A DNA stretch of 64,000 nucleotides, from the sequence record OZ035795.1. One strand, given 5' to 3'. Under the pieces are notes generated by a model. The model did no database searches and had not been told where the DNA came from. It worked only from the letters and a program-made list of their open reading frames with translations. A program made the translations under genes and the position numbers. How positions within the stretch are numbered: the first letter of the stretch is position 1; each line of letters opens with the position of its first letter. Shown here piece after piece: positions 1 through 64,000 of this stretch. This stretch comes from Krischvirus LF73P4.

Positions 1-29
1 TGTAAGAGAATTTTAAGAGGTAATTTATT

Positions 30-2350
<2,321 letters not shown>

Positions 2351-2381
2351 CGATAATGCATAAAAAGATGAGGAAATTCTA

Positions 2382-4382
2382 ATGACTCTATTATCACCGG
2401 GTTTCGAAACGAAAGAAACTACTCTCTCCACTACCATTGTGCAATCTGCGACTGGTCGCGCGGCGCTGGTAGGTAAATTTCAATGGGGTCCAGCTTTCCA
2501 GATTGTTCAAGTAACTAATGAAGTTGAATTAGTTAATAAATTTGGTCAGCCGGATAATAACACCGCAGACTATTTCATGAGCGGGGCTAACTTCCTCCAG
2601 TATGGCAATGACCTGCGTGTTGTTCGTGTACTCAATAAAGAAAAAGCAAAAAACGCAACCGCACTGGCTGGTAACGTCGAGTTTGAAATCACAAACGAAG
2701 GTTCAAACTATGAAGTAGGCGATACCATCAAGATTAAACATAACCGTCAAGATATTGAAACGGCTGGTAAAGTAACTAAAGTTGATGGTGATGGTAAAGT
2801 TAAGGGCGTATTTATCCCAACTGGTAAAATTATCGCTCACGCTAAAGCAATCGGTGTATATCCAGAACTTGATGGCGGTTGGACGGCAGAGTTCACTTCT
2901 TCGTCAGGTAACGGTAGTGCGGCGCTGTCAGTAACTAAAATTGTTACTGATTCCGGTCTTCTGTTAACGGATCTGGAAACTTCCCGCGCCAATATCACAA
3001 ATCAAACTTTCTTGACTAAACTCCAGAAGTATGATATGCCAGCGGTAAGCGCGATCTATGCTGGTGAGATTGGCAACTCGCTGGAAGTGGAAATTCTGGC
3101 ACGTAGTGCGTTTAAGAACACTGCACCGGATCTGACCATGTATCCTTATGGTGGCGAGCGCACCGCAGCACGCAACCTGATTCCATATGCACCGCAGAAT
3201 GATAATCAATATGCATTTATTGTTCGTCGCGATGGTGTTGTGGTAGAATCCTATGTACTGTCTACTCTGAAAGGGGATAAAGACGTATACGGCAATTCTA
3301 TCTACATGGACGACTTCTTTGCTCGTGGTTCTAGCCAGTACATCTATGCAACCGCTCAAGGGTGGGTAGATGGTTTCAGTGGTATTATCTCTCTTGCTGG
3401 TGGTGTTTCTGCTAACGAAGCAACGACTGCTGGTGTTGGTGCTGATCCGTTCATCGGTGCGATGATGCAAGGTTGGGATCTGTTTGCTGAACGAGAATCT
3501 ATTCACGTAAACCTGTTGATCGCTGGTGCATGTGCTGGCGAAGGCGATGCGTTCTCTACCGTACAGAAACATGCTGTTTCCATCGGTGATGAGCGTCAGG
3601 ATTGCTTAGTAATGGTTTCTCCGCCGCGTAGCACTGTTGTTAATATTCCGGTGACTACCGCAATTGATAACCTGATTGCATGGCGCGAAGGTTCAGGAAA
3701 CTATAATGAAAACAACATGAACATTAATACCACTTACGCGGTTATTGATGGTAACTACAAATATCAGTATGACAAATACAACGACGTAAACCGTTGGGTT
3801 CCTTTGGCTGCTGATATTGCTGGTTTATGTGCTCGAACTGATGTGGTATCTCAACCGTGGATGAGTCCGGCAGGTTATAACCGTGGTCAGATCATGAACG
3901 TGGTTAAACTGGCAATTGAGCCTCGCAAGTCGCACCGTGATCGTCTGTATCAGGCCGCAATTAACCCGGTGATCGGTGCTGGTGGTGAAGGGTTTATCCT
4001 GATGGGTGATAAAACCGCTACGACTGTTCCTAGCCCGTTTGACCGCATTAACGTTCGTCGTCTGTTTAACATGCTGAAAAAGAATATCGGCGATTCAAGC
4101 AAATACAAACTGTTTGAAAACAACGATAACTTTACTCGCGCTTCCTTCCGTATGGAGGTTTCGCAATATCTCAGCACGATTCGCTCTCTTGGTGGCATTT
4201 ATGACTTCCGAGTACAATGCGACACCACGAACAACACGCCTGATGTAATTGATCGTAATGAATTTGTTGCTAGCATGTTCATCAAACCGGCAAAATCGAT
4301 CAACTATATCATGCTCAATTTCACTGCTGTTGCAACTGGTGCTGATTTTGACGAAATTATCGGTCCAGCTAACCAGGCATAA
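2382..4382 (+). CDS. 18: tail sheath protein
   Basis: 666 aa; follows terminase as in T4; TATAAATA late promoter upstream. Confidence 0.9.
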   Translation: MTLLSPGFETKETTLSTTIVQSATGRAALVGKFQWGPAFQIVQVTNEVELVNKFGQPDNNTADYFMSGANFLQYGNDLRVVRVLNKEKAKNATALAGNVEFEITNEGSNYEVGDTIKIKHNRQDIETAGKVTKVDGDGKVKGVFIPTGKIIAHAKAIGVYPELDGGWTAEFTSSSGNGSAALSVTKIVTDSGLLLTDLETSRANITNQTFLTKLQKYDMPAVSAIYAGEIGNSLEVEILARSAFKNTAPDLTMYPYGGERTAARNLIPYAPQNDNQYAFIVRRDGVVVESYVLSTLKGDKDVYGNSIYMDDFFARGSSQYIYATAQGWVDGFSGIISLAGGVSANEATTAGVGADPFIGAMMQGWDLFAERESIHVNLLIAGACAGEGDAFSTVQKHAVSIGDERQDCLVMVSPPRSTVVNIPVTTAIDNLIAWREGSGNYNENNMNINTTYAVIDGNYKYQYDKYNDVNRWVPLAADIAGLCARTDVVSQPWMSPAGYNRGQIMNVVKLAIEPRKSHRDRLYQAAINPVIGAGGEGFILMGDKTATTVPSPFDRINVRRLFNMLKKNIGDSSKYKLFENNDNFTRASFRMEVSQYLSTIRSLGGIYDFRVQCDTTNNTPDVIDRNEFVASMFIKPAKSINYIMLNFTAVATGADFDEIIGPANQA

Positions 4383-4415
4383 TCAGTAAATTAGCATAGA
4401 TTAAAAGTTAAATCA

Positions 4416-4436
4416 AGCGGGGAGAAAATCCCCGCT
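4416..4436 (+). other. conserved intergenic RNA hairpin (18/19 junction)
   Basis: AGCGGGG-agaaaat-CCCCGCT; no T-run. Confidence 0.5.
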
Positions 4437-4455
4437 CTATTAAGGAATATCAATT

Positions 4456-4950
4456 ATGGCACTCGATTTGAATGATATTACACGCGGTTTCGAGTCTGGC
4501 GATTTTGCTCGTCCTAACCTGTTTGAAGTTGAGATCCCGTATCTGGGGCAAAACTTTAAGCTGATGTGTAAGGCTGCGACCGTCCCGGCTGCTACCGTAG
4601 AAAAAATTGCTATAGGCTATCAAAACCGTAAAATTAACATCGCTGGCGACCGTGTATACGACGACTGGACCATCACTGTATTCAACGATGACGCACACAA
4701 GATCCGTGATGCTATCGTTGCATGGAGCGATCAAACACACGGCACTGGTTCGGCGATCACTGGCGCAACTCCTGCACAGTATAAGAAACAAGCTATTGTT
4801 CGTCAACTTAACCGTAACACCGAATCAACTAGCGAAAAAACATTGTACGGTATTTTCCCGACCAACGTAGGTGAAGTAACCCTCGATTGGGAACAAAACA
4901 ACGAAGTTGAAACGTTTGAAGTTACTTTTGCTATCGATTGGGTAGAATAA
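4456..4950 (+). CDS. 19: tail tube protein
   Basis: 164 aa; T4 gp19 size and position. Confidence 0.88.
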   Translation: MALDLNDITRGFESGDFARPNLFEVEIPYLGQNFKLMCKAATVPAATVEKIAIGYQNRKINIAGDRVYDDWTITVFNDDAHKIRDAIVAWSDQTHGTGSAITGATPAQYKKQAIVRQLNRNTESTSEKTLYGIFPTNVGEVTLDWEQNNEVETFEVTFAIDWVE

Positions 4951-4962
4951 ATATATTATCAT

Positions 4963-4981
4963 GCGGGGAGAAGTTCCCCGC
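4963..4981 (+). other. conserved intergenic RNA hairpin (19/20 junction)
   Basis: GCGGGG-agaagtt-CCCCGC; same stem sequence as at 4416. Confidence 0.5.
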
Positions 4982-5008
4982 CTAATTTCTCCCAATTCGA
5001 GGTGAATA

Positions 5009-6574
5009 ATGTTTAGTAGATTAAAAATGCTTGCGCGTTGGGCTGATTTTGACAACGACAAATACGAAGAACAAATTAAAGATAAAGCAGAGTCTATCGC
5101 CGCACCTAAAAACAATGATGGTGCTACGGAAGTAGAAATTAATGATAATTTACCTGCTAGCGCGTGGAACTCTCTTACCCAGCAATTTTACAGCACCGAC
5201 CAGAAAATCAGCACAACTAAGCAATTAGTTAACACATATCGCGGTTTGATGAATAACCATGAAGTCGAAAACGCTGTACAAAATATCGTTAACGATGCGA
5301 TTGTATTTGAAGAAGGTCATGAAGTTGTTTCATTAAATCTTGAGGCGACTGGTTTTAGTGAATCTGTAAAAGAGCGCATTCATGAAGAATTTAAAGATCT
5401 TTTAAACACTATCCAGTTTGATAAGCGTGGTCAGGATATGTTCCGTCGCTGGTATGTCGATTCGCGTATTTTCTTCCATAAGATCATCGGTAAAAATCCA
5501 AAAGATGGTATCGTAGAATTACGCCAGCTTGATCCACGAAATCTTGAATATGTTCGCGAGATCATTACAGAAGACACCCCGGAAGGTAAAATTTATAAAG
5601 CAACGAAAGAATATTTCATTTACACCGTAGGCAATAGTTCTTATTGCGCGGGCGGTCAAGTATTCTCTCCTAATAGTCGCGTTAAAATCCCGCGTAGTGC
5701 TATTACATACGCTCACAGCGGCTTGATGGATTGCGATGATAAATATATCATTGGTTATTTGCATCGGGCTGTTAAGCCAGCAAACCAGCTTAAATTGTTG
5801 GAAGACGCAATGGTCGTTTATCGTATCACGCGTGCACCGGAACGCCGAGTGTTCTTTATTGATACCGGAAACATGAACAACCGCAAGGCTGCACAGCACA
5901 TGAACTCAGTGGCACAGTCTTTTAAAAACCGCGTTGTTTATGATGCATCGACTGGTAAACTTAAAAACCAGCAAGCAAACCTATCAATGACAGAGGACTA
6001 CTGGTTACAGCGTAGAGATGGTAAAGCAATCACCGATGTTACTACTTTACCGGGTGCATCCGGTATGAGTGATATCGATGATATTCGCTACTTTAACCGT
6101 AAATTATATGAAGCGTTGCGTGTGCCATTGTCACGTAGCAATCTCTCCGATGCTAATATGGTGATCGGTGGTGACGGTTCAGAAATTACTCGCGATGAGT
6201 TGGAATTTTCGAAATTCATTAGAACTCTGCAATCACAGTTTTCGGAAGTATTGCGCGATCCTCTGAAATATAATCTGATTCTCAAAAATGTAATTACGGA
6301 AGACGATTGGGATCGTGAAATAAATAATATCAAGGTGGTTTTCCATCGGGACTCTTACTATACAGAAGTTAAAGACGCGGAAATTTTAGAACGTCGAATC
6401 GGTCTAATCGAACGTATTACACCTTACATTGGTAAATATTTCTCTAACCAGACAGTGATGCGTGACATTCTGAAATATACCGATGACCAGATGGACACCG
6501 AGAAGAAACAGATCGAAGAAGAAGCGAACGATCCGCGCTTTAAACAAACTCCCGATGAAATAGAGGATTTTTAA
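5009..6574 (+). CDS. 20: portal vertex protein
   Basis: 521 aa; long collinear matches to recalled T4 gp20 (e.g. RRWYVDSRIFFHKII, GYLHRAVKPANQLKLLED). Confidence 0.95.
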   Translation: MFSRLKMLARWADFDNDKYEEQIKDKAESIAAPKNNDGATEVEINDNLPASAWNSLTQQFYSTDQKISTTKQLVNTYRGLMNNHEVENAVQNIVNDAIVFEEGHEVVSLNLEATGFSESVKERIHEEFKDLLNTIQFDKRGQDMFRRWYVDSRIFFHKIIGKNPKDGIVELRQLDPRNLEYVREIITEDTPEGKIYKATKEYFIYTVGNSSYCAGGQVFSPNSRVKIPRSAITYAHSGLMDCDDKYIIGYLHRAVKPANQLKLLEDAMVVYRITRAPERRVFFIDTGNMNNRKAAQHMNSVAQSFKNRVVYDASTGKLKNQQANLSMTEDYWLQRRDGKAITDVTTLPGASGMSDIDDIRYFNRKLYEALRVPLSRSNLSDANMVIGGDGSEITRDELEFSKFIRTLQSQFSEVLRDPLKYNLILKNVITEDDWDREINNIKVVFHRDSYYTEVKDAEILERRIGLIERITPYIGKYFSNQTVMRDILKYTDDQMDTEKKQIEEEANDPRFKQTPDEIEDF

Positions 6575-6811
6575 ATGAAACAATTTATCGAAGCAATTAA
6601 AACTCGCGATCTAACGCTGATCGAAAAAGAATTTGATAAGATCATGGAGGCTAAAAAAGCCCAGATCATCGAATCCCAGCGTGTCGAAATCGCATCCAGT
6701 ATCATGATCGAAGGTGAAGAAGAAAAAGACCGCGATGATGACGAGGATATGGATGATGAGGACGACGAAGACCGCAAAGACGATAAAAAAGACAAAGAAG
6801 ACGACGAATAA
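6575..6811 (+). CDS. 67: prohead core protein, acidic C-terminus
   Basis: 78 aa between portal and prohead protease as in T4; D/E-rich tail. Confidence 0.7.
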   Translation: MKQFIEAIKTRDLTLIEKEFDKIMEAKKAQIIESQRVEIASSIMIEGEEEKDRDDDEDMDDEDDEDRKDDKKDKEDDE

Positions 6812-6823
6812 TAGGAAGCCAAC

Positions 6824-7231
6824 ATGATTAAAGATTTTACTCCTAAAGCTGACTTAGAAACTTTTCTGCCGGAAGCACAGGAAAAATTGGACATGTTGGC
6901 TATGTTTGAGTCAGAAGAGCTATTGAAAATCGTTGAAGGTATCTCCGAGGATGAGCCGGAACTGGCGGTAGCAATGCTGTCTATCATCGACGGAATTACT
7001 GTAAACGAAGCAATTGTTAAACATGTAAACGCACGCGGGGAAGTTGCACGTAAGAAAGATCGCAAAACCCGTGAGCGTAATGCTTACATGACTACTGGCC
7101 TAAGCAAAGCTAAACGCCGTCAAATTGCCCGTCGTGCTGCAAAAACCAAACGTGCAAATCCATCTATCGAACGTCATGCGGAACGTAAGCGCAAAAAAGC
7201 AATGCGTAAACGTAAGGCGTTAGGATTATAA
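6824..7231 (+). CDS. 68: prohead core protein, basic C-terminus
   Basis: 135 aa; position between 67 and 21. Confidence 0.7.
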   Translation: MIKDFTPKADLETFLPEAQEKLDMLAMFESEELLKIVEGISEDEPELAVAMLSIIDGITVNEAIVKHVNARGEVARKKDRKTRERNAYMTTGLSKAKRRQIARRAAKTKRANPSIERHAERKRKKAMRKRKALGL

Positions 7232-7242
7232 CAGGAAACAAC

Positions 7243-7938
7243 ATGGAAAAGAACGAATTACTGATCGAACAATGGGGCGTTCCTTGTGCTCGCGGTAGTT
7301 CGTCATTGCTTGAATCATTTGATGATAAGGCTACAGGAAATCTCTATATTCAAGGGATTTTCCTGCAAGCCGAAACGGTAAACCGCAATAAACGCTGGTA
7401 TCCTCGCAGTGTTCTAGAAAATGCGGTTACTAAATACATACATGAACAAGTTGAGACACATCAAGCTCTAGGCGAACTTAATCACCCAGCAAGAGCAATG
7501 CCAGATCCATCTAATGCTTGCATCATAATTGAAAAATTATGGTGGGAAGGTAATAACGTGATGGGTAAAGCCCGTGTTATTGAAGGGGATAAAGGCGCAG
7601 GTGATAAACTTGCTGCACTGATTCGCGCTGGCTGGATTCCTGGCGTTTCCTCCCGTGGGTTGGGTCGGTTGAAAGACTCTGGTCGCGGATACAATATTGT
7701 ACAGGAAGGTTTTGTGTTGACGGTTGGTGTTGATGTTGTATGGGGTCCGAGCGCACCTGATGCGTGGGTAACTCCGGTGGTTGAGTCAACGGATAGCGAT
7801 TCTAGCACGTCAGACGCACCAGAAAGCGATAAAACCGAAAAAGTGACTAACCCTATAGCCTCACAACAAAACATCGTAGAATCGAATAATAGCGCGTTTA
7901 TGGCGCTCGCAGAAGCGTTATCTAAACGCTATAAATAA
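7243..7938 (+). CDS. 21: prohead core scaffold/protease
   Basis: 231 aa; T4 order 68-21-22. Confidence 0.85.
   Translation: MEKNELLIEQWGVPCARGSSSLLESFDDKATGNLYIQGIFLQAETVNRNKRWYPRSVLENAVTKYIHEQVETHQALGELNHPARAMPDPSNACIIIEKLWWEGNNVMGKARVIEGDKGAGDKLAALIRAGWIPGVSSRGLGRLKDSGRGYNIVQEGFVLTVGVDVVWGPSAPDAWVTPVVESTDSDSSTSDAPESDKTEKVTNPIASQQNIVESNNSAFMALAEALSKRYK
7930..7937 (+). promoter_or_regulatory. T4-type late promoter TATAAATA
   Basis: Exact match upstream of gene 22. Confidence 0.55.
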
Positions 7939-7969
7939 TAACGTCGTTATCAACAAGAAGGTTATAACC

Positions 7970-8764
7970 ATGCTTAAAGAAATGCTGCTCGAAGAAGCAA
8001 AACAGATCACCGTAGACCTTGCTCTCGATGACCTGTTTGAATCCGTCGAACTGTCGCCGGAAGTAAAAGAAAATTTTGGTACTATCTACGCTCAGGCGGT
8101 AAAAGCTAATGCTGTTGCTCTGGCAGAAAGCCACATTGAAAAAATCGCCGCTAAAGCCGATGAACTGGTAGAATCAAAGGTCGAAGAAGCACGCACCGAG
8201 ATTGAAACCAAACTGTACGAAGATGCAGACAAATTCCTGAATCACTTAGGCGCTAAATGGCTGGCAGAAAATAAAGAAGCCGTCACCCGTAATATTAAAG
8301 CGGATCTGTGCGAATCCCTGATTGGTTCTCTGAAAGATGTTTTCGTTACTCACAATGTTGTAGTACCGGAAGAATCTGTAGACGTTGTTGCTGAACTTGA
8401 CGAAGCACTCAAAGAAGAAAAAGAAAAAACCTCTGAACTCTTTGATGCCAAACTGCAACTTGAAAGCGAAATTCGTGGCATGAAGCGAGAACAAGCGATC
8501 AATGAAAGCACTCGTGATCTTTCCGATACTCAGAAAGAAAAAGTAACCGCGCTGATTGAAGGTCTGGAATATAGCGAAACTTTCGATAAGAAATTAACTG
8601 CAATTGTCGAAATGGTTGCTAAGAAAGAAGACAAACCAGCGAAGATTGAAGAATCACTAAATACTGATGCCGACAAGCTGAATGTTATTGCAGAAGCTGT
8701 CGAAGAATCAGAGAAAAAGGCAACTGTAGATTCCGGCGTATCCCGCTACCTGAATTTCATCTAA
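7970..8764 (+). CDS. 22: prohead core scaffold protein
   Basis: 264 aa, acidic coiled-coil-like; TATAAATA upstream; precedes major capsid gene. Confidence 0.85.
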   Translation: MLKEMLLEEAKQITVDLALDDLFESVELSPEVKENFGTIYAQAVKANAVALAESHIEKIAAKADELVESKVEEARTEIETKLYEDADKFLNHLGAKWLAENKEAVTRNIKADLCESLIGSLKDVFVTHNVVVPEESVDVVAELDEALKEEKEKTSELFDAKLQLESEIRGMKREQAINESTRDLSDTQKEKVTALIEGLEYSETFDKKLTAIVEMVAKKEDKPAKIEESLNTDADKLNVIAEAVEESEKKATVDSGVSRYLNFI

Positions 8765-8782
8765 TGTAATTCAAATCTACTT

Positions 8783-8790
8783 TATAAATA
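8783..8790 (+). promoter_or_regulatory. T4-type late promoter TATAAATA
   Basis: Exact match 34 nt upstream of gene 23. Confidence 0.65.
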
Positions 8791-8823
8791 CTTTAGGTTA
8801 ACAACAAACAAGGTTTAAAGAAC

Positions 8824-10410
8824 ATGAAAACTACCAAAGAACTGATGGAAAAATGGTCCCCGCTGCTGGAGAACGAAAAACTGCCGGAAATCGCAACTGC
8901 GTCTAAGCAGAAACTGGTTGCTAAAATTCTGGAATCTCAGGAAGCGGATTTTGCTGTAGACCCGATCTATAAGGATGAAAAAGTTGTTGAAGCATTCGGT
9001 GGCTTTATCGCAGAAGCCGAAGTTGCTGGCGACCACGGTTATGATGCATCTCACATCGCGGCTGGTCAGACTACTGGCGCAATCACTAACGTAGGTCCGG
9101 CTGTTATCGGTATGGTTCGCCGTGCTATCCCTAACCTGATCGCATTTGATATTTGTGGCGTTCAGCCGATGAGCACTCCGACTAGCCAGATCTTTGCAAT
9201 CCGTTCTGTATATGGTGCTGATCCGCTGAAATCTGGTGCTCGCGAAGCATTCCATCCGATGTATGCACCTGATGCGTTCCATAGCTCTCTTGCTGCTAAA
9301 GATGCAACGACTGTTTCTCCTACTGGTACTGCATTCGCTAAACTAACTCTGCAAACTGCAATTCAGGCTGGCGATATTGTACACCACACCTTCGCAGAAA
9401 CTGGTATTGCATATCTGCAAAACGTTACCTCAGATGCAGTAACCCCAGCCAAAGCTGGCAGCGAGTCAGAAGATGAAGTTGTCATGAAGCTGATGGAAGA
9501 AGGTAAACTGGCTGAAATCGCTTTCGGTATGGCTACTTCCATTGCCGAAATTCAGGAAGGCTTTAACGGTTCCAGCAATAACCCGTGGGCTGAAATGTCA
9601 ATGCGTATTGACAAACAGGTTGTTGAAGCGAAATCTCGCCAACTGAAAGCCCGTTACTCTATCGAAGTTGCGCAGGATCTGCGTGCTGTACACGGTATGG
9701 ATGCTGACGCTGAACTGAATGCTATCTTGGCTAACGAAGTTCTGCTGGAAATCAACCGTGAAATCGTTGACGTCATCAACTTTACCGCTCAGGTTGGTAA
9801 GACTGGTATGACTCAGACCGTTGGTTCTAAAGCTGGTGTATTTGACCTGCAAGACCCGATCGATACTCGCGGTGCTCGTTGGGCTGGTGAATCCTTCAAA
9901 TCTCTGATCTACCAGATCGACAAAGAAGCTGCTGAAATCGCTCGTCAGACTGGTCGCGGTGCGGGTAACTTTGTTATCGCTTCCCGTAACGTTGTAAACA
10001 TCCTGGCTTCTGCTGATCAGGGTATCAGTCTTGCTATGCAGGGTGCTGCAAAAGGTCTGAATACCGACACCACTAAGGCTGTTTTCGCTGGTGTTCTGGC
10101 TGGTAAGTACAAAGTGTTCATCGACCAGTATGCTCGTCAAGACTACTTCACCGTAGGTTACAAAGGCGACAACGAAATGGATGCTGGTATCTACTATGCT
10201 CCGTATGTTGCTCTGACTCCGCTGCGTGCAACTGACCCGCAGTCTTTCCACCCGGTTCTGGGCTTCAAGACTCGCTATGGCATCGGCATTAACCCGTTTG
10301 CAGACAGCAAATCCCAGGCACCGTCCGCTCGCATCACCTCCGGTATGTTGAGCAAAGACAGCGTAGGTAAAAACGCATACTTCCGTCGTGTATGGGTTAA
10401 AGGTTGCTAA
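8824..10410 (+). CDS. 23: major capsid protein
   Basis: 528 aa; late promoter 8783-8790; strong terminator downstream; T4 gp23 size and position. Confidence 0.95.
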   Translation: MKTTKELMEKWSPLLENEKLPEIATASKQKLVAKILESQEADFAVDPIYKDEKVVEAFGGFIAEAEVAGDHGYDASHIAAGQTTGAITNVGPAVIGMVRRAIPNLIAFDICGVQPMSTPTSQIFAIRSVYGADPLKSGAREAFHPMYAPDAFHSSLAAKDATTVSPTGTAFAKLTLQTAIQAGDIVHHTFAETGIAYLQNVTSDAVTPAKAGSESEDEVVMKLMEEGKLAEIAFGMATSIAEIQEGFNGSSNNPWAEMSMRIDKQVVEAKSRQLKARYSIEVAQDLRAVHGMDADAELNAILANEVLLEINREIVDVINFTAQVGKTGMTQTVGSKAGVFDLQDPIDTRGARWAGESFKSLIYQIDKEAAEIARQTGRGAGNFVIASRNVVNILASADQGISLAMQGAAKGLNTDTTKAVFAGVLAGKYKVFIDQYARQDYFTVGYKGDNEMDAGIYYAPYVALTPLRATDPQSFHPVLGFKTRYGIGINPFADSKSQAPSARITSGMLSKDSVGKNAYFRRVWVKGC

Positions 10411-10495
10411 TATAAGCCATTCCTGAAAAACTCATGTCGGGTGCAATGCCCGACTTATCATAAACCTTATGACAGTGTAAAGTGTTAATTCCAAA

Positions 10496-10526
10496 GGGAA
10501 GACTCGAAAGGGTCTTCCCTTTTTGC
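10496..10526 (+). terminator. rho-independent terminator after gene 23
   Basis: Hairpin GGGAAGAC-tcgaaag-GTCTTCCC followed by TTTTT. Confidence 0.75.
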
Positions 10527-10540
10527 GTATCATACCCCGT

Positions 10541-10548
10541 TATAAATA
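10541..10548 (+). promoter_or_regulatory. T4-type late promoter TATAAATA
   Basis: Exact match just after the gene 23 terminator; heads a ~265-nt leader. Confidence 0.45.
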
Positions 10549-10813
10549 AGGTTGCAAGCCTATATTCTATTGGGAGCTAAAATAGATACACACAACAAAC
10601 AATTCCACCAATTTTCGTAGTAACTGCATGGCAAAGGACCAATGAATGAAATGAGCGTTCATGCTGATATTGGGTCGGATAGATTTGATAGATATACAAG
10701 ATCTGGTGTATGACGGACCTTGTTATGGCATTCCAGCGTGACGCTAGCGGTATTTTTTGGTTTTGGTACGCTGTTCCCTGAATTAACCCAAAATTCTCCA
10801 TAAGGAGGAATGC

Positions 10814-10966
10814 ATGAGTAAGAAAGAAAACAGCTATGTTATGACTCGTAAGGAATACAACGAATTGATGTTAGCATTAGCTTATGCAATTATTCGTTCT
10901 GATCATGCAATTAATCTGGTAAACAAAGTTAACCGTAGCGTTGATAATGTTTCTAGGAAGAAGTAA
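10814..10966 (+). CDS. small hypothetical protein (50 aa)
   Basis: ATG 8 nt after AAGGAGG; followed by hairpin+T-run terminator; lies where T4 carries segD. Confidence 0.4.
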   Translation: MSKKENSYVMTRKEYNELMLALAYAIIRSDHAINLVNKVNRSVDNVSRKK

Positions 10967-10976
10967 GTTTATTTTT

Positions 10977-11005
10977 GGAATCCTTCGGATTCCTTTTTCT
11001 TTTTG
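10977..11005 (+). terminator. rho-independent terminator
   Basis: GGAATCC-ttc-GGATTCC followed by a T-run. Confidence 0.65.
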
Positions 11006-11013
11006 TATAAATA
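11006..11013 (+). promoter_or_regulatory. T4-type late promoter TATAAATA
   Basis: Exact match 38 nt upstream of the gene 24 start. Confidence 0.6.
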
Positions 11014-11050
11014 TGATATATCCATTAAGGCAAATACAGGATTCATAAAC

Positions 11051-12292
11051 ATGACTCATATTTTTACTGAACTGTTGCGGGAATCTACTTCCTCAGTAGC
11101 TAACCAGACAGCGCGACCGCAACTATTATCATTAACTCGCGCGGTAAACAACCTGATTTTCTCTGATCTGGTAGCAATCCAGCCAACGGATCAACCAGTA
11201 TCTGCATTGTACGGCCTACGTTATCTTAATCGTGATGGTCAGATGACTTTCCGAACTGCTGCGACCTACGGTGGCGCGGCTGGTGATCGCACAGAGATTG
11301 AAGAGTTTTCAAAAGAAAAATCTTATGACGAAGGCGCACTGTTCAAATCAGGCGATGTTGTATACGAAGTTGTGACCGCTGGTACAGTCGGTGAAGATGC
11401 CGAAACTCCAGAAGCTGCGATCTTTAAAGGCGTAATGACAAACAAAATTCGTTTCTATAGCGATTGTGCATCGGTAGAATACTTTGAAGATAAAAACACC
11501 GAAATTTCGTCTACCTCTATGCAGTTTGATAAGTGGCAAGTTAATGTAGGTTCTCGTAAACTGAAAACCTCGTTCACCACTGAATTAATGCAGGATCTTG
11601 AGGCAAGCCAAATCAACTCTGAAAACTCTGTAATTGATCTTCTGGCTACTGTTGCTTCCGAAGAGATCAACAAAGATATTATTCAGAAGTTGATCACTGT
11701 ATCATCTCGCTATAAAATTAAAGGGATCACCCCTGATGGCGTACTTTCTCTCGTTAGCGTTCAGGATGCACCAAAACAAGCGCGTGAACTTTACCGCTAT
11801 GCTTGCGAAATGAGCAATCAAATGTTGCGGACTTCCTCCTTTGCTGGTACATACGTTTTGGCGTCTTCTCGCGTGGTTGGCCTCCTGCAATCTACCGGAT
11901 GGATGGAAGAAACCGACAATGCTCTAAGCGAAGGTCGTCTACGTTGCGGTCTGGAAGTGTACGCAGACACGACAACACCTTTCGATTATATGCTCGTTGG
12001 TTGTAAGCACATGATCGGTGATATGGAGAGTGTAGGTTCTCTGTTCTACTCCCCATATACAGAAGCCGACGGCGCTGGCGCGTATAAGAGCGTAATTGAC
12101 CCTAATAGCTTCCAGCATCATGTAGCTATTATGAATCGTTATTCACTCTCTGTCAACCCATATACATCAAAAGTTGATCAGGAAGAACACCAGGTCATCA
12201 AGGGTGACGATTGGGGTAAAATGGCTGGACGTTCAGAAATGTCCTACATTTTAGGAATCGAACTGCCACCGCTTGAGATTGACAACGCTTAA
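11051..12292 (+). CDS. 24: capsid vertex protein
   Basis: Start moved to internal ATG (MTHIFTELLRES) that aligns with recalled T4 gp24 N-terminus; TATAAATA at 11006-11013. Confidence 0.9.
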   Translation: MTHIFTELLRESTSSVANQTARPQLLSLTRAVNNLIFSDLVAIQPTDQPVSALYGLRYLNRDGQMTFRTAATYGGAAGDRTEIEEFSKEKSYDEGALFKSGDVVYEVVTAGTVGEDAETPEAAIFKGVMTNKIRFYSDCASVEYFEDKNTEISSTSMQFDKWQVNVGSRKLKTSFTTELMQDLEASQINSENSVIDLLATVASEEINKDIIQKLITVSSRYKIKGITPDGVLSLVSVQDAPKQARELYRYACEMSNQMLRTSSFAGTYVLASSRVVGLLQSTGWMEETDNALSEGRLRCGLEVYADTTTPFDYMLVGCKHMIGDMESVGSLFYSPYTEADGAGAYKSVIDPNSFQHHVAIMNRYSLSVNPYTSKVDQEEHQVIKGDDWGKMAGRSEMSYILGIELPPLEIDNA

Positions 12293-12880
12293 CTAAATAT
12301 CTAACCAAGACAAGTCAGATCCGCCCAAGATTTTTTCGACGGCGGATCTATTTTCTTGATGATATAAGTTAAAACATGGTATCCCATGTCTACGGGCAAC
12401 ATAAACAGCAATTCTAGTTCCTCCAGAAACAATCCCATTAACTTCTTTCGCCCAAAATAACACACAATCTACAGGATCATCAAGTGTCTCACCTAAGACT
12501 TGAGCAACATTTCTAGAAAACAGATTTTGCATGTATAACGGTATAGAACGAGGATTATCATAAACGTGTTCTAATTCATCCATCGCCAGATTTTTTTGTT
12601 CTAAGGTTTGCCATGCAATCACATCATGACCGTTATGCTTGTGGTCATAAAACTTCCAATTTGGAATGAAAATTTTTCTATAATCTGGATCGTAATACTT
12701 CATGAAAGCATTGTCCATACCGTAAGCCCCTCCAGAATGCGCTACAACGCGATTTTCTGACAATACCCTCCCAATGGTACTAGCCATTATCAAAATGTCG
12801 CTAGGCGCTTTTCTAGAGCCGATTAAAGCACATCTACGAAGTGGTTTTACTCCAAATAGATCTTGTAACTGGTCAAACAT
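12293..12880 (-). CDS. SLOG-superfamily (DprA/Smf-LOG-like) Rossmann-fold protein
   Basis: Motifs GSRKAP..SGGAYGMD and VSGGTRIA resemble DprA/LOG glycine-rich loops; GGAGG RBS; occupies the T4 rnlB position. Confidence 0.55.
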   Translation of the reverse strand: MFDQLQDLFGVKPLRRCALIGSRKAPSDILIMASTIGRVLSENRVVAHSGGAYGMDNAFMKYYDPDYRKIFIPNWKFYDHKHNGHDVIAWQTLEQKNLAMDELEHVYDNPRSIPLYMQNLFSRNVAQVLGETLDDPVDCVLFWAKEVNGIVSGGTRIAVYVARRHGIPCFNLYHQENRSAVEKILGGSDLSWLDI

Positions 12881-12905
12881 AATATTTCCTCCATAGAAAG
12901 CAATA

Positions 12906-12934
12906 TCATACTACAAGTTAATAACAAATACAAG
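12906..12934 (-). promoter_or_regulatory. sigma70-like early promoter
   Basis: Minus strand TTGTAT-17-TATGAT upstream of the SLOG gene. Confidence 0.4.
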
Positions 12935-13000
12935 TATCCGCGTAGCGGAAGCGAGCACAGCGAGCAATAAAACACTTCCAGTAATTGATTAATAAATGTT

Positions 13001-13060
13001 CGAAACAAATTTTTATTATTCTATAAGATAAGTCTTCGTTTTGATCATAATTTCATCATA
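13001..13060. repeat. intergenic repeat, copy A
   Basis: cgaaacaaatttttattattctataagat..tcttcgttttgatcat; imperfect copy of B and C. Confidence 0.6.
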
Positions 13061-13156
13061 CATGTAAAAACTACACAAAAGGATATCGCTTCGCGAACTC
13101 CTACGGAGTATAACATTTGTGTTACAATATGTAGTGATTAATAATTAACCAAAGAT

Positions 13157-13225
13157 ACATTTTCTATGTTCTAAAGATCTTTCTTCGTTTTGGTCATAAT
13201 TTAATCAAACAGTATTAATATTGTG
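13157..13225. repeat. intergenic repeat, copy B
   Basis: ttctaaagatctttcttcgttttggtcataattt; core palindrome AAAGATCTTT. Confidence 0.6.
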
Positions 13226-13259
13226 CACATGTAAACTAAAATTATGTTAATAACAGATA

Positions 13260-13286
13260 CAAAAAAGCCGCCCACAAGGACGGCTA
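13260..13286 (-). terminator. rho-independent terminator (minus strand)
   Basis: AGCCGCC/GGACGGCT stem with flanking A-run on plus (T-run on minus). Confidence 0.5.
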
Positions 13287-13293
13287 ATGTTAA

Positions 13294-13731
13294 TTATTTG
13301 TTGATAACGATCTGATTTCGGCGAATGGTAACATTACTCTTAGAGATGATCAGATCATCCGGCACTACGTTAGTTTTGTATGGTTGGAATCGAACAAGCA
13401 TCTGATTGCGTTTAGACCCTTCCTTAATCTTGATTTCCATCTGGATATTGTTGCCTACGTGAGCAACCGCAATTTCACCTTTATTCTCATAGACCCACTT
13501 GCTGGTAACGTCTCCAGCAAAAGCCTTAATAACTTGCAATGCTTCGTCGTATGCGGTAGAGCTGTGAACTTTCAGAAGTCCAGCCGTAGCAAGACGGGAG
13601 CAGGTGATCGCCGGAGATTGCCAAACATCAACATTAATTTGCTCAATCAGAGTAACACCGCCCTGGTCAACTGCTTTGAATGCTTCGAACATTGCCTTTT
13701 TCATTGCTACGTGGTTTTTACGGAATTTCAT
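13294..13731 (-). CDS. hypothetical protein
   Basis: 145-aa ORF with GAGGTGA RBS and downstream terminator. Confidence 0.5.
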   Translation of the reverse strand: MKFRKNHVAMKKAMFEAFKAVDQGGVTLIEQINVDVWQSPAITCSRLATAGLLKVHSSTAYDEALQVIKAFAGDVTSKWVYENKGEIAVAHVGNNIQMEIKIKEGSKRNQMLVRFQPYKTNVVPDDLIISKSNVTIRRNQIVINK

Positions 13732-13777
13732 AATTAGTCACCTCTATTGATTAGTTATTCAGAATATTAATTACAAA

Positions 13778-14053
13778 TCAGGACATTGCCCGTTTGAATG
13801 CGTCCATTATAACAGTGTTATTTGGCATGTCAACACGTTTTTGAACTTTATTTTTAATTTTTTTGTTGATGTGGTGTTTACGATAAACAACCTTTTCACG
13901 GCTGGCGTAAGCCTCTCGTGCATCTTTTACCATCAACCATGCCTTAGCCGCATCTTGTCCGCTGATCCCGCCAATCTTTTTAGCAATATCAACAAAATTA
14001 AGACCGTGGTCTTCGCGTAGCATGTAAACCATTAACGCTGTTTTCTTGTCCAT
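13778..14053 (-). CDS. hypothetical protein, possible helix-turn-helix
   Basis: ORF trimmed to internal ATG that overlaps the upstream stop (ATGA); segment LNFVDIAKKIGGISGQDAAKAW looks HTH-like. Confidence 0.4.
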   Translation of the reverse strand: MDKKTALMVYMLREDHGLNFVDIAKKIGGISGQDAAKAWLMVKDAREAYASREKVVYRKHHINKKIKNKVQKRVDMPNNTVIMDAFKRAMS

Positions 14054-14250
14054 CACTTCGCCCCATTGACGATTAACAGGATAGTGATCAGTACCGGAAA
14101 CTGGATCATGACAGTACCAAAAAACCGGATAAACGCATTTTCCGACTTCCACACATGACATGCGACTAGCTGATAGACCATTGTTGCAACCAAAGCCAGA
14201 AAATACATCTCGATTGGTGTTTCGTTGATCAATCGTACAATCTCATTCAT
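14053..14250 (-). CDS. small membrane protein
   Basis: 65 aa, hydrophobic; GAGGTGA RBS; sigma70-like promoter upstream. Confidence 0.4.
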   Translation of the reverse strand: MNEIVRLINETPIEMYFLALVATMVYQLVACHVWKSENAFIRFFGTVMIQFPVLITILLIVNGAK

Positions 14251-14364
14251 ACTTCACCTCATACATTCATAAACACAACAACGAATAATACAGTAACAGT
14301 TATTAAAGCCATTTTCAACCCCATATTCATAATATTTTCTTCGCCTCACTATGACAGTAGCATG

Positions 14365-14404
14365 TCGATGCGTGCCATTATAGGCATCTAAATCGCTCTG
14401 TCAA
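14365..14404 (-). promoter_or_regulatory. sigma70-like early promoter
   Basis: Minus strand TTGACA-16-TATAAT just after the hoc terminator. Confidence 0.5.
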
Positions 14405-14409
14405 GCACT

Positions 14410-14441
14410 AAAAACAAAAAAGCCACCCCGAAGGATGGCTG
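14410..14441 (-). terminator. rho-independent terminator after hoc
   Basis: AGCCACC-loop-GGATGGCT stem with A-run on plus. Confidence 0.55.
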
Positions 14442-14451
14442 ATAGATTTCA

Positions 14452-15666
14452 TTAAGCAGGATGCGTTTCACGAATGCGTAGAACTCGCTCTAACGTATCT
14501 CGGTCCAGTTTATGTAACTCTTTGGAATGATACATGAAACCATTGCGAGATTCCATGCAAGTGCAATCACTATATTTTTCTTCCGCTGCCGCGATTGTCT
14601 CCAGATCTTTGGCGTACTTGCTGGTAGAATAAACTTCTCGGTCACGCCACTCTAACCCAGCCTCATTGAATTTAACAATCTCGTCAAATACCCACCATCC
14701 AATGTAGATAAATGAAGTTTTGCGCCACGGGATCGGGTGTACGTAACGAAACATTTTAACAACTTCCATTGAACATTTTCTACTTGTACTTGTTGCAACT
14801 TCTACTGTTTCATCTTCGATCTGTTGATATAGTTTAGCAACACACCAGAATTTGGCTGTGTCATCGTAAGTAGCACTCTCTTTGAACAGATGACCGTCTG
14901 GAGTGATAGAAAATCCTTCCAGTGCTTCGCCGTCCTCACTACCGATTAGAGTCGGTGACAGTTGCCCTTCGCGCTGCAAATACCAGTTATGTTTGATCGT
15001 CAATTCAGGCATACCGCTAGAATCGCCTACAATGTCCTCTGACACGACATAATTAAGTAAGATCTCATTACCTAGTGCCACGGTCTTTGATTCCACTACA
15101 TCCTGATCTACGTTCATTGTTGCCAGCATGATTTTAGTCGATGCGCTATCGGCTGAATCTTCCGACTCACCCCACACTTTTACAGTATACACGCCGTTTT
15201 TATCTGCTGTAAATTTTTGGATCGTAATATCCTGTGTTGTGTCTATAACGTCTTCGCCCTTACTCCAACTATAATGTAGTTCATAGTTGTCTGCTGGAGT
15301 CTTCCCACCAGAAAATTTTACTGTTGCATGTAATTCTACGTCTGTTTGTGATGATACGTAGAAATGCTGCGGTTCGGTGATATTTACGATTAATTCAGCT
15401 TCTTCCATGAGGAAAACTTCAGATTCTACTGATTCCATCGTATCGGTATCCTGTACCGTTACTTTATAGCTACCCGCATTTTCACTTGTTGCACCTACTA
15501 CAGATAGCGTAGCTGTGCTATTTTCATGTGGTTGGTCGTCTTTTGTCCATGTATATGTCAAATTGCTGGGTAATGGTTCGTCACCCGATACAGTCGCCGT
15601 TAAGGTGAAACCATCGCCAGCAAGAAAACATCTTTTGTCAGATTTAATTGATACTGTGAAAGCCAT
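14452..15666 (-). CDS. hoc: Hoc outer capsid decoration protein
   Basis: 404 aa; Ig-like N-terminal repeats; C-terminus YVHPIPW..IGWWVFDEI matches recalled T4 Hoc capsid-binding region. Confidence 0.88.
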   Translation of the reverse strand: MAFTVSIKSDKRCFLAGDGFTLTATVSGDEPLPSNLTYTWTKDDQPHENSTATLSVVGATSENAGSYKVTVQDTDTMESVESEVFLMEEAELIVNITEPQHFYVSSQTDVELHATVKFSGGKTPADNYELHYSWSKGEDVIDTTQDITIQKFTADKNGVYTVKVWGESEDSADSASTKIMLATMNVDQDVVESKTVALGNEILLNYVVSEDIVGDSSGMPELTIKHNWYLQREGQLSPTLIGSEDGEALEGFSITPDGHLFKESATYDDTAKFWCVAKLYQQIEDETVEVATSTSRKCSMEVVKMFRYVHPIPWRKTSFIYIGWWVFDEIVKFNEAGLEWRDREVYSTSKYAKDLETIAAAEEKYSDCTCMESRNGFMYHSKELHKLDRDTLERVLRIRETHPA

Positions 15667-15835
15667 ATAAAGCCACTCCCATAGAAAATCCGAATTTAAT
15701 TAATTGAAATAGTTGATTGCCATCAACCAGATAACCATTGCGAGATTCCAATACATGAGTATTAGAATAGTGATGCAACGAGGCCGAAATAGTATCGATC
15801 TCGTCTGGGTATTTGTTCTGTTTGATGTAATACAT
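15644..15835 (-). pseudogene. ORF carrying a Hoc C-terminal-like fragment, possible duplication remnant
   Basis: Contains ESRNGY, as in Hoc ESRNGF; no RBS in this frame; GAGGA RBS serves a different, 29-codon frame. Confidence 0.25.
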
Positions 15836-15931
15836 TGATTTTGTTAGACATGTAGTATCCTCTTTTTAATTGCATAACGGAACTACAATTAAAATTATAA
15901 CAAATATTTCACAACTTTTATCACCCAAAAA

Positions 15932-16657
15932 TTACTTGAGTATGTGGAATTGGCTATGTTTAGTCTCTCGCACCTTGACAGACCCATCGCGTTTGATATA
16001 ATAGATCAGTGACTTGAGGGTGTCGTGTACATACGCGTGCGGGAAACGCTCTGGATACTTCTTCCAATCTGGAGTATTAACGATCCAGTCGAAAATCCAC
16101 CACGGGCAGGAGTAGTAACCACGACCGCCACCGATCAAGCAAATGGTCGGACGGAAGCCAGTAAGATCGCAAAATGAATCAGTGTCATGTGCTGGGGAAC
16201 GATGCTCTGCTTCGTTAGAGAAAATGTTGGCTACCGGAGATTCCACTTTAACTTCCAGTGCTTCTTCAACATCTGACTTAACTTCTTCGACCACTGGTTC
16301 AACTGCTGGAGATTCTTCTTTTGTTTCTTCAATGACGATCTCAGGTTCTTTCATTGCTTCAACCAGAGACGGATCAACTTCGTCGAATACCACTTTATCA
16401 TCTGCGGTGTCTGCTGCCAGAATAAGATCGTTAATACTGGTTCCTTCTGCCGGAGTTTCTTCTTCCATTTCGGAAGCCAGTTTAGTTAATTCGGTTTCTA
16501 CGAACTCGATCATGTTCTCTAACGAGAGCGTCTTTTTGACCTTAATATCAAATTGTTTTGCGTAGTCCGCTAATTCTGTTTTAGCGGCTTTCTGTGCTTC
16601 TTTGTCGTCGGACTCCGCAATAGCGCGGAGTTCTCCGAAATATTCTTTATCAAACAT
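15932..16657 (-). CDS. Hoc-paralogous protein: acidic N-terminus plus Hoc-like C-terminal domain
   Basis: C-terminal PWWIFDWIV and DTL..VRETKH align with Hoc GWWVFDEIV and DTLERV..IRETH; sits where T4 has inh. Confidence 0.55.
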   Translation of the reverse strand: MFDKEYFGELRAIAESDDKEAQKAAKTELADYAKQFDIKVKKTLSLENMIEFVETELTKLASEMEEETPAEGTSINDLILAADTADDKVVFDEVDPSLVEAMKEPEIVIEETKEESPAVEPVVEEVKSDVEEALEVKVESPVANIFSNEAEHRSPAHDTDSFCDLTGFRPTICLIGGGRGYYSCPWWIFDWIVNTPDWKKYPERFPHAYVHDTLKSLIYYIKRDGSVKVRETKHSQFHILK

Positions 16658-16683
16658 GTTATTCTCCTGATTGGGGGTGTTTG

Positions 16684-16691
16684 TATAAATA
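16684..16691 (+). promoter_or_regulatory. T4-type late promoter TATAAATA
   Basis: Exact match upstream of uvsW. Confidence 0.5.
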
Positions 16692-16727
16692 TTTGTATAC
16701 TGTATTTATTGAGTGAGGCTATTCGCT

Positions 16728-18230
16728 ATGCAAGATATTAAAATTCACTTTCTGAACTATTCCCATGTTCAAATTGAATGTAGCGATTCAATTTTATTAG
16801 AAATGCGAGATTATTTTAGTTTTGAAGTCGAGGGAGCGCGGTTTCAAAAAAGATTTAAGTATGGTGGATGGGATGGGCGTATTCGTCTTTTAGACTACAA
16901 CGGAAAGTTGCCTATCGGCCTAACTAAAACCGTGGGAATCTTCGCTAAAAATATGGGCTATAGCGTATGGGTAGATCCTCGCTTATTCGAAAAAGAACAA
17001 GTTACAGAAGAAGAAATTACAAAATGGTGTAATGACTTAGAATTATATTCCGGTGCTAACAGGATCACCCCGCACTGGTATCAATCAAAGGCTGTCTTTG
17101 AAGGTATCCATCATAAACGCCGTATGTTAGTTTTGCCTACGTCCGCTGGTAAATCTGCGATTGCTTGTATGTTGTCTCGCTGGTACTTAGAGAACTACGA
17201 AGGGAAAGTGCTGATCATCGTTCCTACCACGTCGCTAGTGCTGCAAATGCGTGATGACTTTGTTGATTATCGCCAGTTTCCTTATGAAGCAATTCATACT
17301 ATCATGAGCGGTACTAGTAAACACGTAGGTGATCGCCTGATCGTTGTTAGTACGTGGCAATCAGCATGTAAACAGCCTCGTGAGTGGTTCCAACAATTCG
17401 GGATGGTTATTGTTGACGAATGTCACAAAGCTACTGCTAAAAACCTGCTAAACATCGTTACTGATATGGATCATTGCCAATTTAAGATCGGTATGACTGG
17501 TTCCCCTCGTGACGGGAAAGCTAACATGATGCAGTATGTCGGGCTTTTCGGTGATATTTCTAAGATCGTGAGTATTGACCGCCTGATGGAAGAAGGGCAG
17601 GTGACAAAACTGAAAATTAACTGTCTTTTCCTTCGTTATACCGATGAGGAATGTAGCGCGGTTAAGGGTAGAGAATATGCGGAAGAGATCAAGTATATTA
17701 CGTCTAACCCACGACGAAATAAGTTTGCTTGTAATTTGGCGCTAAAACTCGCTAAGAAGGGCGAAAACGTATTCCTTATGTTCCGCAATACTAAGCACGG
17801 AAAACTTATGTATGACGCGTTACAGAAGGTACACGACAAGGTTTATTATATTGACGGTGGAGTTAAGACAGAAGAACGTGATGAATTTAAGAAAATGGCG
17901 GAGGGTGACACAGGGGTCATTTGTGTTGCGTCTTATGGTGTGTTCTCTACTGGTGTTTCAATTAAGAATTTGCATCATGTTATTTTCGGTCATCCAGTGA
18001 AGGAATCAACTATCGTTCGTCAGAGTATCGGTCGTGCATTGCGTAAACATGGTTCGAAAGACATTGCAACTGTCTGGGATCTTATCGATCATTTGGCGGT
18101 TAAGACAAAGAGCAAGAATGCTAAGAAACAGTTTAGCCACCTTAATTATGCTCTTAAACACGCGCTTTTGAGGATACAGCTTTACAATACCGATAAATTT
18201 GAGTATGTCACGAAAACAATCGAGATTTAA
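16728..18230 (+). CDS. uvsW: UvsW DNA/RNA helicase
   Basis: Collinear with recalled T4 UvsW (DIKIHF.., GWDGRIRLLD, VLPTSAGKS, VDECH); start set at ATG after GAGG rather than the upstream GTG. Confidence 0.93.
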   Translation: MQDIKIHFLNYSHVQIECSDSILLEMRDYFSFEVEGARFQKRFKYGGWDGRIRLLDYNGKLPIGLTKTVGIFAKNMGYSVWVDPRLFEKEQVTEEEITKWCNDLELYSGANRITPHWYQSKAVFEGIHHKRRMLVLPTSAGKSAIACMLSRWYLENYEGKVLIIVPTTSLVLQMRDDFVDYRQFPYEAIHTIMSGTSKHVGDRLIVVSTWQSACKQPREWFQQFGMVIVDECHKATAKNLLNIVTDMDHCQFKIGMTGSPRDGKANMMQYVGLFGDISKIVSIDRLMEEGQVTKLKINCLFLRYTDEECSAVKGREYAEEIKYITSNPRRNKFACNLALKLAKKGENVFLMFRNTKHGKLMYDALQKVHDKVYYIDGGVKTEERDEFKKMAEGDTGVICVASYGVFSTGVSIKNLHHVIFGHPVKESTIVRQSIGRALRKHGSKDIATVWDLIDHLAVKTKSKNAKKQFSHLNYALKHALLRIQLYNTDKFEYVTKTIEI

Positions 18231-18235
18231 TAAAT

Positions 18236-18259
18236 AGGGGCTTTAATGCCCCTTTATTC
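18236..18259 (+). terminator. possible terminator after uvsW
   Basis: AGGGGC-tttaat-GCCCCT then TTTATT. Confidence 0.45.
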
Positions 18260-18273
18260 TACGGAGATTAAAA

Positions 18274-18510
18274 ATGATTAGCTTTAAACGTTTTTTGGTT
18301 GAGGCCGCTATTGACGGTTTCATGCGTAAGATTTATTCTTGTAATACTATCGAGGGATTAAATGAACTTGAGGCATATTATGAGAAGCGCAAGAAAGAAA
18401 CAGAATTGAAACCTGCTGATGATATTTCGATCCGTGATGCCATCGCTGGACGCCGTAAGCAATTGGAAGCGGACAACGAGCCAGAAGAGGAGCCGGAAGA
18501 GGATTTTTAA
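18274..18510 (+). CDS. uvsW.1: UvsW.1-like small protein
   Basis: 78 aa directly after uvsW, as in T4. Confidence 0.65.
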   Translation: MISFKRFLVEAAIDGFMRKIYSCNTIEGLNELEAYYEKRKKETELKPADDISIRDAIAGRRKQLEADNEPEEEPEEDF

Positions 18511-18545
18511 GATATAAAAAAGCCCCATCAATGATGGGGCAAAAT
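18511..18545 (-). terminator. terminator between uvsW.1 and the uvsY operon
   Basis: GCCCCATCA/TGATGGGGC stem flanked by A-runs. Confidence 0.55.
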
Positions 18546-18573
18546 AAACCAATTAAAATCGGTTATCAACAAA

Positions 18574-18750
18574 TTACATTAACAGCATTGTTTGCTCTAC
18601 GAGTTGTTCTTGTTCTTCGCCGTTCGCATCTTCACTAATCGAACGTTCTGTTACTAGCTGTAAGCAGTAGCCAGTGTGAACAACGCCGTTTTCTGTCTGG
18701 ACTGCTAACGCATCCTCGACAGGTTGTTTACAACAAATACAGATTTTCAT
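18574..18750 (-). CDS. small Cys-containing protein, uvsY-upstream
   Basis: 58-codon ORF (MKICICCKQP..) found by manual translation; not in the supplied track. Confidence 0.35.
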   Translation of the reverse strand: MKICICCKQPVEDALAVQTENGVVHTGYCLQLVTERSISEDANGEEQEQLVEQTMLLM

Positions 18751-18771
18751 AAAAATTCCTCCTGCATGTAT

Positions 18772-19179
18772 TTAGCGACCAGATTCCAGCATACGCAATT
18801 CTATAGCATTCTTGATCGCAAATCCACGAGATTTAACGATATCAAGTGCGCGACCAGCAAAATCCATTACCAGATGGTAATATGCAATTTTCGTATCAAG
18901 CGGTAAGATCTCGTCGTCTGCTGCCATGACAACTTTCAATTCTGATTTCTCATATTCAGCGCGACACCAGTCATCACTACGGTTAGTGTAAAAATCAAGA
19001 CGATTTTTCATAGCCTTTTTCTTTTTAGCCTCAAGTGCAATCGTCTCTCTTTTCGCCTCGCTGTAAATCCTTAACCACTTTGAGTATACTACCGGATTAT
19101 TCAGCGCCTCCCATTGCAATTTAGTCGCATCGATCTTCATGTCAGCTTCTAATTGTTCTTTCAAATCGTTTAGGTCCAT
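18772..19179 (-). CDS. uvsY: UvsY recombination mediator
   Basis: 135 aa; KSRGFAIK and overall alignment to recalled T4 UvsY. Confidence 0.9.
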   Translation of the reverse strand: MDLNDLKEQLEADMKIDATKLQWEALNNPVVYSKWLRIYSEAKRETIALEAKKKKAMKNRLDFYTNRSDDWCRAEYEKSELKVVMAADDEILPLDTKIAYYHLVMDFAGRALDIVKSRGFAIKNAIELRMLESGR

Positions 19180-19226
19180 AATATCCCCTTATTCACACTA
19201 AGACCTATATCATATCACATACAAAA

Positions 19227-19625
19227 TCACTTTGCAAGTCTTATGCGTAGTTGTTCAAGATCATCTGGGTTATCTATTACTGAAAAGTAGATTGATACTA
19301 TGATTGAGTTATCGTCGTACTGTGGAGTTACTTCTACTGTCAGGTTTCGGACCCGTGGTTCATAGTTTCGGATCGCCTCATTGATGTTTTTTGATAAGGT
19401 ATCCACTGTCAGTGGGTTCATGTTCTCAAACAGTGATTTATTGAGATCGCATCCAAACAGTGGATCAAATGGACGAGATCCCTTGCGAGTAGTCACGATC
19501 AGTAGAATAGAATCCTTAACCGCTTTAATCCCTATGTTCTTTTTAACGTCGTTATTCCACGATCTGGATATATTGAGATCCAAATCAGTATACATCTGAT
19601 TAATAGTTGCCATGTTATACCTCAA
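19227..19625 (-). CDS. 25: baseplate wedge protein gp25
   Basis: 132 aa; TTRKGSRPFDP.FGCDL and YEPR..FSVIDNPDD match T4 gp25. Confidence 0.92.
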   Translation of the reverse strand: MRYNMATINQMYTDLDLNISRSWNNDVKKNIGIKAVKDSILLIVTTRKGSRPFDPLFGCDLNKSLFENMNPLTVDTLSKNINEAIRNYEPRVRNLTVEVTPQYDDNSIIVSIYFSVIDNPDDLEQLRIRLAK

Positions 19626-20251
19626 AGAATTTTAAGGAAACTGGATAGACCTGATAATGAATATACACCAGATTCCCCGCATTCGCACTTGATCGGTACT
19701 GCCAGCGTGATTTGATTTCTTGTTAGCTCGTCGATCACTTCTTCCACTTTATCCGTGGTAAGCATATCCAGCACGCGGTCAAAGTCCTGTGCGTTCAGGT
19801 CGTCTATATTGAATTGCTGATCGCCGATCACGATATATTCGATACATGCAATTACCATCTGCATAATATCAACATCTTCTGTAAATTTAGGTTGACGAAA
19901 CTTGATTTTTACTTGTCCTAAGTCCAGAATATACGGTTCAACTTCTGGTATCTGTGTGCGTGAAACATCAAGAGAGTATACTTTCTCTTTATTGCATACA
20001 CCACATACCCAAGTAGCATCAATTTTCATCTTATTGAGGCTGTGACACCATAAGAGAAGAAAAATATATTCTGCTTCGCATTTCTCTAGCTCTAATGCAT
20101 TGATCCCCGTACATTCATGTATGATCTCTATAACAACCTCTGACAGCTTGCCAGTCTCTTTTGCTGCTACCAGTTTTTGAAATTCGCCGAAGGTGAAAGC
20201 ACGGGCGTGTATCAACTTTTCGCCTAATTGGATCTTGAAAAAGTATTGCAT
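19622..20251 (-). CDS. 26: baseplate hub protein gp26
   Basis: 209 aa; upstream of and overlapping 25, as in T4. Confidence 0.8.
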   Translation of the reverse strand: MQYFFKIQLGEKLIHARAFTFGEFQKLVAAKETGKLSEVVIEIIHECTGINALELEKCEAEYIFLLLWCHSLNKMKIDATWVCGVCNKEKVYSLDVSRTQIPEVEPYILDLGQVKIKFRQPKFTEDVDIMQMVIACIEYIVIGDQQFNIDDLNAQDFDRVLDMLTTDKVEEVIDELTRNQITLAVPIKCECGESGVYSLSGLSSFLKIL

Positions 20252-20293
20252 AATAAAACACCCTTTATAAACACATAGAATTATTTAGTATTT

Positions 20294-20301
20294 TATAAAT
20301 A
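20294..20301 (+). promoter_or_regulatory. T4-type late promoter TATAAATA
   Basis: Exact match upstream of gene 51. Confidence 0.55.
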
Positions 20302-20321
20302 CCCGAAAGGGGGATTATACC

Positions 20322-21092
20322 ATGAATATTATCCGAATAAAACTACCGGAAGGTGTGCAGAGATTTAAACCATTCACGGTAAAAGATTATAGAGATTTCC
20401 TTCTGGTGTCAACTGAAATTAAGATGAATCCAGAAGAAGAACAAACGATTCTTGATGAGCTATTAGAAGAAATATATCCAGACGTAGATCCGGCATTTCG
20501 TGAATATATTTTCCTGAATGTCTTTACTAGTTCAATTGGTAAAACTAAGATACCGCTTTGTTTTACTTGCCCGACTTGCAACAAAGAAAGAAAAATGTTG
20601 CTTAACTTACAGATTGAAGCACTAAAACCAATCGTTCTAGAGGCCGCAGGGCTTAAAATAAATTTCCGGTATGTTAAACCATCAACCGACTATGCAAAAA
20701 CGTTTCTGGATGCGATAGAGCGTGTATCTGATGGTATTAATGATTATCTATGGACTGAATTACCGGAAGAAGTTAGAGAACAGGTTATCGATTCAATCTC
20801 ATTTGCTGAATTTGAAGAAGTTGTTAAGCAGATGCACACAATCAAGATCGAACAAAAGATATCTTGTTGTGAAAGTCATGACCTGAAATACATAGGTCTT
20901 CTTCCATTATTCAAATTGTTGTTGAATCCAGATGAGTTATTCATCTTTTATCGAATAAACCATCTGTTGGCAAAATCAAATTATTCTATCAGTGATCTTA
21001 TGGATATGTTACCGGTCGAGAGAAACATTGCACTGACACTGGTCGAGAAAGACGTAAAAGAGGCAAATAATGCAAAGAACGGGGTTTCCTAA
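20322..21092 (+). CDS. 51: baseplate hub assembly protein gp51
   Basis: 256 aa; divergent from 26; TATAAATA upstream. Confidence 0.8.
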   Translation: MNIIRIKLPEGVQRFKPFTVKDYRDFLLVSTEIKMNPEEEQTILDELLEEIYPDVDPAFREYIFLNVFTSSIGKTKIPLCFTCPTCNKERKMLLNLQIEALKPIVLEAAGLKINFRYVKPSTDYAKTFLDAIERVSDGINDYLWTELPEEVREQVIDSISFAEFEEVVKQMHTIKIEQKISCCESHDLKYIGLLPLFKLLLNPDELFIFYRINHLLAKSNYSISDLMDMLPVERNIALTLVEKDVKEANNAKNGVS

Positions 21093-22179
21093 TGTCTCAA
21101 TAAAACTTTATCAGGATTATGAGGCATTTCTAAATCATCGCTTTATAGAATTGGGCGCTACCTTTGTTACAATGACTCTGCGTGATTCGATTCGTGGGGT
21201 GAACGAAGGATTGTTGCAATTCTATGATAATAAGGCGATGCATACAAAATTAAACGGGAGAGAGATCATTCAGATTTCGCTATCCACTGCTAATACAGAT
21301 GAAGTGTTTAACCGAATCTATGGGATCTCTCATAGTAATGTAACAATTGACCAAAAATCCGACAACATTTTAACATTCCAGTTAAAGAGCTATCATGAAA
21401 CACTAAACCTTAAATTTTCTCGCTCATTGACAAATAACGCTGTTAATAACGTAACTAGCATGATTGATGCCATCTATAAGGAAGTTCCTTTATGGAAACC
21501 TACTATAAAGGGTGATAACGTTGTTATTCCTCGTTGTCCGTGGGTTAGTACCATAAATGACTATATGGATTTTGTGAGGGCATACGGGCAAAGCGTAGAA
21601 ACCGAGTCTTTCGTGTATTGCTGGGAAGATTTTGATGGTATAACGATCGCTGGACACGATACAATATTAAAAAATGAGCCAATACCAGCTATAATCTGTG
21701 AGCCTAGACTCATGGGGCAGTTTATTGATATGTCGCCTAATCTGATGGTTTTTAATTTCGAGTGGCAGACTAAGAGTAATGCTAAAGTTAAAAATTCATT
21801 TAGAAATGTGACATACACAACTATTGATTTTGTTACTAAGCAGTATAATAAAATTGTTGTTGGTAATGGGGATAATATTGCACACTTTGCTCATGGTGGC
21901 GCTTATGGTAATTTAACTTATAAGAATGCGTTTTTGGAAGGTTCTAAACTTGCCACAATAGAACAATATGATTCATATGCTACCGCCGTGTGTCATGGTA
22001 ATTTTTCGTTGCGCCCTAGTATGGTTATTCGATTCTTTGATGAGAAGCAACAAGCACGCAATGATTTTATTGTTGACGAAGTGGTGCATGAAATTAGCCG
22101 AGAGCAATCATTAACTCACCTGTATATGATCGGTAACAGCGAAGAATTACAGGAAGTCAAATTTGAAGGTAAGATATAA
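21070..22179 (+). CDS. 27: baseplate hub protein gp27
   Basis: 369 aa; T4 order 51-27-28-29. Confidence 0.82.
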   Translation: MQRTGFPNVSIKLYQDYEAFLNHRFIELGATFVTMTLRDSIRGVNEGLLQFYDNKAMHTKLNGREIIQISLSTANTDEVFNRIYGISHSNVTIDQKSDNILTFQLKSYHETLNLKFSRSLTNNAVNNVTSMIDAIYKEVPLWKPTIKGDNVVIPRCPWVSTINDYMDFVRAYGQSVETESFVYCWEDFDGITIAGHDTILKNEPIPAIICEPRLMGQFIDMSPNLMVFNFEWQTKSNAKVKNSFRNVTYTTIDFVTKQYNKIVVGNGDNIAHFAHGGAYGNLTYKNAFLEGSKLATIEQYDSYATAVCHGNFSLRPSMVIRFFDEKQQARNDFIVDEVVHEISREQSLTHLYMIGNSEELQEVKFEGKI

Positions 22180-22697
22180 TGACAGAAACTAAACCTATGT
22201 TAAAATTTGTTGTTCCTGTAAAAAAAATAGAGATAAACGGGAAACATATCAAGATCCCAAAAATGGGGATTAAGCAACATCGATTATTAAAAGATGTTCG
22301 TAGCTGTGATGAAACATTAAAGATTCTTCTTGATTCAATCTGTCCTGGGTTAAACGCTGCCGAGTCTGAATTGGTTATGCTTAACCTTTGTGCGTTTAAT
22401 GGTAAGTGTCTGGAAGAAAAAGATGGTCTTAAGCTGTCTGATGTGTATATTTGTACAGAGACTGAATTTACTTTAAATGGTAAAGTCTTTAAATTTAAAA
22501 ATCCAATGTATACTTCTGACCCCATTATCGATGACGCTGATTTCTTGAGTCATCATTATCACGATCCTAGCGTAGACTTCCATGATTTCCCAGCTTTTAT
22601 TATGGATTGGGCTACAGGATTAAGAAAAACTATTGCACTGGATACACCGGAAGGTACTATCTATGGTGGAATTAACATATTGGATCGCCTATCATGA
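22179..22697 (+). CDS. 28: baseplate hub distal subunit gp28
   Basis: 172 aa; position. Confidence 0.8.
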   Translation: MTETKPMLKFVVPVKKIEINGKHIKIPKMGIKQHRLLKDVRSCDETLKILLDSICPGLNAAESELVMLNLCAFNGKCLEEKDGLKLSDVYICTETEFTLNGKVFKFKNPMYTSDPIIDDADFLSHHYHDPSVDFHDFPAFIMDWATGLRKTIALDTPEGTIYGGINILDRLS

Positions 22698-24427
22698 ATG
22701 ACGCATTAACATCATTTCGCGGGATGCGCAAGGAAGCGGAAGAAAACCCGATTGATAAACTTAACAAATTAGATAAACTTGATTCTATTGATAATTTGCA
22801 AGCCGCTACCGAATTGGTGGCGGAGACAGTAGAACAAAAATCTAATGAAGTTGTTGGTGCGGTAGAGGATAACACCGCAGCCAATGAATTGACGGCAGAG
22901 AATACCCAATCTACCGCTGGCAATACCCAAAAAACTTATGAAGAATTGCAAAAACTCAATAATTTCTCTTCTCAGATGAATGAGAAATTACGTGGTTTTG
23001 GTGTTATGATGGAACGTAGATTTGGTGTTGTCAGTAAAATGGCTAGCGGTATTGGTGCGATTGAAGAAGCACTGAAAAAACCGGAACAACCGCAAACAAT
23101 GCCATCACCTCAGCCAGTTTTGCCTACTGTACCGGAACAGCCTAATAATGACAACTATCAAGGTCTTCCAAAGAAAAAACCAGATGTTGAGGAACGGAAG
23201 AAAAAGAACGCCGCAGATAAGCGCAATGCGGATTCTATGGAAAATCTTCTTAAAGTTGTTCGTGGAGGATTTAAAGAAACAATAGGTATCTCTAATAAGG
23301 TCTTAGGGATGTTATTTAAGATCACCTTGACCGCTATGGCAGAAGCCGCAAAATGGGGCGCTATTTTGATGGGTATTGTTTTTGCCATTGATACCCTTAT
23401 GATTCATTTCAGATATTGGAGTGATTTATTCGAAACAAAATTTGATGAATTTATGGATAAAGCCGGAGAATGGGCTGGACCAATTAGTGATATTCTAACA
23501 ACTATTCGTCAAGTTCGAGATTATTGGTCTAAAGGTGAATATGGAGAATTAATTAAATCTCTTGTTATGGGTATTGGTGATGCATTCTATAAAACCTTTA
23601 TCCAACTTGATCGAATTATCACTACTGGTATTGCTAAAATTCTTCGCATGATCCCTGGTATGGGTGATTATGCCGATAAGTTAGAATATGGTGCTTTAAA
23701 ATCTGCTGTCGCTCAAGGTTATACGCCAAATGAAAGAGAACTCGAATTAATGGATAAGGTCGAGTCTGAACACGAAGAGGACAAATACGGGGAGCGTACT
23801 GGTTGGACCGGAAAAGCCCGTGATATTGGTGAGGCTATCGGTGACTCCATTAAAGATAAAGTTAACGAGGGTCTTGTTAGTCTGGGTTGGAGAGATCAAA
23901 AGGATGTTGACGCAGAGAAGCGACAAGAAGAATTAAAGCGCGGAGAATATGAGTCTGTTTCTGCTGAACAACGATCTGCTAGTCGTAAACTTAGAATTAA
24001 AAGTGAGGGCGCGATCAACAATATTAATGAAGTTATGGAGAATTTGAGCGGTGACTATGACAAAGAAAGAATGGGAGAGTTGAAAAAGGATATTGATGTT
24101 TACCGTGAGCAAGTTCAAGATCCTACATTAGTTGAAAGTGATCGTTCTCAGTTAGAGCGTCTTATTGAAAAATTTGATGAGATGTATGCTGATAAAACTA
24201 AGGGTGTTGTGCAAACACAGCCGGTTCCTGCAACTGAAACGGAAACAGCAAAACAAGCGGAACGTACTGAACAAATGCAGAAACAAGCTGCAATCCAGAA
24301 ACAAACGACAAATCAGACCTCAAACGTAAATAATACACAAATTGTAACAAACAATAGAACTATTAAACAGGGTGCACCAACAACTAGAATTGATGCCCCC
24401 GGTACAATTAATATGGGGAACTTTTAA
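22694..24427 (+). CDS. 29: tail length tape-measure / hub protein gp29
   Basis: 577 aa, coiled-coil-rich; position. Confidence 0.82.
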   Translation: MNDALTSFRGMRKEAEENPIDKLNKLDKLDSIDNLQAATELVAETVEQKSNEVVGAVEDNTAANELTAENTQSTAGNTQKTYEELQKLNNFSSQMNEKLRGFGVMMERRFGVVSKMASGIGAIEEALKKPEQPQTMPSPQPVLPTVPEQPNNDNYQGLPKKKPDVEERKKKNAADKRNADSMENLLKVVRGGFKETIGISNKVLGMLFKITLTAMAEAAKWGAILMGIVFAIDTLMIHFRYWSDLFETKFDEFMDKAGEWAGPISDILTTIRQVRDYWSKGEYGELIKSLVMGIGDAFYKTFIQLDRIITTGIAKILRMIPGMGDYADKLEYGALKSAVAQGYTPNERELELMDKVESEHEEDKYGERTGWTGKARDIGEAIGDSIKDKVNEGLVSLGWRDQKDVDAEKRQEELKRGEYESVSAEQRSASRKLRIKSEGAINNINEVMENLSGDYDKERMGELKKDIDVYREQVQDPTLVESDRSQLERLIEKFDEMYADKTKGVVQTQPVPATETETAKQAERTEQMQKQAAIQKQTTNQTSNVNNTQIVTNNRTIKQGAPTTRIDAPGTINMGNF

Positions 24428-25485
24428 TGAAAATTAGTGTTATCAATGATGCCGTTGATAGCTTTAAAGCGGGGGTTAAAACCTCCGCTGGTTTTACCTC
24501 AAAAAATAAAGGGAAAACATTAACCGCTCAATTCCCCGCTGAACGTGCTAGCGGTAATGATGCTAGCGGTTATTATATCAACGACTTATATAATAATGGT
24601 CTGTTATTCACTGCATACGATTACACCTCTCGAACTACTGGATCGCTGCGTGATTTCAGGAAAAAGAAAAATGTTGCTAGCGGTTTTGGTGGTAGCGTTA
24701 ATATCGCTGGTTTTGATTTAAATTTGGGTGGGAGAAATGCTGCATTTGACCGAGAGGCAATTGCTAATATTCTTCTTCCTCGTAGTCAATCTGACGTTGA
24801 CGCTGCCAGCCATAAGTTTAATGATGTTGGTGAATCTGTTATTTCTCGCGGCGGTGGTACTTTAGGCGGTGCTCTTTCTAATATGGCATCTACTGCCGTT
24901 TTTGGTGGTATCGAAAGTATTACTGGTGGATACCTTGCCGATCACGGTGAACAGATTTATAATACTGCGCGAAGCATGTATGCGGGTGCTGACGCACGAA
25001 CGAAAAACTACGTATGGCATCTAACCCCACGTAGTATTGAAGACCTTCGCAATATTCTGATCATATACGAAACGTTTTTAGAATTGTCTTATGGTTCTAG
25101 TGGTATTTCCAGCACCGCAAAAGAATTAAAAGCGGAAGTTGATGCGTGGTATAAAAATACACTATTGAGAAAATCCACCCCAGAGGAAGCGAAGAGAAAT
25201 GATACTCTGTTTGAAGGGATCACCGATTTTCTATCCAACGTAATTACTGTATCTAACCCGACAATATGGATGATCTCTAACTTCGGCAAGCGTACATCGT
25301 TTGAAGGGCGTAGCGATGCATTTGGTCCCGCTCAGATCTCAAGTGTACGTCTGGACAAGTCGCCTGATGGTAAGTTTAATGGCCTTGCTATTTCTCCTAA
25401 CTTGCCGAGTACCTTTGTTCTGGAAGTATCATTTAGAGAGATCTTGACACTTTCCCGTGGTACTATATTTGGGAGTGCGGCATAA
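24427..25485 (+). CDS. 48: baseplate tail-tube junction protein gp48
   Basis: 352 aa; position. Confidence 0.82.
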   Translation: MKISVINDAVDSFKAGVKTSAGFTSKNKGKTLTAQFPAERASGNDASGYYINDLYNNGLLFTAYDYTSRTTGSLRDFRKKKNVASGFGGSVNIAGFDLNLGGRNAAFDREAIANILLPRSQSDVDAASHKFNDVGESVISRGGGTLGGALSNMASTAVFGGIESITGGYLADHGEQIYNTARSMYAGADARTKNYVWHLTPRSIEDLRNILIIYETFLELSYGSSGISSTAKELKAEVDAWYKNTLLRKSTPEEAKRNDTLFEGITDFLSNVITVSNPTIWMISNFGKRTSFEGRSDAFGPAQISSVRLDKSPDGKFNGLAISPNLPSTFVLEVSFREILTLSRGTIFGSAA

Positions 25486-26417
25486 TGTTTGATTTAAATG
25501 ACTTTAACGAACAAGCCGCTAACCTTGACTTTCAGCGATCTAACTTATTCAGCGTGGCATTTGCCACCACTCCAAGTAATAAGACACAAGCGATCCTAGA
25601 AAGTATGGGCGGTGCGGTATATGATATTATACCAAATGCATTAAATGACTATTTCGGGATTACTCGTGGTGATTATACTGACGCATTAACAAATCTTGCT
25701 GTACAGGGTGTTAGGCGTGCTGTTGATTCATCTGGTGTCAAAAAGTATCTTTTAGGTGCAATGTCATCCCGCGTAGTTCAATCTCTTCTGGGGCAATTTG
25801 ATGTTGGTACATATGCGCTTGACTGGTTCAATATGGCATATAAGACAAGCGGTCTTCTGGTGTATGCTGTTAAGGTTCCAGAAAACAGATTGAATTATGA
25901 AATGGACCGTAACCACAATGCGCCAAACATTCGAATTACCGGACGTGATTTTGATCCGCTTGTATTGAGCTTTAGAATGGACTCTAGCGCATCAAACTAT
26001 AGAGCAATGCAGGATTGGGTTAACTCAGTAGAAGACCCCGTTACAGGGCTTCGTGCGCTTCCTGTTGACGTTGAAGCAGATATTCAGGTCAACTTACATA
26101 ACCGAATGGGAGTTCCTCACACGATCATGATGTTTAGTGGTTGTGTTCCTGTTGGTGTGAGTGCACCGGAATTAAACTATGAAAACAACAACGAAATCAC
26201 AACATTCGATGTTACTTTCGCATATCGTTCTATGCAAACTGGTGCTGTAGGAGAGCAAGCCGCGCGAGAATGGATTGAGGATAAGGCAATAAACGCAATA
26301 ACAAACACTTTCGGCAATAATTTACTTGATAGTGGGTTATCTGCTGCTGGTAATGCTTTATCGCGTCTAAATGGCGTTGGTGGGCGTGTGGTGAATACTG
26401 TCACTAACTGGTTCTGA
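25485..26417 (+). CDS. 54: baseplate tail-tube initiator gp54
   Basis: 310 aa; position; terminator downstream. Confidence 0.82.
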   Translation: MFDLNDFNEQAANLDFQRSNLFSVAFATTPSNKTQAILESMGGAVYDIIPNALNDYFGITRGDYTDALTNLAVQGVRRAVDSSGVKKYLLGAMSSRVVQSLLGQFDVGTYALDWFNMAYKTSGLLVYAVKVPENRLNYEMDRNHNAPNIRITGRDFDPLVLSFRMDSSASNYRAMQDWVNSVEDPVTGLRALPVDVEADIQVNLHNRMGVPHTIMMFSGCVPVGVSAPELNYENNNEITTFDVTFAYRSMQTGAVGEQAAREWIEDKAINAITNTFGNNLLDSGLSAAGNALSRLNGVGGRVVNTVTNWF

Positions 26418-26426
26418 TAAGCGAAA

Positions 26427-26456
26427 GGCGGGGATTGTCCCCCGCCTTTTTATTTT
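26427..26456 (+). terminator. rho-independent terminator after gene 54
   Basis: GGCGGGG-attgt-CCCCCGCC followed by TTTTT. Confidence 0.7.
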
Positions 26457-26935
26457 GCTAAATCATTGCAATATTTTAGTGCCTTAGTTTGAAATTCTGC
26501 GCTGTTAAGTTCTTCATAACGGTCATAATCACCGTTTAATGCTGCCTTTCTTGCTTCTTGCTCTATCTGCATGTCAGACATGATAATACAGCGATCCCGC
26601 GCTTTCATCTTCTCAAGTTGTATAGACTCTTCTTTCTGCTTGCGCAATTCTTCTTGACGCTTCTTTTCTTCTTGTGCTTTCTCTTCCCGCGCTTCTTTGA
26701 TTGCATCCTTGAACATCTGCGTTTGTGGTGCTAAACCAACTTTAACTCGATCTACGTCTCGACGTTCCATTTTAGAAATAAAGCATGATTCGATCTGATC
26801 ATCACTTGCATATGCTGTTTTACATTCACGAAGCAAGAAAACCGGATCTGATTTAGCATTCATCATAGCTTCCATGTTGGCACAACCAGTAAGCATGAAT
26901 GCAGCCGCAAGACCAATCAGTTTAATCATTTTCAT
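26450..26935 (-). CDS. predicted lipoprotein with charged coiled-coil
   Basis: N-terminus MKMIKLIGLAAAFMLTGC carries a lipobox (LTGC). Confidence 0.55.
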   Translation of the reverse strand: MKMIKLIGLAAAFMLTGCANMEAMMNAKSDPVFLLRECKTAYASDDQIESCFISKMERRDVDRVKVGLAPQTQMFKDAIKEAREEKAQEEKKRQEELRKQKEESIQLEKMKARDRCIIMSDMQIEQEARKAALNGDYDRYEELNSAEFQTKALKYCNDLAK

Positions 26936-27756
26936 TTAGTCACCTCACCGAAAATTGTAAATTGTCTACGATTCTCATCGCCGAAAGATTCTACTACGTC
27001 GTTTACCTTGACGCAAGTCCCGCGCGGTAAAATTACTTCACATTCGCAAGGATTCCATGCAATTGACCCAACAACAAAACCTTTATGATCTTTTACGTCA
27101 ATTACCCATGATACATTACAAGAATGTTGCATCTTTCCGGTCATTGATTCATATCGATTCTCACAATAAAGGCTAGTGCTGTTTGATAGCCATCCTCCAA
27201 AGATGATCGGTGTCATGCTGGTAGATACAAAGTTTTTAAAGGTAAACTCCTTATCTTCAATGATACGCTCTATTGTCTGAATGTCAAGATGTTGACCGCG
27301 ATAAAGAGTACCGTTTAACTTTTCGGTTTTATCCATGACGCAATCCATCAAATCGACAATCTCTGATATCTCATCGGTCATGTCTTCTTCCCCTAAGAGA
27401 GCACCATTTACCCATTCGTATTGTTCAGATACATAATCACAGATTGCATTATATTCTGCTGGTGTTATGTTGTTATGTTTGTAATGTTTGAATACATTAT
27501 CTCCAAAGTCTTCGGAGTGTACTTCATACATCACATTAATGATTTTCTTGACAAATCCATAATCTTGTGTCTCACGCTCAAGGAAGCGGATAACCTTCAC
27601 ATAATCATCAAAGTTAATCTGATCGCTGATCATCTCAGTGATCATGTAACCATTAATCCCCTCAATGTCATATGTTTCAATATAATTATCCATACGTTCC
27701 ATCATTGATTCGCGTGATTCTTCCGAAAGACGAAAATCCTGTAATTTCTTGAACAT
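26932..27756 (-). CDS. ADP-ribosyltransferase, Alt/Mod family paralog
   Basis: R-S-E triad motifs LYRGQ, FVSTS, CECEVILPRG; GGGAGG RBS. Confidence 0.75.
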   Translation of the reverse strand: MFKKLQDFRLSEESRESMMERMDNYIETYDIEGINGYMITEMISDQINFDDYVKVIRFLERETQDYGFVKKIINVMYEVHSEDFGDNVFKHYKHNNITPAEYNAICDYVSEQYEWVNGALLGEEDMTDEISEIVDLMDCVMDKTEKLNGTLYRGQHLDIQTIERIIEDKEFTFKNFVSTSMTPIIFGGWLSNSTSLYCENRYESMTGKMQHSCNVSWVIDVKDHKGFVVGSIAWNPCECEVILPRGTCVKVNDVVESFGDENRRQFTIFGEVTK

Positions 27757-27773
27757 TTTAAACCTCCCATATA

Positions 27774-27808
27774 ACAGAAAACGGGGCTAGTATAAAACTA
27801 GTCCCCGT
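27774..27808 (-). terminator. terminator after alt
   Basis: Stem ACGGGGCTAGT/ACTAGTCCCCGT; T-run on minus. Confidence 0.5.
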
Positions 27809-27834
27809 TTGAGTCAACCATTATTTCTTAAAAA

Positions 27835-29886
27835 TTACATTTTAAATTTATCTGGCATTGCGTCTACAGATACCAGATCAGCGATAAGCTGACGTAGAGT
27901 TGCCTTATCTGCTTTCTTACGTTCGGTTTTAGCTTCGCTAATGAAGCTGGAGAAAGACAGGTCAGAAGCAGGTTTAACAACACCTTCACGGATGAATGCA
28001 TCACCGTCCGCGATCATCTCGCCAGATTCTTGTAATGCTGCCAGTTCATTTTTGTTCATAATATGTGCCTCAATGTAATAAGTTTCTTGTGAATCCGTCG
28101 ATGCCGTAGCACGAGTTACCGTATCAAAGGATAACACAACACCGCGAGGAAGTAAAATCTCGCATTCTTTGTAAGCAAATGCTTTGTTACCTACTGGCAA
28201 TACAGGGATGTTTTCCGCGCCAGCAATGGAGAAAGCAACATTAGCGCCACCTTCACCACGAGAGCCAGCCATAGAATCAACACCAGCAACGGCACTAGCC
28301 ACGTTTGCATTCCAGCCGCCAAAAATGTTAGGTGCAAGGGAAGTGCTCACATAGTTTTTAAAGTAAAACGCTTTTTGCTTACGTGCAGTTTCCCACATTT
28401 GCGACCGGAAGTCCATACCACGATACAGAATAGTACCCGGATCAAGTTTAACGCCATAGTTGGAGAAGGCATTATCCAGTGCATCGCACATCTTGACCAA
28501 TTCTTCTGGATCTGAGATGCCTTCAAACTCTTCCAGCTTACGGTCGGTTAGGAAGTTGTTCATATTGATGTATGCTGCATCGGCATATTCGCTCAACACA
28601 AAACCTTCCGCGCCTGGCAGATCAAGATCAATATCTGCCATCATTTCACCCATGTTACTAGCAATTGCTTCAAACATACCGGAAGCAACATTACGTAGGG
28701 CATCGGTTTTAATCTGGGTGATATGACTACGCAGCATTTCAGCTTTTACATCTGCTGGCATAGACTGGTCTACTCGATCCATTGCTAGGGCGGTGATCTT
28801 GTTTTCGAATACTTCCTCGCTCATGATTTCTTTTAAGCGTTTGATTGATGCTGCGATAACTTCCGCAGACAACGGATCATATTGATCCTGAACTTTTACC
28901 AGTTCGCTTACTGCGTATTTTGCATCGGCTTCGCTTTCAAAAATAGTACGCATGAAACCATAGCGAGTGATAATATCACTTGTCCAGTCATTCAGAGAAC
29001 GGGCGGTTGAACGTTCTAAGGCTTGACGATCAATCAGAGTATTAAACTGTTTCTTAGGTTCTGCTTCGGTGATATCTTCTTCCGGTTTAAGATTAATTTT
29101 TTCTGGATGATTCACATAGTCGCTGTTATAGGTCGCTTGAGTTTTCAGCATTTCTTCTTTAGTCAAACGAGATTTAGCCGCTACGCGTTGTTCTGCTTCC
29201 GCGTTTCGTTCTTCTTCTGACACAAGACTAGCCGCATACGCCTCATCTTTAGTCAGAGATTCACCAGTAGCCTTAGATACCCAGCGATCACCTAAATCAC
29301 TTTCTACTTTAGTGAACAAGGATTCATCAAGTTTAATCCCTTTAATCTTATCAATCGCCATCCCGCGACGTTTGACAACAACTAAAGCGATCTTTTTGCT
29401 GGTCATTACTTCCTGCTGGAATACTTCAAACTTCGGTGTACGACGCACCAAACGCTCTATAACGCGCTTAACCAGTTCGGTCTTACCTTTCATGCGGGAT
29501 ACGTTAAAACGGAACATAACAGCGTCTAATTGCGCTTTACGGGCTGTTTCCATAACCACATCAAAAGCACTTGCCATAACTGCAATCGGGTTATCTCCTA
29601 GACCATTTTTAAGCTGTACAATACGACCGCTTTTGTTCATTTCGCACAGTACAACATGTGCGGTCTTGTCACCCATACGAATGATTTTAGGTGTTTTGTT
29701 GGTGAAGTTACAAAGACGGACAATCACATCTTTATCGCGTGTCTGTACTGCAAAAAGCTGTTTAGGATTCTGCTTAGGCTTTAAGCACTGTACCGGAGCA
29801 ATACTGCCAAAGTTTTCTTCCTCTTCCGTCAACAGCCATTTCTCGAAAGATTCAATCATTAGATCGTCGATTTCTAAGTTAAACAT
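27835..29886 (-). CDS. alt: Alt ADP-ribosyltransferase
   Basis: 683 aa (T4 Alt 682 aa); LYRGMDF, YVSTS, ECEILLPRG; follows gene 54 as in T4. Confidence 0.85.
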   Translation of the reverse strand: MFNLEIDDLMIESFEKWLLTEEEENFGSIAPVQCLKPKQNPKQLFAVQTRDKDVIVRLCNFTNKTPKIIRMGDKTAHVVLCEMNKSGRIVQLKNGLGDNPIAVMASAFDVVMETARKAQLDAVMFRFNVSRMKGKTELVKRVIERLVRRTPKFEVFQQEVMTSKKIALVVVKRRGMAIDKIKGIKLDESLFTKVESDLGDRWVSKATGESLTKDEAYAASLVSEEERNAEAEQRVAAKSRLTKEEMLKTQATYNSDYVNHPEKINLKPEEDITEAEPKKQFNTLIDRQALERSTARSLNDWTSDIITRYGFMRTIFESEADAKYAVSELVKVQDQYDPLSAEVIAASIKRLKEIMSEEVFENKITALAMDRVDQSMPADVKAEMLRSHITQIKTDALRNVASGMFEAIASNMGEMMADIDLDLPGAEGFVLSEYADAAYINMNNFLTDRKLEEFEGISDPEELVKMCDALDNAFSNYGVKLDPGTILYRGMDFRSQMWETARKQKAFYFKNYVSTSLAPNIFGGWNANVASAVAGVDSMAGSRGEGGANVAFSIAGAENIPVLPVGNKAFAYKECEILLPRGVVLSFDTVTRATASTDSQETYYIEAHIMNKNELAALQESGEMIADGDAFIREGVVKPASDLSFSSFISEAKTERKKADKATLRQLIADLVSVDAMPDKFKM

Positions 29887-29926
29887 TTTATATCCTCTAG
29901 TTGATAACCTATAAACCTATATTTAT

Positions 29927-29948
29927 GAAAAAGGGGCTTAACGCCCCC
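29927..29948 (-). terminator. rho-independent terminator
   Basis: GGGGC-ttaac-GCCCC with A-run on plus. Confidence 0.55.
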
Positions 29949-29953
29949 ATTTA

Positions 29954-30166
29954 TTATAATGCACCATCGAGCAATTGCTCTAAGGTGTATCCTGAATAGT
30001 CTTTTTCAATCAGGATATATTTTCCTACTCGTTTAATACAACCGCGCATTTCAACGTATTCTGCGTAGTTGATGGTGCGAGTTGTTCCATCTTCCAGTAA
30101 TGCAGTACCGATTTCGTTAATGCGGTCATAAGTTACGTCGGTAATGATGATTTCGATGTTAGCCAT
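29954..30166 (-). CDS. hypothetical protein
   Basis: 70 aa; PeSL cassette upstream, terminator downstream. Confidence 0.5.
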   Translation of the reverse strand: MANIEIIITDVTYDRINEIGTALLEDGTTRTINYAEYVEMRGCIKRVGKYILIEKDYSGYTLEQLLDGAL

Positions 30167-30240
30167 TTGATACTCCTTAGTAGTTCGTTTCGGTATGGGT
30201 GTATTATGATATACACCCTCTGTTATGTCAACAACTTTTA
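30167..30240 (-). promoter_or_regulatory. PeSL-type early promoter/stem-loop cassette
   Basis: Minus strand TTGACA-17-CATAAT; hairpin GGGTGTAT/ATACACCC over the -10; leader GGAG..ATG. Confidence 0.6.
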
Positions 30241-30417
30241 GAACATTTTTGAAATCAATTCTGCTTTGATTTCGCAGAGAACATCTAAAGATTTCTCGTC
30301 ACCTGCTTTTGCTGCTTCTGCTTGCATTTTTGAAATGGCTTCAATGTCGGTGCAATTATAAGCCGCTTGAACTTTAGCGATTGCGATGATTGCCGATTCG
30401 ATGGTTAAGTGTTTCAT
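30238..30417 (-). CDS. small hypothetical protein
   Basis: 59 aa, manually translated; PeSL cassette and conserved leader upstream. Confidence 0.4.
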   Translation of the reverse strand: MKHLTIESAIIAIAKVQAAYNCTDIEAISKMQAEAAKAGDEKSLDVLCEIKAELISKMF

Positions 30418-30486
30418 GTTTGATTCCCCTTTCGTTTCGGTATGTGTGTATTATAGGGGATCACCGATCCCCCTGTCAACAACTTT
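30418..30486 (-). promoter_or_regulatory. PeSL-type early promoter/stem-loop cassette
   Basis: TTGACA, spacer palindrome GGGGGATCGGTGATCCCC, TATAAT. Confidence 0.6.
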
Positions 30487-31005
30487 TTAGTTATTTTTTA
30501 ATTGCTCATCTTGCAATAGGGCAATCACATGCTGGCGATGTTCTTCCGATTGAGGCACACCGAAAAAGTTTGTTTTGTAGAAATACTCTAATCGGTCTTC
30601 TCGTGTGCTCTCTTCCATCATGATCGCGGGTAGTCCGAGATTTCGGAAACGTCGCTTTTCTGCTGGCGTAAAATCACTGTAATACAACATAGAATCATCA
30701 TTACCAGCAATGCTAAACTCATCCTTCATAAAGGAGAATATTGCGTTTAAACGCTGTTTACCGTCCACGATTTCGATCTCATAGCGAGAGCCATCATCAA
30801 TCTTAGCCATTGCGATAGCACCAACCGGAAAATCATTAATCAGGTTTTCGATAAACATACGTTTGTTTTCGGTGTCCCATACCAAAGGACGCTGATAATC
30901 TGGGTTCATGTTGATATAGCCATCTTCTAACCATGCTTCGTAAACAGAGATGACAAAGTTTTTAGTATTGGTATAGTAACGGCGTTTAGGCGTTAAACGG
31001 TTCAT
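30487..31005 (-). CDS. DUF262 / ParB-like nuclease-domain protein
   Basis: DYQRPLVWD and VDGKQRL motifs; start set at ATG after AGGAG, 1 nt from the upstream stop. Confidence 0.6.
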   Translation of the reverse strand: MNRLTPKRRYYTNTKNFVISVYEAWLEDGYINMNPDYQRPLVWDTENKRMFIENLINDFPVGAIAMAKIDDGSRYEIEIVDGKQRLNAIFSFMKDEFSIAGNDDSMLYYSDFTPAEKRRFRNLGLPAIMMEESTREDRLEYFYKTNFFGVPQSEEHRQHVIALLQDEQLKNN

Positions 31006-31006
31006 G

Positions 31007-31336
31007 TTATAGTCTCCTGAATGGATCATCACGTAAATCAATATCTTTTAAGAACTCATCCCATGAATGGCGGATATTGTTCTTAATTCTCCAGATAAGC
31101 GCAGGGATTGAACGCTCTCCCATCTGGAAGTATGGATCATATGATCCGTATGCCCAATATGCTACTACAATTCCACAATCAGCGCAATAGTATTCTATTT
31201 CACTTGCTGGCGACCAAAGTCCATCAATATGATCGGTGATCTTGCTTTCGATGTTATGGCTATGACAATCAGGGCAACGGATGCAATGACCTTGTTTATC
31301 GTAATTTGACGTTAGCGAATACTTAAACAATCTCAT
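31007..31336 (-). CDS. zinc-ribbon protein
   Basis: CIRCPDC..CADC cysteine pairs; overlaps neighbours in an operon. Confidence 0.5.
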   Translation of the reverse strand: MRLFKYSLTSNYDKQGHCIRCPDCHSHNIESKITDHIDGLWSPASEIEYYCADCGIVVAYWAYGSYDPYFQMGERSIPALIWRIKNNIRHSWDEFLKDIDLRDDPFRRL

Positions 31337-32052
31337 TATAGATCCTTATTGGCTTCAAATACTGCCTTTGCGAATCCTCGCGGGGTAAGTGACCTTATAG
31401 TCTTTGTTTTCGTTCCTTTCCCGCCTAGCTTAGAATGCTGTTTACTGTACCCTTTATTAATCTGCAACGGTTTCTTTTCTGGCATTATAAAGCCTTGTCC
31501 GGTCCATAAGCAAGTCTTTTTTGGGTACATATCACGGTCGGCAATATACTCAGGAAAAGTAGGATGTTTATCATCTTCCGGCAAATAACCGCCATATTCC
31601 CACGGATGGAACATATAATCAGGCTTACGCCACATGCTAGAGATAACGCTTACAGGATTCTCTATCATGTAGGGAACTCCTAGCCATTCACCCAAATAAG
31701 CGGTTATTTTAGCTGCCCGTACATCATGAACTTGAATCAATGGTCCTTGTTCTAGTTTCTTTCGTTCAAAGTGCGCAGCGCCACTAACAGCTAAATTGGT
31801 GCACGGTGGGAATGCAAAGATAATATCCGGTTTCCCCCATTCAAGGTCCATTGCTCTTTCCAGCCAATTCAAATCAATCCATGTGTTTACATAGGTAATG
31901 TTTGGATGTTCAAATCGGGTATTATACTTTTTGTATGTGCCGTGGTCGCCATCGTCAGCATTAAAGCAGATCACCTTATGACCCGCTTTAGCCCATTCTA
32001 ACCCCATTATCCCCGATCCGTCAAAGTTGCAGAATATTAATTTTTGTTTCAT
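31336..32052 (-). CDS. DNA C5-cytosine methyltransferase-like protein (short)
   Basis: Motif I-like FDGSG, catalytic-like DIIFAFPPC (compare DIL.AGFPCQ), ENP at the motif VI spacing; only 238 aa with no obvious target-recognition domain. Confidence 0.5.
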   Translation of the reverse strand: MKQKLIFCNFDGSGIMGLEWAKAGHKVICFNADDGDHGTYKKYNTRFEHPNITYVNTWIDLNWLERAMDLEWGKPDIIFAFPPCTNLAVSGAAHFERKKLEQGPLIQVHDVRAAKITAYLGEWLGVPYMIENPVSVISSMWRKPDYMFHPWEYGGYLPEDDKHPTFPEYIADRDMYPKKTCLWTGQGFIMPEKKPLQINKGYSKQHSKLGGKGTKTKTIRSLTPRGFAKAVFEANKDL

Positions 32053-32294
32053 ATACGCCCCTTTAATCCAACACAGATTTTAGAAGGTTCTTTGCCGTGC
32101 CACATTAAGTAAAGTCCGTTAATGCGGCCTTGTTTTGTGTATGATTCTTTTCTGATCTTCTTATAGTGTCGTGTTTCCTCTACCGATTGTTTAGAATACC
32201 AATCATAAAGGAAGAGGAACAAAGGCCAACCATTAGCAACCTTAATGCAGTTATTCAAAAATTCCTTATTTCGTTTAATTAATTTTCTTTTCAC
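32049..32294 (-). CDS. hypothetical basic protein
   Basis: 81 aa; overlaps neighbouring genes. Confidence 0.45.
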   Translation of the reverse strand: MKRKLIKRNKEFLNNCIKVANGWPLFLFLYDWYSKQSVEETRHYKKIRKESYTKQGRINGLYLMWHGKEPSKICVGLKGRI

Positions 32295-32542
32295 GCTGCC
32301 CCCATTGGTTTGATAGTAACAGAATCTAAAAGACCTTTGTTAGCCAGTTCGCGGCAAGTTTTCAGATCCGCAACTTCCCAGCCAGCCGCAATCAGGTTAT
32401 CAATGAGGCTGTTAGCAACTTCTTCGCTCATGAAAGAGCACTGTTTGCCGATGGTGTAGCGTACACGCTGTAATTTCAGTTTACGGAAGCCTTTAACGTT
32501 CAGGTCTTTAGCGATTTTCTTTGCGGTTTCGATGTTAGCCAT
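32291..32542 (-). CDS. hypothetical protein, first gene of operon
   Basis: 83 aa; PeSL cassette immediately upstream. Confidence 0.5.
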   Translation of the reverse strand: MANIETAKKIAKDLNVKGFRKLKLQRVRYTIGKQCSFMSEEVANSLIDNLIAAGWEVADLKTCRELANKGLLDSVTIKPMGAA

Positions 32543-32625
32543 TGTTTGATTCTCCTAAGTGGTATCTCGTCTTGATGGTTGTATTGTAGGGGAGTTATCC
32601 TCCCCTGTCAACACTTTTTATAAAA
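32543..32625 (-). promoter_or_regulatory. PeSL-type early promoter/stem-loop cassette
   Basis: TTGACA, spacer palindrome GGGGAGGATAACTCCCC, TACAAT; heads the DUF262/methyltransferase-like operon. Confidence 0.6.
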
Positions 32626-32793
32626 TTATTTGTTAATTTCTGGTGCGTTGCTCGGATAGTAACCTTCTTTAACACCCAGATATTTTGCAACCATCCCTAC
32701 AATCTTCTGTGCTACTACAATGTCAAATTTCAGATAATCTTCGCCGTGGGTTTCAATGATATATGCTTCACATGCTGCTTTAGTCTCGAACAT
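32626..32793 (-). CDS. small hypothetical protein (paralog of 35896..36063)
   Basis: 55 aa; 49/55 identical to the second copy. Confidence 0.5.
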   Translation of the reverse strand: MFETKAACEAYIIETHGEDYLKFDIVVAQKIVGMVAKYLGVKEGYYPSNAPEINK

Positions 32794-32869
32794 TTTGATT
32801 CTCCTATTTCGTTTCGGTATGTGTGTATTATAGGGGATCTCCCGATCCCCGTCAACAACTTTTTTAAAA
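32794..32869 (-). promoter_or_regulatory. PeSL-type early promoter/stem-loop cassette
   Basis: TTGACG, spacer palindrome GGGGATC..GATCCCC, TATAAT. Confidence 0.55.
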
Positions 32870-33151
32870 TTATTCGTGATTAGTTTCGATGTTGTGCATT
32901 TTGCACCAGTTCAGCCAATCACCCAGATCCTGATAGTTAATGCTTTTATCTGCTGCCATCGTTTTTGTCTTGATACCCATATGTGCGTTATGAGTAAGCA
33001 TTTTTACAGTGAACTCAATTTTATCGCCTTTAGCTTTAACATCAACCAGTTTGGTCCACTGGCTACCAGCGCCGCGAATGTTCATACCAACGATGTTTCC
33101 GATGTATGCTTCTTTGTTTTTCAGGATTTCGGTTGCTTTGATGAATTTCAT
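32870..33151 (-). CDS. hypothetical protein
   Basis: 93 aa; PeSL upstream. Confidence 0.5.
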   Translation of the reverse strand: MKFIKATEILKNKEAYIGNIVGMNIRGAGSQWTKLVDVKAKGDKIEFTVKMLTHNAHMGIKTKTMAADKSINYQDLGDWLNWCKMHNIETNHE

Positions 33152-33222
33152 TTTTGATTCTCCAGTTCGTTTCGGTATGGGTGTATTATGCTATGTTCTT
33201 ACTTTGGTGTCAACAACTTTTT
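33152..33222 (-). promoter_or_regulatory. PeSL-type early promoter cassette
   Basis: TTGACA-17-CATAAT; conserved leader. Confidence 0.55.
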
Positions 33223-33492
33223 TTAGATATTTTCAGAAATAAATTTTAAAACTTGACGTAAATGTTTCTCATCTTTGATAGTCGCCGGAAGTTCTTCTTT
33301 TACTTCCTGTGCAAGATAGATATTTCCGTTCCAAGTGAAAGATCCGTCTTCGTTTACGCGATAGCTGAACATCCACTCGCAATCATTTTCGATTTCATAT
33401 ACACACAGAAGGGTGTAATCGTTAAAGCTATTGATTTCAAGGTCGAAGCCGTGACGTTTTGCAAAGTTGGTAGTGGTTTTAGTCAGTGCCAT
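33223..33492 (-). CDS. hypothetical protein
   Basis: 89 aa; PeSL upstream. Confidence 0.5.
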   Translation of the reverse strand: MALTKTTTNFAKRHGFDLEINSFNDYTLLCVYEIENDCEWMFSYRVNEDGSFTWNGNIYLAQEVKEELPATIKDEKHLRQVLKFISENI

Positions 33493-33575
33493 TGTTTGAT
33501 TCTCCTAAGTGGTATCTCGTTTCGATGGGTTTATTATGCTATAGGCGTGATCTGGTGTCAACAACTTTTTTAAAA
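33493..33575 (-). promoter_or_regulatory. PeSL-type early promoter cassette
   Basis: TTGACA-17-CATAAT; near-identical to the cassette at 52582-52670. Confidence 0.55.
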
Positions 33576-33585
33576 TTTTATGCAA

Positions 33586-33611
33586 TAAAAAAGCCGACAC
33601 TAAGGTCGGCT
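33586..33611 (-). terminator. rho-independent terminator
   Basis: GCCGAC-actaag-GTCGGC with A-run on plus. Confidence 0.6.
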
Positions 33612-33618
33612 AATAAAA

Positions 33619-33927
33619 TCAACGAGATAGATAATCGTTTTGCGCGATCTGGTCGGCGTATGCTGGTGTTATGTCAATCGCCAACACTTTAACGCGTGCT
33701 TTCTTGCGACCTGGGTTTTCTCGTAACCAGTGCTCATGACCGTACACATTTTTATATTTTGATGCGGTTTCGAAGGTACGGATCGGACCAGGGTAATCAG
33801 CGTAAAGGATCTCTAGGTCTTCTGTGATGTAAAAATATACGTTGTAATTGCTGTTCTCTAGCTTAAGCAGAGACTTTCGGAACATTGGGAGATTTTCGCG
33901 GGTAAATTCAAAGATATTATCTTTCAT
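33619..33927 (-). CDS. HxHW-family small protein (paralog 1 of 6)
   Basis: GHEHW..VKVLAIDI; GAGGA RBS. Confidence 0.5.
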   Translation of the reverse strand: MKDNIFEFTRENLPMFRKSLLKLENSNYNVYFYITEDLEILYADYPGPIRTFETASKYKNVYGHEHWLRENPGRKKARVKVLAIDITPAYADQIAQNDYLSR

Positions 33928-33950
33928 AGTATTATCCTCAATAGTTGGAT

Positions 33951-33973
33951 GAAAAGGGGGGCTTAATGCCCCG
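33951..33973 (-). terminator. rho-independent terminator or attenuator
   Basis: GGGGC-ttaat-GCCCC with A-run on plus. Confidence 0.5.
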
Positions 33974-33977
33974 TATA

Positions 33978-34265
33978 TTAAAACAGTCCTTCCTGTACAC
34001 CGTAGTAGAGTTCATCGCTGATAATTTCATTAATGCGACGGTGTGCATATTCCTGATTTGCGAAGTTGTCAGCAAGTTCTACTTTAGTTTCGCCGTCATG
34101 AGTCCATTTAGTGATAACTTTACCATCTGCAAATTTGAAGTTGAACTCTTTAGCTACTGCATCGCGTACCAGACGTGCGAACTTGTTGTTACGGATTGCA
34201 TTATCGGTTTCGTGTGCAGCGTGAGCAAATTTGTTAACTTTCAGAGTGATAGTAATGTATGCCAT
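33978..34265 (-). CDS. hypothetical protein
   Basis: 95 aa; shares VR.A.AKEFN with 37297..37608. Confidence 0.5.
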   Translation of the reverse strand: MAYITITLKVNKFAHAAHETDNAIRNNKFARLVRDAVAKEFNFKFADGKVITKWTHDGETKVELADNFANQEYAHRRINEIISDELYYGVQEGLF

Positions 34266-34346
34266 AATTTGATTCTCCTAGTTAGAAAGTGTATCTCGTT
34301 TCGATGGGTGTATTATGCTATACACCCGACCTCATGTCAACACTTT
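34266..34346 (-). promoter_or_regulatory. PeSL-type early promoter/stem-loop cassette
   Basis: TTGACA-17-CATAAT; hairpin GGGTGTAT/ATACACCC. Confidence 0.6.
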
Positions 34347-34625
34347 TTATAAAATAATTTTTTGATATTTTTCTATGATGTTCGTGTAATTCACATCAAC
34401 CGCTAGCACCGTTGCTTCGAATCCACCGTTTAGCCAATGGCTATGATCGTGATCGTGAAAGAAACCTAGACCAGTACGAAGACCTTCTTTATATTCGGCG
34501 CGTACATTCAGTTTGTCGTCGATAAACAGATAAAACCATGAATTTTTACTAGGATTGATGATACAACCTTTCAGATTAGGGAGAATATCACGACTAAGAA
34601 TAAACTTATCACCTACCTTGAACAT
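34347..34625 (-). CDS. HxHW-family small protein (paralog 2)
   Basis: HSHW..TVLAVDV; start at MFKVGDKF after GAGGAC. Confidence 0.5.
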   Translation of the reverse strand: MFKVGDKFILSRDILPNLKGCIINPSKNSWFYLFIDDKLNVRAEYKEGLRTGLGFFHDHDHSHWLNGGFEATVLAVDVNYTNIIEKYQKIIL

Positions 34626-34629
34626 AATA

Positions 34630-34950
34630 TTAGTCCTCACTTATAAGGTCAAACCAATTGTTTTTCGCATAATGCTTAATGCGTGCTTGATCTGCTTCCG
34701 CTGGTGATAGATTCCATGCAACCACTACAACTTCTGACGCATCGTCATCCGTTTCTGATACCCAATGATTATGATTCATACAATTGTTTGCTATCGCGTG
34801 AGCAAATGATCTCATTACCGGAGACGTATAATCATAGTAACGGATTTTCAGATTTTCATCAACGTACAAGTAGATCGTATACGGCTTATATTCAGTAACC
34901 AGTAACAGACAGTTACGCAATTCTGGGAAAATCTTTTTAGTTAATTTCAT
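34630..34950 (-). CDS. HxHW-family small protein (paralog 3)
   Basis: NHNHW..VVVVAW; start at MKLTKK after GAGGA. Confidence 0.5.
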   Translation of the reverse strand: MKLTKKIFPELRNCLLLVTEYKPYTIYLYVDENLKIRYYDYTSPVMRSFAHAIANNCMNHNHWVSETDDDASEVVVVAWNLSPAEADQARIKHYAKNNWFDLISED

Positions 34951-34951
34951 T

Positions 34952-35161
34952 TTATAATCCTCGGTCGCGGCTATAGTACACGGTACGCCATACAATTTCA
35001 TGTTTCGTGTCGCTCCAGCACACGATCTCATTTACTCTTAAATCTTTGTTATCAACAAAAGATGAACATTGTGACGCTTCTTTCATCATTTTATCTGCTG
35101 TTTTCTCATCAAATACAGCACAGATTTCTTTATACACTCGATAATCTTTAAACTTGCTCAT
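34952..35161 (-). CDS. small protein, MSKFKDY tandem family (copy B)
   Basis: Start at MSKFKDYRVY; paralog of the adjacent gene. Confidence 0.45.
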   Translation of the reverse strand: MSKFKDYRVYKEICAVFDEKTADKMMKEASQCSSFVDNKDLRVNEIVCWSDTKHEIVWRTVYYSRDRGL

Positions 35162-35163
35162 AA

Positions 35164-35373
35164 TTAACACCAATCAAGAGTTTTTGAGAAAACCTCTATC
35201 CATTGTTGAGTATATGCGGTTTCTTTCCATGAGACAATACCGGTAGAATAATGGTTTTTGTTTCCAGAAAAGGACGGGCATTTTGATGCATCTTCCATCA
35301 TCTTTTCCGCGAACTCTGGTTCGTATACTCGCAAGATCTGTTGATATGCTTTGTAGTCTTTAAATTTGCTCAT
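35164..35373 (-). CDS. small protein, MSKFKDY tandem family (copy A)
   Basis: MSKFKDYKAY..EKMMEDASKC parallels the next gene. Confidence 0.5.
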   Translation of the reverse strand: MSKFKDYKAYQQILRVYEPEFAEKMMEDASKCPSFSGNKNHYSTGIVSWKETAYTQQWIEVFSKTLDWC

Positions 35374-35638
35374 AATCGTTAACTACCTTATCAGCTTCTT
35401 TTATTGTTTTTACATCAACTGCGATAACCCGTAAAGGTTCGTCGTGGTTCCACCAATGATCGTGAATATCAGCTTGTGATTTATCACCAAAGGAATCACG
35501 AATATCATTTTTACATTTATAGCTAATGTGACCGTCATAGTCAACATAAAGGTAATTATCGAAAATCGGCGTTTTTAAGATCATGCCGAAAAATCTTTCT
35601 TTGTGTGTCTTATCCAGTGTTGCAGTAATTCGCATCAT
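35360..35638 (-). CDS. HxHW-family small protein (paralog 4)
   Basis: HDHWW..RVIAVDV. Confidence 0.5.
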   Translation of the reverse strand: MMRITATLDKTHKERFFGMILKTPIFDNYLYVDYDGHISYKCKNDIRDSFGDKSQADIHDHWWNHDEPLRVIAVDVKTIKEADKVVNDYEQI

Positions 35639-35650
35639 AATATATTCCTC

Positions 35651-35830
35651 TTAGAAAGGGATGGTCATTTCTTGAGCTTGTACATTCTCGTTAGGATTAA
35701 ACTTCATCCAACCGATATTGTCTACCAGCATATGCACATTTTTATCATATCCTACGTGAGTAGTCAATACTAAATGTGCTTTACCTTCAACGATGATTTC
35801 CATGTACTTCTGAACTTCGATAGCTTTCAT
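35651..35830 (-). CDS. small hypothetical protein
   Basis: 59 aa, manually translated; conserved leader GGAGAATCAAA-ATG. Confidence 0.4.
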   Translation of the reverse strand: MKAIEVQKYMEIIVEGKAHLVLTTHVGYDKNVHMLVDNIGWMKFNPNENVQAQEMTIPF

Positions 35831-35895
35831 TTTTGATTCTCCGTTTGTTGTCTTGATGGGAGTATATTACTACTCCCTTTAATCATTGTCAACTA
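35831..35895 (-). promoter_or_regulatory. PeSL-type early promoter/stem-loop cassette
   Basis: TTGACA-17-TAATAT; hairpin GGGAGTA/TACTCCC. Confidence 0.55.
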
Positions 35896-36063
35896 TTATT
35901 TGTTAATTTCCGGTGCGTTGCTCGGATAGTAACCTTCTTTAACACCCAGATATTTTGCGACCATTCCGGTGATCTTCTGTGCTACTACAATGTCAAATTT
36001 CAGGTAGTCTTCACCGTGGTTTGCTACAATGTATGCTTCGCATTCTGCTTTAGTCTGGAACAT
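35896..36063 (-). CDS. small hypothetical protein (paralog of 32626..32793)
   Basis: Track ORF (84 aa) trimmed to the ATG after the conserved leader; the extension ran through the promoter cassette. Confidence 0.5.
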   Translation of the reverse strand: MFQTKAECEAYIVANHGEDYLKFDIVVAQKITGMVAKYLGVKEGYYPSNAPEINK

Positions 36064-36133
36064 TTTTGATTCTCCTATATCTCGTTGGTATGTGTGTAGT
36101 ATAGGGGATCGGTGATCCCCTGTCAACAACTTT
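36064..36133 (-). promoter_or_regulatory. PeSL-type early promoter/stem-loop cassette
   Basis: TTGACA, spacer palindrome GGGGATCACCGATCCCC, TATACT. Confidence 0.6.
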
Positions 36134-36442
36134 TTATTCTTCATCTTCATCTTTATCTTGATATGCGTACTTCATAAATTTGTCTGCTACTTTGTCCGCG
36201 TTTTCAGGTTCTACGTCTGACGCTAGGACAACAGCTAGTTCGGTTTTGTCGTTTCCATCATACCAATGATTATGAGTGTCGTTTTCTTCGATATAAAACG
36301 AATCGTTTGGAGTTGTGCGACAATATACGTCTAAATTCCCATCGATATAAAAGATCCAATCCGAATACAAAATGATTGTTTTAGCAAGATTTTTATTGTC
36401 TCTTACAAAAGGTTCCGCGACAAATAGCTTAGTTTGTTCCAT
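36134..36442 (-). CDS. HxHW-family small protein (paralog 5)
   Basis: THNHW..LAVVLASDV; start at MEQTKLF after GAGGAAA. Confidence 0.5.
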   Translation of the reverse strand: MEQTKLFVAEPFVRDNKNLAKTIILYSDWIFYIDGNLDVYCRTTPNDSFYIEENDTHNHWYDGNDKTELAVVLASDVEPENADKVADKFMKYAYQDKDEDEE

Positions 36443-36458
36443 AATATTTTCCTCAAAA

Positions 36459-36650
36459 TTATACAGCTTCGTAAACTTCCCAATGTTCAGCACCAACACG
36501 CTTAACGAAAAGGTTTTCTTTGATGTTATTCATAAACGTCTGGATGGATTTAATGCGGTTGGAAGGTTTCCAGTCTTCGTTGGCATTGCGGCGATACATA
36601 ATAATATTACCAGTTCGCTTATATTCAGCAACCATTTTAAGACCACACAT
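36459..36650 (-). CDS. hypothetical protein
   Basis: 63 aa; variant promoter cassette upstream. Confidence 0.45.
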   Translation of the reverse strand: MCGLKMVAEYKRTGNIIMYRRNANEDWKPSNRIKSIQTFMNNIKENLFVKRVGAEHWEVYEAV

Positions 36651-36730
36651 AATATTATCCTCAATTTGTGGGAGAGTATTACCCTCCCGATTATTGTTAT
36701 ACTACATTACGCAAAATGGCGTGTCAATGC
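36651..36730 (-). promoter_or_regulatory. variant promoter cassette with downstream stem-loop
   Basis: TTGACA-17-TAGTAT followed by hairpin GGGAGGGTAATACTCTCCC in the leader; -35 lies in the upstream gene's 3' end. Confidence 0.45.
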
Positions 36731-37027
36731 TTCTTTTGCTGTTCCGCTAAGATTCTCGATCTCTCCTGGCATAACATCAACCGCCAGAACTTCTACAACA
36801 TCCTCTGATCCTAACCAGTGAGTATGACCTTTGTAGAACTTGATAATCAGACTACCTTCCTCATCCCATTTAACGCTATCGCTAGCCCACCACACATCAC
36901 CGTCGATAAAGTTGATGTAAAGCACACTACGCCACATTGAATTAATTACTTTCAATACTGCGCCTTTCATATCTTCCACGGTGTGGTCTTCCATTTTGAA
37001 GACCTCGCCTACCTGAACTTTTGCCAT
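36707..37027 (-). CDS. HxHW-family small protein (paralog 6)
   Basis: GHTHW..VEVLAVDV. Confidence 0.5.
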   Translation of the reverse strand: MAKVQVGEVFKMEDHTVEDMKGAVLKVINSMWRSVLYINFIDGDVWWASDSVKWDEEGSLIIKFYKGHTHWLGSEDVVEVLAVDVMPGEIENLSGTAKEALTRHFA

Positions 37028-37044
37028 TTAGTCACCTCTCTTTA

Positions 37045-37224
37045 TTACATAACAATTACGCCAGCCGTTGAAAGTTGATGTTTCAACTGAGCATTTTCTG
37101 CTACTGTCAAATCAATGATTTCTTGTGACGCTGCAATCATATAGCCATTGGTGATATTGTTTTGCATCAGTTCAATGGTTTCTTCGTTGTAGCGGATTTT
37201 AGCGATGATTTCGTTGAAGTTCAT
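37045..37224 (-). CDS. small hypothetical protein
   Basis: 59 aa, manually translated; PeSL and conserved leader upstream. Confidence 0.4.
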   Translation of the reverse strand: MNFNEIIAKIRYNEETIELMQNNITNGYMIAASQEIIDLTVAENAQLKHQLSTAGVIVM

Positions 37225-37296
37225 AATTGATTCTCCTAGTTCGTTTCGGTATGTGTGTATTATAGGGGAGTTTAACCTCCCCTGTCAACAACTTTT
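37225..37296 (-). promoter_or_regulatory. PeSL-type early promoter/stem-loop cassette
   Basis: TTGACA, spacer palindrome GGGGAGGTTAAACTCCCC, TATAAT. Confidence 0.6.
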
Positions 37297-37608
37297 TTAA
37301 AGTTTTTCCATGATAACGGTCATAATTACATCTTCTGCGCGAGCGGTCAGATTATCAGCGTCAGCATGTGGGCGGTTGGTTGTTACAGAGATAACACCGT
37401 TGCGCACTGGTTTGATATTGATATCAAGATGATCCGCGAAACGTTCGCCAGTTACAGAATGAATTTTGGTGTTAAATTCTTTTGCCAGTGCCTTGCGAAC
37501 TTCACGAATCAGGGTAGCGTTTTTCAGTTGGTTCTCCGCGCTCATGGTCTTCTGAGTGTTCATGGTTCCGTCGAAGTCAATCATTGGCAGCGTTACGATG
37601 TATTTCAT
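37297..37608 (-). CDS. hypothetical protein
   Basis: 103 aa; PeSL upstream. Confidence 0.5.
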   Translation of the reverse strand: MKYIVTLPMIDFDGTMNTQKTMSAENQLKNATLIREVRKALAKEFNTKIHSVTGERFADHLDINIKPVRNGVISVTTNRPHADADNLTARAEDVIMTVIMEKL

Positions 37609-37688
37609 TTTTGATTCTCCTTAAGAAAGTGTGTTTCGTTTTGATGTGTGTAGTATAGGGGATCACCGATCCCCTGTCAACAACTTTT
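37609..37688 (-). promoter_or_regulatory. PeSL-type early promoter/stem-loop cassette
   Basis: TTGACA, spacer palindrome GGGGATCGGTGATCCCC, TATACT. Confidence 0.6.
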
Positions 37689-38018
37689 TTATGATTTTAG
37701 TGAATTAACCACTACATCAAAATGATGTACAGAGCACACCTTATTAAACACATATTCATCGTGTTTAGGAATAGCCCCTAATCGCTCGATTTCGCTCGCT
37801 GACACGATAAACCGTTTATCAGGTGCATTTACCTTATATGCTTCAACAACGCACGGAAAACGCGTTTTAGAGAGTTCGGGATAGTTTTCTGACTCCATCA
37901 GGACAATGAATACCCTATTACATTGATTGTAGAATCCGGTTTTTGATTTCATCAAGTTTTCTTCTCTGTGAAATTCGTGCAATCTTCCTTTCATGATTTC
38001 GTTGGTTCTTGTCTTCAC
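37689..38018 (-). CDS. hypothetical protein (start uncertain)
   Basis: Track ORF overlaps the upstream gene by about 100 nt; true start is probably an internal ATG. Confidence 0.35.
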   Translation of the reverse strand: MKTRTNEIMKGRLHEFHREENLMKSKTGFYNQCNRVFIVLMESENYPELSKTRFPCVVEAYKVNAPDKRFIVSASEIERLGAIPKHDEYVFNKVCSVHHFDVVVNSLKS

Positions 38019-38259
38019 AGTTTACCCACTCAACAAGGTCTTTGCCTAACTCGAAAGCCCATTCTCGGTCCTGCTTTACGTTTTGTAGGTATGGACTTTC
38101 CGACACTCGACGAAGTGATCTTGTCGTAACAAGAATGATCCCAGGAATGTTCGGATGTTCCTTTCCATATACAATAGGACGCGAGTCACTATCAATACCC
38201 TGTAAGAAGGTGTATCCTGAATCACTTAGGATCATATACATTTTCATTTCATCCATCAC
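37918..38259 (-). CDS. hypothetical protein
   Basis: 113 aa. Confidence 0.45.
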   Translation of the reverse strand: MMDEMKMYMILSDSGYTFLQGIDSDSRPIVYGKEHPNIPGIILVTTRSLRRVSESPYLQNVKQDREWAFELGKDLVEWVNCEDKNQRNHERKIARISQRRKLDEIKNRILQSM

Positions 38260-38516
38260 AGTTTCCTCAACCAGTTATTAAAGCGAGTAAACCATGATGC
38301 TTTTCGTGCTTCTTCTTCGGCTTTGCACGCACGCAAACCACTGAAACACCATTCATAATCATCACTGAAACATGATTCAACAGGAACACCCGCATTTCGT
38401 AGTTCTCTGGTCTTTATCATGAATCCTTGACATAAGGGGCGACCTTCAACAATGATAGGAAGTTTAACTTTTTCCATGAAAGTATACCCAGCACGGTCAA
38501 TAATTTCAATTTTCAT
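38256..38516 (-). CDS. hypothetical protein (paralog of 39762..39983)
   Basis: N-terminal pattern II..AG..FM..K.P.I.E shared with the second copy. Confidence 0.45.
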   Translation of the reverse strand: MKIEIIDRAGYTFMEKVKLPIIVEGRPLCQGFMIKTRELRNAGVPVESCFSDDYEWCFSGLRACKAEEEARKASWFTRFNNWLRKL

Positions 38517-38760
38517 TTACATTATCTCCATAGATCTTTCCATCAATATCAATTTCACCAGCGCGAACATCTAGGATAAGATGTGGTAGGTGTATGCAGT
38601 TTTCCCACCCTACGCGCTTCATTTCTTCTACGGTAACGTAAGCCCACCCGTTCGCTGTAATAAAGTCTACTTCAACCTTGAGAGGAAAGCAAGACTTTTC
38701 TATGTCTTCGAATCCGACAATATGTTTTGTTGTTGAATATGGAATATATCCGGTGATCAT
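38506..38760 (-). CDS. hypothetical protein
   Basis: 84 aa; overlapping operon. Confidence 0.45.
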   Translation of the reverse strand: MITGYIPYSTTKHIVGFEDIEKSCFPLKVEVDFITANGWAYVTVEEMKRVGWENCIHLPHLILDVRAGEIDIDGKIYGDNVNEN

Positions 38761-39218
38761 TTTGTGATCTCCTTATACTCAACACACCATAAGCGGGTAG
38801 CCCATGATAAACGCTCATAACGCTGGCAGAAATCGGACCATAGATATTGTGTACCGTCTTGCATGGTTGAAATATGCGTTTTCTCTCCAACTTTCACGAA
38901 AGAAGTATTCGATTTTGTGATCTCGACCGGAGTATATCCGAAAGCGGGTTCCAACTCAACATCTGAACTAAATGCCAATTTAACAGAATTTGTTTTTCTG
39001 ACCGCTGTCCGGTTTCCTTCTGGGTACAGCACAGCAGGTTTAGCGCCTAAGCGGATAAACTCAGTATTTTTAATGAACAGAATATCATGATAACCGTCAT
39101 ATTCCGACACTTCCATAGTAACAGGAAAATCGACATGTGCTAAACCTGGTAGATCTCGCATATCATGAAATGTAGCCATAATCTTTTTCATTCTATATTC
39201 CTCACTCTTCTGTTTCAT
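38757..39218 (-). CDS. hypothetical protein
   Basis: 153 aa. Confidence 0.45.
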   Translation of the reverse strand: MKQKSEEYRMKKIMATFHDMRDLPGLAHVDFPVTMEVSEYDGYHDILFIKNTEFIRLGAKPAVLYPEGNRTAVRKTNSVKLAFSSDVELEPAFGYTPVEITKSNTSFVKVGEKTHISTMQDGTQYLWSDFCQRYERLSWATRLWCVEYKEITK

Positions 39219-39438
39219 TTCTTTTATATGGTACTATAACAGGATTAATACAGCAAGCACCAATTACGTTATGAGCACCACAATTTAAGCATTTATAATC
39301 ATGGAACTTATTAAGGAATCGCCCGAACTCATAACCGACTAACGCCGCGTGTACTTGAGTCTCGATCTCATCCATATCAGCCAATGTTTTAACCTTCATA
39401 ATATAATCCTCAAATACTGGTTTTGCGAAGATGGTCAT
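39202..39438 (-). CDS. Cys-rich small protein
   Basis: CLNCGAH..GACC. Confidence 0.4.
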   Translation of the reverse strand: MTIFAKPVFEDYIMKVKTLADMDEIETQVHAALVGYEFGRFLNKFHDYKCLNCGAHNVIGACCINPVIVPYKRNETEE

Positions 39439-39700
39439 TACATGCTTTTAATGCATCAGTCGAGGTGTCATAGCGAGTATTATCATAGCACCAATAACCA
39501 TCTGTCAACTGATAAATTAATCCATCCTTTTTAGCGTCGATGAAAGACAATTCTTTGAAAGTTTCTACTTTCTTTGCTGATACTCCACGGTCACGGCGTT
39601 TATAGAGTTTAGCTAAAATGCGTTCAGCTTGTTCCTCTTTATCGCCAGACAGATCCCAGATGATGTTTCTGATATGCTTGATTAATTGTTCAGTGGTCAT
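39410..39700 (-). CDS. hypothetical protein
   Basis: 96 aa; PeSL upstream. Confidence 0.45.
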   Translation of the reverse strand: MTTEQLIKHIRNIIWDLSGDKEEQAERILAKLYKRRDRGVSAKKVETFKELSFIDAKKDGLIYQLTDGYWCYDNTRYDTSTDALKACNDHLRKTSI

Positions 39701-39761
39701 ATTTGATTCTCCTTAGTTGGTATGGTTATCATTATACGGGGATTTCTCCCCGTGTCAACAA
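39701..39761 (-). promoter_or_regulatory. PeSL-type early promoter/stem-loop cassette
   Basis: TTGACA, spacer palindrome GGGGAGAAATCCCC, TATAAT. Confidence 0.55.
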
Positions 39762-39983
39762 TTAAATGATCTCTGCTTCACCGTTAAGGAAGAAAGACCA
39801 TGTTTTGTTAGGATAACGAAGCGCCCACGATTCAGCAGTTTTAACACCAGCTTCGAACAATTGACGGCTGGTTACTTTAGCCATACCATCTTCGATGGCA
39901 ACGTTTTCAATAATCATCGGGTACTTAGCGCCACGCATGAAACCGAAGCCAGCGGAAGATTTGATAATTTTAACAGTTGCCAT
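39762..39983 (-). CDS. hypothetical protein (paralog of 38256..38516)
   Basis: Trimmed to MATVKII after the conserved leader. Confidence 0.45.
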   Translation of the reverse strand: MATVKIIKSSAGFGFMRGAKYPMIIENVAIEDGMAKVTSRQLFEAGVKTAESWALRYPNKTWSFFLNGEAEII

Positions 39984-40070
39984 TTTTGATTCTCCTAGAA
40001 AGTGTCGTGTTTCGATGGGTGTATTATGCAATAACACCGGATCGCTGTCAACACTTTCTAAGAAAAATTT
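39984..40070 (-). promoter_or_regulatory. PeSL-type early promoter cassette
   Basis: TTGACA-17-CATAAT; conserved leader. Confidence 0.55.
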
Positions 40071-40355
40071 TTAAACTAATCGAATATAGCCCAGAATTTC
40101 AGCACCTTTAGCCAGTCCTAAAACTTCCCATTCAAGGTCGCCGTAGTCATAATTTGCAACCATCAACTGACCATTTTTCATGCAGCAATCATGAGAGAAA
40201 ATTTGCCCCGCATAAACTACGATAGTAATAAACTTTCCTGATTCTGGCGGTGTGGAAGACAAAGCGACCATATGACCATTCAGCTTAGTAACCAGTGATG
40301 GAACAATAAAATTCGGGCTTACCTTAATACCGTTAAATTCGTTTGTGTCTTTCAT
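40071..40355 (-). CDS. hypothetical protein
   Basis: 94 aa. Confidence 0.45.
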   Translation of the reverse strand: MKDTNEFNGIKVSPNFIVPSLVTKLNGHMVALSSTPPESGKFITIVVYAGQIFSHDCCMKNGQLMVANYDYGDLEWEVLGLAKGAEILGYIRLV

Positions 40356-40702
40356 GCCAGACCTCGCAAAACACTAATAGCATAATCATGCTGGTTATTC
40401 ATAATATCAATTGCATTGTGATAACGAGCTAAACCATCAAGGATAAATTCTTGTTTATCCTGTTTCAGTTTGGTATCACGCGCAGCCATAAGAGCATCAA
40501 GAACAGGTCCAAAGTGATTATCTAATTCATCTTCGGTTGCAATGTTTCCTATTGCCTCGTCGATCCGTGATTCTAATGCTTGCTTTTCGTTGATCACTTG
40601 CTGGGTATATTCCAACACATCAAGAATATCGCGGGTAACGTCGCCATGATAAGGTATTCCCGCATGAAGATGATCAATTAATCGCTGAATATCAATGTTC
40701 AT
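40352..40702 (-). CDS. hypothetical protein
   Basis: 116 aa. Confidence 0.45.
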   Translation of the reverse strand: MNIDIQRLIDHLHAGIPYHGDVTRDILDVLEYTQQVINEKQALESRIDEAIGNIATEDELDNHFGPVLDALMAARDTKLKQDKQEFILDGLARYHNAIDIMNNQHDYAISVLRGLA

Positions 40703-41037
40703 TTGTAACCCTCCTCTGAAAGCACATCCCAGATCGTTGAGTCAAGGTGCATTAAATTCCACATAATAGAGTCATAACTACCGAAGCCAGAAGTAAAAAT
40801 TACATCACACTGGCGATAGGTCTTATGAAAATCGGTGGCTGTCTCTGCATCAATCGGCATATCGTCACCTGAAAGCACCAGACATTTAAGAATCATAACT
40901 CTGTTAGCCGTTGGCGCTTGCTTAGTCTTTTCAGCATATTTTTCGATGATCCGTTTTGCCTTTTCTTCTTTGATACGTCCAGACCAAATCCGGTTTCGGT
41001 ATTGATTCATAATAATTTCAATCACATCATTTTGCAT
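40699..41037 (-). CDS. hypothetical protein
   Basis: 112 aa. Confidence 0.45.
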   Translation of the reverse strand: MQNDVIEIIMNQYRNRIWSGRIKEEKAKRIIEKYAEKTKQAPTANRVMILKCLVLSGDDMPIDAETATDFHKTYRQCDVIFTSGFGSYDSIMWNLMHLDSTIWDVLSEEGYK

Positions 41038-41236
41038 TCTTCACGGTCTCCATAATTGTTTTGTAAGCCAGCTTAAGATGATCACCGAAAAACTTTGCAG
41101 TGTTACCCTTCGGATCGCGAAGCATGGTTTCTACGATCTCATCGGCAGTAACAATTTCTCCTTTCTTTGCTGCATGTTCTACCATATACTTCAAAGTTTC
41201 TTCGGAGGCAAGTGCTGCGGCTACTGGATTAATCAT
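41027..41236 (-). CDS. hypothetical protein
   Basis: 69 aa; PeSL upstream. Confidence 0.45.
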   Translation of the reverse strand: MINPVAAALASEETLKYMVEHAAKKGEIVTADEIVETMLRDPKGNTAKFFGDHLKLAYKTIMETVKNAK

Positions 41237-41300
41237 TTTGGTTCTCCTTTGTTGTCGATGTGTGCATTATGCTATACCCTATTCCGGTTGTCAACACCTA
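41237..41300 (-). promoter_or_regulatory. PeSL-type early promoter cassette
   Basis: TTGACA-17-CATAAT; leader GGAGAACCAAA-ATG. Confidence 0.55.
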
Positions 41301-41304
41301 AAAA

Positions 41305-41336
41305 CGAAAAAGCCACCCTTTCGGATGGCTTTTTGA
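41305..41336 (-). terminator. bidirectional-looking terminator
   Basis: AGCCACCC-tttc-GGATGGCT flanked by A-run and T-run. Confidence 0.6.
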
Positions 41337-41564
41337 TTATATTTTATTCACGTCCATTTGTATAGTAGTGTTTGAATCGACCTTTGCTAAACTAGTTAAA
41401 CATAGTAACCAATTCACCATCCCTTTCCAATGATAACCCTTCCTCGTCTTAGACGGGTCTTCCGATTCGGCAGTAATTGAACACGCGAAAGTATGAGGAA
41501 GCCAAATGGTTGTGTTAATGCTAGTTTTCTTTTACTTCTGATATGTATCCCACGGTGACTAACA

Positions 41565-41963
41565 TTAAGCCAGTCGAGTGAGTTTATAAATTGTTTTAAA
41601 GCATAGAGCTTTGATATCGTCTAAAACGCTCTGTAACGAGCTATCAACATCATTATAAATCTCACTAGCCATTTGCGTTAACTCTTGCAAATAGGCAATT
41701 TCGCTAATCTCCTTGCGGACGACCAACTTTGGCTGATAACGACCAGTGATCCCAATATTGGTTTCAGTGAAATTATCAACCAATTCTTGCATTTCAAGAT
41801 AGAACTCTTCTAGAGCCTTATGTTTTGCATAAGATCCAGGACCAGTTACCCCAAAATGCGCAGAATGCATATAAGTAACACTCATCAGACATTCACCGAT
41901 AAAGCGGTCAACTTTATTAGCCTTTCCCTCTTCGGACGTCTTTAGAAAATCACTGAATTTCAT
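41565..41963 (-). CDS. Dps-like ferritin-fold protein
   Basis: Start at MKFSDF after GGAGAA; HSAHF..KHKALEEF..VDNFTE gives H-x11-H-x14-D-x3-E, the spacing of the Dps ferroxidase ligands. Confidence 0.55.
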   Translation of the reverse strand: MKFSDFLKTSEEGKANKVDRFIGECLMSVTYMHSAHFGVTGPGSYAKHKALEEFYLEMQELVDNFTETNIGITGRYQPKLVVRKEISEIAYLQELTQMASEIYNDVDSSLQSVLDDIKALCFKTIYKLTRLA

Positions 41964-42252
41964 GTTCTCGATTCTCCATATTATGCAACAGAACAAATTG
42001 TTGTGCGGCATATCCCCCCATAATAAAACACTGCCTAGAATCCATACATTTACTACGAGCATACATCTTCATAATATGGGCATGAAATTTCTGGCTGGTT
42101 TCAATGGAAGGAGATATTTTGTTTACATATACTATCATTGCGCCGTCGAAATAATCAGTAAAGTCACCAGTTGGATCATATTGATCAGCACTGACACTTC
42201 CGACCGCAGTCAAGCATATTGCCGCTGTTAGAGTTTTACGAATAAATGACAT
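41950..42252 (-). CDS. small secreted protein
   Basis: Signal-peptide-like N-terminus MSFIRKTLTAAICLTAVGSVSA. Confidence 0.45.
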   Translation of the reverse strand: MSFIRKTLTAAICLTAVGSVSADQYDPTGDFTDYFDGAMIVYVNKISPSIETSQKFHAHIMKMYARSKCMDSRQCFIMGGYAAQQFVLLHNMENREHEIQ

Positions 42253-42320
42253 AAGTCATTCCCCCAGATTGAAAATATTCAGTTATATTTATAATCTGGG
42301 GCTTTATTTATGATTAACTC

Positions 42321-42917
42321 TTATTTGGTAGTACCGTCAATAAAATGTTTACGGCACACAGAAACATATTTATCCTCTGCACCAACTTCGATTTGAGCAC
42401 CATCGCGAATAACATTACCCTCTTTATCTACACGAAGGACCATTGTTGCTTTCTTGCCACAATGACAAATACCCTTCATTTCGACCAGTTTATCAGCAAA
42501 TGCCATTAATGCCGCAGATCCTTCAAATAGATTGCCCTGAAAGTCAGTGCGAAGGCCATAGCACAGTACAGGGATATTAGCATCATCAACAAGCGCACAC
42601 AAGCCTAAAACATGCTCTTTAGTCATAAATTGGGCTTCATCTACAAATACTGCATCTGGACGCCATCGATCCGGTCTACGCTTACCTAACGATTCACGAT
42701 AAACCAAATCGAAAAGATCATCCGATTTAGTGAAGGTGATCGCTGGGGCACTTAGGCCAATTCGGGAAACGACTTCACTTTCTGAATCTCGATTATCAAT
42801 CGCTGGCTTAAGAATTAATACTCGCATATCACGTTCGGTATAGTTATAAGCACTTTGTAACAGAGAAGTTGATTTGCCAGCGTTCATAGATGCATAGTAG
42901 AAATATAATTGCGCCAT
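42321..42917 (-). CDS. tk: thymidine kinase
   Basis: P-loop MNAGKST; FVDEAQF; CHCGKKA; collinear with recalled T4 Tk. Confidence 0.93.
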   Translation of the reverse strand: MAQLYFYYASMNAGKSTSLLQSAYNYTERDMRVLILKPAIDNRDSESEVVSRIGLSAPAITFTKSDDLFDLVYRESLGKRRPDRWRPDAVFVDEAQFMTKEHVLGLCALVDDANIPVLCYGLRTDFQGNLFEGSAALMAFADKLVEMKGICHCGKKATMVLRVDKEGNVIRDGAQIEVGAEDKYVSVCRKHFIDGTTK

Positions 42918-43210
42918 TAATTAATCTCCAAAAATCCAACAAGGCCTAAACCGATATAAGTCCAGATACCAATGAAAAAGATGTTAATGCTCATGGCAAG
43001 GATAAACCCTTTCAGAGTTTTGGGATACCCGACCCAATATTCCCGACCATCTTCTAACCGGATCAACTTATTGCCTTGCGAGTCCATATCAACTACAACA
43101 TGTTTATTTCGAGATTGCAATAGATATTGTTTTACAATCTCTACACCCGCCATAATAACAATAACGAAAATAAAAGTCCACACAACAAGATTAATGATAG
43201 TCTCAAGCAT
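42917..43210 (-). CDS. small membrane protein
   Basis: Two hydrophobic segments. Confidence 0.45.
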   Translation of the reverse strand: MLETIINLVVWTFIFVIVIMAGVEIVKQYLLQSRNKHVVVDMDSQGNKLIRLEDGREYWVGYPKTLKGFILAMSINIFFIGIWTYIGLGLVGFLEIN

Positions 43211-43457
43211 TTTCTATCACCTCCACCCAATCAGGTGTTTCCTGAAAGACTCCTTCACCTTCATGATGGTCGCAACCTTTATTGCTACAGTACATCCACC
43301 AATCCCACATTCCCCACGGTAAACGCTGCATATCGTCGTTACAGCAAGTGAAGATGATAGGCCAACCACATCTACCACATCGGCAGTTTTCCTTCATGTG
43401 TGCGCTATTAGGCTTCATATTCAACCACCACAATATTGATATCCGGCGTAAAATCAT
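43203..43457 (-). CDS. Cys/Trp-rich zinc-finger-like protein
   Basis: CRCGRCGW..CC..C..C..H pattern. Confidence 0.4.
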   Translation of the reverse strand: MILRRISILWWLNMKPNSAHMKENCRCGRCGWPIIFTCCNDDMQRLPWGMWDWWMYCSNKGCDHHEGEGVFQETPDWVEVIENA

Positions 43458-43863
43458 TAATAATTTCTTCTACGCATTCCCACTCAAGACCGCCAATCCC
43501 ACAACCAATTTTAGGAATATAGAACGGCTTAACAGTACCTTCAAATGCGGAGTTAAGTTGTTCGAATCCACGGATGATAGCGGAATATTCAGCATTTGGT
43601 CCTGGACGGAATTGCGTATAAAGATTAATACCCATCCAGTTATAACCATTAACGGTATGATGCCAAACATTAAACTCGCCTAGCTTACTCGCCGTTCCTC
43701 TCGGTGTCTTTTTGTCAGTAGCCAATGCTTGCGGGAACTCTTTCGCGATCTTCGCAGCAATACCAGCACCCATAGTATGAAAACAATTACAACCATGAAT
43801 TAAATGACCGTTTCCTTGTTTAAACAGGGCGATGAGATCGCCCTTTACAGTATCAATAATCAT
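43408..43863 (-). CDS. macro-domain protein (ADP-ribose binding/hydrolase)
   Basis: GCNCFHTMGAGIAAKI and IGCGIGGL resemble macro-domain glycine-rich loops. Confidence 0.6.
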   Translation of the reverse strand: MIIDTVKGDLIALFKQGNGHLIHGCNCFHTMGAGIAAKIAKEFPQALATDKKTPRGTASKLGEFNVWHHTVNGYNWMGINLYTQFRPGPNAEYSAIIRGFEQLNSAFEGTVKPFYIPKIGCGIGGLEWECVEEIINDFTPDINIVVVEYEA

Positions 43864-43878
43864 AATATAAACCTCTCA

Positions 43879-44238
43879 TTAGTCACGGGAAGACAACCCA
43901 GCCATAAAACGGCTTAACAGTGTGTCGCGATAAGCAAAGCATAATTGCTTATCAGGGGCAGTATCACAAAGGTTGCGTTTTGTTTTAGCAAAGCTGGCAA
44001 TACTCAGATCCCACGCTCGATTTTTTCGTTTTTCATCTCGACCTTGTTTGTATGCTTCATCAAGTTCGAGCGCGATAAAATCACTACACATGTTATCATC
44101 ATCACAGAAAGTTTTAATGATCTTTTTGTTGATCTCAAATCCTTTGTATTCGAACTTTGGATAAGGGCGCTCATTACTAGCAAGCGCACCAGCCGAGAAC
44201 ATCATAGCAATCATAGCAATTATTGTCAACTTTTTCAT
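43879..44238 (-). CDS. secreted Cys-containing protein
   Basis: Signal-peptide-like N-terminus. Confidence 0.45.
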   Translation of the reverse strand: MKKLTIIAMIAMMFSAGALASNERPYPKFEYKGFEINKKIIKTFCDDDNMCSDFIALELDEAYKQGRDEKRKNRAWDLSIASFAKTKRNLCDTAPDKQLCFAYRDTLLSRFMAGLSSRD

Positions 44239-44245
44239 ATATTCC

Positions 44246-44836
44246 TCAATAGCGTTTAGTCTTAAGAATGCCTTTACTCTTTAGATGGTTAGCCTTTTTT
44301 AGTACATCATCAGCATAACCTAACCCGGCTTTATAGTTCCATCCAGCATTGTAAGAAGCTAGCGCGAGTCGGATATTACCGTTTCGAACATCCAGCCAGT
44401 ATGCTAACTCATCCATCGCGTAGAATGCAGAAACCTCGCGATTCATGATAAAGTTGATAGTCTGGCGATCACTCATTTTAACACCGCGCTTTGCATTTTT
44501 CGCTTTCACCGTTTTAAGGTAATTTTGAAATAATCCATAAGCATGATGATTTTTCTTTGGTGCTAAGTTTGCACCCGCGCTTGATTCTTGCCATGCGATA
44601 CCCGCCAGGATGTGACCTAAACCCTTTCCGTTATAGCGAATATTCGGATGGTCCTTTTTCAACTTACCGCTTTTCTCGAATTGCTCGCCGTATTGATAGG
44701 CGAAATGTAAATTATCTAGTTGGTGTGCTGTAAAGTTGTCTATCGGCGCTTTTTTGATCGGTGCGCTAGTCGATGCGTGTGTAGCACCAACGGCTAGTGA
44801 CAGACTCAATACTATCGCTTTTAGAACTTTTAACAT
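44246..44836 (-). CDS. secreted lytic transglycosylase (SLT domain)
   Basis: Signal peptide; GIAWQESS catalytic-Glu motif; YNAG. Confidence 0.65.
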   Translation of the reverse strand: MLKVLKAIVLSLSLAVGATHASTSAPIKKAPIDNFTAHQLDNLHFAYQYGEQFEKSGKLKKDHPNIRYNGKGLGHILAGIAWQESSAGANLAPKKNHHAYGLFQNYLKTVKAKNAKRGVKMSDRQTINFIMNREVSAFYAMDELAYWLDVRNGNIRLALASYNAGWNYKAGLGYADDVLKKANHLKSKGILKTKRY

Positions 44837-44869
44837 TAATTTCTCCTGTTTGGCTTAACTTTCTGATTC

Positions 44870-44905
44870 CATAATATAGCCCTATCACCAGAAAGTCAAG
44901 CATTA
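44870..44905 (-). promoter_or_regulatory. possible sigma70-like promoter
   Basis: Minus strand TTGACT..TATATT upstream of the transglycosylase gene. Confidence 0.3.
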
Positions 44906-44922
44906 TTTTTAACCAATTTCCA

Positions 44923-45345
44923 TTATTGGTCTACCTTCAAAACAACCGCCGACATTTTACCCGCCAGTCGTTTTGGATTCTCTATAATCATTCGGCAGCA
45001 TAGACCGTGATATGGCTTACCCTCTTCGATTAGATCTACTGTCATCCCGATCCACATGTTACCGTCAGTAATTTCTAATCGATTCGGACGGTCTTCCATT
45101 TTCAGGAAGTCGAAGATCTCCGGCAAACGAGTTTCTATCTTATTGAATAGTTCCATTGTCTTATGTTCATCGATATGACGATCGGTTAGACGGTCGATCA
45201 TATGCGGACTAAAGCGAATGAAAATATACTCACCATAACCATCATTCAAGCACTTTTCTTTGATCTGTGCATTGGTTTTGCGCATTTCGGTTTCGAAGAA
45301 TCTACGCAGCTTACTACGGCGAACATGTACGTTAATTGTTTCCAT
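44923..45345 (-). CDS. regB: RegB site-specific endoribonuclease
   Basis: RSKLRRFFE, RLEITDGNMWIG and CRMIIEN match recalled T4 RegB; start at METINVH after AAGGA. Confidence 0.85.
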   Translation of the reverse strand: METINVHVRRSKLRRFFETEMRKTNAQIKEKCLNDGYGEYIFIRFSPHMIDRLTDRHIDEHKTMELFNKIETRLPEIFDFLKMEDRPNRLEITDGNMWIGMTVDLIEEGKPYHGLCCRMIIENPKRLAGKMSAVVLKVDQ

Positions 45346-45349
45346 TTTA

Positions 45350-45685
45350 TTATCCTTTCTTAAACAAATTGCGAAGCCAGTATACAAACGGGATTTCTTT
45401 AAACTTGAACTTGTCAATAGTTAATTCTTTAGTAGCAAGATGAATACCATAAGCATCATGTGTAACTATATGCCATTTTCTATAGTCCAAATGTGAACAA
45501 CCGTCTGGATCTAGGTTAATAAGAGTTTCTCGCTCACTAGAATTATTTTTCCACAATTTTGTAATAGGATCGCACATAATTCGACCTAGCGTACCATGAA
45601 TAATCTCACAACGGTAAAGTTTTCCAGCAGTGAGATAGGCGCACCCGTCATAGTCGGTATAAACAAACACTTCTTTAACACTCAT
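45350..45685 (-). CDS. small protein, tandem family (copy 3, internally repeated)
   Basis: Start at MSVKEV after GGAGTA; shares motifs with the next two genes. Confidence 0.45.
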   Translation of the reverse strand: MSVKEVFVYTDYDGCAYLTAGKLYRCEIIHGTLGRIMCDPITKLWKNNSSERETLINLDPDGCSHLDYRKWHIVTHDAYGIHLATKELTIDKFKFKEIPFVYWLRNLFKKG

Positions 45686-45745
45686 TTTAATACTCCTTTG
45701 TTGTTTCGATGGGGGTATATTACTACCCCCGATCATGGGTGTCAA
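45686..45745 (-). promoter_or_regulatory. PeSL-type early promoter/stem-loop cassette
   Basis: TTGACA-17-TAATAT; hairpin GGGGGTAGTAATATACCCCC. Confidence 0.55.
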
Positions 45746-45991
45746 CTACTTTTTCAAGATTTTTTTGAGTGCATTCCAAAGACCTTTATTCCCAGGTTGT
45801 TTTGGTTCTTCGATCAGTGTCCATGTTCGACCGTCTAAGTGTGCACAATTTTTAAGACAAATAAAAATCTGGTGTCCCTTATCATCACGGATATAACCAC
45901 TATTCGCAAATCTTTCATGTGGTGTATATTCATACAGTGTATTAGGTGTAATATACTTGCGGTTACTATAAGGTGTCATCACATACATCAT
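45746..45991 (-). CDS. small protein, tandem family (copy 2)
   Basis: ATGA overlap with upstream stop; GYIRDDKGH..HLDGRTWTL parallels copy 1. Confidence 0.45.
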   Translation of the reverse strand: MMYVMTPYSNRKYITPNTLYEYTPHERFANSGYIRDDKGHQIFICLKNCAHLDGRTWTLIEEPKQPGNKGLWNALKKILKK

Positions 45992-46182
45992 GGTACTAAC
46001 TCCCAACGATCACCGCGAAGATGAGAACATCTACCATCAAGAAGTATTGTAATACGATAACCTATATCATCTTTGATGTAACCGATTGTCGGTGGATTTT
46101 CGTCGTCTCGTGCCGGGGTAAAATCATACATCTTTCCGGGCGTAATATCTTGTCCTTTATTGCTATTGGTATAAACTTGCAT
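45988..46182 (-). CDS. small protein, tandem family (copy 1)
   Basis: AGGAGA RBS; GYIKDDIGY..HLRGDRWEL. Confidence 0.5.
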   Translation of the reverse strand: MQVYTNSNKGQDITPGKMYDFTPARDDENPPTIGYIKDDIGYRITILLDGRCSHLRGDRWELVP

Positions 46183-46203
46183 TTTCTTAATCTCCTATAT
46201 TAA

Positions 46204-46902
46204 CTAACCACGGGTATAGTGTTCCAGAACAACTGTCAGATGAATATATTCTAATAGATCTTTCCAAAAGTCAACATCTGGTTCTTCCGGCATACCGTTT
46301 TTCTTTGCCTCTTCACGCGAGAGTTTAACACGCTCGTAGAGATCTTTCAATTCTTCCCGCACATTATCAAAGGTTCTTTCTCCTAACTTACACGCTAAAA
46401 TAGAAGAACGTCGCGCGAGCGGGAATTGTAGATCACCTGTCTGATAGATTTCAAGTAGCTGATAACCAACACGCAGAGCATGAGAAAGATCTTTCCAGTT
46501 ACTGAAATACTTTTCAGATTTGGCTACCTGCTTTTTGAGATAGCCAGACAAACCCCACATACCAACATGATAGAATTTATCTCGATGTGTTCGGATGTAT
46601 TCCCATTCTCTGGAGGATTCAATCAACATGTTACTAGGAGCGTGCACCATGTCAATAGCGCCGATATCGCCTTTACATGCCAGATTGATAAACCGTTTTA
46701 GACTGAACATATTAACATCAATATCGTCTTTGGTGTTCTTGATACCTTGACCGCTAGTGCTTTGGTCATAGTGTTCTTTCATAGATCCTAAGATAATTTC
46801 TTTCGCAGTCGGAACAAAGATACCACGATAATCTTTATCTGAATTTTCAGTATCAAGGCCGTACAAGTGAGATCCGAAGACCATTTTAACCATTGTATGC
46901 AT
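46204..46902 (-). CDS. nucleotidyltransferase-fold protein (Pol-beta superfamily)
   Basis: N-terminal GSHLYGLDTENSDKD fits the G[GS]-x(9-13)-DxD signature. Confidence 0.5.
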   Translation of the reverse strand: MHTMVKMVFGSHLYGLDTENSDKDYRGIFVPTAKEIILGSMKEHYDQSTSGQGIKNTKDDIDVNMFSLKRFINLACKGDIGAIDMVHAPSNMLIESSREWEYIRTHRDKFYHVGMWGLSGYLKKQVAKSEKYFSNWKDLSHALRVGYQLLEIYQTGDLQFPLARRSSILACKLGERTFDNVREELKDLYERVKLSREEAKKNGMPEEPDVDFWKDLLEYIHLTVVLEHYTRG

Positions 46903-46920
46903 AATTAAACCCTCAGTTGA

Positions 46921-47514
46921 TTAAACGTATTCAGCAACAACATTATGTTTAAAATTACCGCTCCTTTTTGGATTTGGATTTTTCAATCGACTATGTATTA
47001 AATTTTTGTTGTATCCGGTTGCTTTAGACGCTTCGCCAATACTTTGATAAACAACACCATTAACACGAATCGGACGAGACTTATTAAACAGTTTATTCAA
47101 TCCGGCATCATATGCATGGTTTTGGTTTTCTTGCCTCGTTGCGATCTCAAGATTCCAAACACAATTACAAGATTTTACCCCACTTTTATGATTAATTTCA
47201 AGACCTTCACAATCACCTATAAAGTGTTCAGCAACTAGTCTATGAATATAGCTATATTTCTTACTTTCCCCATCATGCAAGCATACATTATAATAACCAT
47301 CACCAGCGCGTTTAGGTCGGAGTAGTTTACCTTTAACACGTTTTATAGTAGGGAACTCACCAAATTGATTTCTCTGGATAAACGGAATCTCGCGGTCTAA
47401 TGAACGGATTCGACCATAGTTAGACACTTGATAAAAACTTTCATATCCTTTAATTGGCTTCCATATCTCAGGGATTTCTACACCATCAATAACAACAAGT
47501 TTAAATTCTTCCAT
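46921..47514 (-). mobile_element. free-standing HNH homing endonuclease
   Basis: NUMOD4-like GYESFYQVSNYGRIRS plus HNH region HRLVAEHF..EINHKSG..NLEIATRQENQNH. Confidence 0.75.
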
Positions 47515-47526
47515 ATTTCACCTCAT

Positions 47527-47557
47527 AAAAATAAAGCCAACCCTTTCGGATTGGCTT
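47527..47557 (-). terminator. rho-independent terminator
   Basis: AGCCAACC-ctttc-GGATTGGCT with A-run on plus. Confidence 0.55.
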
Positions 47558-47562
47558 GTCGA

Positions 47563-47976
47563 TTACATAGATTCCGTAAAGGTACGGGTGATAATATCAA
47601 GTTGTTGTTCGCGTGTCAAGGCGTTGAAGCGGGTAGCATAACCACTGATTCGAATTGTAAGCTGCGGGTACTTCTCAGGATGTTCAACCGCATCAAGAAG
47701 AGTCTCCCGACGCAGTACATTCGCGTTGAGATGATGACCCGCGTTACTATTTACCCCGTTATCAATTGCTAAAGGACGGAAGCTAGTTGTGTGCAGTGCC
47801 AGCGAATCGACGTCTTCTGCGGTGATCACATGGTCTTCTGCGAAAGTTTTACTAACAATTACTTTAGCGCCGATCAGTGCTTTCGGTTCGGATACCAGAA
47901 TCATAGGCGCGAAGTGTCCACCAATAATAGTACCTTTATGCTCACCTTTCATGATTTGAATTGCTTTAAATTCCAT
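47563..47976 (-). CDS. GrcA/YfiD-like autonomous glycyl-radical cofactor
   Basis: C-terminus ..[33 protein letters not shown] nearly identical to recalled E. coli GrcA; a T4 homolog (Y06I) is known. Confidence 0.8.
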
Positions 47977-48111
47977 AATTCACCTCTTATAGATCAGGAC
48001 GTTCGTCATTAATTTTACCAACCAAAACACCATAGAGTTTATCAGGTTGGACTTTACGATTCTTATTGATTGTAGAACGGAATCGACGAGCTACGCTATC
48101 TTTATTTTTCA

Positions 48112-56792: not shown

Positions 56793-56850
56793 CGAAACAA
56801 ATTTTCTATTATTCTAAAGATCTTTCTTCGTTTTGGTTATGTTTTAACCA
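56793..56850. repeat. intergenic repeat, copy C
   Basis: ccgaaacaaattttctattattctaaagatctttcttcgttttggttat; lies between the gene 35 terminator and gene 3. Confidence 0.6.
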
Positions 56851-56856
56851 ACTGTA

Positions 56857-56887
56857 TAAAAATAAAGCCGACCACGAGGATCGGCTT
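56857..56887 (-). terminator. rho-independent terminator after gene 35
   Basis: AGCCGA-loop-TCGGCT with A-run on plus. Confidence 0.5.
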
Positions 56888-56897
56888 GTTAAAAATG

Positions 56898-58037
56898 TTA
56901 ATCAACATCGAACTCTTTAAAGTTGTTGGATGTGATATGTTTATTGTCTCTAGGTAATTTAAGAAGACTCATAACAGGGTTATCGAAATTGCCGTTATCC
57001 TGAATGTGAGTTGTTCTAATACCGTTAACACCAAATGAAGTAGGACCAGTAGTTTTGACGACTCCACTGATCGGCGTTATTAGTATGTTTCTAATTTTAA
57101 CAATACCTTCATTTGAGTTGGTTGGATATCTGATACAACCAGTGGTAACACTATCAACTCCTTCCGGTACGGTATAGACGGCTTCAAACTTTTCCCATTG
57201 ATCTTTCTGGCTGGCATTATAACGAACGCCAGTTTGATATTGTCCATCAGTGAAGTAGTTGTGATAGAAACGCGCTGTTACGTTGGCTGCGGCTGCGGCA
57301 CTATCACGGAACAATTCAAAGGATATTGATAGTTTGTCACCTGCCTTTATGTTAAAATCTTCAAGTGGTGCGCTGATCTCATCATGAGGCCATTGTATTA
57401 GCTCGAAATGTTCGGCATCTTCGCTAACATATTCAACCGGATAATCTAAAAATCGTTGTGGTGTTCCTGTTATTGCAAGATCGTCTATAGTATCATAAAC
57501 TTTCTCGATCTGTATAGACGAATCTTGACCTTCCCCGTTCGTTGCTTGCATCCCTTCGCACACAATTTTGCCCATTTTAGTAGAATAAATTGCTGCATAG
57601 GATATACGAGGCATTTGCTGTAGCAAAATGTGATTCGGGAATGATACAGATCCCATCTTAGAGAATACAACATCACTTATCGGATCTGCAAACAATTCTC
57701 CATGCGTTGCCATCGCAATGATATAGTCACCTTTCAGCAAAGAGAGATAATCACGCATTGCCAAAACAGCACCGCGACCATAGAATACCTTTTCTTCGTG
57801 TAGTTGTCCAGTTGGAGTAAGAACTTTAAAATTTAGGCCATTTTCATAGCCAGTGCCAACTATCTCCACTCCATTAAATCTAATCCTTGCTGGTTTGGAA
57901 GAATCCGCATTAGATCCGCGCACTTCCAGCTTATACATCACAGAGTTGTTTTCTGAAATGCTTGTAAATGTCGCGGAGTCTTCGTCGAAATGCGCAAACT
58001 TAATTCCAGTATTGCGTAATTCTATCTCTTGTGTCAT
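56898..58037 (-). CDS. 35: long tail fibre hinge protein gp35
   Basis: 379 aa; C-terminal FGVNGIR as in T4 gp35; follows gene 34. Confidence 0.7.
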   Translation of the reverse strand: MTQEIELRNTGIKFAHFDEDSATFTSISENNSVMYKLEVRGSNADSSKPARIRFNGVEIVGTGYENGLNFKVLTPTGQLHEEKVFYGRGAVLAMRDYLSLLKGDYIIAMATHGELFADPISDVVFSKMGSVSFPNHILLQQMPRISYAAIYSTKMGKIVCEGMQATNGEGQDSSIQIEKVYDTIDDLAITGTPQRFLDYPVEYVSEDAEHFELIQWPHDEISAPLEDFNIKAGDKLSISFELFRDSAAAAANVTARFYHNYFTDGQYQTGVRYNASQKDQWEKFEAVYTVPEGVDSVTTGCIRYPTNSNEGIVKIRNILITPISGVVKTTGPTSFGVNGIRTTHIQDNGNFDNPVMSLLKLPRDNKHITSNNFKEFDVD

Positions 58038-58071
58038 AATAACCCCATAGGGGGGCTTTCGCCCCCTTTAA

Positions 58072-61000
58072 TTAGTCTTCCCAGATAAAATCTACGGTAC
58101 GAGTCAAATTATTGGCAATAATTTTAACATTACCAACCTTGATCCAATCACGAACCGTCATAGAGTTCATCAAACCACCTTCGGCAACCACTGCCCCGAT
58201 TTCCTGAGCGGTAGGCTTGTTCTGTTTGGTGTAAATTTCGCCCCATGCAGTCCATTGACCATCTGTACCGGAACGGATATAATGCTTATGAGTACCATCA
58301 GGCGACCAGATTTGGGTAAGGCCGTTTTCATCAGTACCCCATTGCATCAATGTACCATTTTTCTTTTCTGGGTAGGTTTCTTTGATGTTTTGGGTAGTAA
58401 CTCGCATATTCCAGAAACCGATGTTACCGATTGCCGGAGCGGTTGCCGCGCTAGCTTCATGCTTAACAGAAACAATAGGCGCATTATCCATAGTCAGCTT
58501 ACCGACCATTGTATCGCCAGCATTCTTAACAAACTGACGGTTAAGAACTTCGTCAGCGTTTCCTGCGTGTACGATCTGATATTTCTGTCCGGCGATCTCT
58601 GTAGTTAACGTTTGATGACCTGCCTTGATGTTAACACTTCCACCGTGACCGATATTCAGCATACCATCAGAGGAACGAGTCATCGCCGGATTAGACTGAT
58701 CAACAATGTACAAACCGCCTTGTTTCGCATACAGGTTACGACCTGCAATAAAGTCTCTATAGGCTAACGCATCGCCGTCATGTTCCATAGCAAAGGAGTA
58801 ATGCTCGACGACTCCACCATCACTGATTTTACCGAAAGCGATAGCATCACTATCAACGACTTGCGCTGTTCCAGTACCACCAACGATAATAGACCATGAG
58901 TTTTCCATACCTTCCGATGCGGTTGTGCCATGCAGAGTAATTCCGGTGTGACCGTCAACTCCACGCTCACCCAACACCAGATGACCATTACTCGGATCAT
59001 CAGTAGAGTTCTTAGTCACAGACAGAGTTTCAAAGGAACCAGATTTTAAGCACTCTAAATCGCCCTTCACGTTAACGTTTTTATTAAACGTGTAATTGCT
59101 CTCTATGATCTGGTCAATGTCTCTACGCGCCCATTTAGCGGCCTCTACGTTACCCAATTTCAAACTATTCTGAGCGGTTGCCATCTTAGGTAAGAAATTA
59201 GCAAGTGCGTAGTTTAATCCTTTCGGAGTAACAGCAATTCCGTCATGCTGGTAGTTTCCTAGTTCTTGAGTAGAACCTTGCAGATTATCACCAACAAAAC
59301 AGTTTTCCTGAGTAGCAACTTTCAAGAATCCACGACGCGCTTCGGTTGCTTTCCATGTATCCTCTGTCTGAACAACATATTTGAAGTTCTTCGGAGAAAT
59401 TGCTACATTAGCCAGTGTACCAGCCACGGTTTCGGCTTGAGTACCAACTCGGATAATACCTTCTTTACCTTCGGTGGCTTTTTTGCCTTGCAGCTTTTTA
59501 GGCGTGATGATTGTAGTATCATCTTGACCAGCGTCAGTAAGCTGACTAGTTGCAACTTTCGCGACACCTTTTGTATCTTCGGTTGCATCAAGACCACTGA
59601 TCATGATACCCTGCCACAAGTCACCAGTAAGGTTAAGTCCTTGAGTCGGATCTACTTTCAAACGCTGTGCGTTCTCAAAGAAGGTTTTAATCTTCAATGG
59701 AGTAGAAATGCGAGCGTCGTCACGACCTGCGTCAAATTCCGGTTGAGTTGCAATTTCTGCTAAACCATGTAAAGTTTCCGTAGCACGGCGAGTATGCAGT
59801 TTTTTAGGTGTGATAATATGGTTATCACTTTGGCCTAAGTTAGTTTCTTCCTGCGTAGCAATTTCAGCGATACCAGTACGGGATTCGGTAGCAGTACGCT
59901 TGGTTAACGTGCGAGTAGTGATCAGCAATGCATCTTGCGGGGTTGATTCAGTAGCCCCTTGCACTTCCGCGTCAGTTGCCAGATACCCAACACCACGAGA
60001 AGTTTCAGTAGCTTTAACTTCGTTGATGTTTTGCGGAGTAACGATTTTAGCGTGGTCGTTGATGTTATAGATCCCTGTACCAGCTTCACCCCTTAGAGCG
60101 GCAGCATTACCGCCTACCTGAACAATTTCAGCGATACCAGCAAGATCCTCTGACGCTCGACGCTCTTCTAACTTCTTAGGAGTGATTGCGCGAGTATCGT
60201 CTAAACCTTCGTTGGTTTCATGTTGAGTTGCAATTTCCATCACACCACGACGGTCTTCGGTAGCAACACAGTCATTTAACTTTTTAGGTGTAACGATAAC
60301 ATCATCCAGGAAGCTGGAACCAGTATCTTGATGCGTTTCCGCTTGAGTTGCAATGCGAGCAATACCGCGTCGAGTTTCGTTGGCTGTTTTATTAGCCAGA
60401 ACCTTTGGAGTCACCGCAACTTCGTCGCTAGGATTATCTTCATGGTTTTTGTTTGTTTCATCCTGGGTAGCCAGTGCAATTACACCAACACGATCTTTAC
60501 GTGTAGGATCTACTCGTTCTACAATCGGGTGAGCATGTGCAACCAACCAGTATTTCTTACCATCATCACCTTCTGAATAAGAGAACTCCAGATAAGGTAC
60601 ATAATCATTTGCAGCGTTGAAAGACAATTCAGACACTCCCGTCCATGTATCGGTCCCATTGAATGGGTACTCGCTACGCTTAGGAAACTGAACCATGTTT
60701 TTCTGCATAAGGATTTTTGTATCCTCTTCTGAGGTAACGATTCGGCAAGTCTGGTTTCCGTGCATATACTGCATAGAAACTTGGATACGATCACCCGGCT
60801 CGACATTGGTCGGTAAAGTCAAGGTAACATCACGATCACCAAATACTGCAACATAGCTATTAGGGGATAAGCGAGTATCACTAATGATAGGATTCAAGCG
60901 AACAGACTGATCGCCATCCCACAAACGCCATAAGTTTTCCGGTTTGTCAAAGATGAATACACCATGACCGCTACGCTTACCAACAATTTCTTTTACCCCG

Positions 61001-61812
61001 AAAGTACCGATCGATTGTTCTTGCGCACCTTCATGTACTTTTACTGTAACATGGTTGGTTGCAGTCAATCCGTCAAGATCGGTAGTCTGGATCATATCAC
61101 CGTTATTAGCAAACTTAGGAAGCATCAAAACAATGTTACCTAAAGAACTACGACGGAATACCTGATCACCGTTTTGCATCTGAATCGGATCAATAGATGG
61201 CTGTGCATATACCCCGCGCGGCTCCGTTCCCGTCTGGTAAACGTGCCAGCGATTGCGAACAAAAATGAAGTAGTTCATTGCATAAGGGGTAGTACAATAC
61301 CATTTGCGGTTGTTTACCACACCGTTATGATAGAACTCATGACCAGCCGCAAGGAACGATAACTCATTAACACCGCACTTGCCACCGATATCTTTTACTG
61401 TTATAGTGTCGCCCTCTGCCGGATTAGTAGGCATTGAGAATGTCAAGTTTGCAAACTGACAGTCCGCTGCGATATAATCACCGGACTTTAAAGGAGTATC
61501 GCCGGAAGTTGCTGCAACATAATCCCAACGTGGGTCCGTGCGCAGTGCTTGCCATTTAGTCGGGTCAAAGTCACCTGCTGGTTTTGCGATATCTTCTTTT
61601 GCATAATACGGACGGTTTTGATAGATTGTAGTTCCGTATTGATCATAACCGCGAGTTGTGTCATACTGAGTAATACCATTATGGTAATTGAAAAATTCAA
61701 CGTTGACCGCATCCGTTGATGTGTTTTTATCTGCGTATGCTACATTGACGACCTTTTCATTACCAGCGTCAAAGCCAAATGTGGCCTTGAAATGTTGAGA
61801 AAAATCTGCCAT
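58072..61812 (-). CDS. 34: long tail fibre proximal subunit gp34
   Basis: 1246 aa; N-terminus, ATQ.ET..G.DD..ITPKKL repeats and C-terminal GNVKII..FIWED match recalled T4 gp34; TATAAATA upstream. Confidence 0.92.
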   Translation of the reverse strand: MADFSQHFKATFGFDAGNEKVVNVAYADKNTSTDAVNVEFFNYHNGITQYDTTRGYDQYGTTIYQNRPYYAKEDIAKPAGDFDPTKWQALRTDPRWDYVAATSGDTPLKSGDYIAADCQFANLTFSMPTNPAEGDTITVKDIGGKCGVNELSFLAAGHEFYHNGVVNNRKWYCTTPYAMNYFIFVRNRWHVYQTGTEPRGVYAQPSIDPIQMQNGDQVFRRSSLGNIVLMLPKFANNGDMIQTTDLDGLTATNHVTVKVHEGAQEQSIGTFGVKEIVGKRSGHGVFIFDKPENLWRLWDGDQSVRLNPIISDTRLSPNSYVAVFGDRDVTLTLPTNVEPGDRIQVSMQYMHGNQTCRIVTSEEDTKILMQKNMVQFPKRSEYPFNGTDTWTGVSELSFNAANDYVPYLEFSYSEGDDGKKYWLVAHAHPIVERVDPTRKDRVGVIALATQDETNKNHEDNPSDEVAVTPKVLANKTANETRRGIARIATQAETHQDTGSSFLDDVIVTPKKLNDCVATEDRRGVMEIATQHETNEGLDDTRAITPKKLEERRASEDLAGIAEIVQVGGNAAALRGEAGTGIYNINDHAKIVTPQNINEVKATETSRGVGYLATDAEVQGATESTPQDALLITTRTLTKRTATESRTGIAEIATQEETNLGQSDNHIITPKKLHTRRATETLHGLAEIATQPEFDAGRDDARISTPLKIKTFFENAQRLKVDPTQGLNLTGDLWQGIMISGLDATEDTKGVAKVATSQLTDAGQDDTTIITPKKLQGKKATEGKEGIIRVGTQAETVAGTLANVAISPKNFKYVVQTEDTWKATEARRGFLKVATQENCFVGDNLQGSTQELGNYQHDGIAVTPKGLNYALANFLPKMATAQNSLKLGNVEAAKWARRDIDQIIESNYTFNKNVNVKGDLECLKSGSFETLSVTKNSTDDPSNGHLVLGERGVDGHTGITLHGTTASEGMENSWSIIVGGTGTAQVVDSDAIAFGKISDGGVVEHYSFAMEHDGDALAYRDFIAGRNLYAKQGGLYIVDQSNPAMTRSSDGMLNIGHGGSVNIKAGHQTLTTEIAGQKYQIVHAGNADEVLNRQFVKNAGDTMVGKLTMDNAPIVSVKHEASAATAPAIGNIGFWNMRVTTQNIKETYPEKKNGTLMQWGTDENGLTQIWSPDGTHKHYIRSGTDGQWTAWGEIYTKQNKPTAQEIGAVVAEGGLMNSMTVRDWIKVGNVKIIANNLTRTVDFIWED

Positions 61813-61840
61813 TATTGGGTCTCCTTTTATAGTATGTTCA

Positions 61841-61848
61841 TATTTATA
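61841..61848 (-). promoter_or_regulatory. T4-type late promoter TATAAATA
   Basis: Plus-strand TATTTATA (TATAAATA on minus) upstream of gene 34. Confidence 0.6.
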
Positions 61849-61886
61849 AAATAAGGCTTGATAGAAACAAAAGAGGATGATATATT

Positions 61887-62072
61887 ATGGTTAAAGTTGA
61901 TTTGTCAGACGGTGCAAAATGGGTAGTTGACCGAATCCCTGATAAGGATTACAATTATTTTCGCGCAGAACTAAACAATGCAATTCTGCGAGTTATGGAG
62001 AAATACGGGTATGATCGTGAAGTATCTAGCTCGTTTGATGAGTCTGTTGTTGTGAGAGTGGAGAGAACTTAA
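61887..62072 (+). CDS. small hypothetical protein
   Basis: 61 aa; AAGAGGA RBS; immediately upstream of rnh. Confidence 0.45.
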   Translation: MVKVDLSDGAKWVVDRIPDKDYNYFRAELNNAILRVMEKYGYDREVSSSFDESVVVRVERT

Positions 62073-62074
62073 TT

Positions 62075-63022
62075 ATGACGTATAACCCGTTTACAAAAAC
62101 TACCGCTACACTTAATGATTTCTTTGATGATCCAGAAGATAAACTGCCGGAAGGTGTGCATTTGATTGATATGTCGCAGCTTATGATTGCTACTATCTCG
62201 CATACCTTTAAACCGGAAGATCCTATTAATGAAGGCATGATCCGTCATCTTATTCTTGACACCATGCGTTATAATATGACAAAATTCAAAGATCAATACC
62301 CAATCACGGTACTTGCTTTTGATTCAAGCAAAGGTTACTGGCGACGTGATATCGCACCTTACTATAAACGCAACCGTAAGGAAAAACGAGACGCAGATCC
62401 GCGTGATTGGGAGATGATCTTTGCTGCGATCAATAAGATCACCGAAGAGTTTAAAGAGAACATGCCTTATCACGTTATTAAGGTTGACAAAGTTGAAGCA
62501 GATGATATAATCGCTGTGTTAACTAAAAAGTTTTCTGTAGAAGGTCGTAAGGTGCTAATCAACTCCGGCGATGGTGACTACACACAGTTGCACAAATACA
62601 AAAATGTGAAACAGTGGGCGCCAGTACAGAAAGCATGGAAGAAATGCAAATATGGTAGCCCTTACAAAGACCTTATGGTAAAATGTGTTAAGGGTGACGC
62701 AAAAGACGGTGTGGCTTCTGTCAAGTGTCGTAGTGATTTCATTATCTCTCGACTGGAAGGGGAACGAGCTAAACCAGTTCCAACCAAATGGTTGGAGCAA
62801 ATTTTCGATGCCGATGATCCAAAGTCTTTGATGACAGAGGAAGAAGCACGACGATTTGACGAAAACCGCGAACTTATTGATTTCGATTACATCCCAGATG
62901 ATATTCAGAATCAGATTCTGGAGTCATGGGAAAAATCTAAACCAGCACCACGCGGTAAAATTTATAACTATTTTGTAACAAATGCGTTAGTTAAAATGTT
63001 GCAGAAAATTAGTGAGTTCTAA
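62075..63022 (+). CDS. rnh: RNase H (5'-3' exonuclease / flap endonuclease)
   Basis: Collinear with recalled T4 RNase H (GYWRRD, MPY..K.EADD, SSDGDFTQLHKY, VLIDFDYIPD, PRGKIY.YFV). Confidence 0.93.
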   Translation: MTYNPFTKTTATLNDFFDDPEDKLPEGVHLIDMSQLMIATISHTFKPEDPINEGMIRHLILDTMRYNMTKFKDQYPITVLAFDSSKGYWRRDIAPYYKRNRKEKRDADPRDWEMIFAAINKITEEFKENMPYHVIKVDKVEADDIIAVLTKKFSVEGRKVLINSGDGDYTQLHKYKNVKQWAPVQKAWKKCKYGSPYKDLMVKCVKGDAKDGVASVKCRSDFIISRLEGERAKPVPTKWLEQIFDADDPKSLMTEEEARRFDENRELIDFDYIPDDIQNQILESWEKSKPAPRGKIYNYFVTNALVKMLQKISEF

Positions 63023-63032
63023 GGGTTGACAT

Positions 63033-63632
63033 ATGAAAGAACTTGAATTAAAATACTATGCACACTCACAAATTGGCGTCGAAACCATCTGTGATTTGTG
63101 GGTGGCAATGTATGACGGATACAATCTCTTAGACCGAGATAACATTCTAAAACACGAATTTTATTATGATACCGAAGATCATGCGCTACGTCAAAAAGGA
63201 ATTTATGCACGACTTGACTGTCGAAAATCAGAGATCATGGTCAAAATGGGTGATAATGAATCTGGACTATTCAACCGCGAGGAAATGACATTTTCAAATT
63301 GGGATGAGTTTGTCCATTTTATTGATAGTATAGGGGTAAACTCAGACTATATCACTACAACAATGCAAGTAATGACATATCGCAAGTCATTGACTATAGA
63401 TATGGGTTGTGGTATAGTGGAAATGTGCAAAGACACTTTCTATTATGGCAAAGTAGGCGAAGGATTGGGCGACACTGCTCATTATGAACTTGAGTTCGAG
63501 TTAAAATCAGGTGATGAAAAAGCACTTGACATTATCCGAGAAATGATGCTAGAATATGTGGGTGACGATTTACGTCCTAGCGAAATCTCAAAAGCTGAAC
63601 GTGGTTTTCAATTAATGACGAAAGAGGGTTAA
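63033..63632 (+). CDS. CYTH-domain protein (triphosphate tunnel metalloenzyme-like)
   Basis: N-terminal E-x-E-x-K (KELELKY) and C-terminal ELEFELK; about 200 aa. Confidence 0.5.
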   Translation: MKELELKYYAHSQIGVETICDLWVAMYDGYNLLDRDNILKHEFYYDTEDHALRQKGIYARLDCRKSEIMVKMGDNESGLFNREEMTFSNWDEFVHFIDSIGVNSDYITTTMQVMTYRKSLTIDMGCGIVEMCKDTFYYGKVGEGLGDTAHYELEFELKSGDEKALDIIREMMLEYVGDDLRPSEISKAERGFQLMTKEG

Positions 63633-63636
63633 TATT

Positions 63637-63912
63637 ATGACTGAACAGAAAAAAGAAAAAGTAGTATTTGACGAAAATGTACACGGAAATACCCTGGCAC
63701 AACTGATTAAAGAAGCCAGCGATCAGAAAACCATTCAAGAAGCATACGGCGATAAGATCAAAGAGATCAAACAGCGTGCTAAAGAAGAATTAGGCGTAGA
63801 CGGTAAAATGTGGGGCATTCTGTTTAAACTGTATCACCAGCAACAGCGCGAAACCTTCGAAGCAGAACGCGATGAAGCGGTAGAACTCTATGATCGGGTG
63901 TTCAATGCTTAA
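63637..63912 (+). CDS. small protein at the T4 dsbA position
   Basis: 91 aa between rnh and gene 33; identity not verified. Confidence 0.4.
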   Translation: MTEQKKEKVVFDENVHGNTLAQLIKEASDQKTIQEAYGDKIKEIKQRAKEELGVDGKMWGILFKLYHQQQRETFEAERDEAVELYDRVFNA

Positions 63913-64000
63913 TGAACATGCGGTAAAAGCCGCGAATAAAACAGCAAACGGTCTTGCAATCGAAAAACTGGTTGTTGAAGAGGGATTGACTTATCTTGAA
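63905..64000 (+). CDS. 33: late-transcription accessory protein gp33, 5' partial
   Basis: GLAIEKLVVEEGLTYLE matches recalled T4 gp33 GFIIEKMVEEFGMSYLE; runs off the window. Confidence 0.6.
   Translation, partial: MLNEHAVKAANKTANGLAIEKLVVEEGLTYLE

Follow-up and report, generated by a model that had tools for sequence, protein, structure and literature searches.

REP hairpins of Escherichia coli malEFG are intercistronic mRNA stabilizers that belong to host chromosomal repeats with a consensus of their own. Newbury et al. reportedly found in 1987 that the REP sequences in malE-malF, which are intercistronic and have no U-tract, stabilize upstream mRNA segments. Stable tetraloops of the GNRA and UNCG types were first noticed in the mRNA of bacteriophage T4, where the C(UUCG)G hairpins originally described by Tuerk and colleagues (1988) exemplify the class of intercistronic tetraloop hairpins (PMC4371310). 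A further type of stem-loop was described in phages RB49 and phi1, in which an early promoter plus a stem-loop constitutes a PeSL, and the stem-loops are “generally GGGG...CCCC” (Arbiol et al., 2010, PMC2839356). Two hairpins in the late genes of an RB49-group phage, which invite comparison with each of these systems, are the subject of this analysis.

The window, a stretch of 64,000 nucleotides of Krischvirus LF73P4 DNA (OZ035795.1), comes from an RB49-like Krischvirus, and adding 84,460 to a window coordinate gives the coordinate in RB49 (NC_005066). The region is 95–99% identical to annotated Krischvirus genomes (RB49, phi1, JSE, ECD7), which bear out the identification of three consecutive ORFs in the preliminary description as tail sheath, tail tube and portal genes. 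Genes 18 and 19 are separated by 73 nt and genes 19 and 20 by 58 nt, and each of these gaps contains one hairpin, designated H1 and H2, respectively (Table 1).

Table 1. Coordinates of the hairpins, genes and promoter sequences discussed in the text, numbered from the first nucleotide of the window.
Feature	Position	Strand	Description
H1, 18/19 gap	4416-4436	+	AGCGGGGA-GAAAA-TCCCCGCT; 8 bp stem, 5-nt loop
H2, 19/20 gap	4963-4981	+	GCGGGGA-GAAGT-TCCCCGC; 7 bp stem, 5-nt loop
Gene 18, tail sheath	2382-4382	+	Identified from ORF and annotated Krischvirus relatives
Gene 19, tail tube	4456-4950	+	Shine-Dalgarno AAGGA at 4442-4446, free of H1
Gene 20, portal	5009-6574	+	Shine-Dalgarno GAGGTG at 4999-5004, free of H2
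Canonical late promoter TATAAATA	2343-2350	+	Upstream of gene 18; equals RB49 late promoter 86777-86819
Possible variant late promoter AATAAATA	4946-4953	+	Overlaps gene 19 stop codon
Third CGGGGA...TCCCCG hairpin	39737-39752	-	Sense loop GAAA; constitutes the 16-nt spacer between consensus TTGACA and TATAAT

The two hairpins were initially recognized by the arms GCGGGG and CCCCGC, 7 nt apart, as GCGGGGAGAAAATCCCCGC at 4417–4435 and GCGGGGAGAAGTTCCCCGC at 4963–4981. This pattern is borne out in both gaps and is rare by chance: GCGGGG-N7-CCCCGC has two matches in the 64 kb, a number unchanged when one mismatch is allowed, while dinucleotide shuffles gave a mean of 0.03 matches and none of 100 shuffles reached two. 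Each loop is in fact 5 nt long and closed by an A-U pair, which brings the stems to 8 bp in H1 and 7 bp in H2. The predicted energies of the hairpins are −15.2 (H1) and −12.9 kcal/mol (H2), and folding of the entire gaps gave z = −3.2 for 18/19 and −1.9 for 19/20. H1 begins 33 nt after the stop codon of gene 18, and H2 12 nt after that of gene 19. Among nine Krischvirus sequences, the stems are invariant and the loops vary, being GAAAA, GAAGT or GAAA in H1 (the last in the sister phage G2248) and GAAGT or TTAT in H2 (the latter in phage JK32), and H1 and H2 are identical at 19 of 19 positions in some relatives. An Rfam scan of 4200–5200 at a permissive threshold returned two chance-level matches (E = 0.29 and 4.8), far under the gathering scores.

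H1 and H2 are the Krischvirus versions of stem-loops that follow genes 18 and 19 in almost all T4-like phages. Conservation in relatives had been put forward in the preliminary description as a check on the element, and both positions are indeed kept: T4 itself has hairpins after both genes, and 12 of 13 other Straboviridae genera sampled carry a G+C-rich hairpin after both stop codons, the exception being Bp7, which has inserted genes at both junctions. What persists among genera is the position of the hairpin and its pairing, as the stem sequences at both junctions are unrelated. In a broader sample of 80 T4-like loci from IMG/VR, found by gp19 alignment, a hairpin of −9 kcal/mol or better is present at 67 loci in the 18/19 gap and at 72 in the 19/20 gap, with 51 and 43 distinct sequences, respectively. 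Because the family hairpins have diverged so far that an alignment would require the structure to be imposed, alignment-free shuffle tests were used to assess them; 53 of 60 unique 18/19 gaps and 42 of 48 unique 19/20 gaps fold more favorably than 95% or more of their dinucleotide shuffles. At the 80 loci, the hairpin follows the stop codon at a median distance of approximately 6 nt.

The G-rich 5′ arm of a perfect hairpin gives no information on the strand that is used, since its arms read alike on both strands, and for this reason the identity of the loop served as the strand test. Of 54 tetraloops at the IMG/VR loci, 41 are of the GNRA or UNCG type when read on the sense strand and only one when read antisense, a bias which implies that the element acts as RNA, on the late mRNA. 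The loops within the window, GAAAA in H1 and GAAGU in H2, count against this family reading in that they have 5 nt and are not stable tetraloops, as does the distance of H1 from the stop codon, which exceeds the family median. Taken with the positional conservation, the comparison supports the view that H1 and H2 are selected RNA-level elements, not chance palindromes.

The preliminary description had regarded the stem sequence common to both junctions as the sign of a deliberate RNA element. Positional conservation and the sense-strand tetraloops speak for such an element, while the shared stem loses its value as a mark of it in light of the other genera and the generic nature of the motif. 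In most other genera, the equivalents of H1 and H2 differ from each other. The core GGGGA-GAAA-UCCCC is also that of the T4 hairpin after gene 19, and within the window, GGGGA-N3-7-TCCCC hairpins occur nine times against 0.04 expected. One further hairpin of similar sequence, on the minus strand (Table 1), sits inside an early promoter as part of a PeSL-type cassette. An IMG/VR motif scan found CGGGGAGAANNTCCCCG in at least 120 unrelated viral contigs, with two copies only in the Krischvirus contig; CGGGGAGAANNTCCCCG is a generic sequence, and the possibility that it is a mobile element was rejected. The identical stems of H1 and H2 most likely reflect a genome-wide preference for GGGGA...UCCCC together with lineage-specific local homogenization, and not a dedicated recognition sequence.

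These observations bear directly on the proposal that the shared sequence is bound specifically by an RNA-binding protein or nuclease of the phage or the host, such as RNase III or RegB (the latter acting at GGAG), which would place the three genes under joint control. The stem is identical at both junctions and invariant within the genus, and GGAG is found at the stem/loop junction, as this proposal would predict; unrelated stems at the same positions in other genera, loops that vary freely within the genus, and the occurrence of the motif in so many unrelated contigs are contrary to it. RNase III acts on roughly two helical turns, or ~20 bp, of double-stranded RNA. By this general requirement, stems of 7–8 bp are too short, and the processing site suggested in the preliminary description is unlikely to be one for RNase III. 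Late transcripts are reported to be RegB-resistant, and RNA structure protects against RegB (PMC3014915). A specific binding site is accordingly so improbable that it may nearly be discounted.

Other stem-loops of related sequence were observed elsewhere in the window. Between two convergent genes, at 26424–26449, a 10-bp hairpin with the GCGGGG/CCCCGC core, AAAGGCGGGG-ATTGTC-CCCCGCCTTT, precedes a T-rich tail; its counterpart in RB49 is the predicted bidirectional terminator “54-><-ORF182c.” PeSL-type cassettes are located at 39701–39761 (minus strand) and also at 32543–32625, 52352–52395, 30456–30472, 32833–32850, 36103–36121 and 37657–37675.

The nearest canonical late promoter precedes gene 18, and the next entry after its RB49 counterpart in the published RB49 late-promoter list is at 92358 (Nolan et al., 2006, PMC1524935). 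Both that list and a scan of the window revealed no TATAAATA between 2343 and 7930, including the two hairpin gaps, and genes 18-19-20-67-68-21 are therefore taken to constitute one late transcription unit that contains H1 and H2. The sequence TATTAAGG after H1 was considered as a late promoter and rejected, as it matches TATAAATA at only five of eight positions. A late promoter adjoining the hairpin is a common feature of the family, although not a universal one: among the 51 unique hairpins of the 18/19 gap, 23 have TAAATA at a distance of 0–3 nt from the 3′ arm. The window has no TATAAATA adjacent to either hairpin, and only AATAAATA is present, upstream of H2.

Promoters and hairpins are arranged in other ways elsewhere in the family. 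In T4 (NC_000866; locus L227, 4517–4632), the 18/19 gap holds two tandem hairpin-TATAAATA units, and tandem units of this kind are also found in the 18/19 gap of Mosigvirus, Karamvirus, Moonvirus and Jiaodavirus loci. This tandem arrangement suggests duplication of a hairpin-plus-late-promoter cassette in the T-even phages. At seven loci of an Acinetobacter-phage group, TATAAATA lies in the 19/20 gap within the loop of a 13–15 bp hairpin, where read-through RNA could form the hairpin and RNA started at the loop TATAAATA would carry only its 3′ arm.

5′-terminal hairpins shield mRNA from RNase E. If AATAAATA at the gene 19 stop codon is active as a promoter, a transcript would possibly start ~6 nt downstream, near 4959, placing H2 4 nt from its 5′ end, and H2 could then serve chiefly as the 5′-terminal stabilizing stem-loop of a separate gene 20 transcript. 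In RB49-type late promoters, either A or T is accepted at position −13, and the equivalent site of phage 44RR is among the predicted late promoters, whereas the AATAAATA site itself is absent from the published RB49 list (Nolan et al., 2006, PMC1524935). The layout recurs at 18229–18253, where a second AATAAATA over a stop codon is followed directly by the hairpin AGGGGC-TTTAAT-GCCCCT. A role of this kind would leave H1 unexplained, as no promoter-like sequence is found upstream of it, and the spacing differs in relatives: promoter and hairpin are so close together in Slopekvirus and Pseudotevenvirus that transcription would start within the stem, and in T4 the promoter lies downstream of the hairpin. 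A 5′-stabilizing function as the main role of H2 is therefore considered unlikely.

H1 and H2 are already known as sequence features, having been annotated as putative terminators in sister genomes. Both carry the label of putative transcriptional terminator in GenBank entry MK327932 (phage vB_EcoM_G2248), and MN894885 lists H1 as a minus-strand terminator. The RB49 TransTerm terminator “19-->20,” at 89423–89441 with a score of 100, is exactly H2, and H1 is missing from the same list (Nolan et al., 2006, PMC1524935, file S6). Searches of the accessible literature turned up no transcript data for this phage, and no 3′-end or stability data for genes 18–20 of T4 or RB49.

As stems, both hairpins resemble intrinsic terminators, being G+C-rich with a loop of 3–8 nt, and the difference lies in what follows. 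The sequences 3′ of the stems, TCTATTAAGG and CTAATTTCTC, are not U-rich, and TransTermHP-style tail scores of −3.08/−2.42 for H1 and −2.41 for H2 are equaled by 10–32% of random 15-mers from the window, as compared with a score of −5.71 for the canonical terminator before gene 24. In a lenient terminator scan, H2 passed on the plus strand at the limit, with 5 T in 8 nt, and H1 was listed only on the minus strand. By tail score and scan, neither hairpin has the U-tract of an intrinsic terminator, and the statement in the preliminary description that no T-run follows was essentially right. The same is true of the family, in which the 8 nt 3′ of the stem mostly hold 2–3 T at the 80 IMG/VR loci and U-tracts are the exception.

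A terminating ribosome would cover the 5′ arm of a hairpin located ~6 nt after the stop codon. This masking, which would be expected at the typical family hairpin, together with tails no more U-rich than random sequence, argues against the rival reading that H1 and H2 are true but leaky intrinsic terminators, or attenuators, at which a fixed fraction of transcripts stops and transcription steps down from gene 18 to 19 to 20. Furthermore, H1 cannot terminate efficiently, and could be an inefficient terminator at most, because gp18 and gp19 are needed equally and their genes are not separated by a canonical promoter. T4 terminators have been described with a poly(U) tract (PMC2988022), a further point against this reading. 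In its favor, a weak T4 terminator in mobE halts ~30% of transcripts (PMC2988022). Leaky termination also draws on the TransTerm score of H2 and its passage in the lenient scan, on the labels in MK327932, and on the suitability of a step down after gene 19 to the low copy number of the portal. Moreover, one RB49 GGGG...CCCC stem-loop was equal to rrnB T1 in its reduction of lacZ read-through (Arbiol et al., 2010, PMC2839356), a result that makes partial termination at H1 and H2 a serious rival, possible although not probable. For many hairpins of the family, “terminator” is probably the wrong label, in view of the missing U-tract, the position ~6 nt past the stop codon and the sense-strand tetraloops.

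Because neither hairpin has a U-tract, the reading favored here, with somewhat more confidence than doubt, is that H1 and H2 mainly act as barriers to 3′ exonucleases, with at most weak partial termination, and would thereby favor sheath and tube over portal mRNA. Both would function as RNA on the sense late transcript begun at the promoter before gene 18. Read-through would be followed by endonucleolytic cuts in the A/U-rich flanks, and the hairpins would then block 3′-to-5′ exonucleases, so that the upstream segments, consisting of gene 18 or genes 18-19 and ending in a protective hairpin, outlast the gene 20 segment and high-copy tail proteins are favored over the low-copy portal. Such a mechanism would need efficient read-through of H1, which is consistent with the equimolar demand for gp18 and gp19.

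In the late cluster of the window, strong hairpins are found after genes 18, 19 and 23 and after the small ORF that precedes gene 24, and none after genes 20, 67, 68, 21 and 22, a distribution in keeping with an association with high-copy products. An effect on transcript ratios, as the preliminary description had envisaged, is a reasonable proposal; a role in transcript 3′-end formation or stability that skewed the ratio of genes 18/19 to gene 20 would fit the absence of a canonical late promoter between genes 18 and 21. Against a pure decay barrier, the hairpins that stand next to a late promoter in 23 of 51 cases may be better explained as terminator-plus-promoter modules. After gene 23 (10411–11002), hairpins are located at 10436–10454, 10493–10522 (−20 kcal/mol) and 10977–10993, and a genuine T-run accompanies the last of these. 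When the terminator positions published for RB49 are mapped onto the window, the stretch from gene 23 to gene 24 comes out ~94 nt shorter than in RB49.

An altogether different possibility is that the hairpins act at the level of DNA, as recombination modules or leftovers of hairpin-plus-promoter units, in which case the pair that flanks gene 19 would be the scar of a cassette exchange or a substrate for one, without any current function in RNA. The two hairpins do constitute direct repeats around gene 19, with full 19/19 identity in some relatives, and PeSL cassettes of RB49 with the same type of stem recombine and form mini-circles (Arbiol et al., 2010, PMC2839356). Exchange of a gene 19 cassette was checked through protein identities across the junctions (2382–6574 compared with loci L009–L021): gp19 has its nearest relatives in Slopekvirus and Pseudotevenvirus, at 73–75% identity, and the adjoining C-terminus of gp18 and N-terminus of gp20 have theirs in Karamvirus, Jiaodavirus, Moonvirus and Acj9. 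This discordance is a modest, ambiguous signal that may reflect either mosaicism at the hairpins or no more than unequal rates of evolution.

Homing-endonuclease-like genes have been inserted beside these hairpins in phiS and Bp7, and gaps marked by these hairpins seem to be targets for the insertion of such genes. In phiS (L144, PP449093, 164–858), an inserted 199-aa HNH-like ORF separates H1 from the stop codon of gene 18 and brings an extra hairpin, GGGGGAG-GTCAA-CTCCCCC, directly after gene 18; in Bp7 (L012, 1260–1841), an HNH endonuclease gene is positioned directly 3′ of gene 19. The insertions and the nearest relatives of gp19 are points in favor of a DNA-level function, which is nevertheless judged highly improbable, as the family-wide sense-strand tetraloop bias indicates selection on RNA, the position after the stop codon is kept even without a repeat pair, and the discordance of gp19 may be a rate effect.

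These insertions, the relatives of gp19 and the tandem T-even units are also consistent with a broader conjecture, in which hairpin-plus-late-promoter units would be the late counterpart of PeSLs, recombination-prone and punctuating the structural genes of all T4-like phages. The RB49-group pair would then have lost its promoters and been homogenized by gene conversion, and the remaining direct repeats of 19–21 bp, nearly identical to each other, might allow gene 19 to be exchanged or excised as a cassette. This evolutionary scenario is regarded as decidedly unlikely.

Comparison with the described systems places the exonuclease-barrier reading of H1 and H2 in context. PeSLs share with them both lineage, being found in RB49 and phi1, and the GGGG...CCCC stem, and the PeSL at 39737–39752 in the window has nearly the same hairpin. 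However, PeSLs possess a strong sigma-70-type promoter and are found among early non-essential or orphan genes in hyperplastic regions, whereas H1 and H2 are part of a conserved late structural module. The possibility that H1 and H2 are themselves PeSL cassettes was rejected on grounds of location and because no strong sigma-70-type −35/−10 promoter accompanies them: near H2, a sigma-70 scan found only a 9/12 match in which the spacer is 18 nt long, and near H1 it found no match; matches of this kind are about as frequent as chance predicts (27 observed, 25.8 expected). Intrinsic terminators, including the weak T4 mobE example (PMC2988022), resemble H1 and H2 in the G+C-rich stem, short loop and position after a gene but differ in having a U-tract, which H1 and H2 lack or possess only marginally.

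In the proposed mode of action, REP hairpins provide a close parallel. They are like H1 and H2 in having no U-tract, in lying within one transcript upstream of a gene in lower demand, and in the action proposed for them, although the sequences are unrelated and the stabilizing action of the phage hairpins is putative.

The T4 hairpins after genes 18 and 19 agree with H1 and H2 in the junctions that they occupy, in their placement after the stop codon and in their short, G+C-rich stem. In T4 (NC_000866), the two hairpins are at about 100,535–100,552 and 101,132–101,149. The core GGGGAGAAAUCCCC is common to the hairpin after gene 19 of T4, AUGGGGA-GAAA-UCCCCAU, and to those of the RB49 group, and in phage G2248 of the RB49 group, H1 is GCGGGGA-GAAA-TCCCCGC, with the same GAAA loop as in T4. 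A canonical late promoter follows each of the T4 hairpins, which differ in sequence from one another, whereas those in the window have no such promoters, 5-nt loops and identical stems. The RB49 group thus offers a natural case in which effects on transcript ratios are measurable free of new initiation at adjoining late promoters. H1 and H2 belong to the class of intercistronic stem-loops recognized in T4 since the 1980s, and this membership is of little import beyond annotation. They are genuine RNA elements under selection, of a type long familiar, for which an influence on the ratio of sheath, tube and portal transcripts is a reasonable proposal.

Follow-up and report, generated by a model that had tools for sequence, protein, structure and literature searches.

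Using a combination of homology searches across phage records, alignments of related loci, and fold and structure predictions, our work here indicates that the region between genes 23 and 24 of this Krischvirus is very probably the remainder of an ancestral late operon of the Krischvirus group, with a 50-amino-acid gene that we call ORF D as its surviving last gene. The DNA analysed, referred to here as the window, comprises 64,000 nucleotides of sequence record OZ035795.1 and belongs to a T4-type Krischvirus of the RB49/Phi1/GEC-3S type; 57 phage records match its positions 10400-11060 at 90-98% identity, RB49, Phi1, JSE, GEC-3S and Cognac among them. It was already known that D is annotated (RB49ORF162w, phrog_16600) and that its promoter was predicted in RB49 in 2006. 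New here is that the leader before D, and with it the small “hypothetical proteins” that annotations place there, is read as what is left of a late operon of three genes, and D as the last gene of that operon.

Layout of the junction and the intact operon in relatives

An earlier note on this DNA had described a late promoter, a long leader, a 50-aa ORF with a Shine-Dalgarno (SD) sequence and a terminator between genes 23 and 24, and we recover all four, at the coordinates listed here together with the flanking signals.

8824-10410: gene 23, as read from the sequence
10493-10527, plus strand: intrinsic terminator of gene 23 (13-bp stem, GAAA loop, T-run; -20.9 kcal/mol, z = -5.66)
10541-10548, plus strand: late promoter box TATAAATA, an exact octamer
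10549-10813: leader, 265 nt
10802-10808, plus strand: SD sequence AAGGAGG of ORF D, 5 nt before its ATG
10814-10966, plus strand: ORF D, 50 aa
10977-11004, plus strand: intrinsic terminator closing the ORF D unit (hairpin 10977-10993, then a T-run; z = -3.3)
11006-11013, plus strand: second TATAAATA, predicted as gene 24's own late promoter, adjoining the ORF D unit and outside it
11052: gene 24 start, an ATG conserved across genomes

Calls of the gene 24 start vary, with the program-made ORF list giving 11003-12292, from a TTG at 11003, and the SSG23 annotation (L010 4005-4536) overlapping D. A second conserved hairpin (GTCGGG-loop-CCCGAC, z = -3.5) is present at 10436-10454, 26 nt past the gene 23 stop codon and upstream of the main gene 23 terminator; its stem is kept in the Shigella phage JK32, and on the minus strand the hairpin scores as terminator-like as well.

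The ORF D product matches 58 phage records by tblastn, and the homologue from JK32 reaches only 60% identity. In that phage D sits just before gene 24 and is separated from gene 23 by four genes of 102, 572, 307 and 614 aa. A sensitive blastn search with the JK32 cassette added five more cultured phages, Brandy49, G2248, SSG23, SFHK24 and UPWr_E1 (the SFHK24 match being identical to that of SSG23), all with A, B and C intact and D 10 nt further on. Metagenome contigs with an 88-90% identical D show the same order of 102, ~569, ~310 and 50 aa, and the arrangement recurs in contigs whose D is only 47-57% identical, one of which adds a 656-aa coiled-coil gene; the cassette-bearing metagenome contigs are loci L012-L019 and L030-L034 of our set. 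The gene order of the operon is A (102 aa), B (~570 aa), C (~310 aa), in some genomes E (a coiled coil of 614-656 aa), and finally D (49-50 aa). Since E is found only in some lineages, the content of the operon itself varies.

In the relatives, A-C are annotated as “hypothetical”, alongside one “tropomyosin-like” gene. The latter is E, which lies between C and D in two diverged lineages (JK32, L007 4922-6766; L034 5017-6987). Gene B is a single gene of ~570 aa in G2248, SSG23 and UPWr_E1; the annotation of Brandy49 (L008 1181-2910) divides it into two ORFs that overlap, 1181-1933 and 1927-2910, a split that reflects either a frameshift or a sequencing error. D follows C by 10 nt in intact operons, and C or E by 13-29 nt in more distant relatives. 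It has no leader at all in this setting, and its SD sequence overlaps or abuts the stop codon of gene C (TAAGGAGG).

The leader as a remnant of genes A, B and C

Aligned with Brandy49 (L008), the window resolves into three blocks. The first, 10428-10594, corresponds to Brandy49 706-873 at 94% identity and contains the gene 23 3'UTR, the terminator, the late promoter, and the 5'UTR, SD and first three codons of gene A. The second, 10590-10659, corresponds to Brandy49 2449-2518 (90%), in the interior of gene B, and the third, 10641-11060, to Brandy49 3698-4116 (94%), which takes in the last 162 nt of C, followed by D, its terminator and the gene 24 promoter. The same order of blocks is found against JK32 at 70-75% identity. 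The promoter, 5'UTR, D, terminator and flanks are thus common to the window and the Brandy49-type intact operon, whereas ~2.7 kb of the operon, nearly all of A, B and C, is missing from the window, and what remains of these genes is frameshifted and start-less. Within the leader we distinguish three putative remnants.

10549-10594, plus strand: remnant 1, gene A 5'UTR, SD GGGAG (10572-10576) and first codons
10590-10659, plus strand: remnant 2, a 70-nt internal piece of gene B
10641-10803, plus strand: remnant 3, the last ~162 nt of gene C, with the original stop TAA at 10801-10803

Each piece carries its own marks of decay. The start codon of gene A has changed from ATG to ATA at 10586-10588 (JK32 and Brandy49 read AGATGCACAC, the window AGATACACAC), and ATA is present in 15 of 16 deletion-type sequences of one alignment and throughout two further sets. 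GEC-3S and RB49 keep 165 nt of gene B, which in GEC-3S matches Brandy49 2358-2518 at 88%; the window has a further loss of 98 nt in this piece, between two ACACAACAAA repeats, and this deletion sets the window, Makalu003, JSE and some metagenome phages apart from RB49 and GEC-3S. Compared with intact C, the C fragment contains three 1-nt insertions, at ~10698, at ~10715 and in the T-run at 10753-10758, and the tblastn match of gene C to window 10648-10799 is split over two frames. Short direct repeats mark the junctions, CACA-type between A and B, AATGA..AGCGTT between B and C, and ACACAACAAA at the 98-nt loss. No second copy of A, B, C or E was found elsewhere by tblastn over the whole window, nor any paralogue of B or C in deletion-type genomes by tblastn against all phage records. 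From these alignments, we read the leader as the decaying collinear remnant of a lost three-gene, fibre-like late operon.

Comparison among deletion-type phages sets the drift of the leader against the stability of D. The spacer between gene 23 and D ranges from 378 to 503 nt among 16 deletion-type sequences and has undergone independent indels of 98, 74, 22, 12, 11, 4, 2 and 1 nt. Because 10 loci of this 16-sequence alignment were collected through their exact identity with D, the diversity of D within it is biased and was discarded; 12 cultured deletion-type genomes, chosen without regard to D, served instead as an unbiased diversity set. In these 12 genomes the leader is variable at 49 of 358 columns (13.7%) with 13 gap patterns, and ORF D at 3 of 153 columns (2.0%) with 0 gap patterns (Fisher p = 1e-5 for leader vs D variability); third codon positions of gp24 vary at 17 of 200 (8.5%).

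The earlier note had raised the possibility that the leader is structured, and a functional cis-regulatory RNA controlling the translation of D, be it riboswitch-like, a thermosensor or protein-binding, would account for a leader that is long for a phage gene, follows its own promoter and pairs part of 10636-10760 in its minimum free energy fold. When checked, however, the fold of the leader scores -61.3 against a shuffle mean of -60.6 (z = -0.15), with 87 of 200 shuffles folding at least as well. An Rfam scan of 10300-11200 at E <= 10 gave no match in the leader, its sole match being a chance one to fstAT (E = 0.76) at 10956-11040, over the terminator. Relatives dispense with 98, 74, 22 or 12 nt of the leader and differ by many 1-nt indels, D does without any leader in intact operons, and the leader is itself made of coding fragments. 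With the fold at shuffle level, no Rfam family, frequent indels and a leaderless D in intact operons, a structured leader is not supported, and we consider such a control element very improbable.

Coding capacity in the leader is slight. The only ATG-initiated ORFs on its plus strand are of 23-26 aa, and no leader ORF on either strand is conserved in the 16 relatives. Neither D nor the remnant ORFs have a Pfam match, and neither has a minus-strand ORF of 74 aa (10577-10801); we rejected this last ORF, which is unique to the window and broken both in the nearest relative, L029, and in all others. Many relatives do carry an annotated ORF of the ORF161.1 type (42-57 aa, phrog_20809) in the leader, and one might take these ORFs for functional micro-proteins of which the window holds a variant form, given that about half of the relatives have an unbroken ORF of 45-50 aa, which has a PHROG family of its own. 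That family, built from Phi1 “ORF161.1”, nevertheless matches residues 265-303 of the 307-aa JK32_00161, which is gene C (E = 3e-16), and the ORF corresponds to the C-terminal 40-odd codons of that gene, read from a chance ATG in the B fragment. It is frameshifted at the T-run relative to intact C, its start, length and end vary between genomes, and its frame is interrupted in 9 of the 16 relatives, RB49 and the window among them; in the window it is split into 23-aa pieces at 10642-10713 and 10710-10781. We therefore see only a slim chance that these ORFs encode functional products, and return to their reading as pieces of gene C.

Constraint on ORF D and its control signals

ORF D (MSKKENSYVMTRK...) matches phrog_16600, the family of RB49ORF162w and Phi1 ORF162, with E = 1.5e-38 over residues 1-50 of 50; together with JSE EpJSE_00167 these are the same gene, with a 98-100% identical protein in the same place before gene 24. 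Its more diverged homologues, 47-60% identical, always lie directly upstream of gene 24, and 11 variants of D down to 47% identity all keep 49-50 codons, with one in-frame 1-codon indel. In three comparisons at moderate divergence dN/dS is ~0.14, and the most diverged pairs have reached saturation at synonymous sites, with pS of 0.75-0.95 vs pN of 0.24-0.40. The SD sequence of D has no substitutions in the 12 cultured relatives, the sole change being a 1-nt indel in the spacer in two of them. This pattern of substitution argues that D is a real protein gene under purifying selection, and one that is presumably translated. The earlier note had proposed a small late protein here, and sequence comparison bears it out with 58 records, a kept length and position, and the low dN/dS; the note had also named a lack of conservation in relatives as telling against the ORF, and D is conserved.

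All three variable sites of D in the 12 cultured deletion-type phages are non-synonymous, with 0 of 51 third positions variable, and D of Brandy49 differs from that of the window by 1 nt when the flanks differ by ~6%. Such a lack of synonymous variation suggests either a recent recombinational sweep or constraint at the nucleotide level. Both observations would also fit the conservation of 10814-10966 as a nucleic-acid element, for example in the processing or regulation of gene 24, and not as a protein. Against this, the wider divergence is protein-like in both the saturated pS and pN values and the dN/dS of 0.14, the one indel adds or removes a whole codon in frame, the start, stop and SD are conserved, and a terminator and an independent promoter separate D from gene 24. 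We assign this possibility a very low probability and retain D as a protein gene.

D appears to be restricted to a genus-level group, since searches find few relatives: a word-indexed homologue search returned close relatives only, and an exhaustive profile search of 1.84 billion representatives returned four further relatives, of which the three that were looked up (three of three) lie in the same context. The locus is never mentioned in the literature retrieved with its locus tags, in Arbiol et al. (2010) or in the RB49-like receptor paper. An AlphaFold2 model of D consists of one long helix (residues 12-49, mean pLDDT 87), the heptad pattern places hydrophobic residues at 82% of a/d positions vs 33% elsewhere, and the net charge is +5; D is thus predicted to be a basic, single-helix protein of the coiled-coil type. 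Since D is still constrained after the loss of A-C, its function cannot depend on those genes. Our best guess, which is speculation, is that D serves the head/vertex module as a small partner protein, either structural or in virion assembly.

The control signals around D can be followed through the same relatives. The late promoter consensus is the octamer TATAAATA at -13 to -6, and the late promoters predicted for RB49 include Pl:94970 and Pl:95534 (Nolan 2006), to which the boxes at 10541-10548 and 11006-11013 of the window correspond, respectively. The window as a whole holds 10 copies of TATAAATA vs 5.2 expected, a count that 6 of 100 shuffles reach; since this lies within chance, the significance of the box at 10541-10548 rests on its conservation. 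In all nine intact operons with a checkable upstream region the octamer is found 41-45 nt before the gene A ATG (at -41 in L030 and at -44/-45 in the others), with the gene 23 terminator ahead of it. Of the deletion-type genomes, 15 of 16 and 11 of 12 in two alignments retain the box, and it is kept in L026 although an 11-nt deletion abuts it. JSE is the exception, reading CATAAATA at this site (L036 469-476), with a C at -13, and its ORF D is still identical. The T at -13 is the least conserved position of RB49-type late promoters (Nolan 2006). Either -13 is tolerant of this change in JSE, or ORF D does not need the promoter there or is expressed in another way. On the strength of this conservation, the box at 10541-10548 would once have been the promoter of the A-B-C-D operon, and it is now the sole predicted promoter before ORF D.

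The terminators bracket this unit on both sides. The gene 23 terminator is invariant in the 16 relatives and is annotated as a terminator in GEC-3S and Makalu003, and a terminator after gene 23 was predicted in all six T4-type genomes compared by Nolan (2006). It would shield the downstream unit from gene 23 transcription. The stem of the ORF D terminator shows compensatory changes in diverged relatives (GGAATCC/GGATTCC, GGGAATCC/GGGATTCCC and GGGGAGATCC/GGGGTCTCCC). All intact operons have kept the promoter and both terminators, and in them the gene 24 promoter likewise follows the D hairpin. We suggest that the retained late promoter is read by the gp55/gp33/gp45-dependent polymerase as in T4, giving a transcript of ~450 nt that would run from a few bases past 10548 to the terminator at 10977-11004. 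Its ~260-nt 5'UTR would be a passive relic, and ribosomes would load at the AAGGAGG at 10802-10808 to make D.

History of the locus and the lost genes

We propose that, in the lineage of RB49, Phi1, GEC-3S, JSE and the window, two deletions of ~1.5 kb and ~1.2 kb removed most of A, B and C, each joining short direct repeats. These deletions would have left behind the promoter, the A 5'UTR with its start (now ATA), a scrap of B and the final stretch of C, and the scraps would later have evolved like junk, through frameshifts and further small losses such as the 98-nt ACACAACAAA deletion. Conversely, Brandy/JK32-type phages could have acquired the A-C cassette recently, by insertion, and the short leader could be the ancestral state, as the prevalence of the short form (52 of 58 cultured isolates) might lead one to expect. 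However, stretches from inside B and from the 3' end of C follow one another in gene order within the short form, an arrangement that only deletion from a long form can yield and that an insertion cannot. The cassette is moreover present in the most diverged lineages (D 47-60% identical), and all short forms carry the same two junctions, as fits a single derived event. This reversed history is accordingly extremely unlikely, and we keep to loss from an ancestral operon.

Homing endonuclease genes come and go in T4-type phages, and the earlier note had proposed that the junction, which it placed where T4 carries segD, might be the scar of such a gene. The position is correct by the T4 annotation, and a scar it does appear to be, though of the lost A-B-C operon; that it was left by a free-standing homing endonuclease, as might be supposed from the segD gene (GIY-YIG) between genes 23 and 24 of T4, has next to no likelihood, given that tblastn with T4 SegD finds no match in the window spacer at E <= 100 (matches elsewhere are noise, E >= 1.3), that Pfam finds nothing in the remnant ORFs, that none of the Krischvirus loci examined has an endonuclease gene at this junction, and that fragments of A, B and C account for the whole leader. 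In the T4 gene 23-segD-gene 24 region, gene 23 is likewise followed by a terminator and gene 24 preceded by a late promoter, but segD lies on the opposite strand and has no sequence relation to the window spacer.

A further parallel is offered by the plastic regions that set Phi1 apart from RB49, in which non-essential genes have been inserted, deleted or replaced (Arbiol et al. 2010, PMC2839356). These regions likewise reflect the gain and loss of accessory genes between close phages, with small differential ORFs left behind. In contrast to the regions described there, the locus studied here lies inside the late structural module, has a late promoter and shows plain junctions at short direct repeats.

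What was lost can be judged from the relatives that still carry it. Sequence searches of Pfam and the PDB gave no match for A, B or C, and beyond the phrog_20809 link, Pfam and PHROGs searches with A-C and E brought up only weakly matching tail-fibre families and noise from coiled coils. The model of gene C (pLDDT 74) predicts a coiled coil and a beta-sandwich knob and resembles receptor-binding fibre tips, namely the R1/R2 pyocin fibres (6cxb/6cu2), AP22 gp53 (4mtm) and a lactococcal receptor-binding protein head (2fsd), at modest scores, at 6-10% identity and with no sequence-level family match. Only the last ~54 codons of gene C survive in the window, and these are broken. The model offers a modest suggestion that the lost A-B-C genes formed an accessory fibre. 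Residues 38-119 of gene B (L009 1179-2891) also show a weak tblastn match to hypothetical proteins of Vibrio phages (34% identity, E = 8e-4), in 77 phage records, those listed being of 44-48 kb; this is the sole hint of relatives outside the genus.

A more specific proposal is that A-B-C, with E where present, form an accessory receptor-binding or decoration fibre and that D is its small coiled-coil partner with a second, cassette-independent role in the head/vertex module; it strikes us as improbable, if well short of negligible. If true, RB49-type phages would be fibre-less derivatives, and the cassette would explain the broad, O-antigen-independent host range of Brandy49. The host range of this phage is reported to be much broader and independent of O-antigen, by a mechanism described as unresolved, and the paper describing it compared only gp38 and gp12 (PMC9569957). 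We regard the link between cassette and host range as a lead, not a finding.

Phage gene loss and conserved ORFan genes are both commonplace, and the scar described here is unsurprising in kind, an ordinary evolutionary process seen in unusual detail. For annotation, the spacer “hypothetical proteins” of 42-57 aa in dozens of Krischvirus genomes would be fragments of dead genes and should be flagged as such, and RB49ORF162w would stand as a genuine constrained gene. The same comparison brings into view a fibre-like cassette, so far undescribed, that among cultured isolates six carry between genes 23 and 24, Brandy49 included. For the T4-type phages more generally, the junction may serve as a dated, stepwise case of how a phage drops accessory late genes through short-repeat deletions and keeps the promoter for the gene that it needs.

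Follow-up and report, generated by a model that had tools for sequence, protein, structure and literature searches.

A stand-alone DprA-type gene and a repeated hairpin-forming element downstream of gene 24 in Krischvirus LF73P4

The region that follows gene 24 in the RB49-type (Krischvirus) coliphage LF73P4 contains a small, previously annotated gene for a DprA-type protein, lying where T4 has RNA ligase 2, and next to it a long spacer with two copies of an ~85-base hairpin-forming element that has not been described before and is specific to the genus. The window analysed here is a 64,000-nucleotide stretch of one strand from sequence record OZ035795.1, and its relevant features are collected in Table 1. 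[quoted passage not shown]

The stop codon of gene 24 (plus strand, 11003 or 11051 to 12292) abuts the DprA-like ORF with 0 bases between, and the other neighbour of the ORF is an ORF of phrog_15652. At the same position the T4 order is 24 (plus strand), rnlB (minus strand), 24.2, 24.3, hoc and inh, and a tblastn search of the whole genome of the close relative JSE found no homologue of Rnl2. The initial annotation had placed a SLOG/DprA-like gene in the T4 rnlB slot, and this is what we find, the ORF being real and adjoining gene 24. The GAGG of its Shine-Dalgarno site is retained in the divergent relative L020.

Table 1. Features of the DprA-like gene, its upstream spacer and the hairpin element, in window coordinates
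Feature	Position	Strand	Description
DprA-like ORF	12293-12880	-	195 aa, ATG start, PHROG 768 member, single-domain DprA-type SLOG/Rossmann
Shine-Dalgarno GGAGG	12888-12892	-	7 nt ahead of ATG, seen in sequence
Non-coding spacer	12881-13293		413 nt, between phrog_15652 ORF and DprA-like gene
17-nt repeat TTGTATNTGTTATTAAC	12917-12933, again 13246-13262	-	16/17 identical; GC hairpin precedes each
Best-conserved spacer block TTGCTCGCTGTGCTCGCTT	12937-12976	-	38/53 aligned positions match L020
Hairpin element copy A	12979-13063	-	Covariance model 80.5 bits, fold z +0.6; more degenerate, no palindrome
Two adjacent GC-rich mini-hairpins	13086-13109	-	ACTCC-GTA-GGAGT, TCGC-GAA-GCGA; 3-nt loops; T-rich run after
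Hairpin element copy B	13128-13212	-	Covariance model 88.7 bits, fold z -2.6, palindrome AAAGATCTTT inside
Intrinsic terminator of upstream operon	13266-13285	-	8-bp stem then TTTTTT
Hairpin element third copy	56771-56855	-	Upstream of gene 3 (56125-56715), 85.2 bits

The protein gives a full-length match to the profile of PHROG 768, "DprA-like DNA recombination-mediator protein" (E 2e-60, 204.6 bits), with residues 15-187 aligned on profile positions 4-181 of 191. Compared with DprA chains, the family profile matches at 2e-5 and pairs the G-S-R of the protein with G50-T-R52 of H. pylori DprA, the similarity to DprA at the sequence level being confined to the first ~50 residues. The Pfam DprA model (PF02481) gives 22.3 bits (E 8.3e-5) over residues 15-60 only, below its gathering threshold of 29.6, and the TIGR00732 equivalog model gives 14.4 bits against an NCBIfam cut-off of 191. 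The HMM check proposed with the initial annotation thus succeeded in part, PF02481 being matched under its gathering score at E 8e-5 and the LOG model PF03641 giving no match at E ≤ 1. SLOG membership itself, for which the lack of any SLOG-family profile hit had been named as the counter-evidence, stands: SLOG profiles do match, and DprA is the closest branch by the PHROG 768, DprA chain and sub-threshold Pfam matches alike. The AlphaFold2 model (pLDDT 84, pTM 0.84) is a single Rossmann domain. The traits that define the SLOG superfamily are all present, namely a Rossmann-like fold whose glycine-rich loops follow strands 1-2 and precede the C-terminal helix, and a structural likeness to known members. 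PHROG 768 occurs in 1,428 of ~50,700 phage records from very different hosts, and at 50% identity more than 4,000 representatives of it remain. The family came into view only by exhaustive profile search, a word-indexed protein search having returned 6 matches.

Two signature motifs, G-S/T/A-R and F/L/Y-x-x-R-N/D, have been defined for DprA by Wang et al., and in the H. pylori protein these ssDNA motifs are G50-R52 in a strand-helix loop and F140-N144 in a helix (PMC3950713). The phage protein carries the first as G21-S22-R23, in the loop that joins strand 16-20 to helix 27-42 in the model, and the second as L120-F-S-R123-N124 within helix 115-129, an equivalence that is inferred from the pattern and secondary structure rather than from residue-level superposition. 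The motifs of the family as a whole are G21-S-R23, S49-G-G-A-x-G-x-D56, L120-x-x-R123-N124 and G153-G-T155; G21, R23 and R123 never vary across 80 diverse members, and at least 90% of these have N124. The family does not conserve an equivalent of R170, the third arginine of DprA. The glycine-rich loops of DprA/Smf-LOG type that had been noticed at the outset are SGGAYGMD (49-56) and SGGT (152-155), both family-invariant.

DprA/Smf proteins (PF02481, TIGR00732) are bacterial recombination mediators of natural transformation, whereas the protein described here comes from virulent phages. It shares with them both ssDNA-pocket motifs, the SGGAxGxD glycine loop and a GG(T/S) loop, whose glycine touches a base in H. 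pylori DprA. It differs in being one 195-residue domain without SAM domain or C-terminal winged helix (DML1/Z-alpha), and a Pfam search found no SAM, winged-helix or other additional domain. Identity to DprA is ~20%, both curated thresholds are missed and the R170 equivalent is missing; in addition, ~10 residues are inserted after the RN helix and ahead of the GGT loop, and the model has a low-confidence segment of ~25 residues at 75-100. Compared with LOG or "lysine decarboxylase-like" phosphoribohydrolases (PF03641), the protein lacks the PGGxGTxxE motif with its catalytic glutamate, the sequence reading V-S-G-G-T-R-I-A-V, as well as any Pfam match. The nucleotide processing suggested in the initial annotation is therefore not borne out in its LOG-like form, and a LOG-type hydrolase is the less likely activity.

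In other phages, members of PHROG 768 adjoin the gene for SSB, are flanked by genes for an ATP-dependent DNA ligase and a helicase, sit within a split NAD-dependent ligase beside the replicative helicase, or belong to a block shared with RNA ligase 2. Among the best 150 family representatives there are five fusions to NADAR, one to RecJ and one to DUF4326. NADAR enzymes strip ADP-ribose off guanine in DNA (PMC11125620), and the NADAR and DUF4326 fusions are equally compatible with an ADP-ribose or nucleotide ligand. Taken together, the ligase, helicase and SSB contexts and the three kinds of fusion suggest that the protein handles ssDNA rather than hydrolyses nucleotides. In the DprA-like antitoxin ShosA, R139 and R234, which correspond to R52 and R143 of DprA, are needed for ssDNA binding (PMC12961424). 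The most likely activity of the stand-alone DprA-type SLOG domain would be to bind ssDNA through the DprA base pocket, by which it probably shields the ssDNA, passes it on, or brings partner enzymes to it within the replication, recombination and repair network.

Two other functions for the protein have to be weighed against ssDNA binding. It is unlikely to be a counter-defence sponge or hydrolase whose target is a nucleotide or a signal derived from NAD (AMP, ADP-ribose derivatives or cyclic nucleotides). Such a role would suit the fusions to NADAR and DUF4326, which are NAD/ADP-ribose-associated domains, and the position of the Slopekvirus family copy ~1.3 kb from a nicotinamide phosphoribosyltransferase gene, and another phage SLOG protein, DruSM1 ORF83, is required against AVAST type III (bioRxiv 10.1101/2024.04.14.589459). 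The LOG motif and glutamate are missing, however, the residues kept in the family are the DprA ssDNA motifs, and the surrounding genes are those of replication and repair rather than anti-defence clusters. ORF83, which we identified through the deletion primers in the supplement of that paper, is likewise small, stand-alone, of the SLOG superfamily and encoded by a virulent coliphage, and comes from a family that also has DUF4326 and NADAR fusions, but at 130 residues it belongs to PHROG 289 and to the YAcAr/YspA family (PF10686, 66.7 bits). The protein described here has no Pfam match to PF10686 and no detectable similarity to ORF83 (hhalign probability 0.8%), so ORF83 was rejected as a functional precedent and says nothing direct about the function of the DprA-like protein. 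The link to defence and counter-defence drawn in the initial annotation is accordingly one of analogy only, ORF83 being the single phage SLOG protein that has a counter-defence phenotype. The best PADLOC matches, to PsyrA (4e-5) and ShosA (4e-4), are marginal, with 20.8 and 17.9 bits over ~45 residues, which also counts against a nucleotide signal, and they raise the idea that the phage protein replaces these unstable DprA-like antitoxins after host shut-off and so averts abortive infection. ShosA counters ShosT indirectly through ssDNA binding and RecA (PMC11961720, PMC12961424), and a lone ssDNA-binding DprA domain could in principle act in the same way. We nevertheless regard antitoxin mimicry as highly improbable, as the likeness extends no further than the N-terminal motif generic to DprA (residues 15-61) and a family found across so many phages of diverse hosts is broader than one would expect of a mimic of one system. 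In contrast to ShosA and PsyrA in the ShosTA and PsyrTA anti-phage systems, the phage gene has no adjacent toxin gene, and its product has neither the SAM domain nor the C-terminal degron helix; both the full-length match and the PRTase or RecQ-like partner by which PADLOC recognises these systems are absent.

The spacer upstream of the gene had been called non-coding, and we agree. Its G+C content is 30% against 41% for the window, it holds no ORF longer than 53 residues, and it has no ORF in common with the spacer of L020, on which ground a hidden small gene was rejected. Nor is it a decayed rnlB or neighbouring gene, since tblastn with T4, PS2 and Slopekvirus proteins gave a best E of 0.2. 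An Rfam search of 12700-13500 returned only a chance snoRNA match (E 2.6), and a known RNA family was rejected. By the JSE feature tables the corresponding gap ranks second in length among the intergenic gaps of that genome. In L020, whose DprA-like protein is 57% identical and whose 4-fold synonymous sites are ~40% identical, the spacer is 404 nt long and 60% identical. The terminator is kept there with compensatory changes in its stem, and it resembles the stem-loop at 14421-14440, part of a PeSL-type cassette. The paired mini-hairpins have equivalents with other stems at the gene 3 and gene 36 copies of the element (GTGCC-TxC-GGCAC) and in L020 (ATGCC-GATA-GGCAT). A further mini-hairpin, TCCGC-TAC-GCGGA (12937-12949), which is terminator-like in our scan and has a 6-bp version in L020, ends the best-conserved block.

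The spacer was initially described as holding two imperfect direct repeats of ~60 bp with a palindrome. The repeats are real and beyond chance: the best ungapped pair matches at 32 of 38 nt (13025-13062 and 13174-13211, spacing 149), and 500 shuffles that preserved dinucleotides averaged 22.5 matches (sd 1.0) with a maximum of 26, 0/500 reaching 32. The length was set too low because the gapped homology spans ~85 nt per copy, and each repeat is a hairpin element. The palindrome AAAGATCTTT, at 13173-13182, belongs to one copy only, the other reading AAGATAAGTC on the plus strand. By covariance model there are four copies per genome, with exactly four in JSE and none elsewhere in it; the further copies lie upstream of genes 3 and 36, and every copy points in the same direction as its downstream gene. 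The model found no element at five PHROG 768 loci of other phages, and an exact 22-mer scan of IMG/VR for wider occurrence returned only two Krischvirus-like contigs. A link between the repeats and the neighbouring protein, as the initial annotation implied, is thus unsupported, the element also standing before genes 3 and 36 and being missing at those five loci.

In each element an outer stem of 7 bp and an inner one of 7-14 bp surround an AT-rich segment with a -10-like box. Pairing in this structure is found in 84.5% of cells, and sliding the partners by 1-3 columns lowers the figure to 24-46%; 7 of the 21 pairs are altered on both sides, and the covariation score was unmatched in 500 shuffles (0/500), the structure having been derived and tested on the same eight sequences from three lineages only, with paralogous copies included. 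Compared with shuffled sequence, the fold is better in five of six copies (z -2.6 to -5.8), copy A being the exception. On the sense strand there are 14 G.U cells and 6 A.C cells. L020 retains both copies in place with compensatory changes in the arms.

The genomes of RB49 and phi1 contain promoter-early stem-loop cassettes, or PeSLs (Arbiol et al. 2010, PMC2839356), in which a GC-rich terminator stem-loop leads into an AT-rich tract and then a near-consensus sigma-70 promoter. Like these, the hairpin element is a short composite intergenic cassette, repeated in the same genomes, lying between a terminator and a gene and long enough for recombination. It differs in having no near-consensus TTGACA-N17-TATAAT promoter, in a stem that is a long AT-rich interrupted hairpin rather than a G(n)-loop-C(n) terminator, and in being limited to four copies, of which the gene 3 and gene 36 ones directly precede late promoters. 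On the minus strand of the spacer the terminator at 13285-13266 is followed by no promoter matching at least 9/12, and the true PeSL-type sites lie at 14440-14377 and 13833-13806. Because the consensus promoter is absent and neither PeSL paper (one being PMC2839356) mentions the element, the repeats were rejected as PeSLs. A consensus scan found no sigma-70 promoter on the minus strand of the spacer, perfect ones lying upstream of it at 13833-13806 and 14404-14377, and a late promoter for the DprA-like gene was also rejected, as the minus strand from 12.9 to 42 kb, spacer included, has no T4-type TATAAATA. The early mRNAs of T7-type phages carry intercistronic hairpins that are processed by RNase III. 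The element resembles these as an intercistronic, transcription-oriented, interrupted hairpin whose ~20 bp are divided into two stems by an internal loop, but its apical region is AT-rich and 25-31 nt long where the T7-type loop is small. We know of no such RNase III dependence in T4-type phages.

The element is most likely either an RNA hairpin that acts in cis or a promoter/operator cassette. Read along the transcribed minus strand, the spacer has a strong terminator for the upstream operon and then two tandem copies of the element, each trailed by GC mini-hairpins. The element would most likely influence in cis how the gene downstream is expressed, either as a structured RNA that affects processing or stability in read-through transcripts, as a weak regulated promoter, or as both. 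Read-through may be small because the terminator looks strong, and if the -10-like box is a working promoter, transcription would begin within the hairpin, and the RNA would be unable to form the stem. We hold it possible, though tentatively, that the element works at the DNA level as a weak sigma-70-type promoter (xTGAyC, 17-18 nt, TAnAAT) with the inverted repeat as operator for a dimeric phage or host regulator, which would give the DprA-like gene two tandem regulated promoters. The positions and spacing of the -35-like and -10-like boxes are constant in 8/8 copies, the divergent lineage has a perfect TATAAT, the gene has no other recognisable promoter below the strong terminator, and the gene 3 copy could drive transcription of gene 1 and 57A at early times, these genes starting 15 nt past gene 3. 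The hexamers are poor, however, with 3-4/6 in the -35 and TAGAAC in copy B, and the consensus scan is silent. In 166 kb the box occurs only at the four copies of the element and in a single chance match, and a genome-wide promoter class such as the T4 middle promoters was rejected, the covariance model finding no further copies. The copies of one genome also differ in arm sequence yet pair, which suits base-pairing better than the specificity of one protein, and the excess of G.U over A.C cells likewise speaks against a purely DNA-level role. That the spacer is functionless, the decaying debris of recombination or duplication among regulatory cassettes in a plastic region, we consider quite improbable. 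The 24-hoc region is known to be variable and to have PeSL cassettes (PMC2839356), the degenerate copy A shows no better fold than shuffled sequence does, and such elements clearly recombine or confuse assemblers. Debris would not be expected to retain its length, part order and both copies at near-saturated synonymous divergence, nor to vary compensatorily in its arms, and T4-type genomes are otherwise tightly packed.

Two bolder readings, which we think rather unlikely, are that the element represents a new class of cis-acting module in RB49-type phages and that the protein is an ssDNA-targeting counter-defence factor. The module might be a signal for RNA processing or stability, or a promoter and unwinding region that serve together as a replication origin; the three element loci lie close to the positions of oriF, oriE and oriG in T4. 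Near-identical inverted copies of the element at genes 3 and 36 may also drive large genome inversions. The protein could, for instance, join the NADAR protein gp30.3 in guiding the removal of ADP-ribose groups that phage ssDNA carries, or could neutralise systems of the ShosTA/PsyrTA type.

The window is rearranged relative to 58/58 published relatives, with junction 1 (37.6 kb) inside a PeSL-type repeat and junction 2 (56.8 kb) inside the gene 3 copy of the hairpin element. The rearranged junctions may be present in virions or may be artefacts of assembly.

Neither the protein nor the element overturns present understanding. The hairpin element adds a second type of repeated intergenic cassette to RB49-type genomes besides the PeSLs, long and conserved enough to mislead assemblers or mediate rearrangements, one or the other of which the window itself exemplifies. 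PHROG 768 is among the more widespread phage families without an assigned role, and the retention of the DprA ssDNA pocket, the absence of the LOG motif and the company of ligases, helicase, SSB and NADAR provide a concrete and cheaply testable hypothesis for what its members do.

Across positions 12000-14300 the window matches 58 published phage genomes, every one an RB49/phi1/JSE-type coliphage of the genus Krischvirus; identity is 90-99% and falls below 95% in a single genome. Every element of the initial annotation is present where it was placed, including an SLOG/DprA-type gene in the slot of T4 rnlB and, upstream of it, a gap that is non-coding, with neither a conserved ORF nor a pseudogene remnant.

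Features of the locus and of the window; parts of the spacer follow the direction of transcription (minus strand)
Feature	Position	Strand	Remark
Gene 23	8824-10410	+	
Gene 24	ends 12292	+	
DprA-like ORF	12293-12880	-	195 aa, ATG start, GGAGG ribosome-binding site
Spacer			413-nt gap between DprA-like and phrog_15652 ORFs
Strong terminator	13285-13266	-	
Element copy B	13212-13128	-	
Two GC mini-hairpins	13109-13086	-	
Element copy A	13063-12979	-	
GC-rich block	12976-12937	-	well conserved; third mini-hairpin at its end
Ribosome-binding site		-	last spacer part before DprA-like gene
phrog_15652 ORF	13294-13731	-	
24.3-like DUF2774 ORF, then hoc, inh, uvsW			beyond phrog_15652 ORF
Window segment	1-37690		matches JSE 89125-127044
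Window segment	37605-56851		matches JSE 44907-65561
Window segment	56743-64000		matches JSE 152500-145246, reversed

In T4, rnlB occupies exactly the position of the DprA-like gene, convergent with gene 24, while tblastn finds no Rnl2 homologue in the whole genome of JSE, a close published relative. Serratia phage PS2 and Slopekvirus hold both genes together in one block, so the two are neighbours lost by different lineages, not mutual replacements. The mechanically called gene 24 ORF begins with TTG at 11003, but the true start is the ATG at approximately 11051, because a late promoter, TATAAATA, lies at 11006-11013 and the JSE product is annotated as 413 aa. The stop codons of gene 24 and the DprA-like gene stand back to back at 12290-12295 with no base between them and no terminator between the two gene ends, so each transcript must run antisense into the other gene. 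On the minus strand hoc and inh (14452-16657) are presumably late genes; a scan of that strand from 12.9 to 42 kb of the window found no TATAAATA late promoter.

The DprA-like protein matches PHROG 768 over its full length (2e-60), which bears out the superfamily first proposed and agrees with public annotation, where RefSeq names it "DprA-like DNA recombination-mediator protein". By tblastn, 1,428 phage records spanning many host genera contain homologues, and an exhaustive profile search gives 4,315 representatives at E<=0.001, most of which stand alone and measure about 180 aa. Pfam has no family that covers the protein; its DprA model reaches 22.3 bits against a cut-off of 29.6, over residues 15-60 only. 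Falling below curated thresholds and having neither the SAM nor the C-terminal domain of DprA, the protein does not qualify as a DprA orthologue. Invariant or near-invariant in an 80-member alignment are G21-S-R23, S49-G-G-A-x-G-x-D56, R123-N124, Q127 and G153-G-T155. The single-stranded DNA (ssDNA)-binding DprA domain is marked by G-S/T/A-R and F/L/Y-x-x-R-N/D and the LOG family by PGGxGTxxE (Wang et al., PMC3950713); the protein carries both DprA motifs, as GSR and L-F-S-R-N on the expected secondary-structure elements, and its sequence lacks the LOG motif. In ShosA the arginines corresponding to those of the DprA motifs are needed for ssDNA binding (PMC12961424). As far as sequence can show, the protein would work like a DprA domain.

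The surroundings of the family elsewhere fit ssDNA as the ligand. Its gene adjoins an SSB gene in flopper, is flanked by an ATP-dependent DNA ligase and a helicase in PAK_P5, lies within a split NAD-dependent ligase beside the replicative helicase in Vibrio phi 3, and accompanies RNA ligase 2 in T4-type phages. Fusions among the top 150 representatives, which are likewise consistent with ssDNA, are to NADAR (five), RecJ exonuclease (one) and DUF4326 (one), the remaining extensions being uncharacterised PHROGs. An ADP-ribose-type ligand would likewise agree with the NADAR and DUF4326 fusions; NADAR enzymes, including T4 gp30.3, strip ADP-ribose from guanine in DNA (PMC11125620). Given these repeated NADAR fusions, it is relevant that a gp30.3 (NADAR-family) gene adjoins DNA ligase gp30 in JSE (NC_012740, 129349-129828, outside the window), which also encodes the ADP-ribosyltransferases Alt and ModB. 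Two proteins of the representative library, P0017 (1475 aa) and P0019 (1488 aa), string together three SLOG domain types (PHROG 768 type, YAcAr and LDcluster4) with a C-terminal NADAR. A nucleotide-processing or counter-defence role may exist, but ssDNA binding is the likelier activity. The sole phage SLOG protein with a counter-defence phenotype, DruSM1 ORF83 (bioRxiv 10.1101/2024.04.14.589459), was located in PP596835 via the paper's deletion primers and considered as a precedent; it is a 130-aa YAcAr protein (PF10686) of another family, with no detectable similarity to the DprA-like family, so the defence link remains an analogy.

The spacer has a G+C content of 30%, and by reading of feature tables its equivalent is the second longest intergenic gap of JSE. 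Its direct repeat is identical at 32 of 38 positions, against a maximum of 26 among 500 dinucleotide-preserving shuffles; the palindrome assigned to the repeats, AAAGATCTTT, occurs in only one of the two copies. Each copy of the element is a long interrupted inverted repeat, in which an outer stem (TGATTAA/TTAATCA) and an inner stem of 7-14 bp surround 25-31 AT-rich bases holding a -10-like box. Two metagenomic relatives provide the critical test. The divergent L020 has a DprA-like protein with 57% identity and 4-fold synonymous sites with about 40%, and its 404-nt spacer retains terminator, both copies of the element and hairpins in unchanged order; the inner arms differ in sequence and still pair (ATCAAACGTCAT with ATGACGTTTGAT). 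In an alignment of eight copies, from three lineages only and the same sequences from which the structure was derived, 84.5% of cells pair, a share that drops to 24-46% once partners are shifted by 1-3 columns, both-sided changes occur in 7 of 21 pairs, and the covariation score is reached by none of 500 shuffles. Folding is better than that of shuffled sequence for five of six copies.

A third copy emerged when the spacer was compared with the window by BLAST; it precedes gene 3, at 56.8 kb, and JSE has a fourth upstream of gene 36; these two share approximately 97% identity across about 110 nt, with late promoters (TAATAAATA and TATAAATA) directly downstream. The heptamer GCGAAGC, known to form a DNA mini-hairpin of unusual stability around a GAA loop, recurs in both lineages in the mini-hairpins that follow the element (window 13086-13096; JSE, locus L006, upstream of gene 36; L020 at about 3760), and is GCAAAGC at the gene 3 copy.

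Among published relatives none is collinear with the window, and neither junction is intact in one piece in any of the 58 Krischvirus records. Both junctions (37605-37690 and 56743-56851) fall within repeats, of 85 and 108 bp, and the rearrangement reflects either a chimeric assembly or genuine recombination mediated by repeats. The second junction is exactly the product expected if the inverted copies of the element at gene 3 and gene 36 underwent inversion, and the first is that of a circle or a duplication between direct repeats. The first repeat is of the type of PeSL, the promoter-early stem-loop cassette of RB49/phi1, because it contains a near-consensus sigma-70 promoter (TTGACA-17-TATACT, 37652-37680, minus strand). 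Two perfect TTGACA-16-TATAAT promoters also lie on the minus strand, one within 14377-14440 after a terminator stem-loop, a classic PeSL, and one at 13806-13833 inside the 3' end of the 24.3-like ORF, which would drive the phrog_15652 ORF.

The element may act in RNA or as a promoter/operator. Every copy is oriented like its downstream gene, arms that differ between copies of one genome still pair, and there are 14 G.U cells to 6 A.C cells, all of which speak for RNA. For a promoter/operator speak the -35-like and -10-like boxes, kept in all copies at a spacing of 17-18 nt (TATAAT in L020), and the lack of any other promoter between the terminator and the DprA-like gene. The element was rejected as a PeSL, having no consensus promoter, and as a general promoter class, its box being confined to the four element copies and one chance match.

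A covariance model built from the eight copies finds exactly four per JSE genome and none in the examined loci of T4, PS2, Slopekvirus, PAK_P5, phi 3 and flopper, and an exact 22-mer scan of IMG/VR returns two Krischvirus-like contigs only. Since genes 3 and 36 are preceded by the element too, and it was not found at the five PHROG 768 loci examined in other phages, a link between protein and repeat has no support. The repeats are an undescribed, genus-specific hairpin cassette.

Follow-up and report, generated by a model that had tools for sequence, protein, structure and literature searches.

What kind of enzyme is encoded by the small ADP-ribosyltransferase gene directly downstream of alt in Krischvirus LF73P4, and do the lipoprotein gene that follows it and a macro-domain gene elsewhere on the same DNA belong with it? 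The window (the whole 64,000-nucleotide stretch analysed) derives from an RB49-like Krischvirus. Its three-gene locus has RB49p184, RB49p183 and RB49p182 as counterparts in RB49 and is 98.5-99.1% identical to Krischvirus records (30 listed of 58 matches). The genes are:

27835..29886, minus strand: alt, full-length Alt-like ADP-ribosyltransferase, 683 aa, RB49p184 (phrog_802, PF03496, RB49 annotation)
26932..27756, minus strand: short Alt-type ADP-ribosyltransferase, 274 aa, RB49p183 / ORF183c (PF03496, phrog_15144)
26450..26935, minus strand: predicted outer-membrane lipoprotein, 161 aa, RB49p182 (lipobox, signal peptide)
43408-43863, minus strand: macro-domain protein (Pfam Macro PF01661)

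Because an ORF check of the window found all of these reading frames in place on the minus strand, and because the Pfam matches lie above gathering scores, we conclude that the Alt, short transferase, lipoprotein and macro features are real and not chance.

The window Alt matches phrog_802 (E 7e-180) and, over residues 425-610, PF03496 (ADPrib_exo_Tox; 37.8 bits, gathering cut-off 23.4), and aligns with T4 Alt over its full length at 27% identity (BLASTP, E 1e-60). T4 Alt (gpAlt) is a head-packaged arginine mono-ADP-ribosyltransferase of the Alt/VIP2 family. The short protein shares with it the PF03496 domain (59.3 bits, same cut-off), the R-S-ExE residues and the slot between gene 54 and the alt region. 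Its motifs are GTLYRGQ (R153), FVSTS (S178) and ECEVILPRG (E238/E240), and R153, S178, E238 and E240 do not vary across a family alignment of 76 sequences. It covers positions 330-602 of the 674 in the Alt profile phrog_802 (E 3e-45), aligns with the T4 Alt catalytic domain (residues 413-593) at 31% identity (BLASTP, E 4e-23), and lacks both the ~330-residue N-terminal part of Alt and the C-terminal PxKF tail that is common to all full-length Alts in the family alignment. Judged by sequence, the short transferase is the catalytic half of Alt only, approximately Alt residues 330-600. Its AlphaFold (AF2) model is confident (pLDDT 94.6), with the Vis, C3, iota and CDTa ADP-ribosyltransferase folds as top Foldseek matches, and a structure search also matched it to viral Alt or split-Alt proteins of T4-like phages. 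E-x-E transferases modify arginine. We consider it likely that the 274-aa ORF is a stand-alone Alt/VIP2-type, arginine-directed (E-x-E) mono-ADP-ribosyltransferase, and its motifs suggest that it is apparently catalytically competent.

The ORFs, the Pfam matches and the invariant catalytic residues thus bear out a second R-S-ExE transferase directly downstream of alt, as a preliminary description of this DNA had claimed. The novelty implied there does not hold. The protein is 100% identical in amino acids to RB49p183, annotated as 'similar to C-terminal part of T4 Alt protein', and matches phrog_15144 ('ADP-ribosyltransferase') over its full length (E 3e-198); RB49 ORF183c, or PHROG 15144, is the short transferase itself, with no sequence-level difference. 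Nolan et al. (2006) had already described ORF183c as a paralogous duplication of alt. Our verdict is that the locus is ordinary and largely known.

Could the short transferase instead be a ModA/ModB ortholog moved next to alt? It is small and carries the R-S-E triad, and the small early transferases of T4 are Mod proteins. However, in the alignment with Alt, ModA and ModB that the preliminary description had proposed, BLASTP found no detectable similarity to T4 ModA or ModB (E>3), against 4e-23 for the Alt catalytic domain. The match to the Alt profile likewise argues against a Mod origin, as do its structural neighbours, which are Alt proteins, with no Mod protein among the top 50 viral structural matches. 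Moreover, the true Mod homolog of RB49, RB49p014, remains at the T4-syntenic srd/dda position with its LYRG, SFT and ERE motifs (R, S and ExE residues) intact, and scanning the complete RB49 genome with HMMs revealed exactly three R-S-E transferases. These sequence and synteny tests refute a relocated ModA/ModB ortholog, to which we assign next to no probability. T4 ModA and ModB belong to another sequence family and another locus, where Krischviruses have a single Mod. They are small, non-packaged, early R-S-ExE enzymes, and the same role is likely for ORF183.

Nolan et al. (2006) grouped ORF183c with T4 alt.-1/alt.-2 and with ORF187c/188c of Aeromonas phage 44RR, which adjoin its alt; all of these are duplicated alt material downstream of alt and before gene 54. 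This grouping, and the presence of alt fragments in exactly the same slot in T4, would fit a short ORF that is only the decaying remnant of an alt duplication. All that T4 retains in alt.-1 and alt.-2 is a pair of short N-terminal pieces that match Alt residues 1-117 at 56-62% identity and lack the catalytic domain; Krischviruses, unlike T4, keep the complementary catalytic half of alt as an intact, selected gene. Every one of the 58 cultured Krischvirus records carries the short transferase, at 97-100% amino-acid identity, and relatives at 33-46% identity keep it too. Its mean pN/pS over 28 pairs is 0.061 (for example, 23 synonymous versus 2 nonsynonymous differences), as low as for Alt. With its catalytic residues invariant and its predicted fold compact and confident as well, decay is refuted by the selection and conservation data, and we find it scarcely credible. 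The short transferase is a Krischvirus core gene under strong purifying selection. In a neighbor-joining bootstrap tree comparing the short-transferase clade with the Krischvirus Alt clade, the two received 74% and 95% support, respectively, and were joined in 0.4%; at 50% identity, the short-transferase clade amounts to just some four clusters within a set of 1.84 billion representatives. We conclude that the short transferase is a paralog of the Alt catalytic half that arose long ago and not by recent duplication of the alt gene beside it.

The gaps around the two transferase genes suggest how each may be expressed. The elements found there, and at the downstream end of the locus, are:

29932..29948, minus strand: terminator-like hairpin (GGGGGCGTTAAGCCCC plus T-run) that closes the upstream small-ORF unit just before alt (terminator scan)
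29920..29927, minus strand: CATAAATA, agreeing with the T4-type late promoter TATAAATA at 7/8 positions, upstream of alt (sequence read)
27789..27817, minus strand: predicted σ70-type early promoter, TTGACT-17 nt-TATACT, preceded by AT-rich sequence (promoter scan, 10/12)
27781..27808, minus strand: stem-loop (ACGGGGACTAG ... CTAGCCCCGT) followed by UUUUCU (RNA fold -20.6 kcal/mol, z -4.3)
26423..26450, no strand assigned: predicted bidirectional terminator hairpin, located where the gp54 and lipoprotein genes converge (terminator scan, 11-bp stem)

T4 alt has a hairpin and a perfect TATAAATA at the homologous place. The position of the pre-alt hairpin is also kept in the relatives L005 and L013, and for the corresponding site in RB49 the supplement of Nolan et al. 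(2006) gives a terminator predicted by TransTerm, 'alt<--RB49ORF185c'. The late-promoter-like site reads AATAAATA in L005, TCTAAATA in L011 and CATAAATA in L013. We infer that CATAAATA is a putative late promoter; one upstream of alt is absent from the Nolan et al. predictions. With a terminator and a motif resembling a late promoter ahead of it, as is also the case in T4, alt would be expressed late for packaging and injection.

Where T4 alt has its late TATAAATA, the short transferase has a predicted σ70 promoter, 33 nt before its start codon and behind a terminator hairpin. The stem-loop in the alt-transferase gap overlaps the -10 box of this promoter and looks terminator-like for transcripts from alt. 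The combination of promoter and CCCC is unique in the window, with 0.02 chance matches expected. Relatives have TTGACA-17-TATACT (L005, L010) or TTGACA-17-TATAGA (L011) at the promoter; the L005 stem-loop (-18.8 kcal/mol) has changed stem bases, and the Makalu_003 annotation marks a terminator in this gap. At the promoter site in RB49, the supplement of Nolan et al. (2006) predicts an early promoter, Pe:112388, whose early-promoter HMM score is low (9.3, versus ~19-39 in the neighbouring entries shown). The same supplement lists the terminator '54-><-RB49ORF182c' as strandless, and the corresponding hairpin is also marked in the G2494 and Makalu_003 annotations. The gap resembles the PeSL (promoter-early stem-loop) cassettes of RB49 and phi1: an AT-rich stretch comes first, then σ70 -35/-10 boxes, the -10 box overlapped by a GGGG...CCCC stem-loop, and finally SD and ATG. 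At other RB49/phi1 sites, experiments have demonstrated PeSL promoters and terminators (Arbiol 2010, PMC2839356). PeSLs mostly precede small ORFans in hyperplastic regions, whereas this candidate lies at the edge of the baseplate module, before a conserved two-gene unit.

The promoter and hairpin suggest early cytoplasmic expression, unlike that of the packaged Alt. Together with the lipoprotein gene that it overlaps, the short-transferase gene would form a separate PeSL-type cassette, with a σ70 early promoter inside a terminator hairpin, and production of the enzyme in the cytoplasm would then start minutes after infection. There it would ADP-ribosylate host proteins for host takeover or anti-defence, giving Krischviruses a set of three (an injected Alt, an early short Alt-type enzyme and one Mod) in place of the Alt, ModA and ModB of T4. 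The early/late split between the short transferase and alt is an inference, as the late motif matches only 7/8 of TATAAATA and the Nolan promoter score is low. The literature searched yielded no expression, target, packaging or enzymatic data for the short transferase in any Krischvirus.

Alternatively, the phage might package the short transferase in its head and inject it as a second Alt-like enzyme, made late by read-through from alt. The gene sits beside alt and adjoins the late morphogenesis block, and its N-terminus, MFKKLQDFRLSE, contains an L-x-E, the kind of motif cut by the prohead protease and so a candidate site. Many phage ADP-ribosyltransferases in such contexts are packaged (Iyer et al. 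2022). Yet diverged orthologs of the short transferase lack the L-x-E motif, and the protein has neither the N-terminal half nor the PxKF tail of Alt. Read-through would have to contend with a conserved U-run hairpin between the genes, the short transferase has its own conserved predicted σ70 promoter, and an exported lipoprotein, co-translated with it, is not a virion-type partner. We therefore regard packaging as rather unlikely; unlike T4 Alt, the short transferase is probably not packaged.

The lipoprotein gene overlaps the transferase gene by 4 nt (ATGA), which points to translational coupling. The N-terminus of its product, MKMIKLIGLAAAFMLTGC, has a signal peptide, an LTGC lipobox and Ala at +2, features that predict export to the periplasmic face (inner leaflet) of the outer membrane; the W115 annotation reads 'putative lipoprotein', based on LipoP. 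The AF2 model (pLDDT 87.8) is all-helical, with the 143 mature residues dominated by a 63-residue helix. A lipobox protein after the second transferase, as first described, is confirmed at 26450-26935, and it contains a charged helical stretch. The lipobox and C38, C51, C116 and C156 are invariant in the lipoprotein alignment, and the lipobox, the four cysteines and a gene overlap of 1-8 nt occur in every one of L005, L010, L011/L012 and L013. Sequence, profile and structure searches gave no fold, family or plasmid match.

This overlap in every lineage, with the order alt, short transferase, lipoprotein and convergent gp54 kept in relatives down to 33% identity, would be explained if the two products were functionally coupled, as a toxin/protector pair or in a shared envelope-directed role. 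But the transferase lacks a signal peptide, whereas the lipoprotein is predicted to be exported, placing them in different compartments, so the lipoprotein could not act on the transferase's substrates. In addition, three or more highly divergent lipoprotein alleles occur within flanks that are nearly identical, and they are exchanged independently of a >99% identical transferase gene, which argues against co-adapted partners. Functional coupling is, in our judgement, very unlikely. Most plausibly, if tentatively, the lipoprotein acts at the envelope, for instance by masking receptors or excluding superinfecting phages, which fits its very divergent alleles in near-identical genomes. T5 Llp and Cor-type lipoproteins act in receptor-blocking superinfection exclusion; like this protein they are phage-encoded and equipped with disulfide-capable cysteines and, as is predicted for it, early and located at the outer-membrane inner leaflet. 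The Krischvirus protein differs in being much larger and shows no sequence or fold similarity to them.

Finally, we considered the macro-domain gene, whose product had been put forward as a possible eraser. In that scheme, Alt, the short transferase and the macro protein would form a writer/eraser system for protein ADP-ribosylation. All three genes do lie inside the 64-kb window, and the macro-domain assignment holds (PF01661, 28.3 bits; cut-off 22). The best profile matches of the protein, however, are DarG-type macrodomains, which act on ADP-ribosylated DNA. Arginine-ADP-ribose is known to be cleaved off by hydrolases of the ARH/DraG type rather than by macrodomains, which also speaks against an eraser. 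The protein is 43% identical to T4 Tk.4 over its full length (E 2e-45), and its gene has vs/vs.1 as neighbours, as Tk.4 does; T4 thus carries the same macro gene. T4 Tk.4 is AdfM, an anti-DarTG2 factor needed against DarTG2 (bioRxiv 10.1101/2025.11.20.689424). That activity was shown for the T4 protein, of which the window protein is the ortholog by sequence. In the two cultured genomes in which we worked out the distance, the macro gene lies ~61 kb (RB49) and ~50-70 kb (GoldenSnicker) from alt; the 14-kb distance in the window results from a non-canonical junction that no cultured record shares. Because the macro protein is the ortholog of an anti-DarTG2 factor and is encoded ~60 kb from alt in these cultured genomes, the eraser proposal is unsupported, and we see only a very slim chance for a writer/eraser system. 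The macro protein is, from its sequence and neighbours, a Tk.4/AdfM ortholog and predicted anti-DarTG2 factor unrelated to the short-transferase module.

The alt gene of the window is followed on the minus strand by two smaller genes, and all three are convergent on the baseplate gene 54:

27835-29886, minus strand: alt, 683 aa
26932-27756, minus strand: short ART (the second ADP-ribosyltransferase), 274 aa
26450-26935, minus strand: predicted lipoprotein ORF, 161 aa, overlapping the short ART ORF by 4 nt

The preliminary description had proposed two transferases side by side with a lipoprotein after them, and this reading held. The R-S-E motifs LYRGQ, FVSTS and ECEVILPRG are all found in the 274-aa protein, Alt and the short ART both score above the PF03496 threshold, and the third protein, of the lipobox type, starts MKMIKLIGLAAAFMLTGC. 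Of the 58 Krischvirus (RB49-like) records that match the locus, the 30 listed have 98.5-99.1% identity to it, and its alt, short ART and lipoprotein genes are RB49p184, p183 and p182, respectively. RefSeq labels RB49p183 'ADP-ribosyltransferase; similar to C-terminal part of T4 Alt protein', W115 annotates p182 as 'putative lipoprotein' with LipoP as the source, and the short ART family is PHROG 15144. Nolan et al. 2006 (PMC1524935) had already described RB49ORF183c, 44RR ORF188c and T4 alt.-1/alt.-2 as paralogous alt duplications, with 44RR ORF187c a full-length duplicate. Given these annotations, that paper and the PHROG family, the co-located pair is not new; the gene pair is real and was correctly read, yet an annotation for it came with the RB49 genome, its status as an alt paralog was published in 2006, and as a discovery it carries little weight. 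What our analysis adds is evidence of the age of the short ART and of the strong constraint on it, and of a deeply conserved cassette that unites it with the lipoprotein and has its own predicted early-type promoter, together with the finding of a multi-allelic lipoprotein.

The short ART passes PF03496 (ADPrib_exo_Tox) with 59.3 bits against a cut-off of 23.4, over residues 82-266. Its catalytic motifs are R153 (in LYRGQ), S178-T-S180 and E238-C-E240, the ARTT Glu-x-Glu, and R153, S178, E238 and E240 are invariant across a 76-sequence homolog alignment. In the R-S-E clade the E-x-E motif confers arginine specificity, and from this motif only we predict that the short ART is an arginine-directed ADP-ribosyltransferase. 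An AF2 model (pLDDT 94.6, pTM 0.90) predicts an ART fold, with a split β-sandwich and N-terminal helices, and Foldseek matched it to Vis (4xzk, E 2e-11) as well as to C3bot, iota and CDTa. A comparison with viral models gave Alt and 'split Alt' proteins from T4-like phages, and none of the top 50 matches was a Mod protein.

We considered whether the short ART could be a ModA or ModB ortholog that had merely been relocated. Aligned with Alt, ModA and ModB by BLASTP, it proved to be Alt-type, with 31% identity to T4 Alt residues 413-593 (E 4e-23) and 37% identity to residues 487-593 of the window Alt (E 4e-16). All comparisons with the two Mod proteins gave E>3, ModA reaching E 3.9-5.4 only and ModB giving no match. 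A Mod HMM run over the whole RB49 genome had a sole match, at 8920-9465, and in RB49 the position next to srd and dda that Mod holds in T4 (the dda-srd-mod early cluster) is taken by RB49p014 (8917-9420 in the RB49 locus L008), a 167-aa protein with the motifs LYRG, SFT and ERE. Relocation was thus rejected by BLASTP, by HMM and by a true Mod gene elsewhere. An HMM scan of all six-frame ORFs found exactly three R-S-E transferases in RB49. Where the T4 set consists of Alt, ModA and ModB, Krischviruses carry Alt, the short Alt-type enzyme and a single Mod. RB49p014 shares 33% identity with ModB and less, 23%, with ModA, and it is the one short Mod homolog of Krischviruses, as against a tandem pair in T4.

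The profile of the Alt family (phrog_802) matches the short ART with E 3e-45 at positions 330-602 of 674 only, coverage which indicates that the protein corresponds to the catalytic half of Alt, without the N-terminal ~330 residues. Also absent from the short ART, which ends ...FGEVTK, is a C-terminal P-x-K-F tail present in the window Alt (MPDKFKM), T4 Alt (MPYKFVQG), the Alt of the relative L005 and P0008 (LPEKFII); P0007 has the variant MSKKFKM, with Ser replacing Pro. This tail may be a packaging or ejection signal. The full-length Alts examined and the split form P0008 share a terminal ...(M/L)P-x-K-F-xx, the P0007 variant aside; the C-termini compared were those of the window (27835-29886, minus strand), T4 (locus L003, 4455-6503) and L005 (3930-5936). 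A literature search for a Krischvirus virion proteome covering the short ART found none. An L-x-E motif, examined as a candidate capsid-targeting signal or protease site, lies at the N-terminus of the window protein and is not conserved in diverged orthologs.

A recent tandem duplication of the adjoining alt was considered as the origin of the pair and rejected. The short ART reaches 88 bits with T4 Alt and only 67 bits with its own neighbor. A neighbor-joining tree of catalytic domains recovered a short clade (74% bootstrap) and a Krischvirus-type Alt clade (95%), and the two were joined in only 2 of 500 bootstrap replicates, which argues against the short ART being a recent copy of the gene beside it. 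When 1.84 billion representatives were searched exhaustively, only about four clusters at 50% identity had the short form (271-288 aa); after these the score falls from 202 bits to 80, the level at which full-length Alts set in. All 58 cultured records with the locus have a short ART of 97-100% identity. Across eight cultured genomes, mean pN/pS was 0.061 for the short ART, 0.045 for Alt and 0.129 for the lipoprotein; the value for the short ART rejects a pseudogene or remnant. We conclude that the short ART gene is old, under strong constraint and maintained.

Metagenomic relatives share the same order, with Alt (660-683 aa), the short ART (264-282 aa), an ORF of 159-169 aa and convergent gp54, and their short ARTs are about 97%, 45%, 41-46% and 33% identical to that of the window. 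Across all lineages, the ORF in third place has a 1-8 nt overlap with the ART gene and encodes a lipobox and four further conserved Cys. The slot held by the short ART in Krischviruses is the slot of alt.-1/alt.-2 in T4 (L003 4066-4451). There, however, it contains two short fragments from the N-terminal side, with 56-62% identity to Alt residues 1-117, instead of an intact catalytic half; these fragments match the window Alt and not the short ART. In this slot, the remains of alt duplication in T4 and in Krischviruses complement each other.

Before alt, a T-run hairpin precedes CATAAATA (29920-29927); T4 alt has a hairpin and TATAAATA at the equivalent place, and relatives have AATAAATA or TCTAAATA. 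The gap between alt and the short ART contains an AT-rich stretch and promoter boxes, aagaaataatgg-TTGACT-17-TATACT, with GGGAGG and ATG later on. A GGGG...CCCC stem-loop (ACGGGGACTAG/CTAGCCCCGT) spans the -10 box and is followed by U's. This promoter-plus-stem-loop pattern is unique in the window, with 0.02 chance matches expected, and the boxes and a stem are kept in the relatives L005, L010 and L011, with differing stem sequences. At the same gap the supplement of Nolan et al. predicts an early promoter, Pe:112388, at a weak score of 9.3, and it also predicts terminators on both sides of the short ART/lipoprotein unit; the Makalu_003 annotation places a terminator in the gap as well. Compared with the published description of promoter-early stem-loops (PeSLs; Arbiol et al. 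2010, PMC2839356), in which a σ70 promoter is embedded in a terminator hairpin, the gap element has the same layout of AT-rich sequence, σ70 -35 and -10 boxes, stem-loop on the promoter, SD and start. It thus fits, as an in silico prediction, the PeSL class, for which promoter and terminator activity have been shown only at PeSL211/210, 206/205 and 193/192 of RB49/phi1 (PMC2839356). With these signals, alt would be a late gene for a packaged protein, as in T4, and the short ART and the lipoprotein would form an early cassette of their own, separate from alt.

The signal peptide of the lipoprotein, MKMIKLIGLAAAFM-LTGC, ends in a lipobox. A lipobox is kept in the five lineages of the module and in the PHB13-type allele, as LTGC, LNGC, LFGC or MTGC, and position +2 holds Ala, with Ser instead in L010, and not Asp. 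By the +2 rule alone, the protein is predicted to be sorted to the outer membrane, and its four conserved Cys would suit a periplasmic protein. Its model is all-helical, with a 63-residue helix. Searches of Pfam, NCBIfam and PADLOC gave only sub-threshold, chance-level matches (below curated cut-offs or E>0.001), those against sequences of solved structures gave only coiled-coil noise, and Foldseek of the model against the PDB returned no match (best E 0.76). Its PHROG family has no assigned function. Arbiol et al. 2010 (PMC2839356) list ORF182 among ORFs tied to islands, plasmids or integrons; we found no plasmid homolog. Two candidate identities were rejected: T4 alt.-3 is unrelated, and the protein is not the spanin, as the RB49 spanins pseT.2/pseT.3 are encoded elsewhere.

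The lipoprotein gene is multi-allelic, with very divergent alleles swapped in otherwise near-identical genomes. Between near-identical flanks, allele identities are roughly 36%, 81%, or 95% or more. In a comparison with PHB13, identity is 99.1-99.7% for gp54, the short ART and Alt and ~36% for the lipoprotein, nucleotide identity dropping from 99% to ~40% exactly at the borders of the gene. In the relative L013, pS is 0.16-0.26 in the flanks and 0.57 in the lipoprotein, which has 81% amino acid identity, though the flanks are ~97-99% identical. Residues 1-19, through the lipobox, are identical across alleles. The breakpoints are sharp, just past the lipobox and at the terminator (26450-26935, minus strand, in the window; 4501-5013 in L009; 5001-5486 in L013). 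Three genomes, with 0 synonymous and 2 nonsynonymous differences, seemed to point to positive selection on the lipoprotein. This was a small-sample effect; in eight genomes pN/pS was 0.13, and such a value within an allele class indicates that positive selection does not account for the divergence. The evidence for allele replacement is unaffected. Our best guess, held with low confidence, is an envelope function under frequency-dependent pressure, for example receptor masking or exclusion. As alleles are exchanged while the transferase stays the same, the two are unlikely to be co-adapted.

A broader reading, which we regard as doubtful, is that the short ART is an early, non-redundant enzyme with its own target in an ancient early two-gene cassette, and that the divergent lipoprotein alleles might mark mutual-exclusion or receptor-masking groups among co-circulating Krischviruses. 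By analogy, the target may be a component of host defense or of translation; T4 Alt counters Mokosh type I and MazF. If this reading were true, the locus would be a paired module for cytoplasmic takeover and envelope exclusion. The multi-allelic lipoprotein is a candidate exclusion factor. As a natural experiment, the locus is also a clean one, on the ways in which the ADP-ribosylation toolkit becomes diversified among T4-like phages. In T4, Mod was duplicated (ModA, ModB) and only dead N-terminal alt fragments are left, whereas Krischviruses have a single Mod and an Alt paralog that is live, catalytic-only and apparently expressed early. The targets of the short ART would tell whether packaged and newly synthesized Alt-type enzymes share out the work, a question made timely by the link now drawn between T4 Alt and evasion of Mokosh and MazF.

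The gene at 43408-43863 had been put forward as a possible eraser for this writer pair. It lies in the following setting:

43408-43863, minus strand: macro-domain gene
43879-44238: vs
44246-44836: vs.1, with an SLT domain

The ORF does encode a genuine macro domain. Macrodomains are not known to erase arginine-ADP-ribose. The gene is RB49p091 (tk.4, 'A1pp phosphatase motif'), adjoining vs and vs.1, and its product matches PF01661 (28.3 bits), DarG in PADLOC (E 2e-15) and the NCBIfam family antitoxin_DarG (positions 2-144). A full-length match to T4 Tk.4 has 43% identity over 153 residues (E 2e-45), and both genes lie beside vs/vs.1 and downstream of tk. Sequence and synteny thus identify it as the ortholog of T4 Tk.4. 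T4 Tk.4 is AdfM, which is needed for DarTG2 resistance and presumably strips ADP-ribose off thymidine in DNA (bioRxiv 10.1101/2025.11.20.689424; background PMC11825919), so the Krischvirus gene probably provides the same counter-defense. As T4 has tk.4 too, the gene is not specific to the writer pair. The tempting writer/eraser reading therefore fails on the DarG-type profiles, on the Tk.4/AdfM orthology and on the presence of the same gene in T4.

The closeness of the macro gene to alt is itself a peculiarity of the window. Window positions 1-37690 are colinear with RB49 84461-123304, 37605-56851 correspond to RB49 42957-62882, and 56743-64000 correspond, inverted, to RB49 150109-142854. Neither junction (~37605-37690 and ~56743-56851) occurs in any of the 58 cultured Krischvirus genomes. 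The first is a textbook PeSL (TTGACA-GGGGATC...GATCCCC-TATACT) and the second a ~110-bp repeat. Because both repeats already exist at both partner sites in RB49, the order of the window would reflect either recombination at these resident repeats or an assembly mis-join.

Two small minus-strand ORFs lie upstream of alt, at 29954-30166 (70 aa) and 30238-30417 (59 aa), and neither has a family match. Before the 70-aa ORF stands a strong σ70-like promoter (TTGACA-17-CATAAT, 30231-30203) whose -10 box is spanned by a hairpin, giving another PeSL-like element, and for the 59-aa ORF the Nolan supplement gives an upstream early promoter, Pe:115047, in RB49. Three genes upstream of alt, the minus-strand gene at 30487-31041 encodes a 184-aa protein with only the N-terminal DUF262 (GmrSD_N) domain (PF03235, E 5e-20) of GmrSD-type type IV restriction enzymes, and it is followed by a DNA methyltransferase-like gene at 31336-32052.

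Follow-up and report, generated by a model that had tools for sequence, protein, structure and literature searches.

In a 64-kb window of Krischvirus DNA (the whole stretch that was analysed), we identified an early transcription unit of five accessory genes. Our preferred reading, to which we assign a probability of roughly 0.6, is that this unit carries a compact orphan methylase of the phage Dcm type together with a stand-alone DUF262 protein, and that the five genes serve independent functions. The present analysis established how the genes are laid out, which folds and families their products belong to and how they are distributed, and the formation of 5-methylcytosine (5mC) by a homologue of the methylase is taken from the literature.

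Five coupled genes between two promoter-stem-loop cassettes

The source genome is that of a coliphage and belongs to a group of RB49/Phi1-like Krischvirus phages that are 97-98.5% identical to it. An initial annotation of this DNA had described five minus-strand genes behind one promoter cassette. This layout was confirmed, as all five open reading frames are present and a near-consensus promoter lies upstream of them (Table 1). The spacer of this promoter carries a palindrome of a G-run and a C-run (G4AG...CTC4), and the ribosome-binding site TAGGAG and the start of the 83-aa gene follow downstream. The genes are tightly packed, with the junctions reading, in order, GTGA, ATGA, TAATG and TAAcATG. 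The first three correspond to overlaps of 4, 4 and 1 nt, and the zinc-ribbon and DUF262 genes are separated by 1 nt. For the DUF262 gene, the public annotation uses the ATG at 31005 and leaves unused the TTG at 31041 given in the list of open reading frames.

Table 1 Features of the early transcription unit, with positions in the 64-kb window.
Feature	Position	Strand	Remarks
Early sigma-70-type promoter (PeSL type), TTGACA GGGGAGGATAACTCCCC TACAAT	32611-32583	minus	near-consensus, 17-nt spacer
83-aa protein, phrog_14908	32542-32291	minus	first gene of the unit
81-aa basic protein, phrog_7065	32294-32049	minus	GTG start overlapping the stop of the 83-aa gene
238-aa DNA (cytosine-5)-methyltransferase, compact phage Dcm family, phrog_757	32052-31336	minus	
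109-aa C4 zinc-ribbon protein, phrog_2993	31336-31007	minus	
172-aa stand-alone minimal DUF262 (ParB/Srx-fold) protein, phrog_1583	31005-30487	minus	
Next PeSL-type promoter, TTGACA-18-TATAAT	30479-30450	minus	12/12 match

The second promoter directly follows the stop codon of the DUF262 gene and delimits the transcription unit on its downstream side. Equivalent promoters are present in the annotation of phage GEC-3S, and six strict minus-strand copies of the element were found in the window. PeSL (promoter-stem-loop) elements have been reported in RB49 and phi1, where they recur between the accessory genes of hyperplastic regions (PMC4122927); the operon promoters described here are the same element, with no difference.

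Both small upstream genes vary within Krischvirus. The N-terminal part of the 83-aa gene is swapped in one Krischvirus contig, and the only PADLOC match of its product is a weak one to the C-terminal part of the RT_UG35 profile (E=2.6e-5). The 81-aa gene is missing from the Krischvirus contig L008 and is dispensable, given this absence. An NCBIfam search returned no family for four of the five operon proteins, the methylase included, and profile searches gave no HNH or DUF1524 match in any of the five products.

The 238-aa protein belongs to a large family of compact phage methylases

The initial annotation had pointed to C5-methyltransferase motifs in the 238-aa protein, and all of them were found. 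Motif I is FDGSG (residues 10-14), which aligns with motif I of M.HaeIII and in which G12, S13 and G14 are nearly invariant among 30 homologues. Motif IV is represented by P82-P83-C84, invariant in the homologues and aligned with GGPPCQ of M.HaeIII, C84 being the catalytic cysteine, and motif VI by the likewise invariant E131-N132-P133 with the catalytic glutamate E131. The protein also has K177/K178 and an RSLTPR stretch at 220-225. A canonical GN.VP motif X was not evident on inspection by eye. Residues ~143-213 occupy the position of the target-recognition domain (TRD) between motifs VIII and IX; this stretch is short and conserved to the same extent as the catalytic motifs.

Against PF00145, the protein scored below the gathering threshold (13.2 bits vs 22, E=0.058; profile positions 7-80 of 324). 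Searches of PDB chains gave no match with the sequence and only a marginal match to M.HaeIII with the family profile (E=0.54). As such searches were unhelpful, the assignments of the methylase and of the DUF262 protein were settled by fold searches, using structures predicted for the monomers. The methylase adopts a C5-methyltransferase catalytic-domain fold that is DNMT3-like, with DNA enzymes as its best structural matches, and it matches phrog_757 over residues 1-237 (E=8e-90). Because the Pfam score is below threshold, the C5-methyltransferase assignment rests on the fold and on phrog_757.

This family comprises 7,311 proteins from 1,579 of 50,697 phage records, frequently annotated as "Dcm", and its members are all short, at about 220-260 aa. 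In public Krischvirus genomes the gene is already labelled Dcm or C-5 cytosine methylase. The small size of the protein and its lack of a classical TRD, to which the initial annotation had drawn attention, are both the norm in this large phage family. The protein is set apart in this way from the classical C5 enzymes (M.HhaI, M.HaeIII and E. coli Dcm; PF00145) and from the DNMT3A/B domain: it remains below the Pfam threshold and, where the classical enzymes have a large variable TRD, it has a ~70-residue insert conserved across the family.

The closest characterized relative is the Dcm of phage K42, a Warwickvirus enzyme of the KarlJaspers type that belongs to the same family (phrog_757) and measures 236 aa compared with 238 aa here. 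K42 Dcm yields 5mC on DNA, as detected by LC-MS, and triggers retron Ec86 (Eco1); expressed alone from a plasmid, it methylates msDNA. It was assumed, by analogy, to share the CCWGG specificity of the host Dcm, and the only support for this is the mutation of the msDNA site. The residues mutated in the inactive enzyme, C82, E128, K175 and K176, correspond to C84, E131, K177 and K178 of the Krischvirus methylase, and the DNMT3-like fold is common to both. The Krischvirus protein is 55% identical over its full length to the orthologue of Warwickvirus tonijn; that K42 Dcm is this orthologue was deduced from the genus, the length of the gene and the numbering of the residues, without use of the K42 sequence itself. 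The two settings differ in that K42 Dcm comes from a Drexlerviridae siphovirus, whereas the predicted Krischvirus enzyme is encoded by a T4-type myovirus, in a five-gene operon with a zinc-ribbon and a DUF262 gene. The proposal of DNA modification in the initial annotation is therefore supported for the 238-aa protein, judging from its fold, its catalytic cysteine and glutamate and its 5mC-making relative.

Published data on phage DNA fit a low level of 5mC

Modification of the virion DNA of phage TB34, whose operon is identical to the source operon, was below detection by HPLC/MS, and TB34 is immune to BrxU. The DNA of RB49 is cut by HpaII and NheI. The 64-kb window contains only 25 CCWGG sites, and low-abundance 5mC fits these published data. 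CCWGG is about 2-fold depleted in the window and CCSGG equally so. This is not what self-protection alone predicts, and the depletion says little on the target of the methylase beyond the scarcity of sites. RB49 grows on E. coli B, of which at least the derivative BL21(DE3) natively carries retron Ec86, and this would be unexplained were the RB49 Dcm to act like K42 Dcm.

The absence of detectable modification in TB34 could also mean that the methylase-fold protein acts otherwise, on tRNA or other RNA like Dnmt2, by transferring another group like the C5-carboxymethyltransferase CmoX, or in a hypermodification pathway as in phage SAP. Both Dnmt2 and CmoX are among its structural neighbours, the conservation of the TRD-equivalent insert is unusual for a sequence-specific DNA methylase, and 5hmC and glucosyl-5hmC have been reported for SAP. 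We consider such a role highly improbable. The homologue K42 Dcm makes 5mC on DNA, DNA enzymes rank first among the structural matches, and sparse CCWGG sites suffice to account for undetected 5mC. Moreover, the operon is the same in the modified SAP and the unmodified TB34, except that in SAP a 79-bp segment with the promoter cassette (30479-30450) is duplicated downstream of the DUF262 gene. As all five genes are identical in both phages, the operon alone cannot explain their difference in modification. The extra ~80 bp of SAP had been considered as an operon change behind its cytosine modifications; this was rejected, since the segment is a promoter duplicate only.

The DUF262 protein is a stand-alone ParB/Srx-fold domain

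The 172-aa protein matches PF03235 with 72.9 bits (cut-off 33.2, E=5e-20). Of the two Pfam assignments put forward for this operon, the one to DUF262 was thus above its cut-off and the one to PF00145 below. The motifs DYQRPLVWD and VDGKQRL are present, with YQR and DGKQR invariant in the family; the conserved positions are YQR (37-39), DGKQR (81-85) and N..GVPQSEEH (146-156). Its sequence retrieved nothing useful from PDB chains, and the fold search identified a ParB/Srx (ParB-N) fold. The chain stops at 172 aa, and neither a nuclease nor a DNA-binding extension follows, in agreement with the initial description of a DUF262 signature lacking the HNH/DUF1524 half. It belongs to a family separate from that of the methylase, with 2,868 stand-alone phage proteins in 324 phage records that include RB16 and Slopekvirus; carriers are found among T4-type and temperate phages.

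Several defence proteins are built on the same domain. The type IV and PT-sensing enzymes GmrSD, BrxU and SspE have an N-terminal DUF262 ParB-fold domain whose QR and DGxQR motifs are shared by the phage protein, and 133-134 residues of the latter superpose on BrxU and SspE. These enzymes are, however, about 560-600 aa long and contain DUF1524/HNH, whereas the phage protein has neither a nuclease nor another effector. In PADLOC, its best defence profile is NsnA at E=1.3e-20, followed by PD-T4-2_A at E=5.6e-12. The Menshen protein NsnA, to which it aligns at profile positions 47-187 of 385, is the closest of the defence profiles, ahead of GmrSD. NsnA has a C-terminal ParBDB DNA-binding domain that the phage protein lacks, and the operon encodes neither of the Menshen partners NsnB (an ABC ATPase) and NsnC (the effector) (architecture from PMC12065111).

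A bare DUF262 domain with these best matches might act as a decoy or dominant-negative form of GmrSD/BrxU, SspE, Menshen NsnA or PD-T4-2, and with the methylase it would make up a two-pronged anti-restriction strategy. BrxU-type enzymes act as oligomers, which would suit such a role, as would early expression, suggested here by the promoter and in the temperate phage ST64B by the position of the homologue in the early-left region. The DUF262 domains of different defence systems nevertheless share almost nothing beyond DGQQR (PMC12373910), and because they are so divergent in sequence, one decoy for all of them is difficult to imagine. The motifs kept invariant in the phage family suggest, at the level of sequence, an activity of its own. 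In addition, carriers such as the RB49-like phages and ST64B have ordinary cytosine DNA, which GmrSD-type enzymes would not target, and TB34 owes its immunity to BrxU to being unmodified. The decoy of type IV DUF262 enzymes suggested in the initial annotation is unsupported, as the motifs forming the NTP site of GmrSD-type and ParB-fold proteins are kept, the carriers' DNA contains ordinary cytosine and TB34 is immune to BrxU; we regard it as quite unlikely.

The Cys-rich protein is a plain C4 zinc ribbon

The only invariant residues in the alignment of the 109-aa protein are R20, C21, C24, E46, C51, C54, Y63, G64 and P68. It is a plain C4 ribbon defined by the four invariant cysteines C21, C24, C51 and C54. 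Its interpretation as a degenerate HNH (His-Me) nuclease was rejected, as it has no conserved His or Asn and no HNH profile or PDB match. Homologues outside the Krischvirus contigs, drawn from GenBank phage records, stand alone in JenK1, Felixounavirus and others, and a scan of viral contigs recovered two Krischvirus contigs only.

The gene of this Cys-rich protein directly precedes the DUF262 gene, and split GmrS/GmrD systems are known (PMC4619093). The two products could accordingly be imagined as a split GmrS/GmrD-like, modification-dependent nuclease directed against competing hypermodified phages. We judge this extremely unlikely: beyond its four cysteines, the zinc ribbon conserves only R20, E46 and YG..P, it has no DUF1524 match either, and in other phages homologues of either protein are found in the absence of the other.

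In the sampled loci, methylase and DUF262 genes lie together only in Krischvirus

The neighbourhood survey covered ±6 kb of 80 loci plus selected records. No DUF262 or zinc-ribbon gene was found within 6 kb in any of the 78 methylase loci outside Krischvirus, and none of the sampled DUF262 homologues had a methylase beside it: those in RB16, phiEap-3, ST64B and metagenomic phages lie next to other genes, and those of Slopekvirus are likewise without an adjoining methylase. In RB16 and phiEap-3, a 109-aa gene that precedes DUF262 was considered as a zinc-ribbon homologue and rejected, since its product is unrelated and lacks a Cys motif. Within Krischvirus, by contrast, the order methylase-zinc ribbon-DUF262 and the translational coupling are kept in 56/56 records, which are ~97% identical and do not represent independent observations. 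Their conservation is compatible with a functional link among the three genes.

Such a link would have precedents by analogy. Fusions of a ParB-CTPase fold to a DNA methyltransferase are common in phages (PMC12704722), and the phage thymine dioxygenase 5mYOX176 needs a phage ParB homologue on dsDNA (PMC13229309). In these cases, too, a ParB-superfamily NTP-binding fold stands beside a post-replicative DNA-modifying enzyme in a phage. As ParB-fold partners of phage DNA-modifying enzymes exist, a connection between methylase and DUF262 is conceivable in principle. The DUF262 ParB-fold, perhaps with the zinc ribbon, would then load, activate or target the TRD-poor methylase on dsDNA, a role with which the retention of conserved motifs in the DUF262 family and the coupled, conserved gene order are consistent. 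The known systems differ, however, in employing a PF02195-type ParB that either has a dimerisation domain or is covalently fused, and the fusions join it to N6/N4 methylases, while Krischvirus has a separate PF03235 gene and a C5 enzyme, and in the loci sampled its PF03235 domain does not co-occur with the methylase beyond one genus. Furthermore, K42 Dcm of the same family methylates msDNA without such a partner. Taken with the 0/78 methylase loci and the methylase-free surroundings of the RB16, Slopekvirus and ST64B homologues, this makes a true module unlikely.

The module claim of the initial annotation finds no comparative support, since methylase, zinc ribbon and DUF262 are each widespread and never occur together outside Krischvirus in the sampled loci. 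Because the adjacency is seen only in this genus, methylase and DUF262 probably lie side by side without forming a new system; their pairing is a genus-specific adjacency in a hyperplastic region.

Proposed functions and implications

Our preferred reading is of a single early transcription unit that lies in a hyperplastic Krischvirus region bounded by PeSL elements and whose five accessory genes are translationally coupled and probably act independently. We infer this independence, as well as the target sequence and the biological role of the methylase. The 238-aa product is predicted to be an active compact orphan DNA cytosine-5 methyltransferase, in which C6 of a flipped-out cytosine would come under attack by Cys84, assisted by Glu131, and the methyl group would pass from S-adenosylmethionine to C5. 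The conserved insert (~143-213) would replace the variable TRD. As it stands in for a variable domain, the whole family probably shares one target, which would most likely be CCWGG, as inferred for K42 Dcm. The likely benefit would be to shield replicating phage DNA from CCWGG-directed restriction in Dcm-less hosts, and such methylases have the known cost that they trigger retron Ec86.

The DUF262 protein keeps the motifs that form the NTP site in characterized DUF262 and ParB-fold proteins, and most likely is an independent nucleotide-dependent DNA-binding switch or an anti-defence factor. It most likely acts by itself, because its homologues occur in many phages that have no methylase.

The main gain of the analysis is one of annotation: the short methylase of RB49-like phages can now be labelled a compact phage Dcm. 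One enzyme of that family has been shown by experiment to be active, and it has a known immune consequence, as it triggers retron Ec86. For Krischvirus, low-level 5mC is predicted, probably at CCWGG; the phages may be protected from EcoRII-type restriction and may be sensitive to Ec86. Some Krischvirus phages serve in phage collections and therapy work.

The DUF262 protein is of some general interest, as a large stand-alone phage family is built on a fold by which bacteria sense phage DNA. It is doubtful that the Krischvirus DUF262 protein, alone or together with the zinc ribbon, is functionally tied to Dcm, be it as a nucleotide-dependent loader or activator on dsDNA or as a counter-measure against the liabilities of methylation or against DUF262-based sensing. 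Were this tie true, the ~2,900 nuclease-less phage DUF262 proteins would represent an unrecognised anti-defence or DNA-handling class. The sensing systems that come into question for the counter-measure are retron Ec86, Menshen and GmrSD/BrxU-type enzymes.

Anatomy of the operon and its promoter

Over 50 Krischvirus genomes (RB49, Phi1, GEC-3S, TB34, KMB43 and others) match the 3-kb region at 97-98.5% identity. The operon, from an RB49-group phage of the T4 type, lies in a run of small early genes with alt directly downstream. Its five ORFs on the minus strand encode products of 83, 81, 238 (methylase), 109 (zinc ribbon) and 172 aa (DUF262 protein). The gene junctions read GTGA, ATGA, TAATG and TAAcATG, which indicates translational coupling. 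For the DUF262 gene, TB34 and GEC-3S are annotated with the ATG that corresponds to 31005, and this is the most likely start rather than an upstream TTG. ORFs, junctions and promoter thus confirm the five-gene unit behind one promoter described in the initial annotation, and every sequence motif quoted there is present in the products.

The operon promoter cassette is the promoter-stem-loop (PeSL) element known from the RB49/phi1 hyperplastic regions (PMC4122927). Using a strict pattern (TTGAC[AG] and TAnAAT, separated by a spacer with a G-run/C-run palindrome), we found six such promoters in the window, all on the minus strand, at 52387, 39758, 37288, 32855, 32611 and 30479. The cassette at 52387 has the same sequence as the operon-driving one at 32611, and this identical pair is a possible substrate of PeSL-mediated recombination.

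Features of the operon region and of related loci
Sequence	Feature	Position	Strand	Remarks
Window	Alt-like RNA-polymerase ADP-ribosyltransferase, 683 aa	27835-29886	minus	full-length; phrog_802, E=7e-180; PF03496
Window	Next near-consensus promoter	30479-30450	minus	after last operon stop
Window	83-aa gene	32291-32542	minus	
Window	Near-consensus promoter, TTGACA-17-TACAAT	32611-32583	minus	ahead of first gene; spacer filled by palindrome GGGGAG...CTCCCC
Window	55-aa gene (phrog_8009)	32626-32793		directly upstream of operon
SAP (L003, OZ034687.1)	79-bp tandem duplication	3420-3498		
Krischvirus contig L007	phrog_8009 gene, two copies	2002-2166, 5260-5424		
Metagenomic Krischvirus contig L008	Variant operon start	5774-6004, 6001-6717		
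kaaroe (L092)	Additional 59-aa ORF	1505-1684		
ST64B (L091)	Sb33, DUF262 homologue	2995-3510		

The methylase belongs to a widespread family

The phage family to which the operon's central enzyme belongs is known, widespread and in part characterised. The shortness of the enzyme is no oddity, as 200-260 aa is the norm: nearly all of the 7,311 homologues in a 5.8-billion-protein set (1,140 clusters at 50% identity) fall in this range. The 172-aa protein is a strong match to PF03235 (E=5e-20). PF00145 scored the methylase at 13.2 bits, under the 22-bit threshold, although phrog_757 (‘DNA methyltransferase’) covers it entirely (E=8e-90). NCBIfam profiles and PDB sequences gave no match to the methylase. 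A 30-sequence alignment shows little or no variation in PPC (C84), ENP (E131), WR (141-142), RSLTPR and the two lysines of YPKKT. By tblastn, 1,579 of 50,697 phage records matched, spanning Drexlerviridae, Dhillonvirus, Vequintavirinae-like, Campylobacter, Vibrio, Roseobacter and even Arthrobacter phages; in many, the gene is already labelled Dcm or C-5 cytosine methylase.

Escape mutants of phage K42 (KarlJaspers/Bas06-like, ~51.7 kb) were isolated in a study of retron Ec86 (preprint, bioRxiv 10.1101/2023.08.16.553469), with all mutations in one 711-bp ‘dcm’ gene. K42 Dcm was modelled on DNMT3A and a C82A/E128A/K175A/K176A mutant was inactive; the wild-type enzyme gave more 5mC in msDNA by LC-MS, and a CCTGG site in the msDNA stem was needed for defence. 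In Warwickvirus tonijn, a methyltransferase gene, likewise of 711 bp, encodes C, E, K and K exactly at 82, 128, 175 and 176, and its product is 55% identical to the window methylase over the full length, the equivalent residues being C84, E131, K177 and K178. From gene length, genus and residue numbering we infer that K42 Dcm and the tonijn protein are probably orthologues, and we place the window methylase in the same family. CCWGG is a likely target of K42 Dcm, a specificity assumed in the preprint by analogy to host Dcm, with indirect support only. E. coli B is a routine host for growing RB49 (PMC4041780), and among B derivatives BL21(DE3) at least carries Ec86 natively (bioRxiv 10.1101/2023.08.16.553469). 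If the Krischvirus Dcm acts like K42 Dcm, the Ec86 response to it would have to be blunted somehow.

Modification of Krischvirus DNA

HpaII and NheI cut RB49 DNA (PMC4041780), and modified nucleosides were undetectable by HPLC/MS in DNA of TB34 (PMC13390438), whose operon is 98.3% identical to that of the window. CCWGG occurs 25 times in the 64-kb window against 53-66 expected (~2-fold under-represented) and CCSGG is depleted equally (14 against 36-40), so that the entire CCNGG class is avoided. With just 25 CCWGG sites per 64 kb, the TB34 result is compatible with a site-specific methylase; by a rough estimate, 5mC from CCWGG methylation would account for less than 1% of cytosines. GGCC stands at 0.30 of the first-order expectation in the window, and GATC is 1.5-fold over-represented relative to the first-order model.

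Phage SAP, 99.96% identical to TB34, is reported to contain 5hmC and glucosyl-5hmC (PMC13390438). All five genes are the same in both phages, and the operon therefore fails to account for the SAP modification. Over 9 kb around it, the sole structural difference is the PeSL-cassette duplication in SAP, just downstream of the DUF262 gene (just past the equivalent of window 30487), alongside five single-base indels further upstream.

Probably independent genes behind one promoter

We searched the 6-kb flanks of 80 viral methylase loci with all five proteins and a DUF262-family HMM. DUF262, zinc-ribbon or small proteins were absent from these loci except in two Krischvirus contigs, and the DUF262 loci of RB16, phiEap-3, ST64B and two metagenomic phages lack a methylase and have unrelated neighbours. 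The pairing of methylase and DUF262 is a genus-specific adjacency, confined to Krischvirus among the loci sampled, which speaks against the DNA-modification or anti-restriction module proposed initially. Within Krischvirus, methylase, zinc ribbon and DUF262 are constant (56 records each at at least 90% identity), but these genomes are near-identical and the constancy adds no independent evidence. Zinc-ribbon homologues occur in 292 records, including Nonagvirus JenK1, Gorganvirus and Felixounavirus, where they stand alone. We rejected a split GmrS/GmrD nuclease of zinc ribbon plus DUF262, as the zinc-ribbon family keeps four Cys only, with no conserved His or Asn and no HNH match.

A ParB-fold DUF262 protein might instead assist the methylase, for which there is precedent: phages are enriched in ParB-methyltransferase fusions (PMC12704722), and a phage thymine dioxygenase requires a ParB homologue on dsDNA (PMC13229309). 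However, such a helper finds no comparative support in our survey, and K42 Dcm is active by itself (bioRxiv 10.1101/2023.08.16.553469).

The simplest reading is that independent accessory genes were gathered behind one promoter by PeSL-mediated shuffling. The two small upstream genes vary within Krischvirus. In L008 the 81-aa gene is absent, so that the methylase begins at the GTG that usually starts the missing gene, and the 83-aa gene is recombined, with a different N-terminus. In kaaroe, the additional ORF separates the zinc-ribbon and DUF262 genes. The two phrog_8009 copies in L007 (~91% identity) point to local duplication of PeSL-flanked minigenes. Residues 12-75 of the 83-aa product weakly match (PADLOC, E=2.6e-5) positions 722-785 of a 938-position UG35 defence reverse-transcriptase profile, in its C-terminal part.

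A stand-alone DUF262 family

A profile search returned 2,868 stand-alone DUF262 proteins of 160-300 aa, in which YQR, DGKQR and N.F.GVPQSEEH are invariant, and tblastn matched 324 phage records. Homologues of ~36% identity occur in other T4-type genera (RB16, Slopekvirus such as phiEap-3, and Cronobacter, Citrobacter and Klebsiella phages). The best defence-system profiles for the window protein are Menshen NsnA and PD-T4-2_A. The suggestion that it serves as a decoy of type IV restriction enzymes finds no positive evidence. DUF262 domains diverge extremely between defence systems (PMC12373910), the motifs are conserved throughout the phage family, and phages carrying the stand-alone protein have unmodified cytosine DNA.

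The temperate Salmonella phage ST64B also encodes a homologue by tblastn, Sb33, in its early region beside the endodeoxyribonuclease Sb30, the unnamed Sb31/Sb32 and the integrase. This setting is unlike that in T4-type phages and might help to work out the role of the family.
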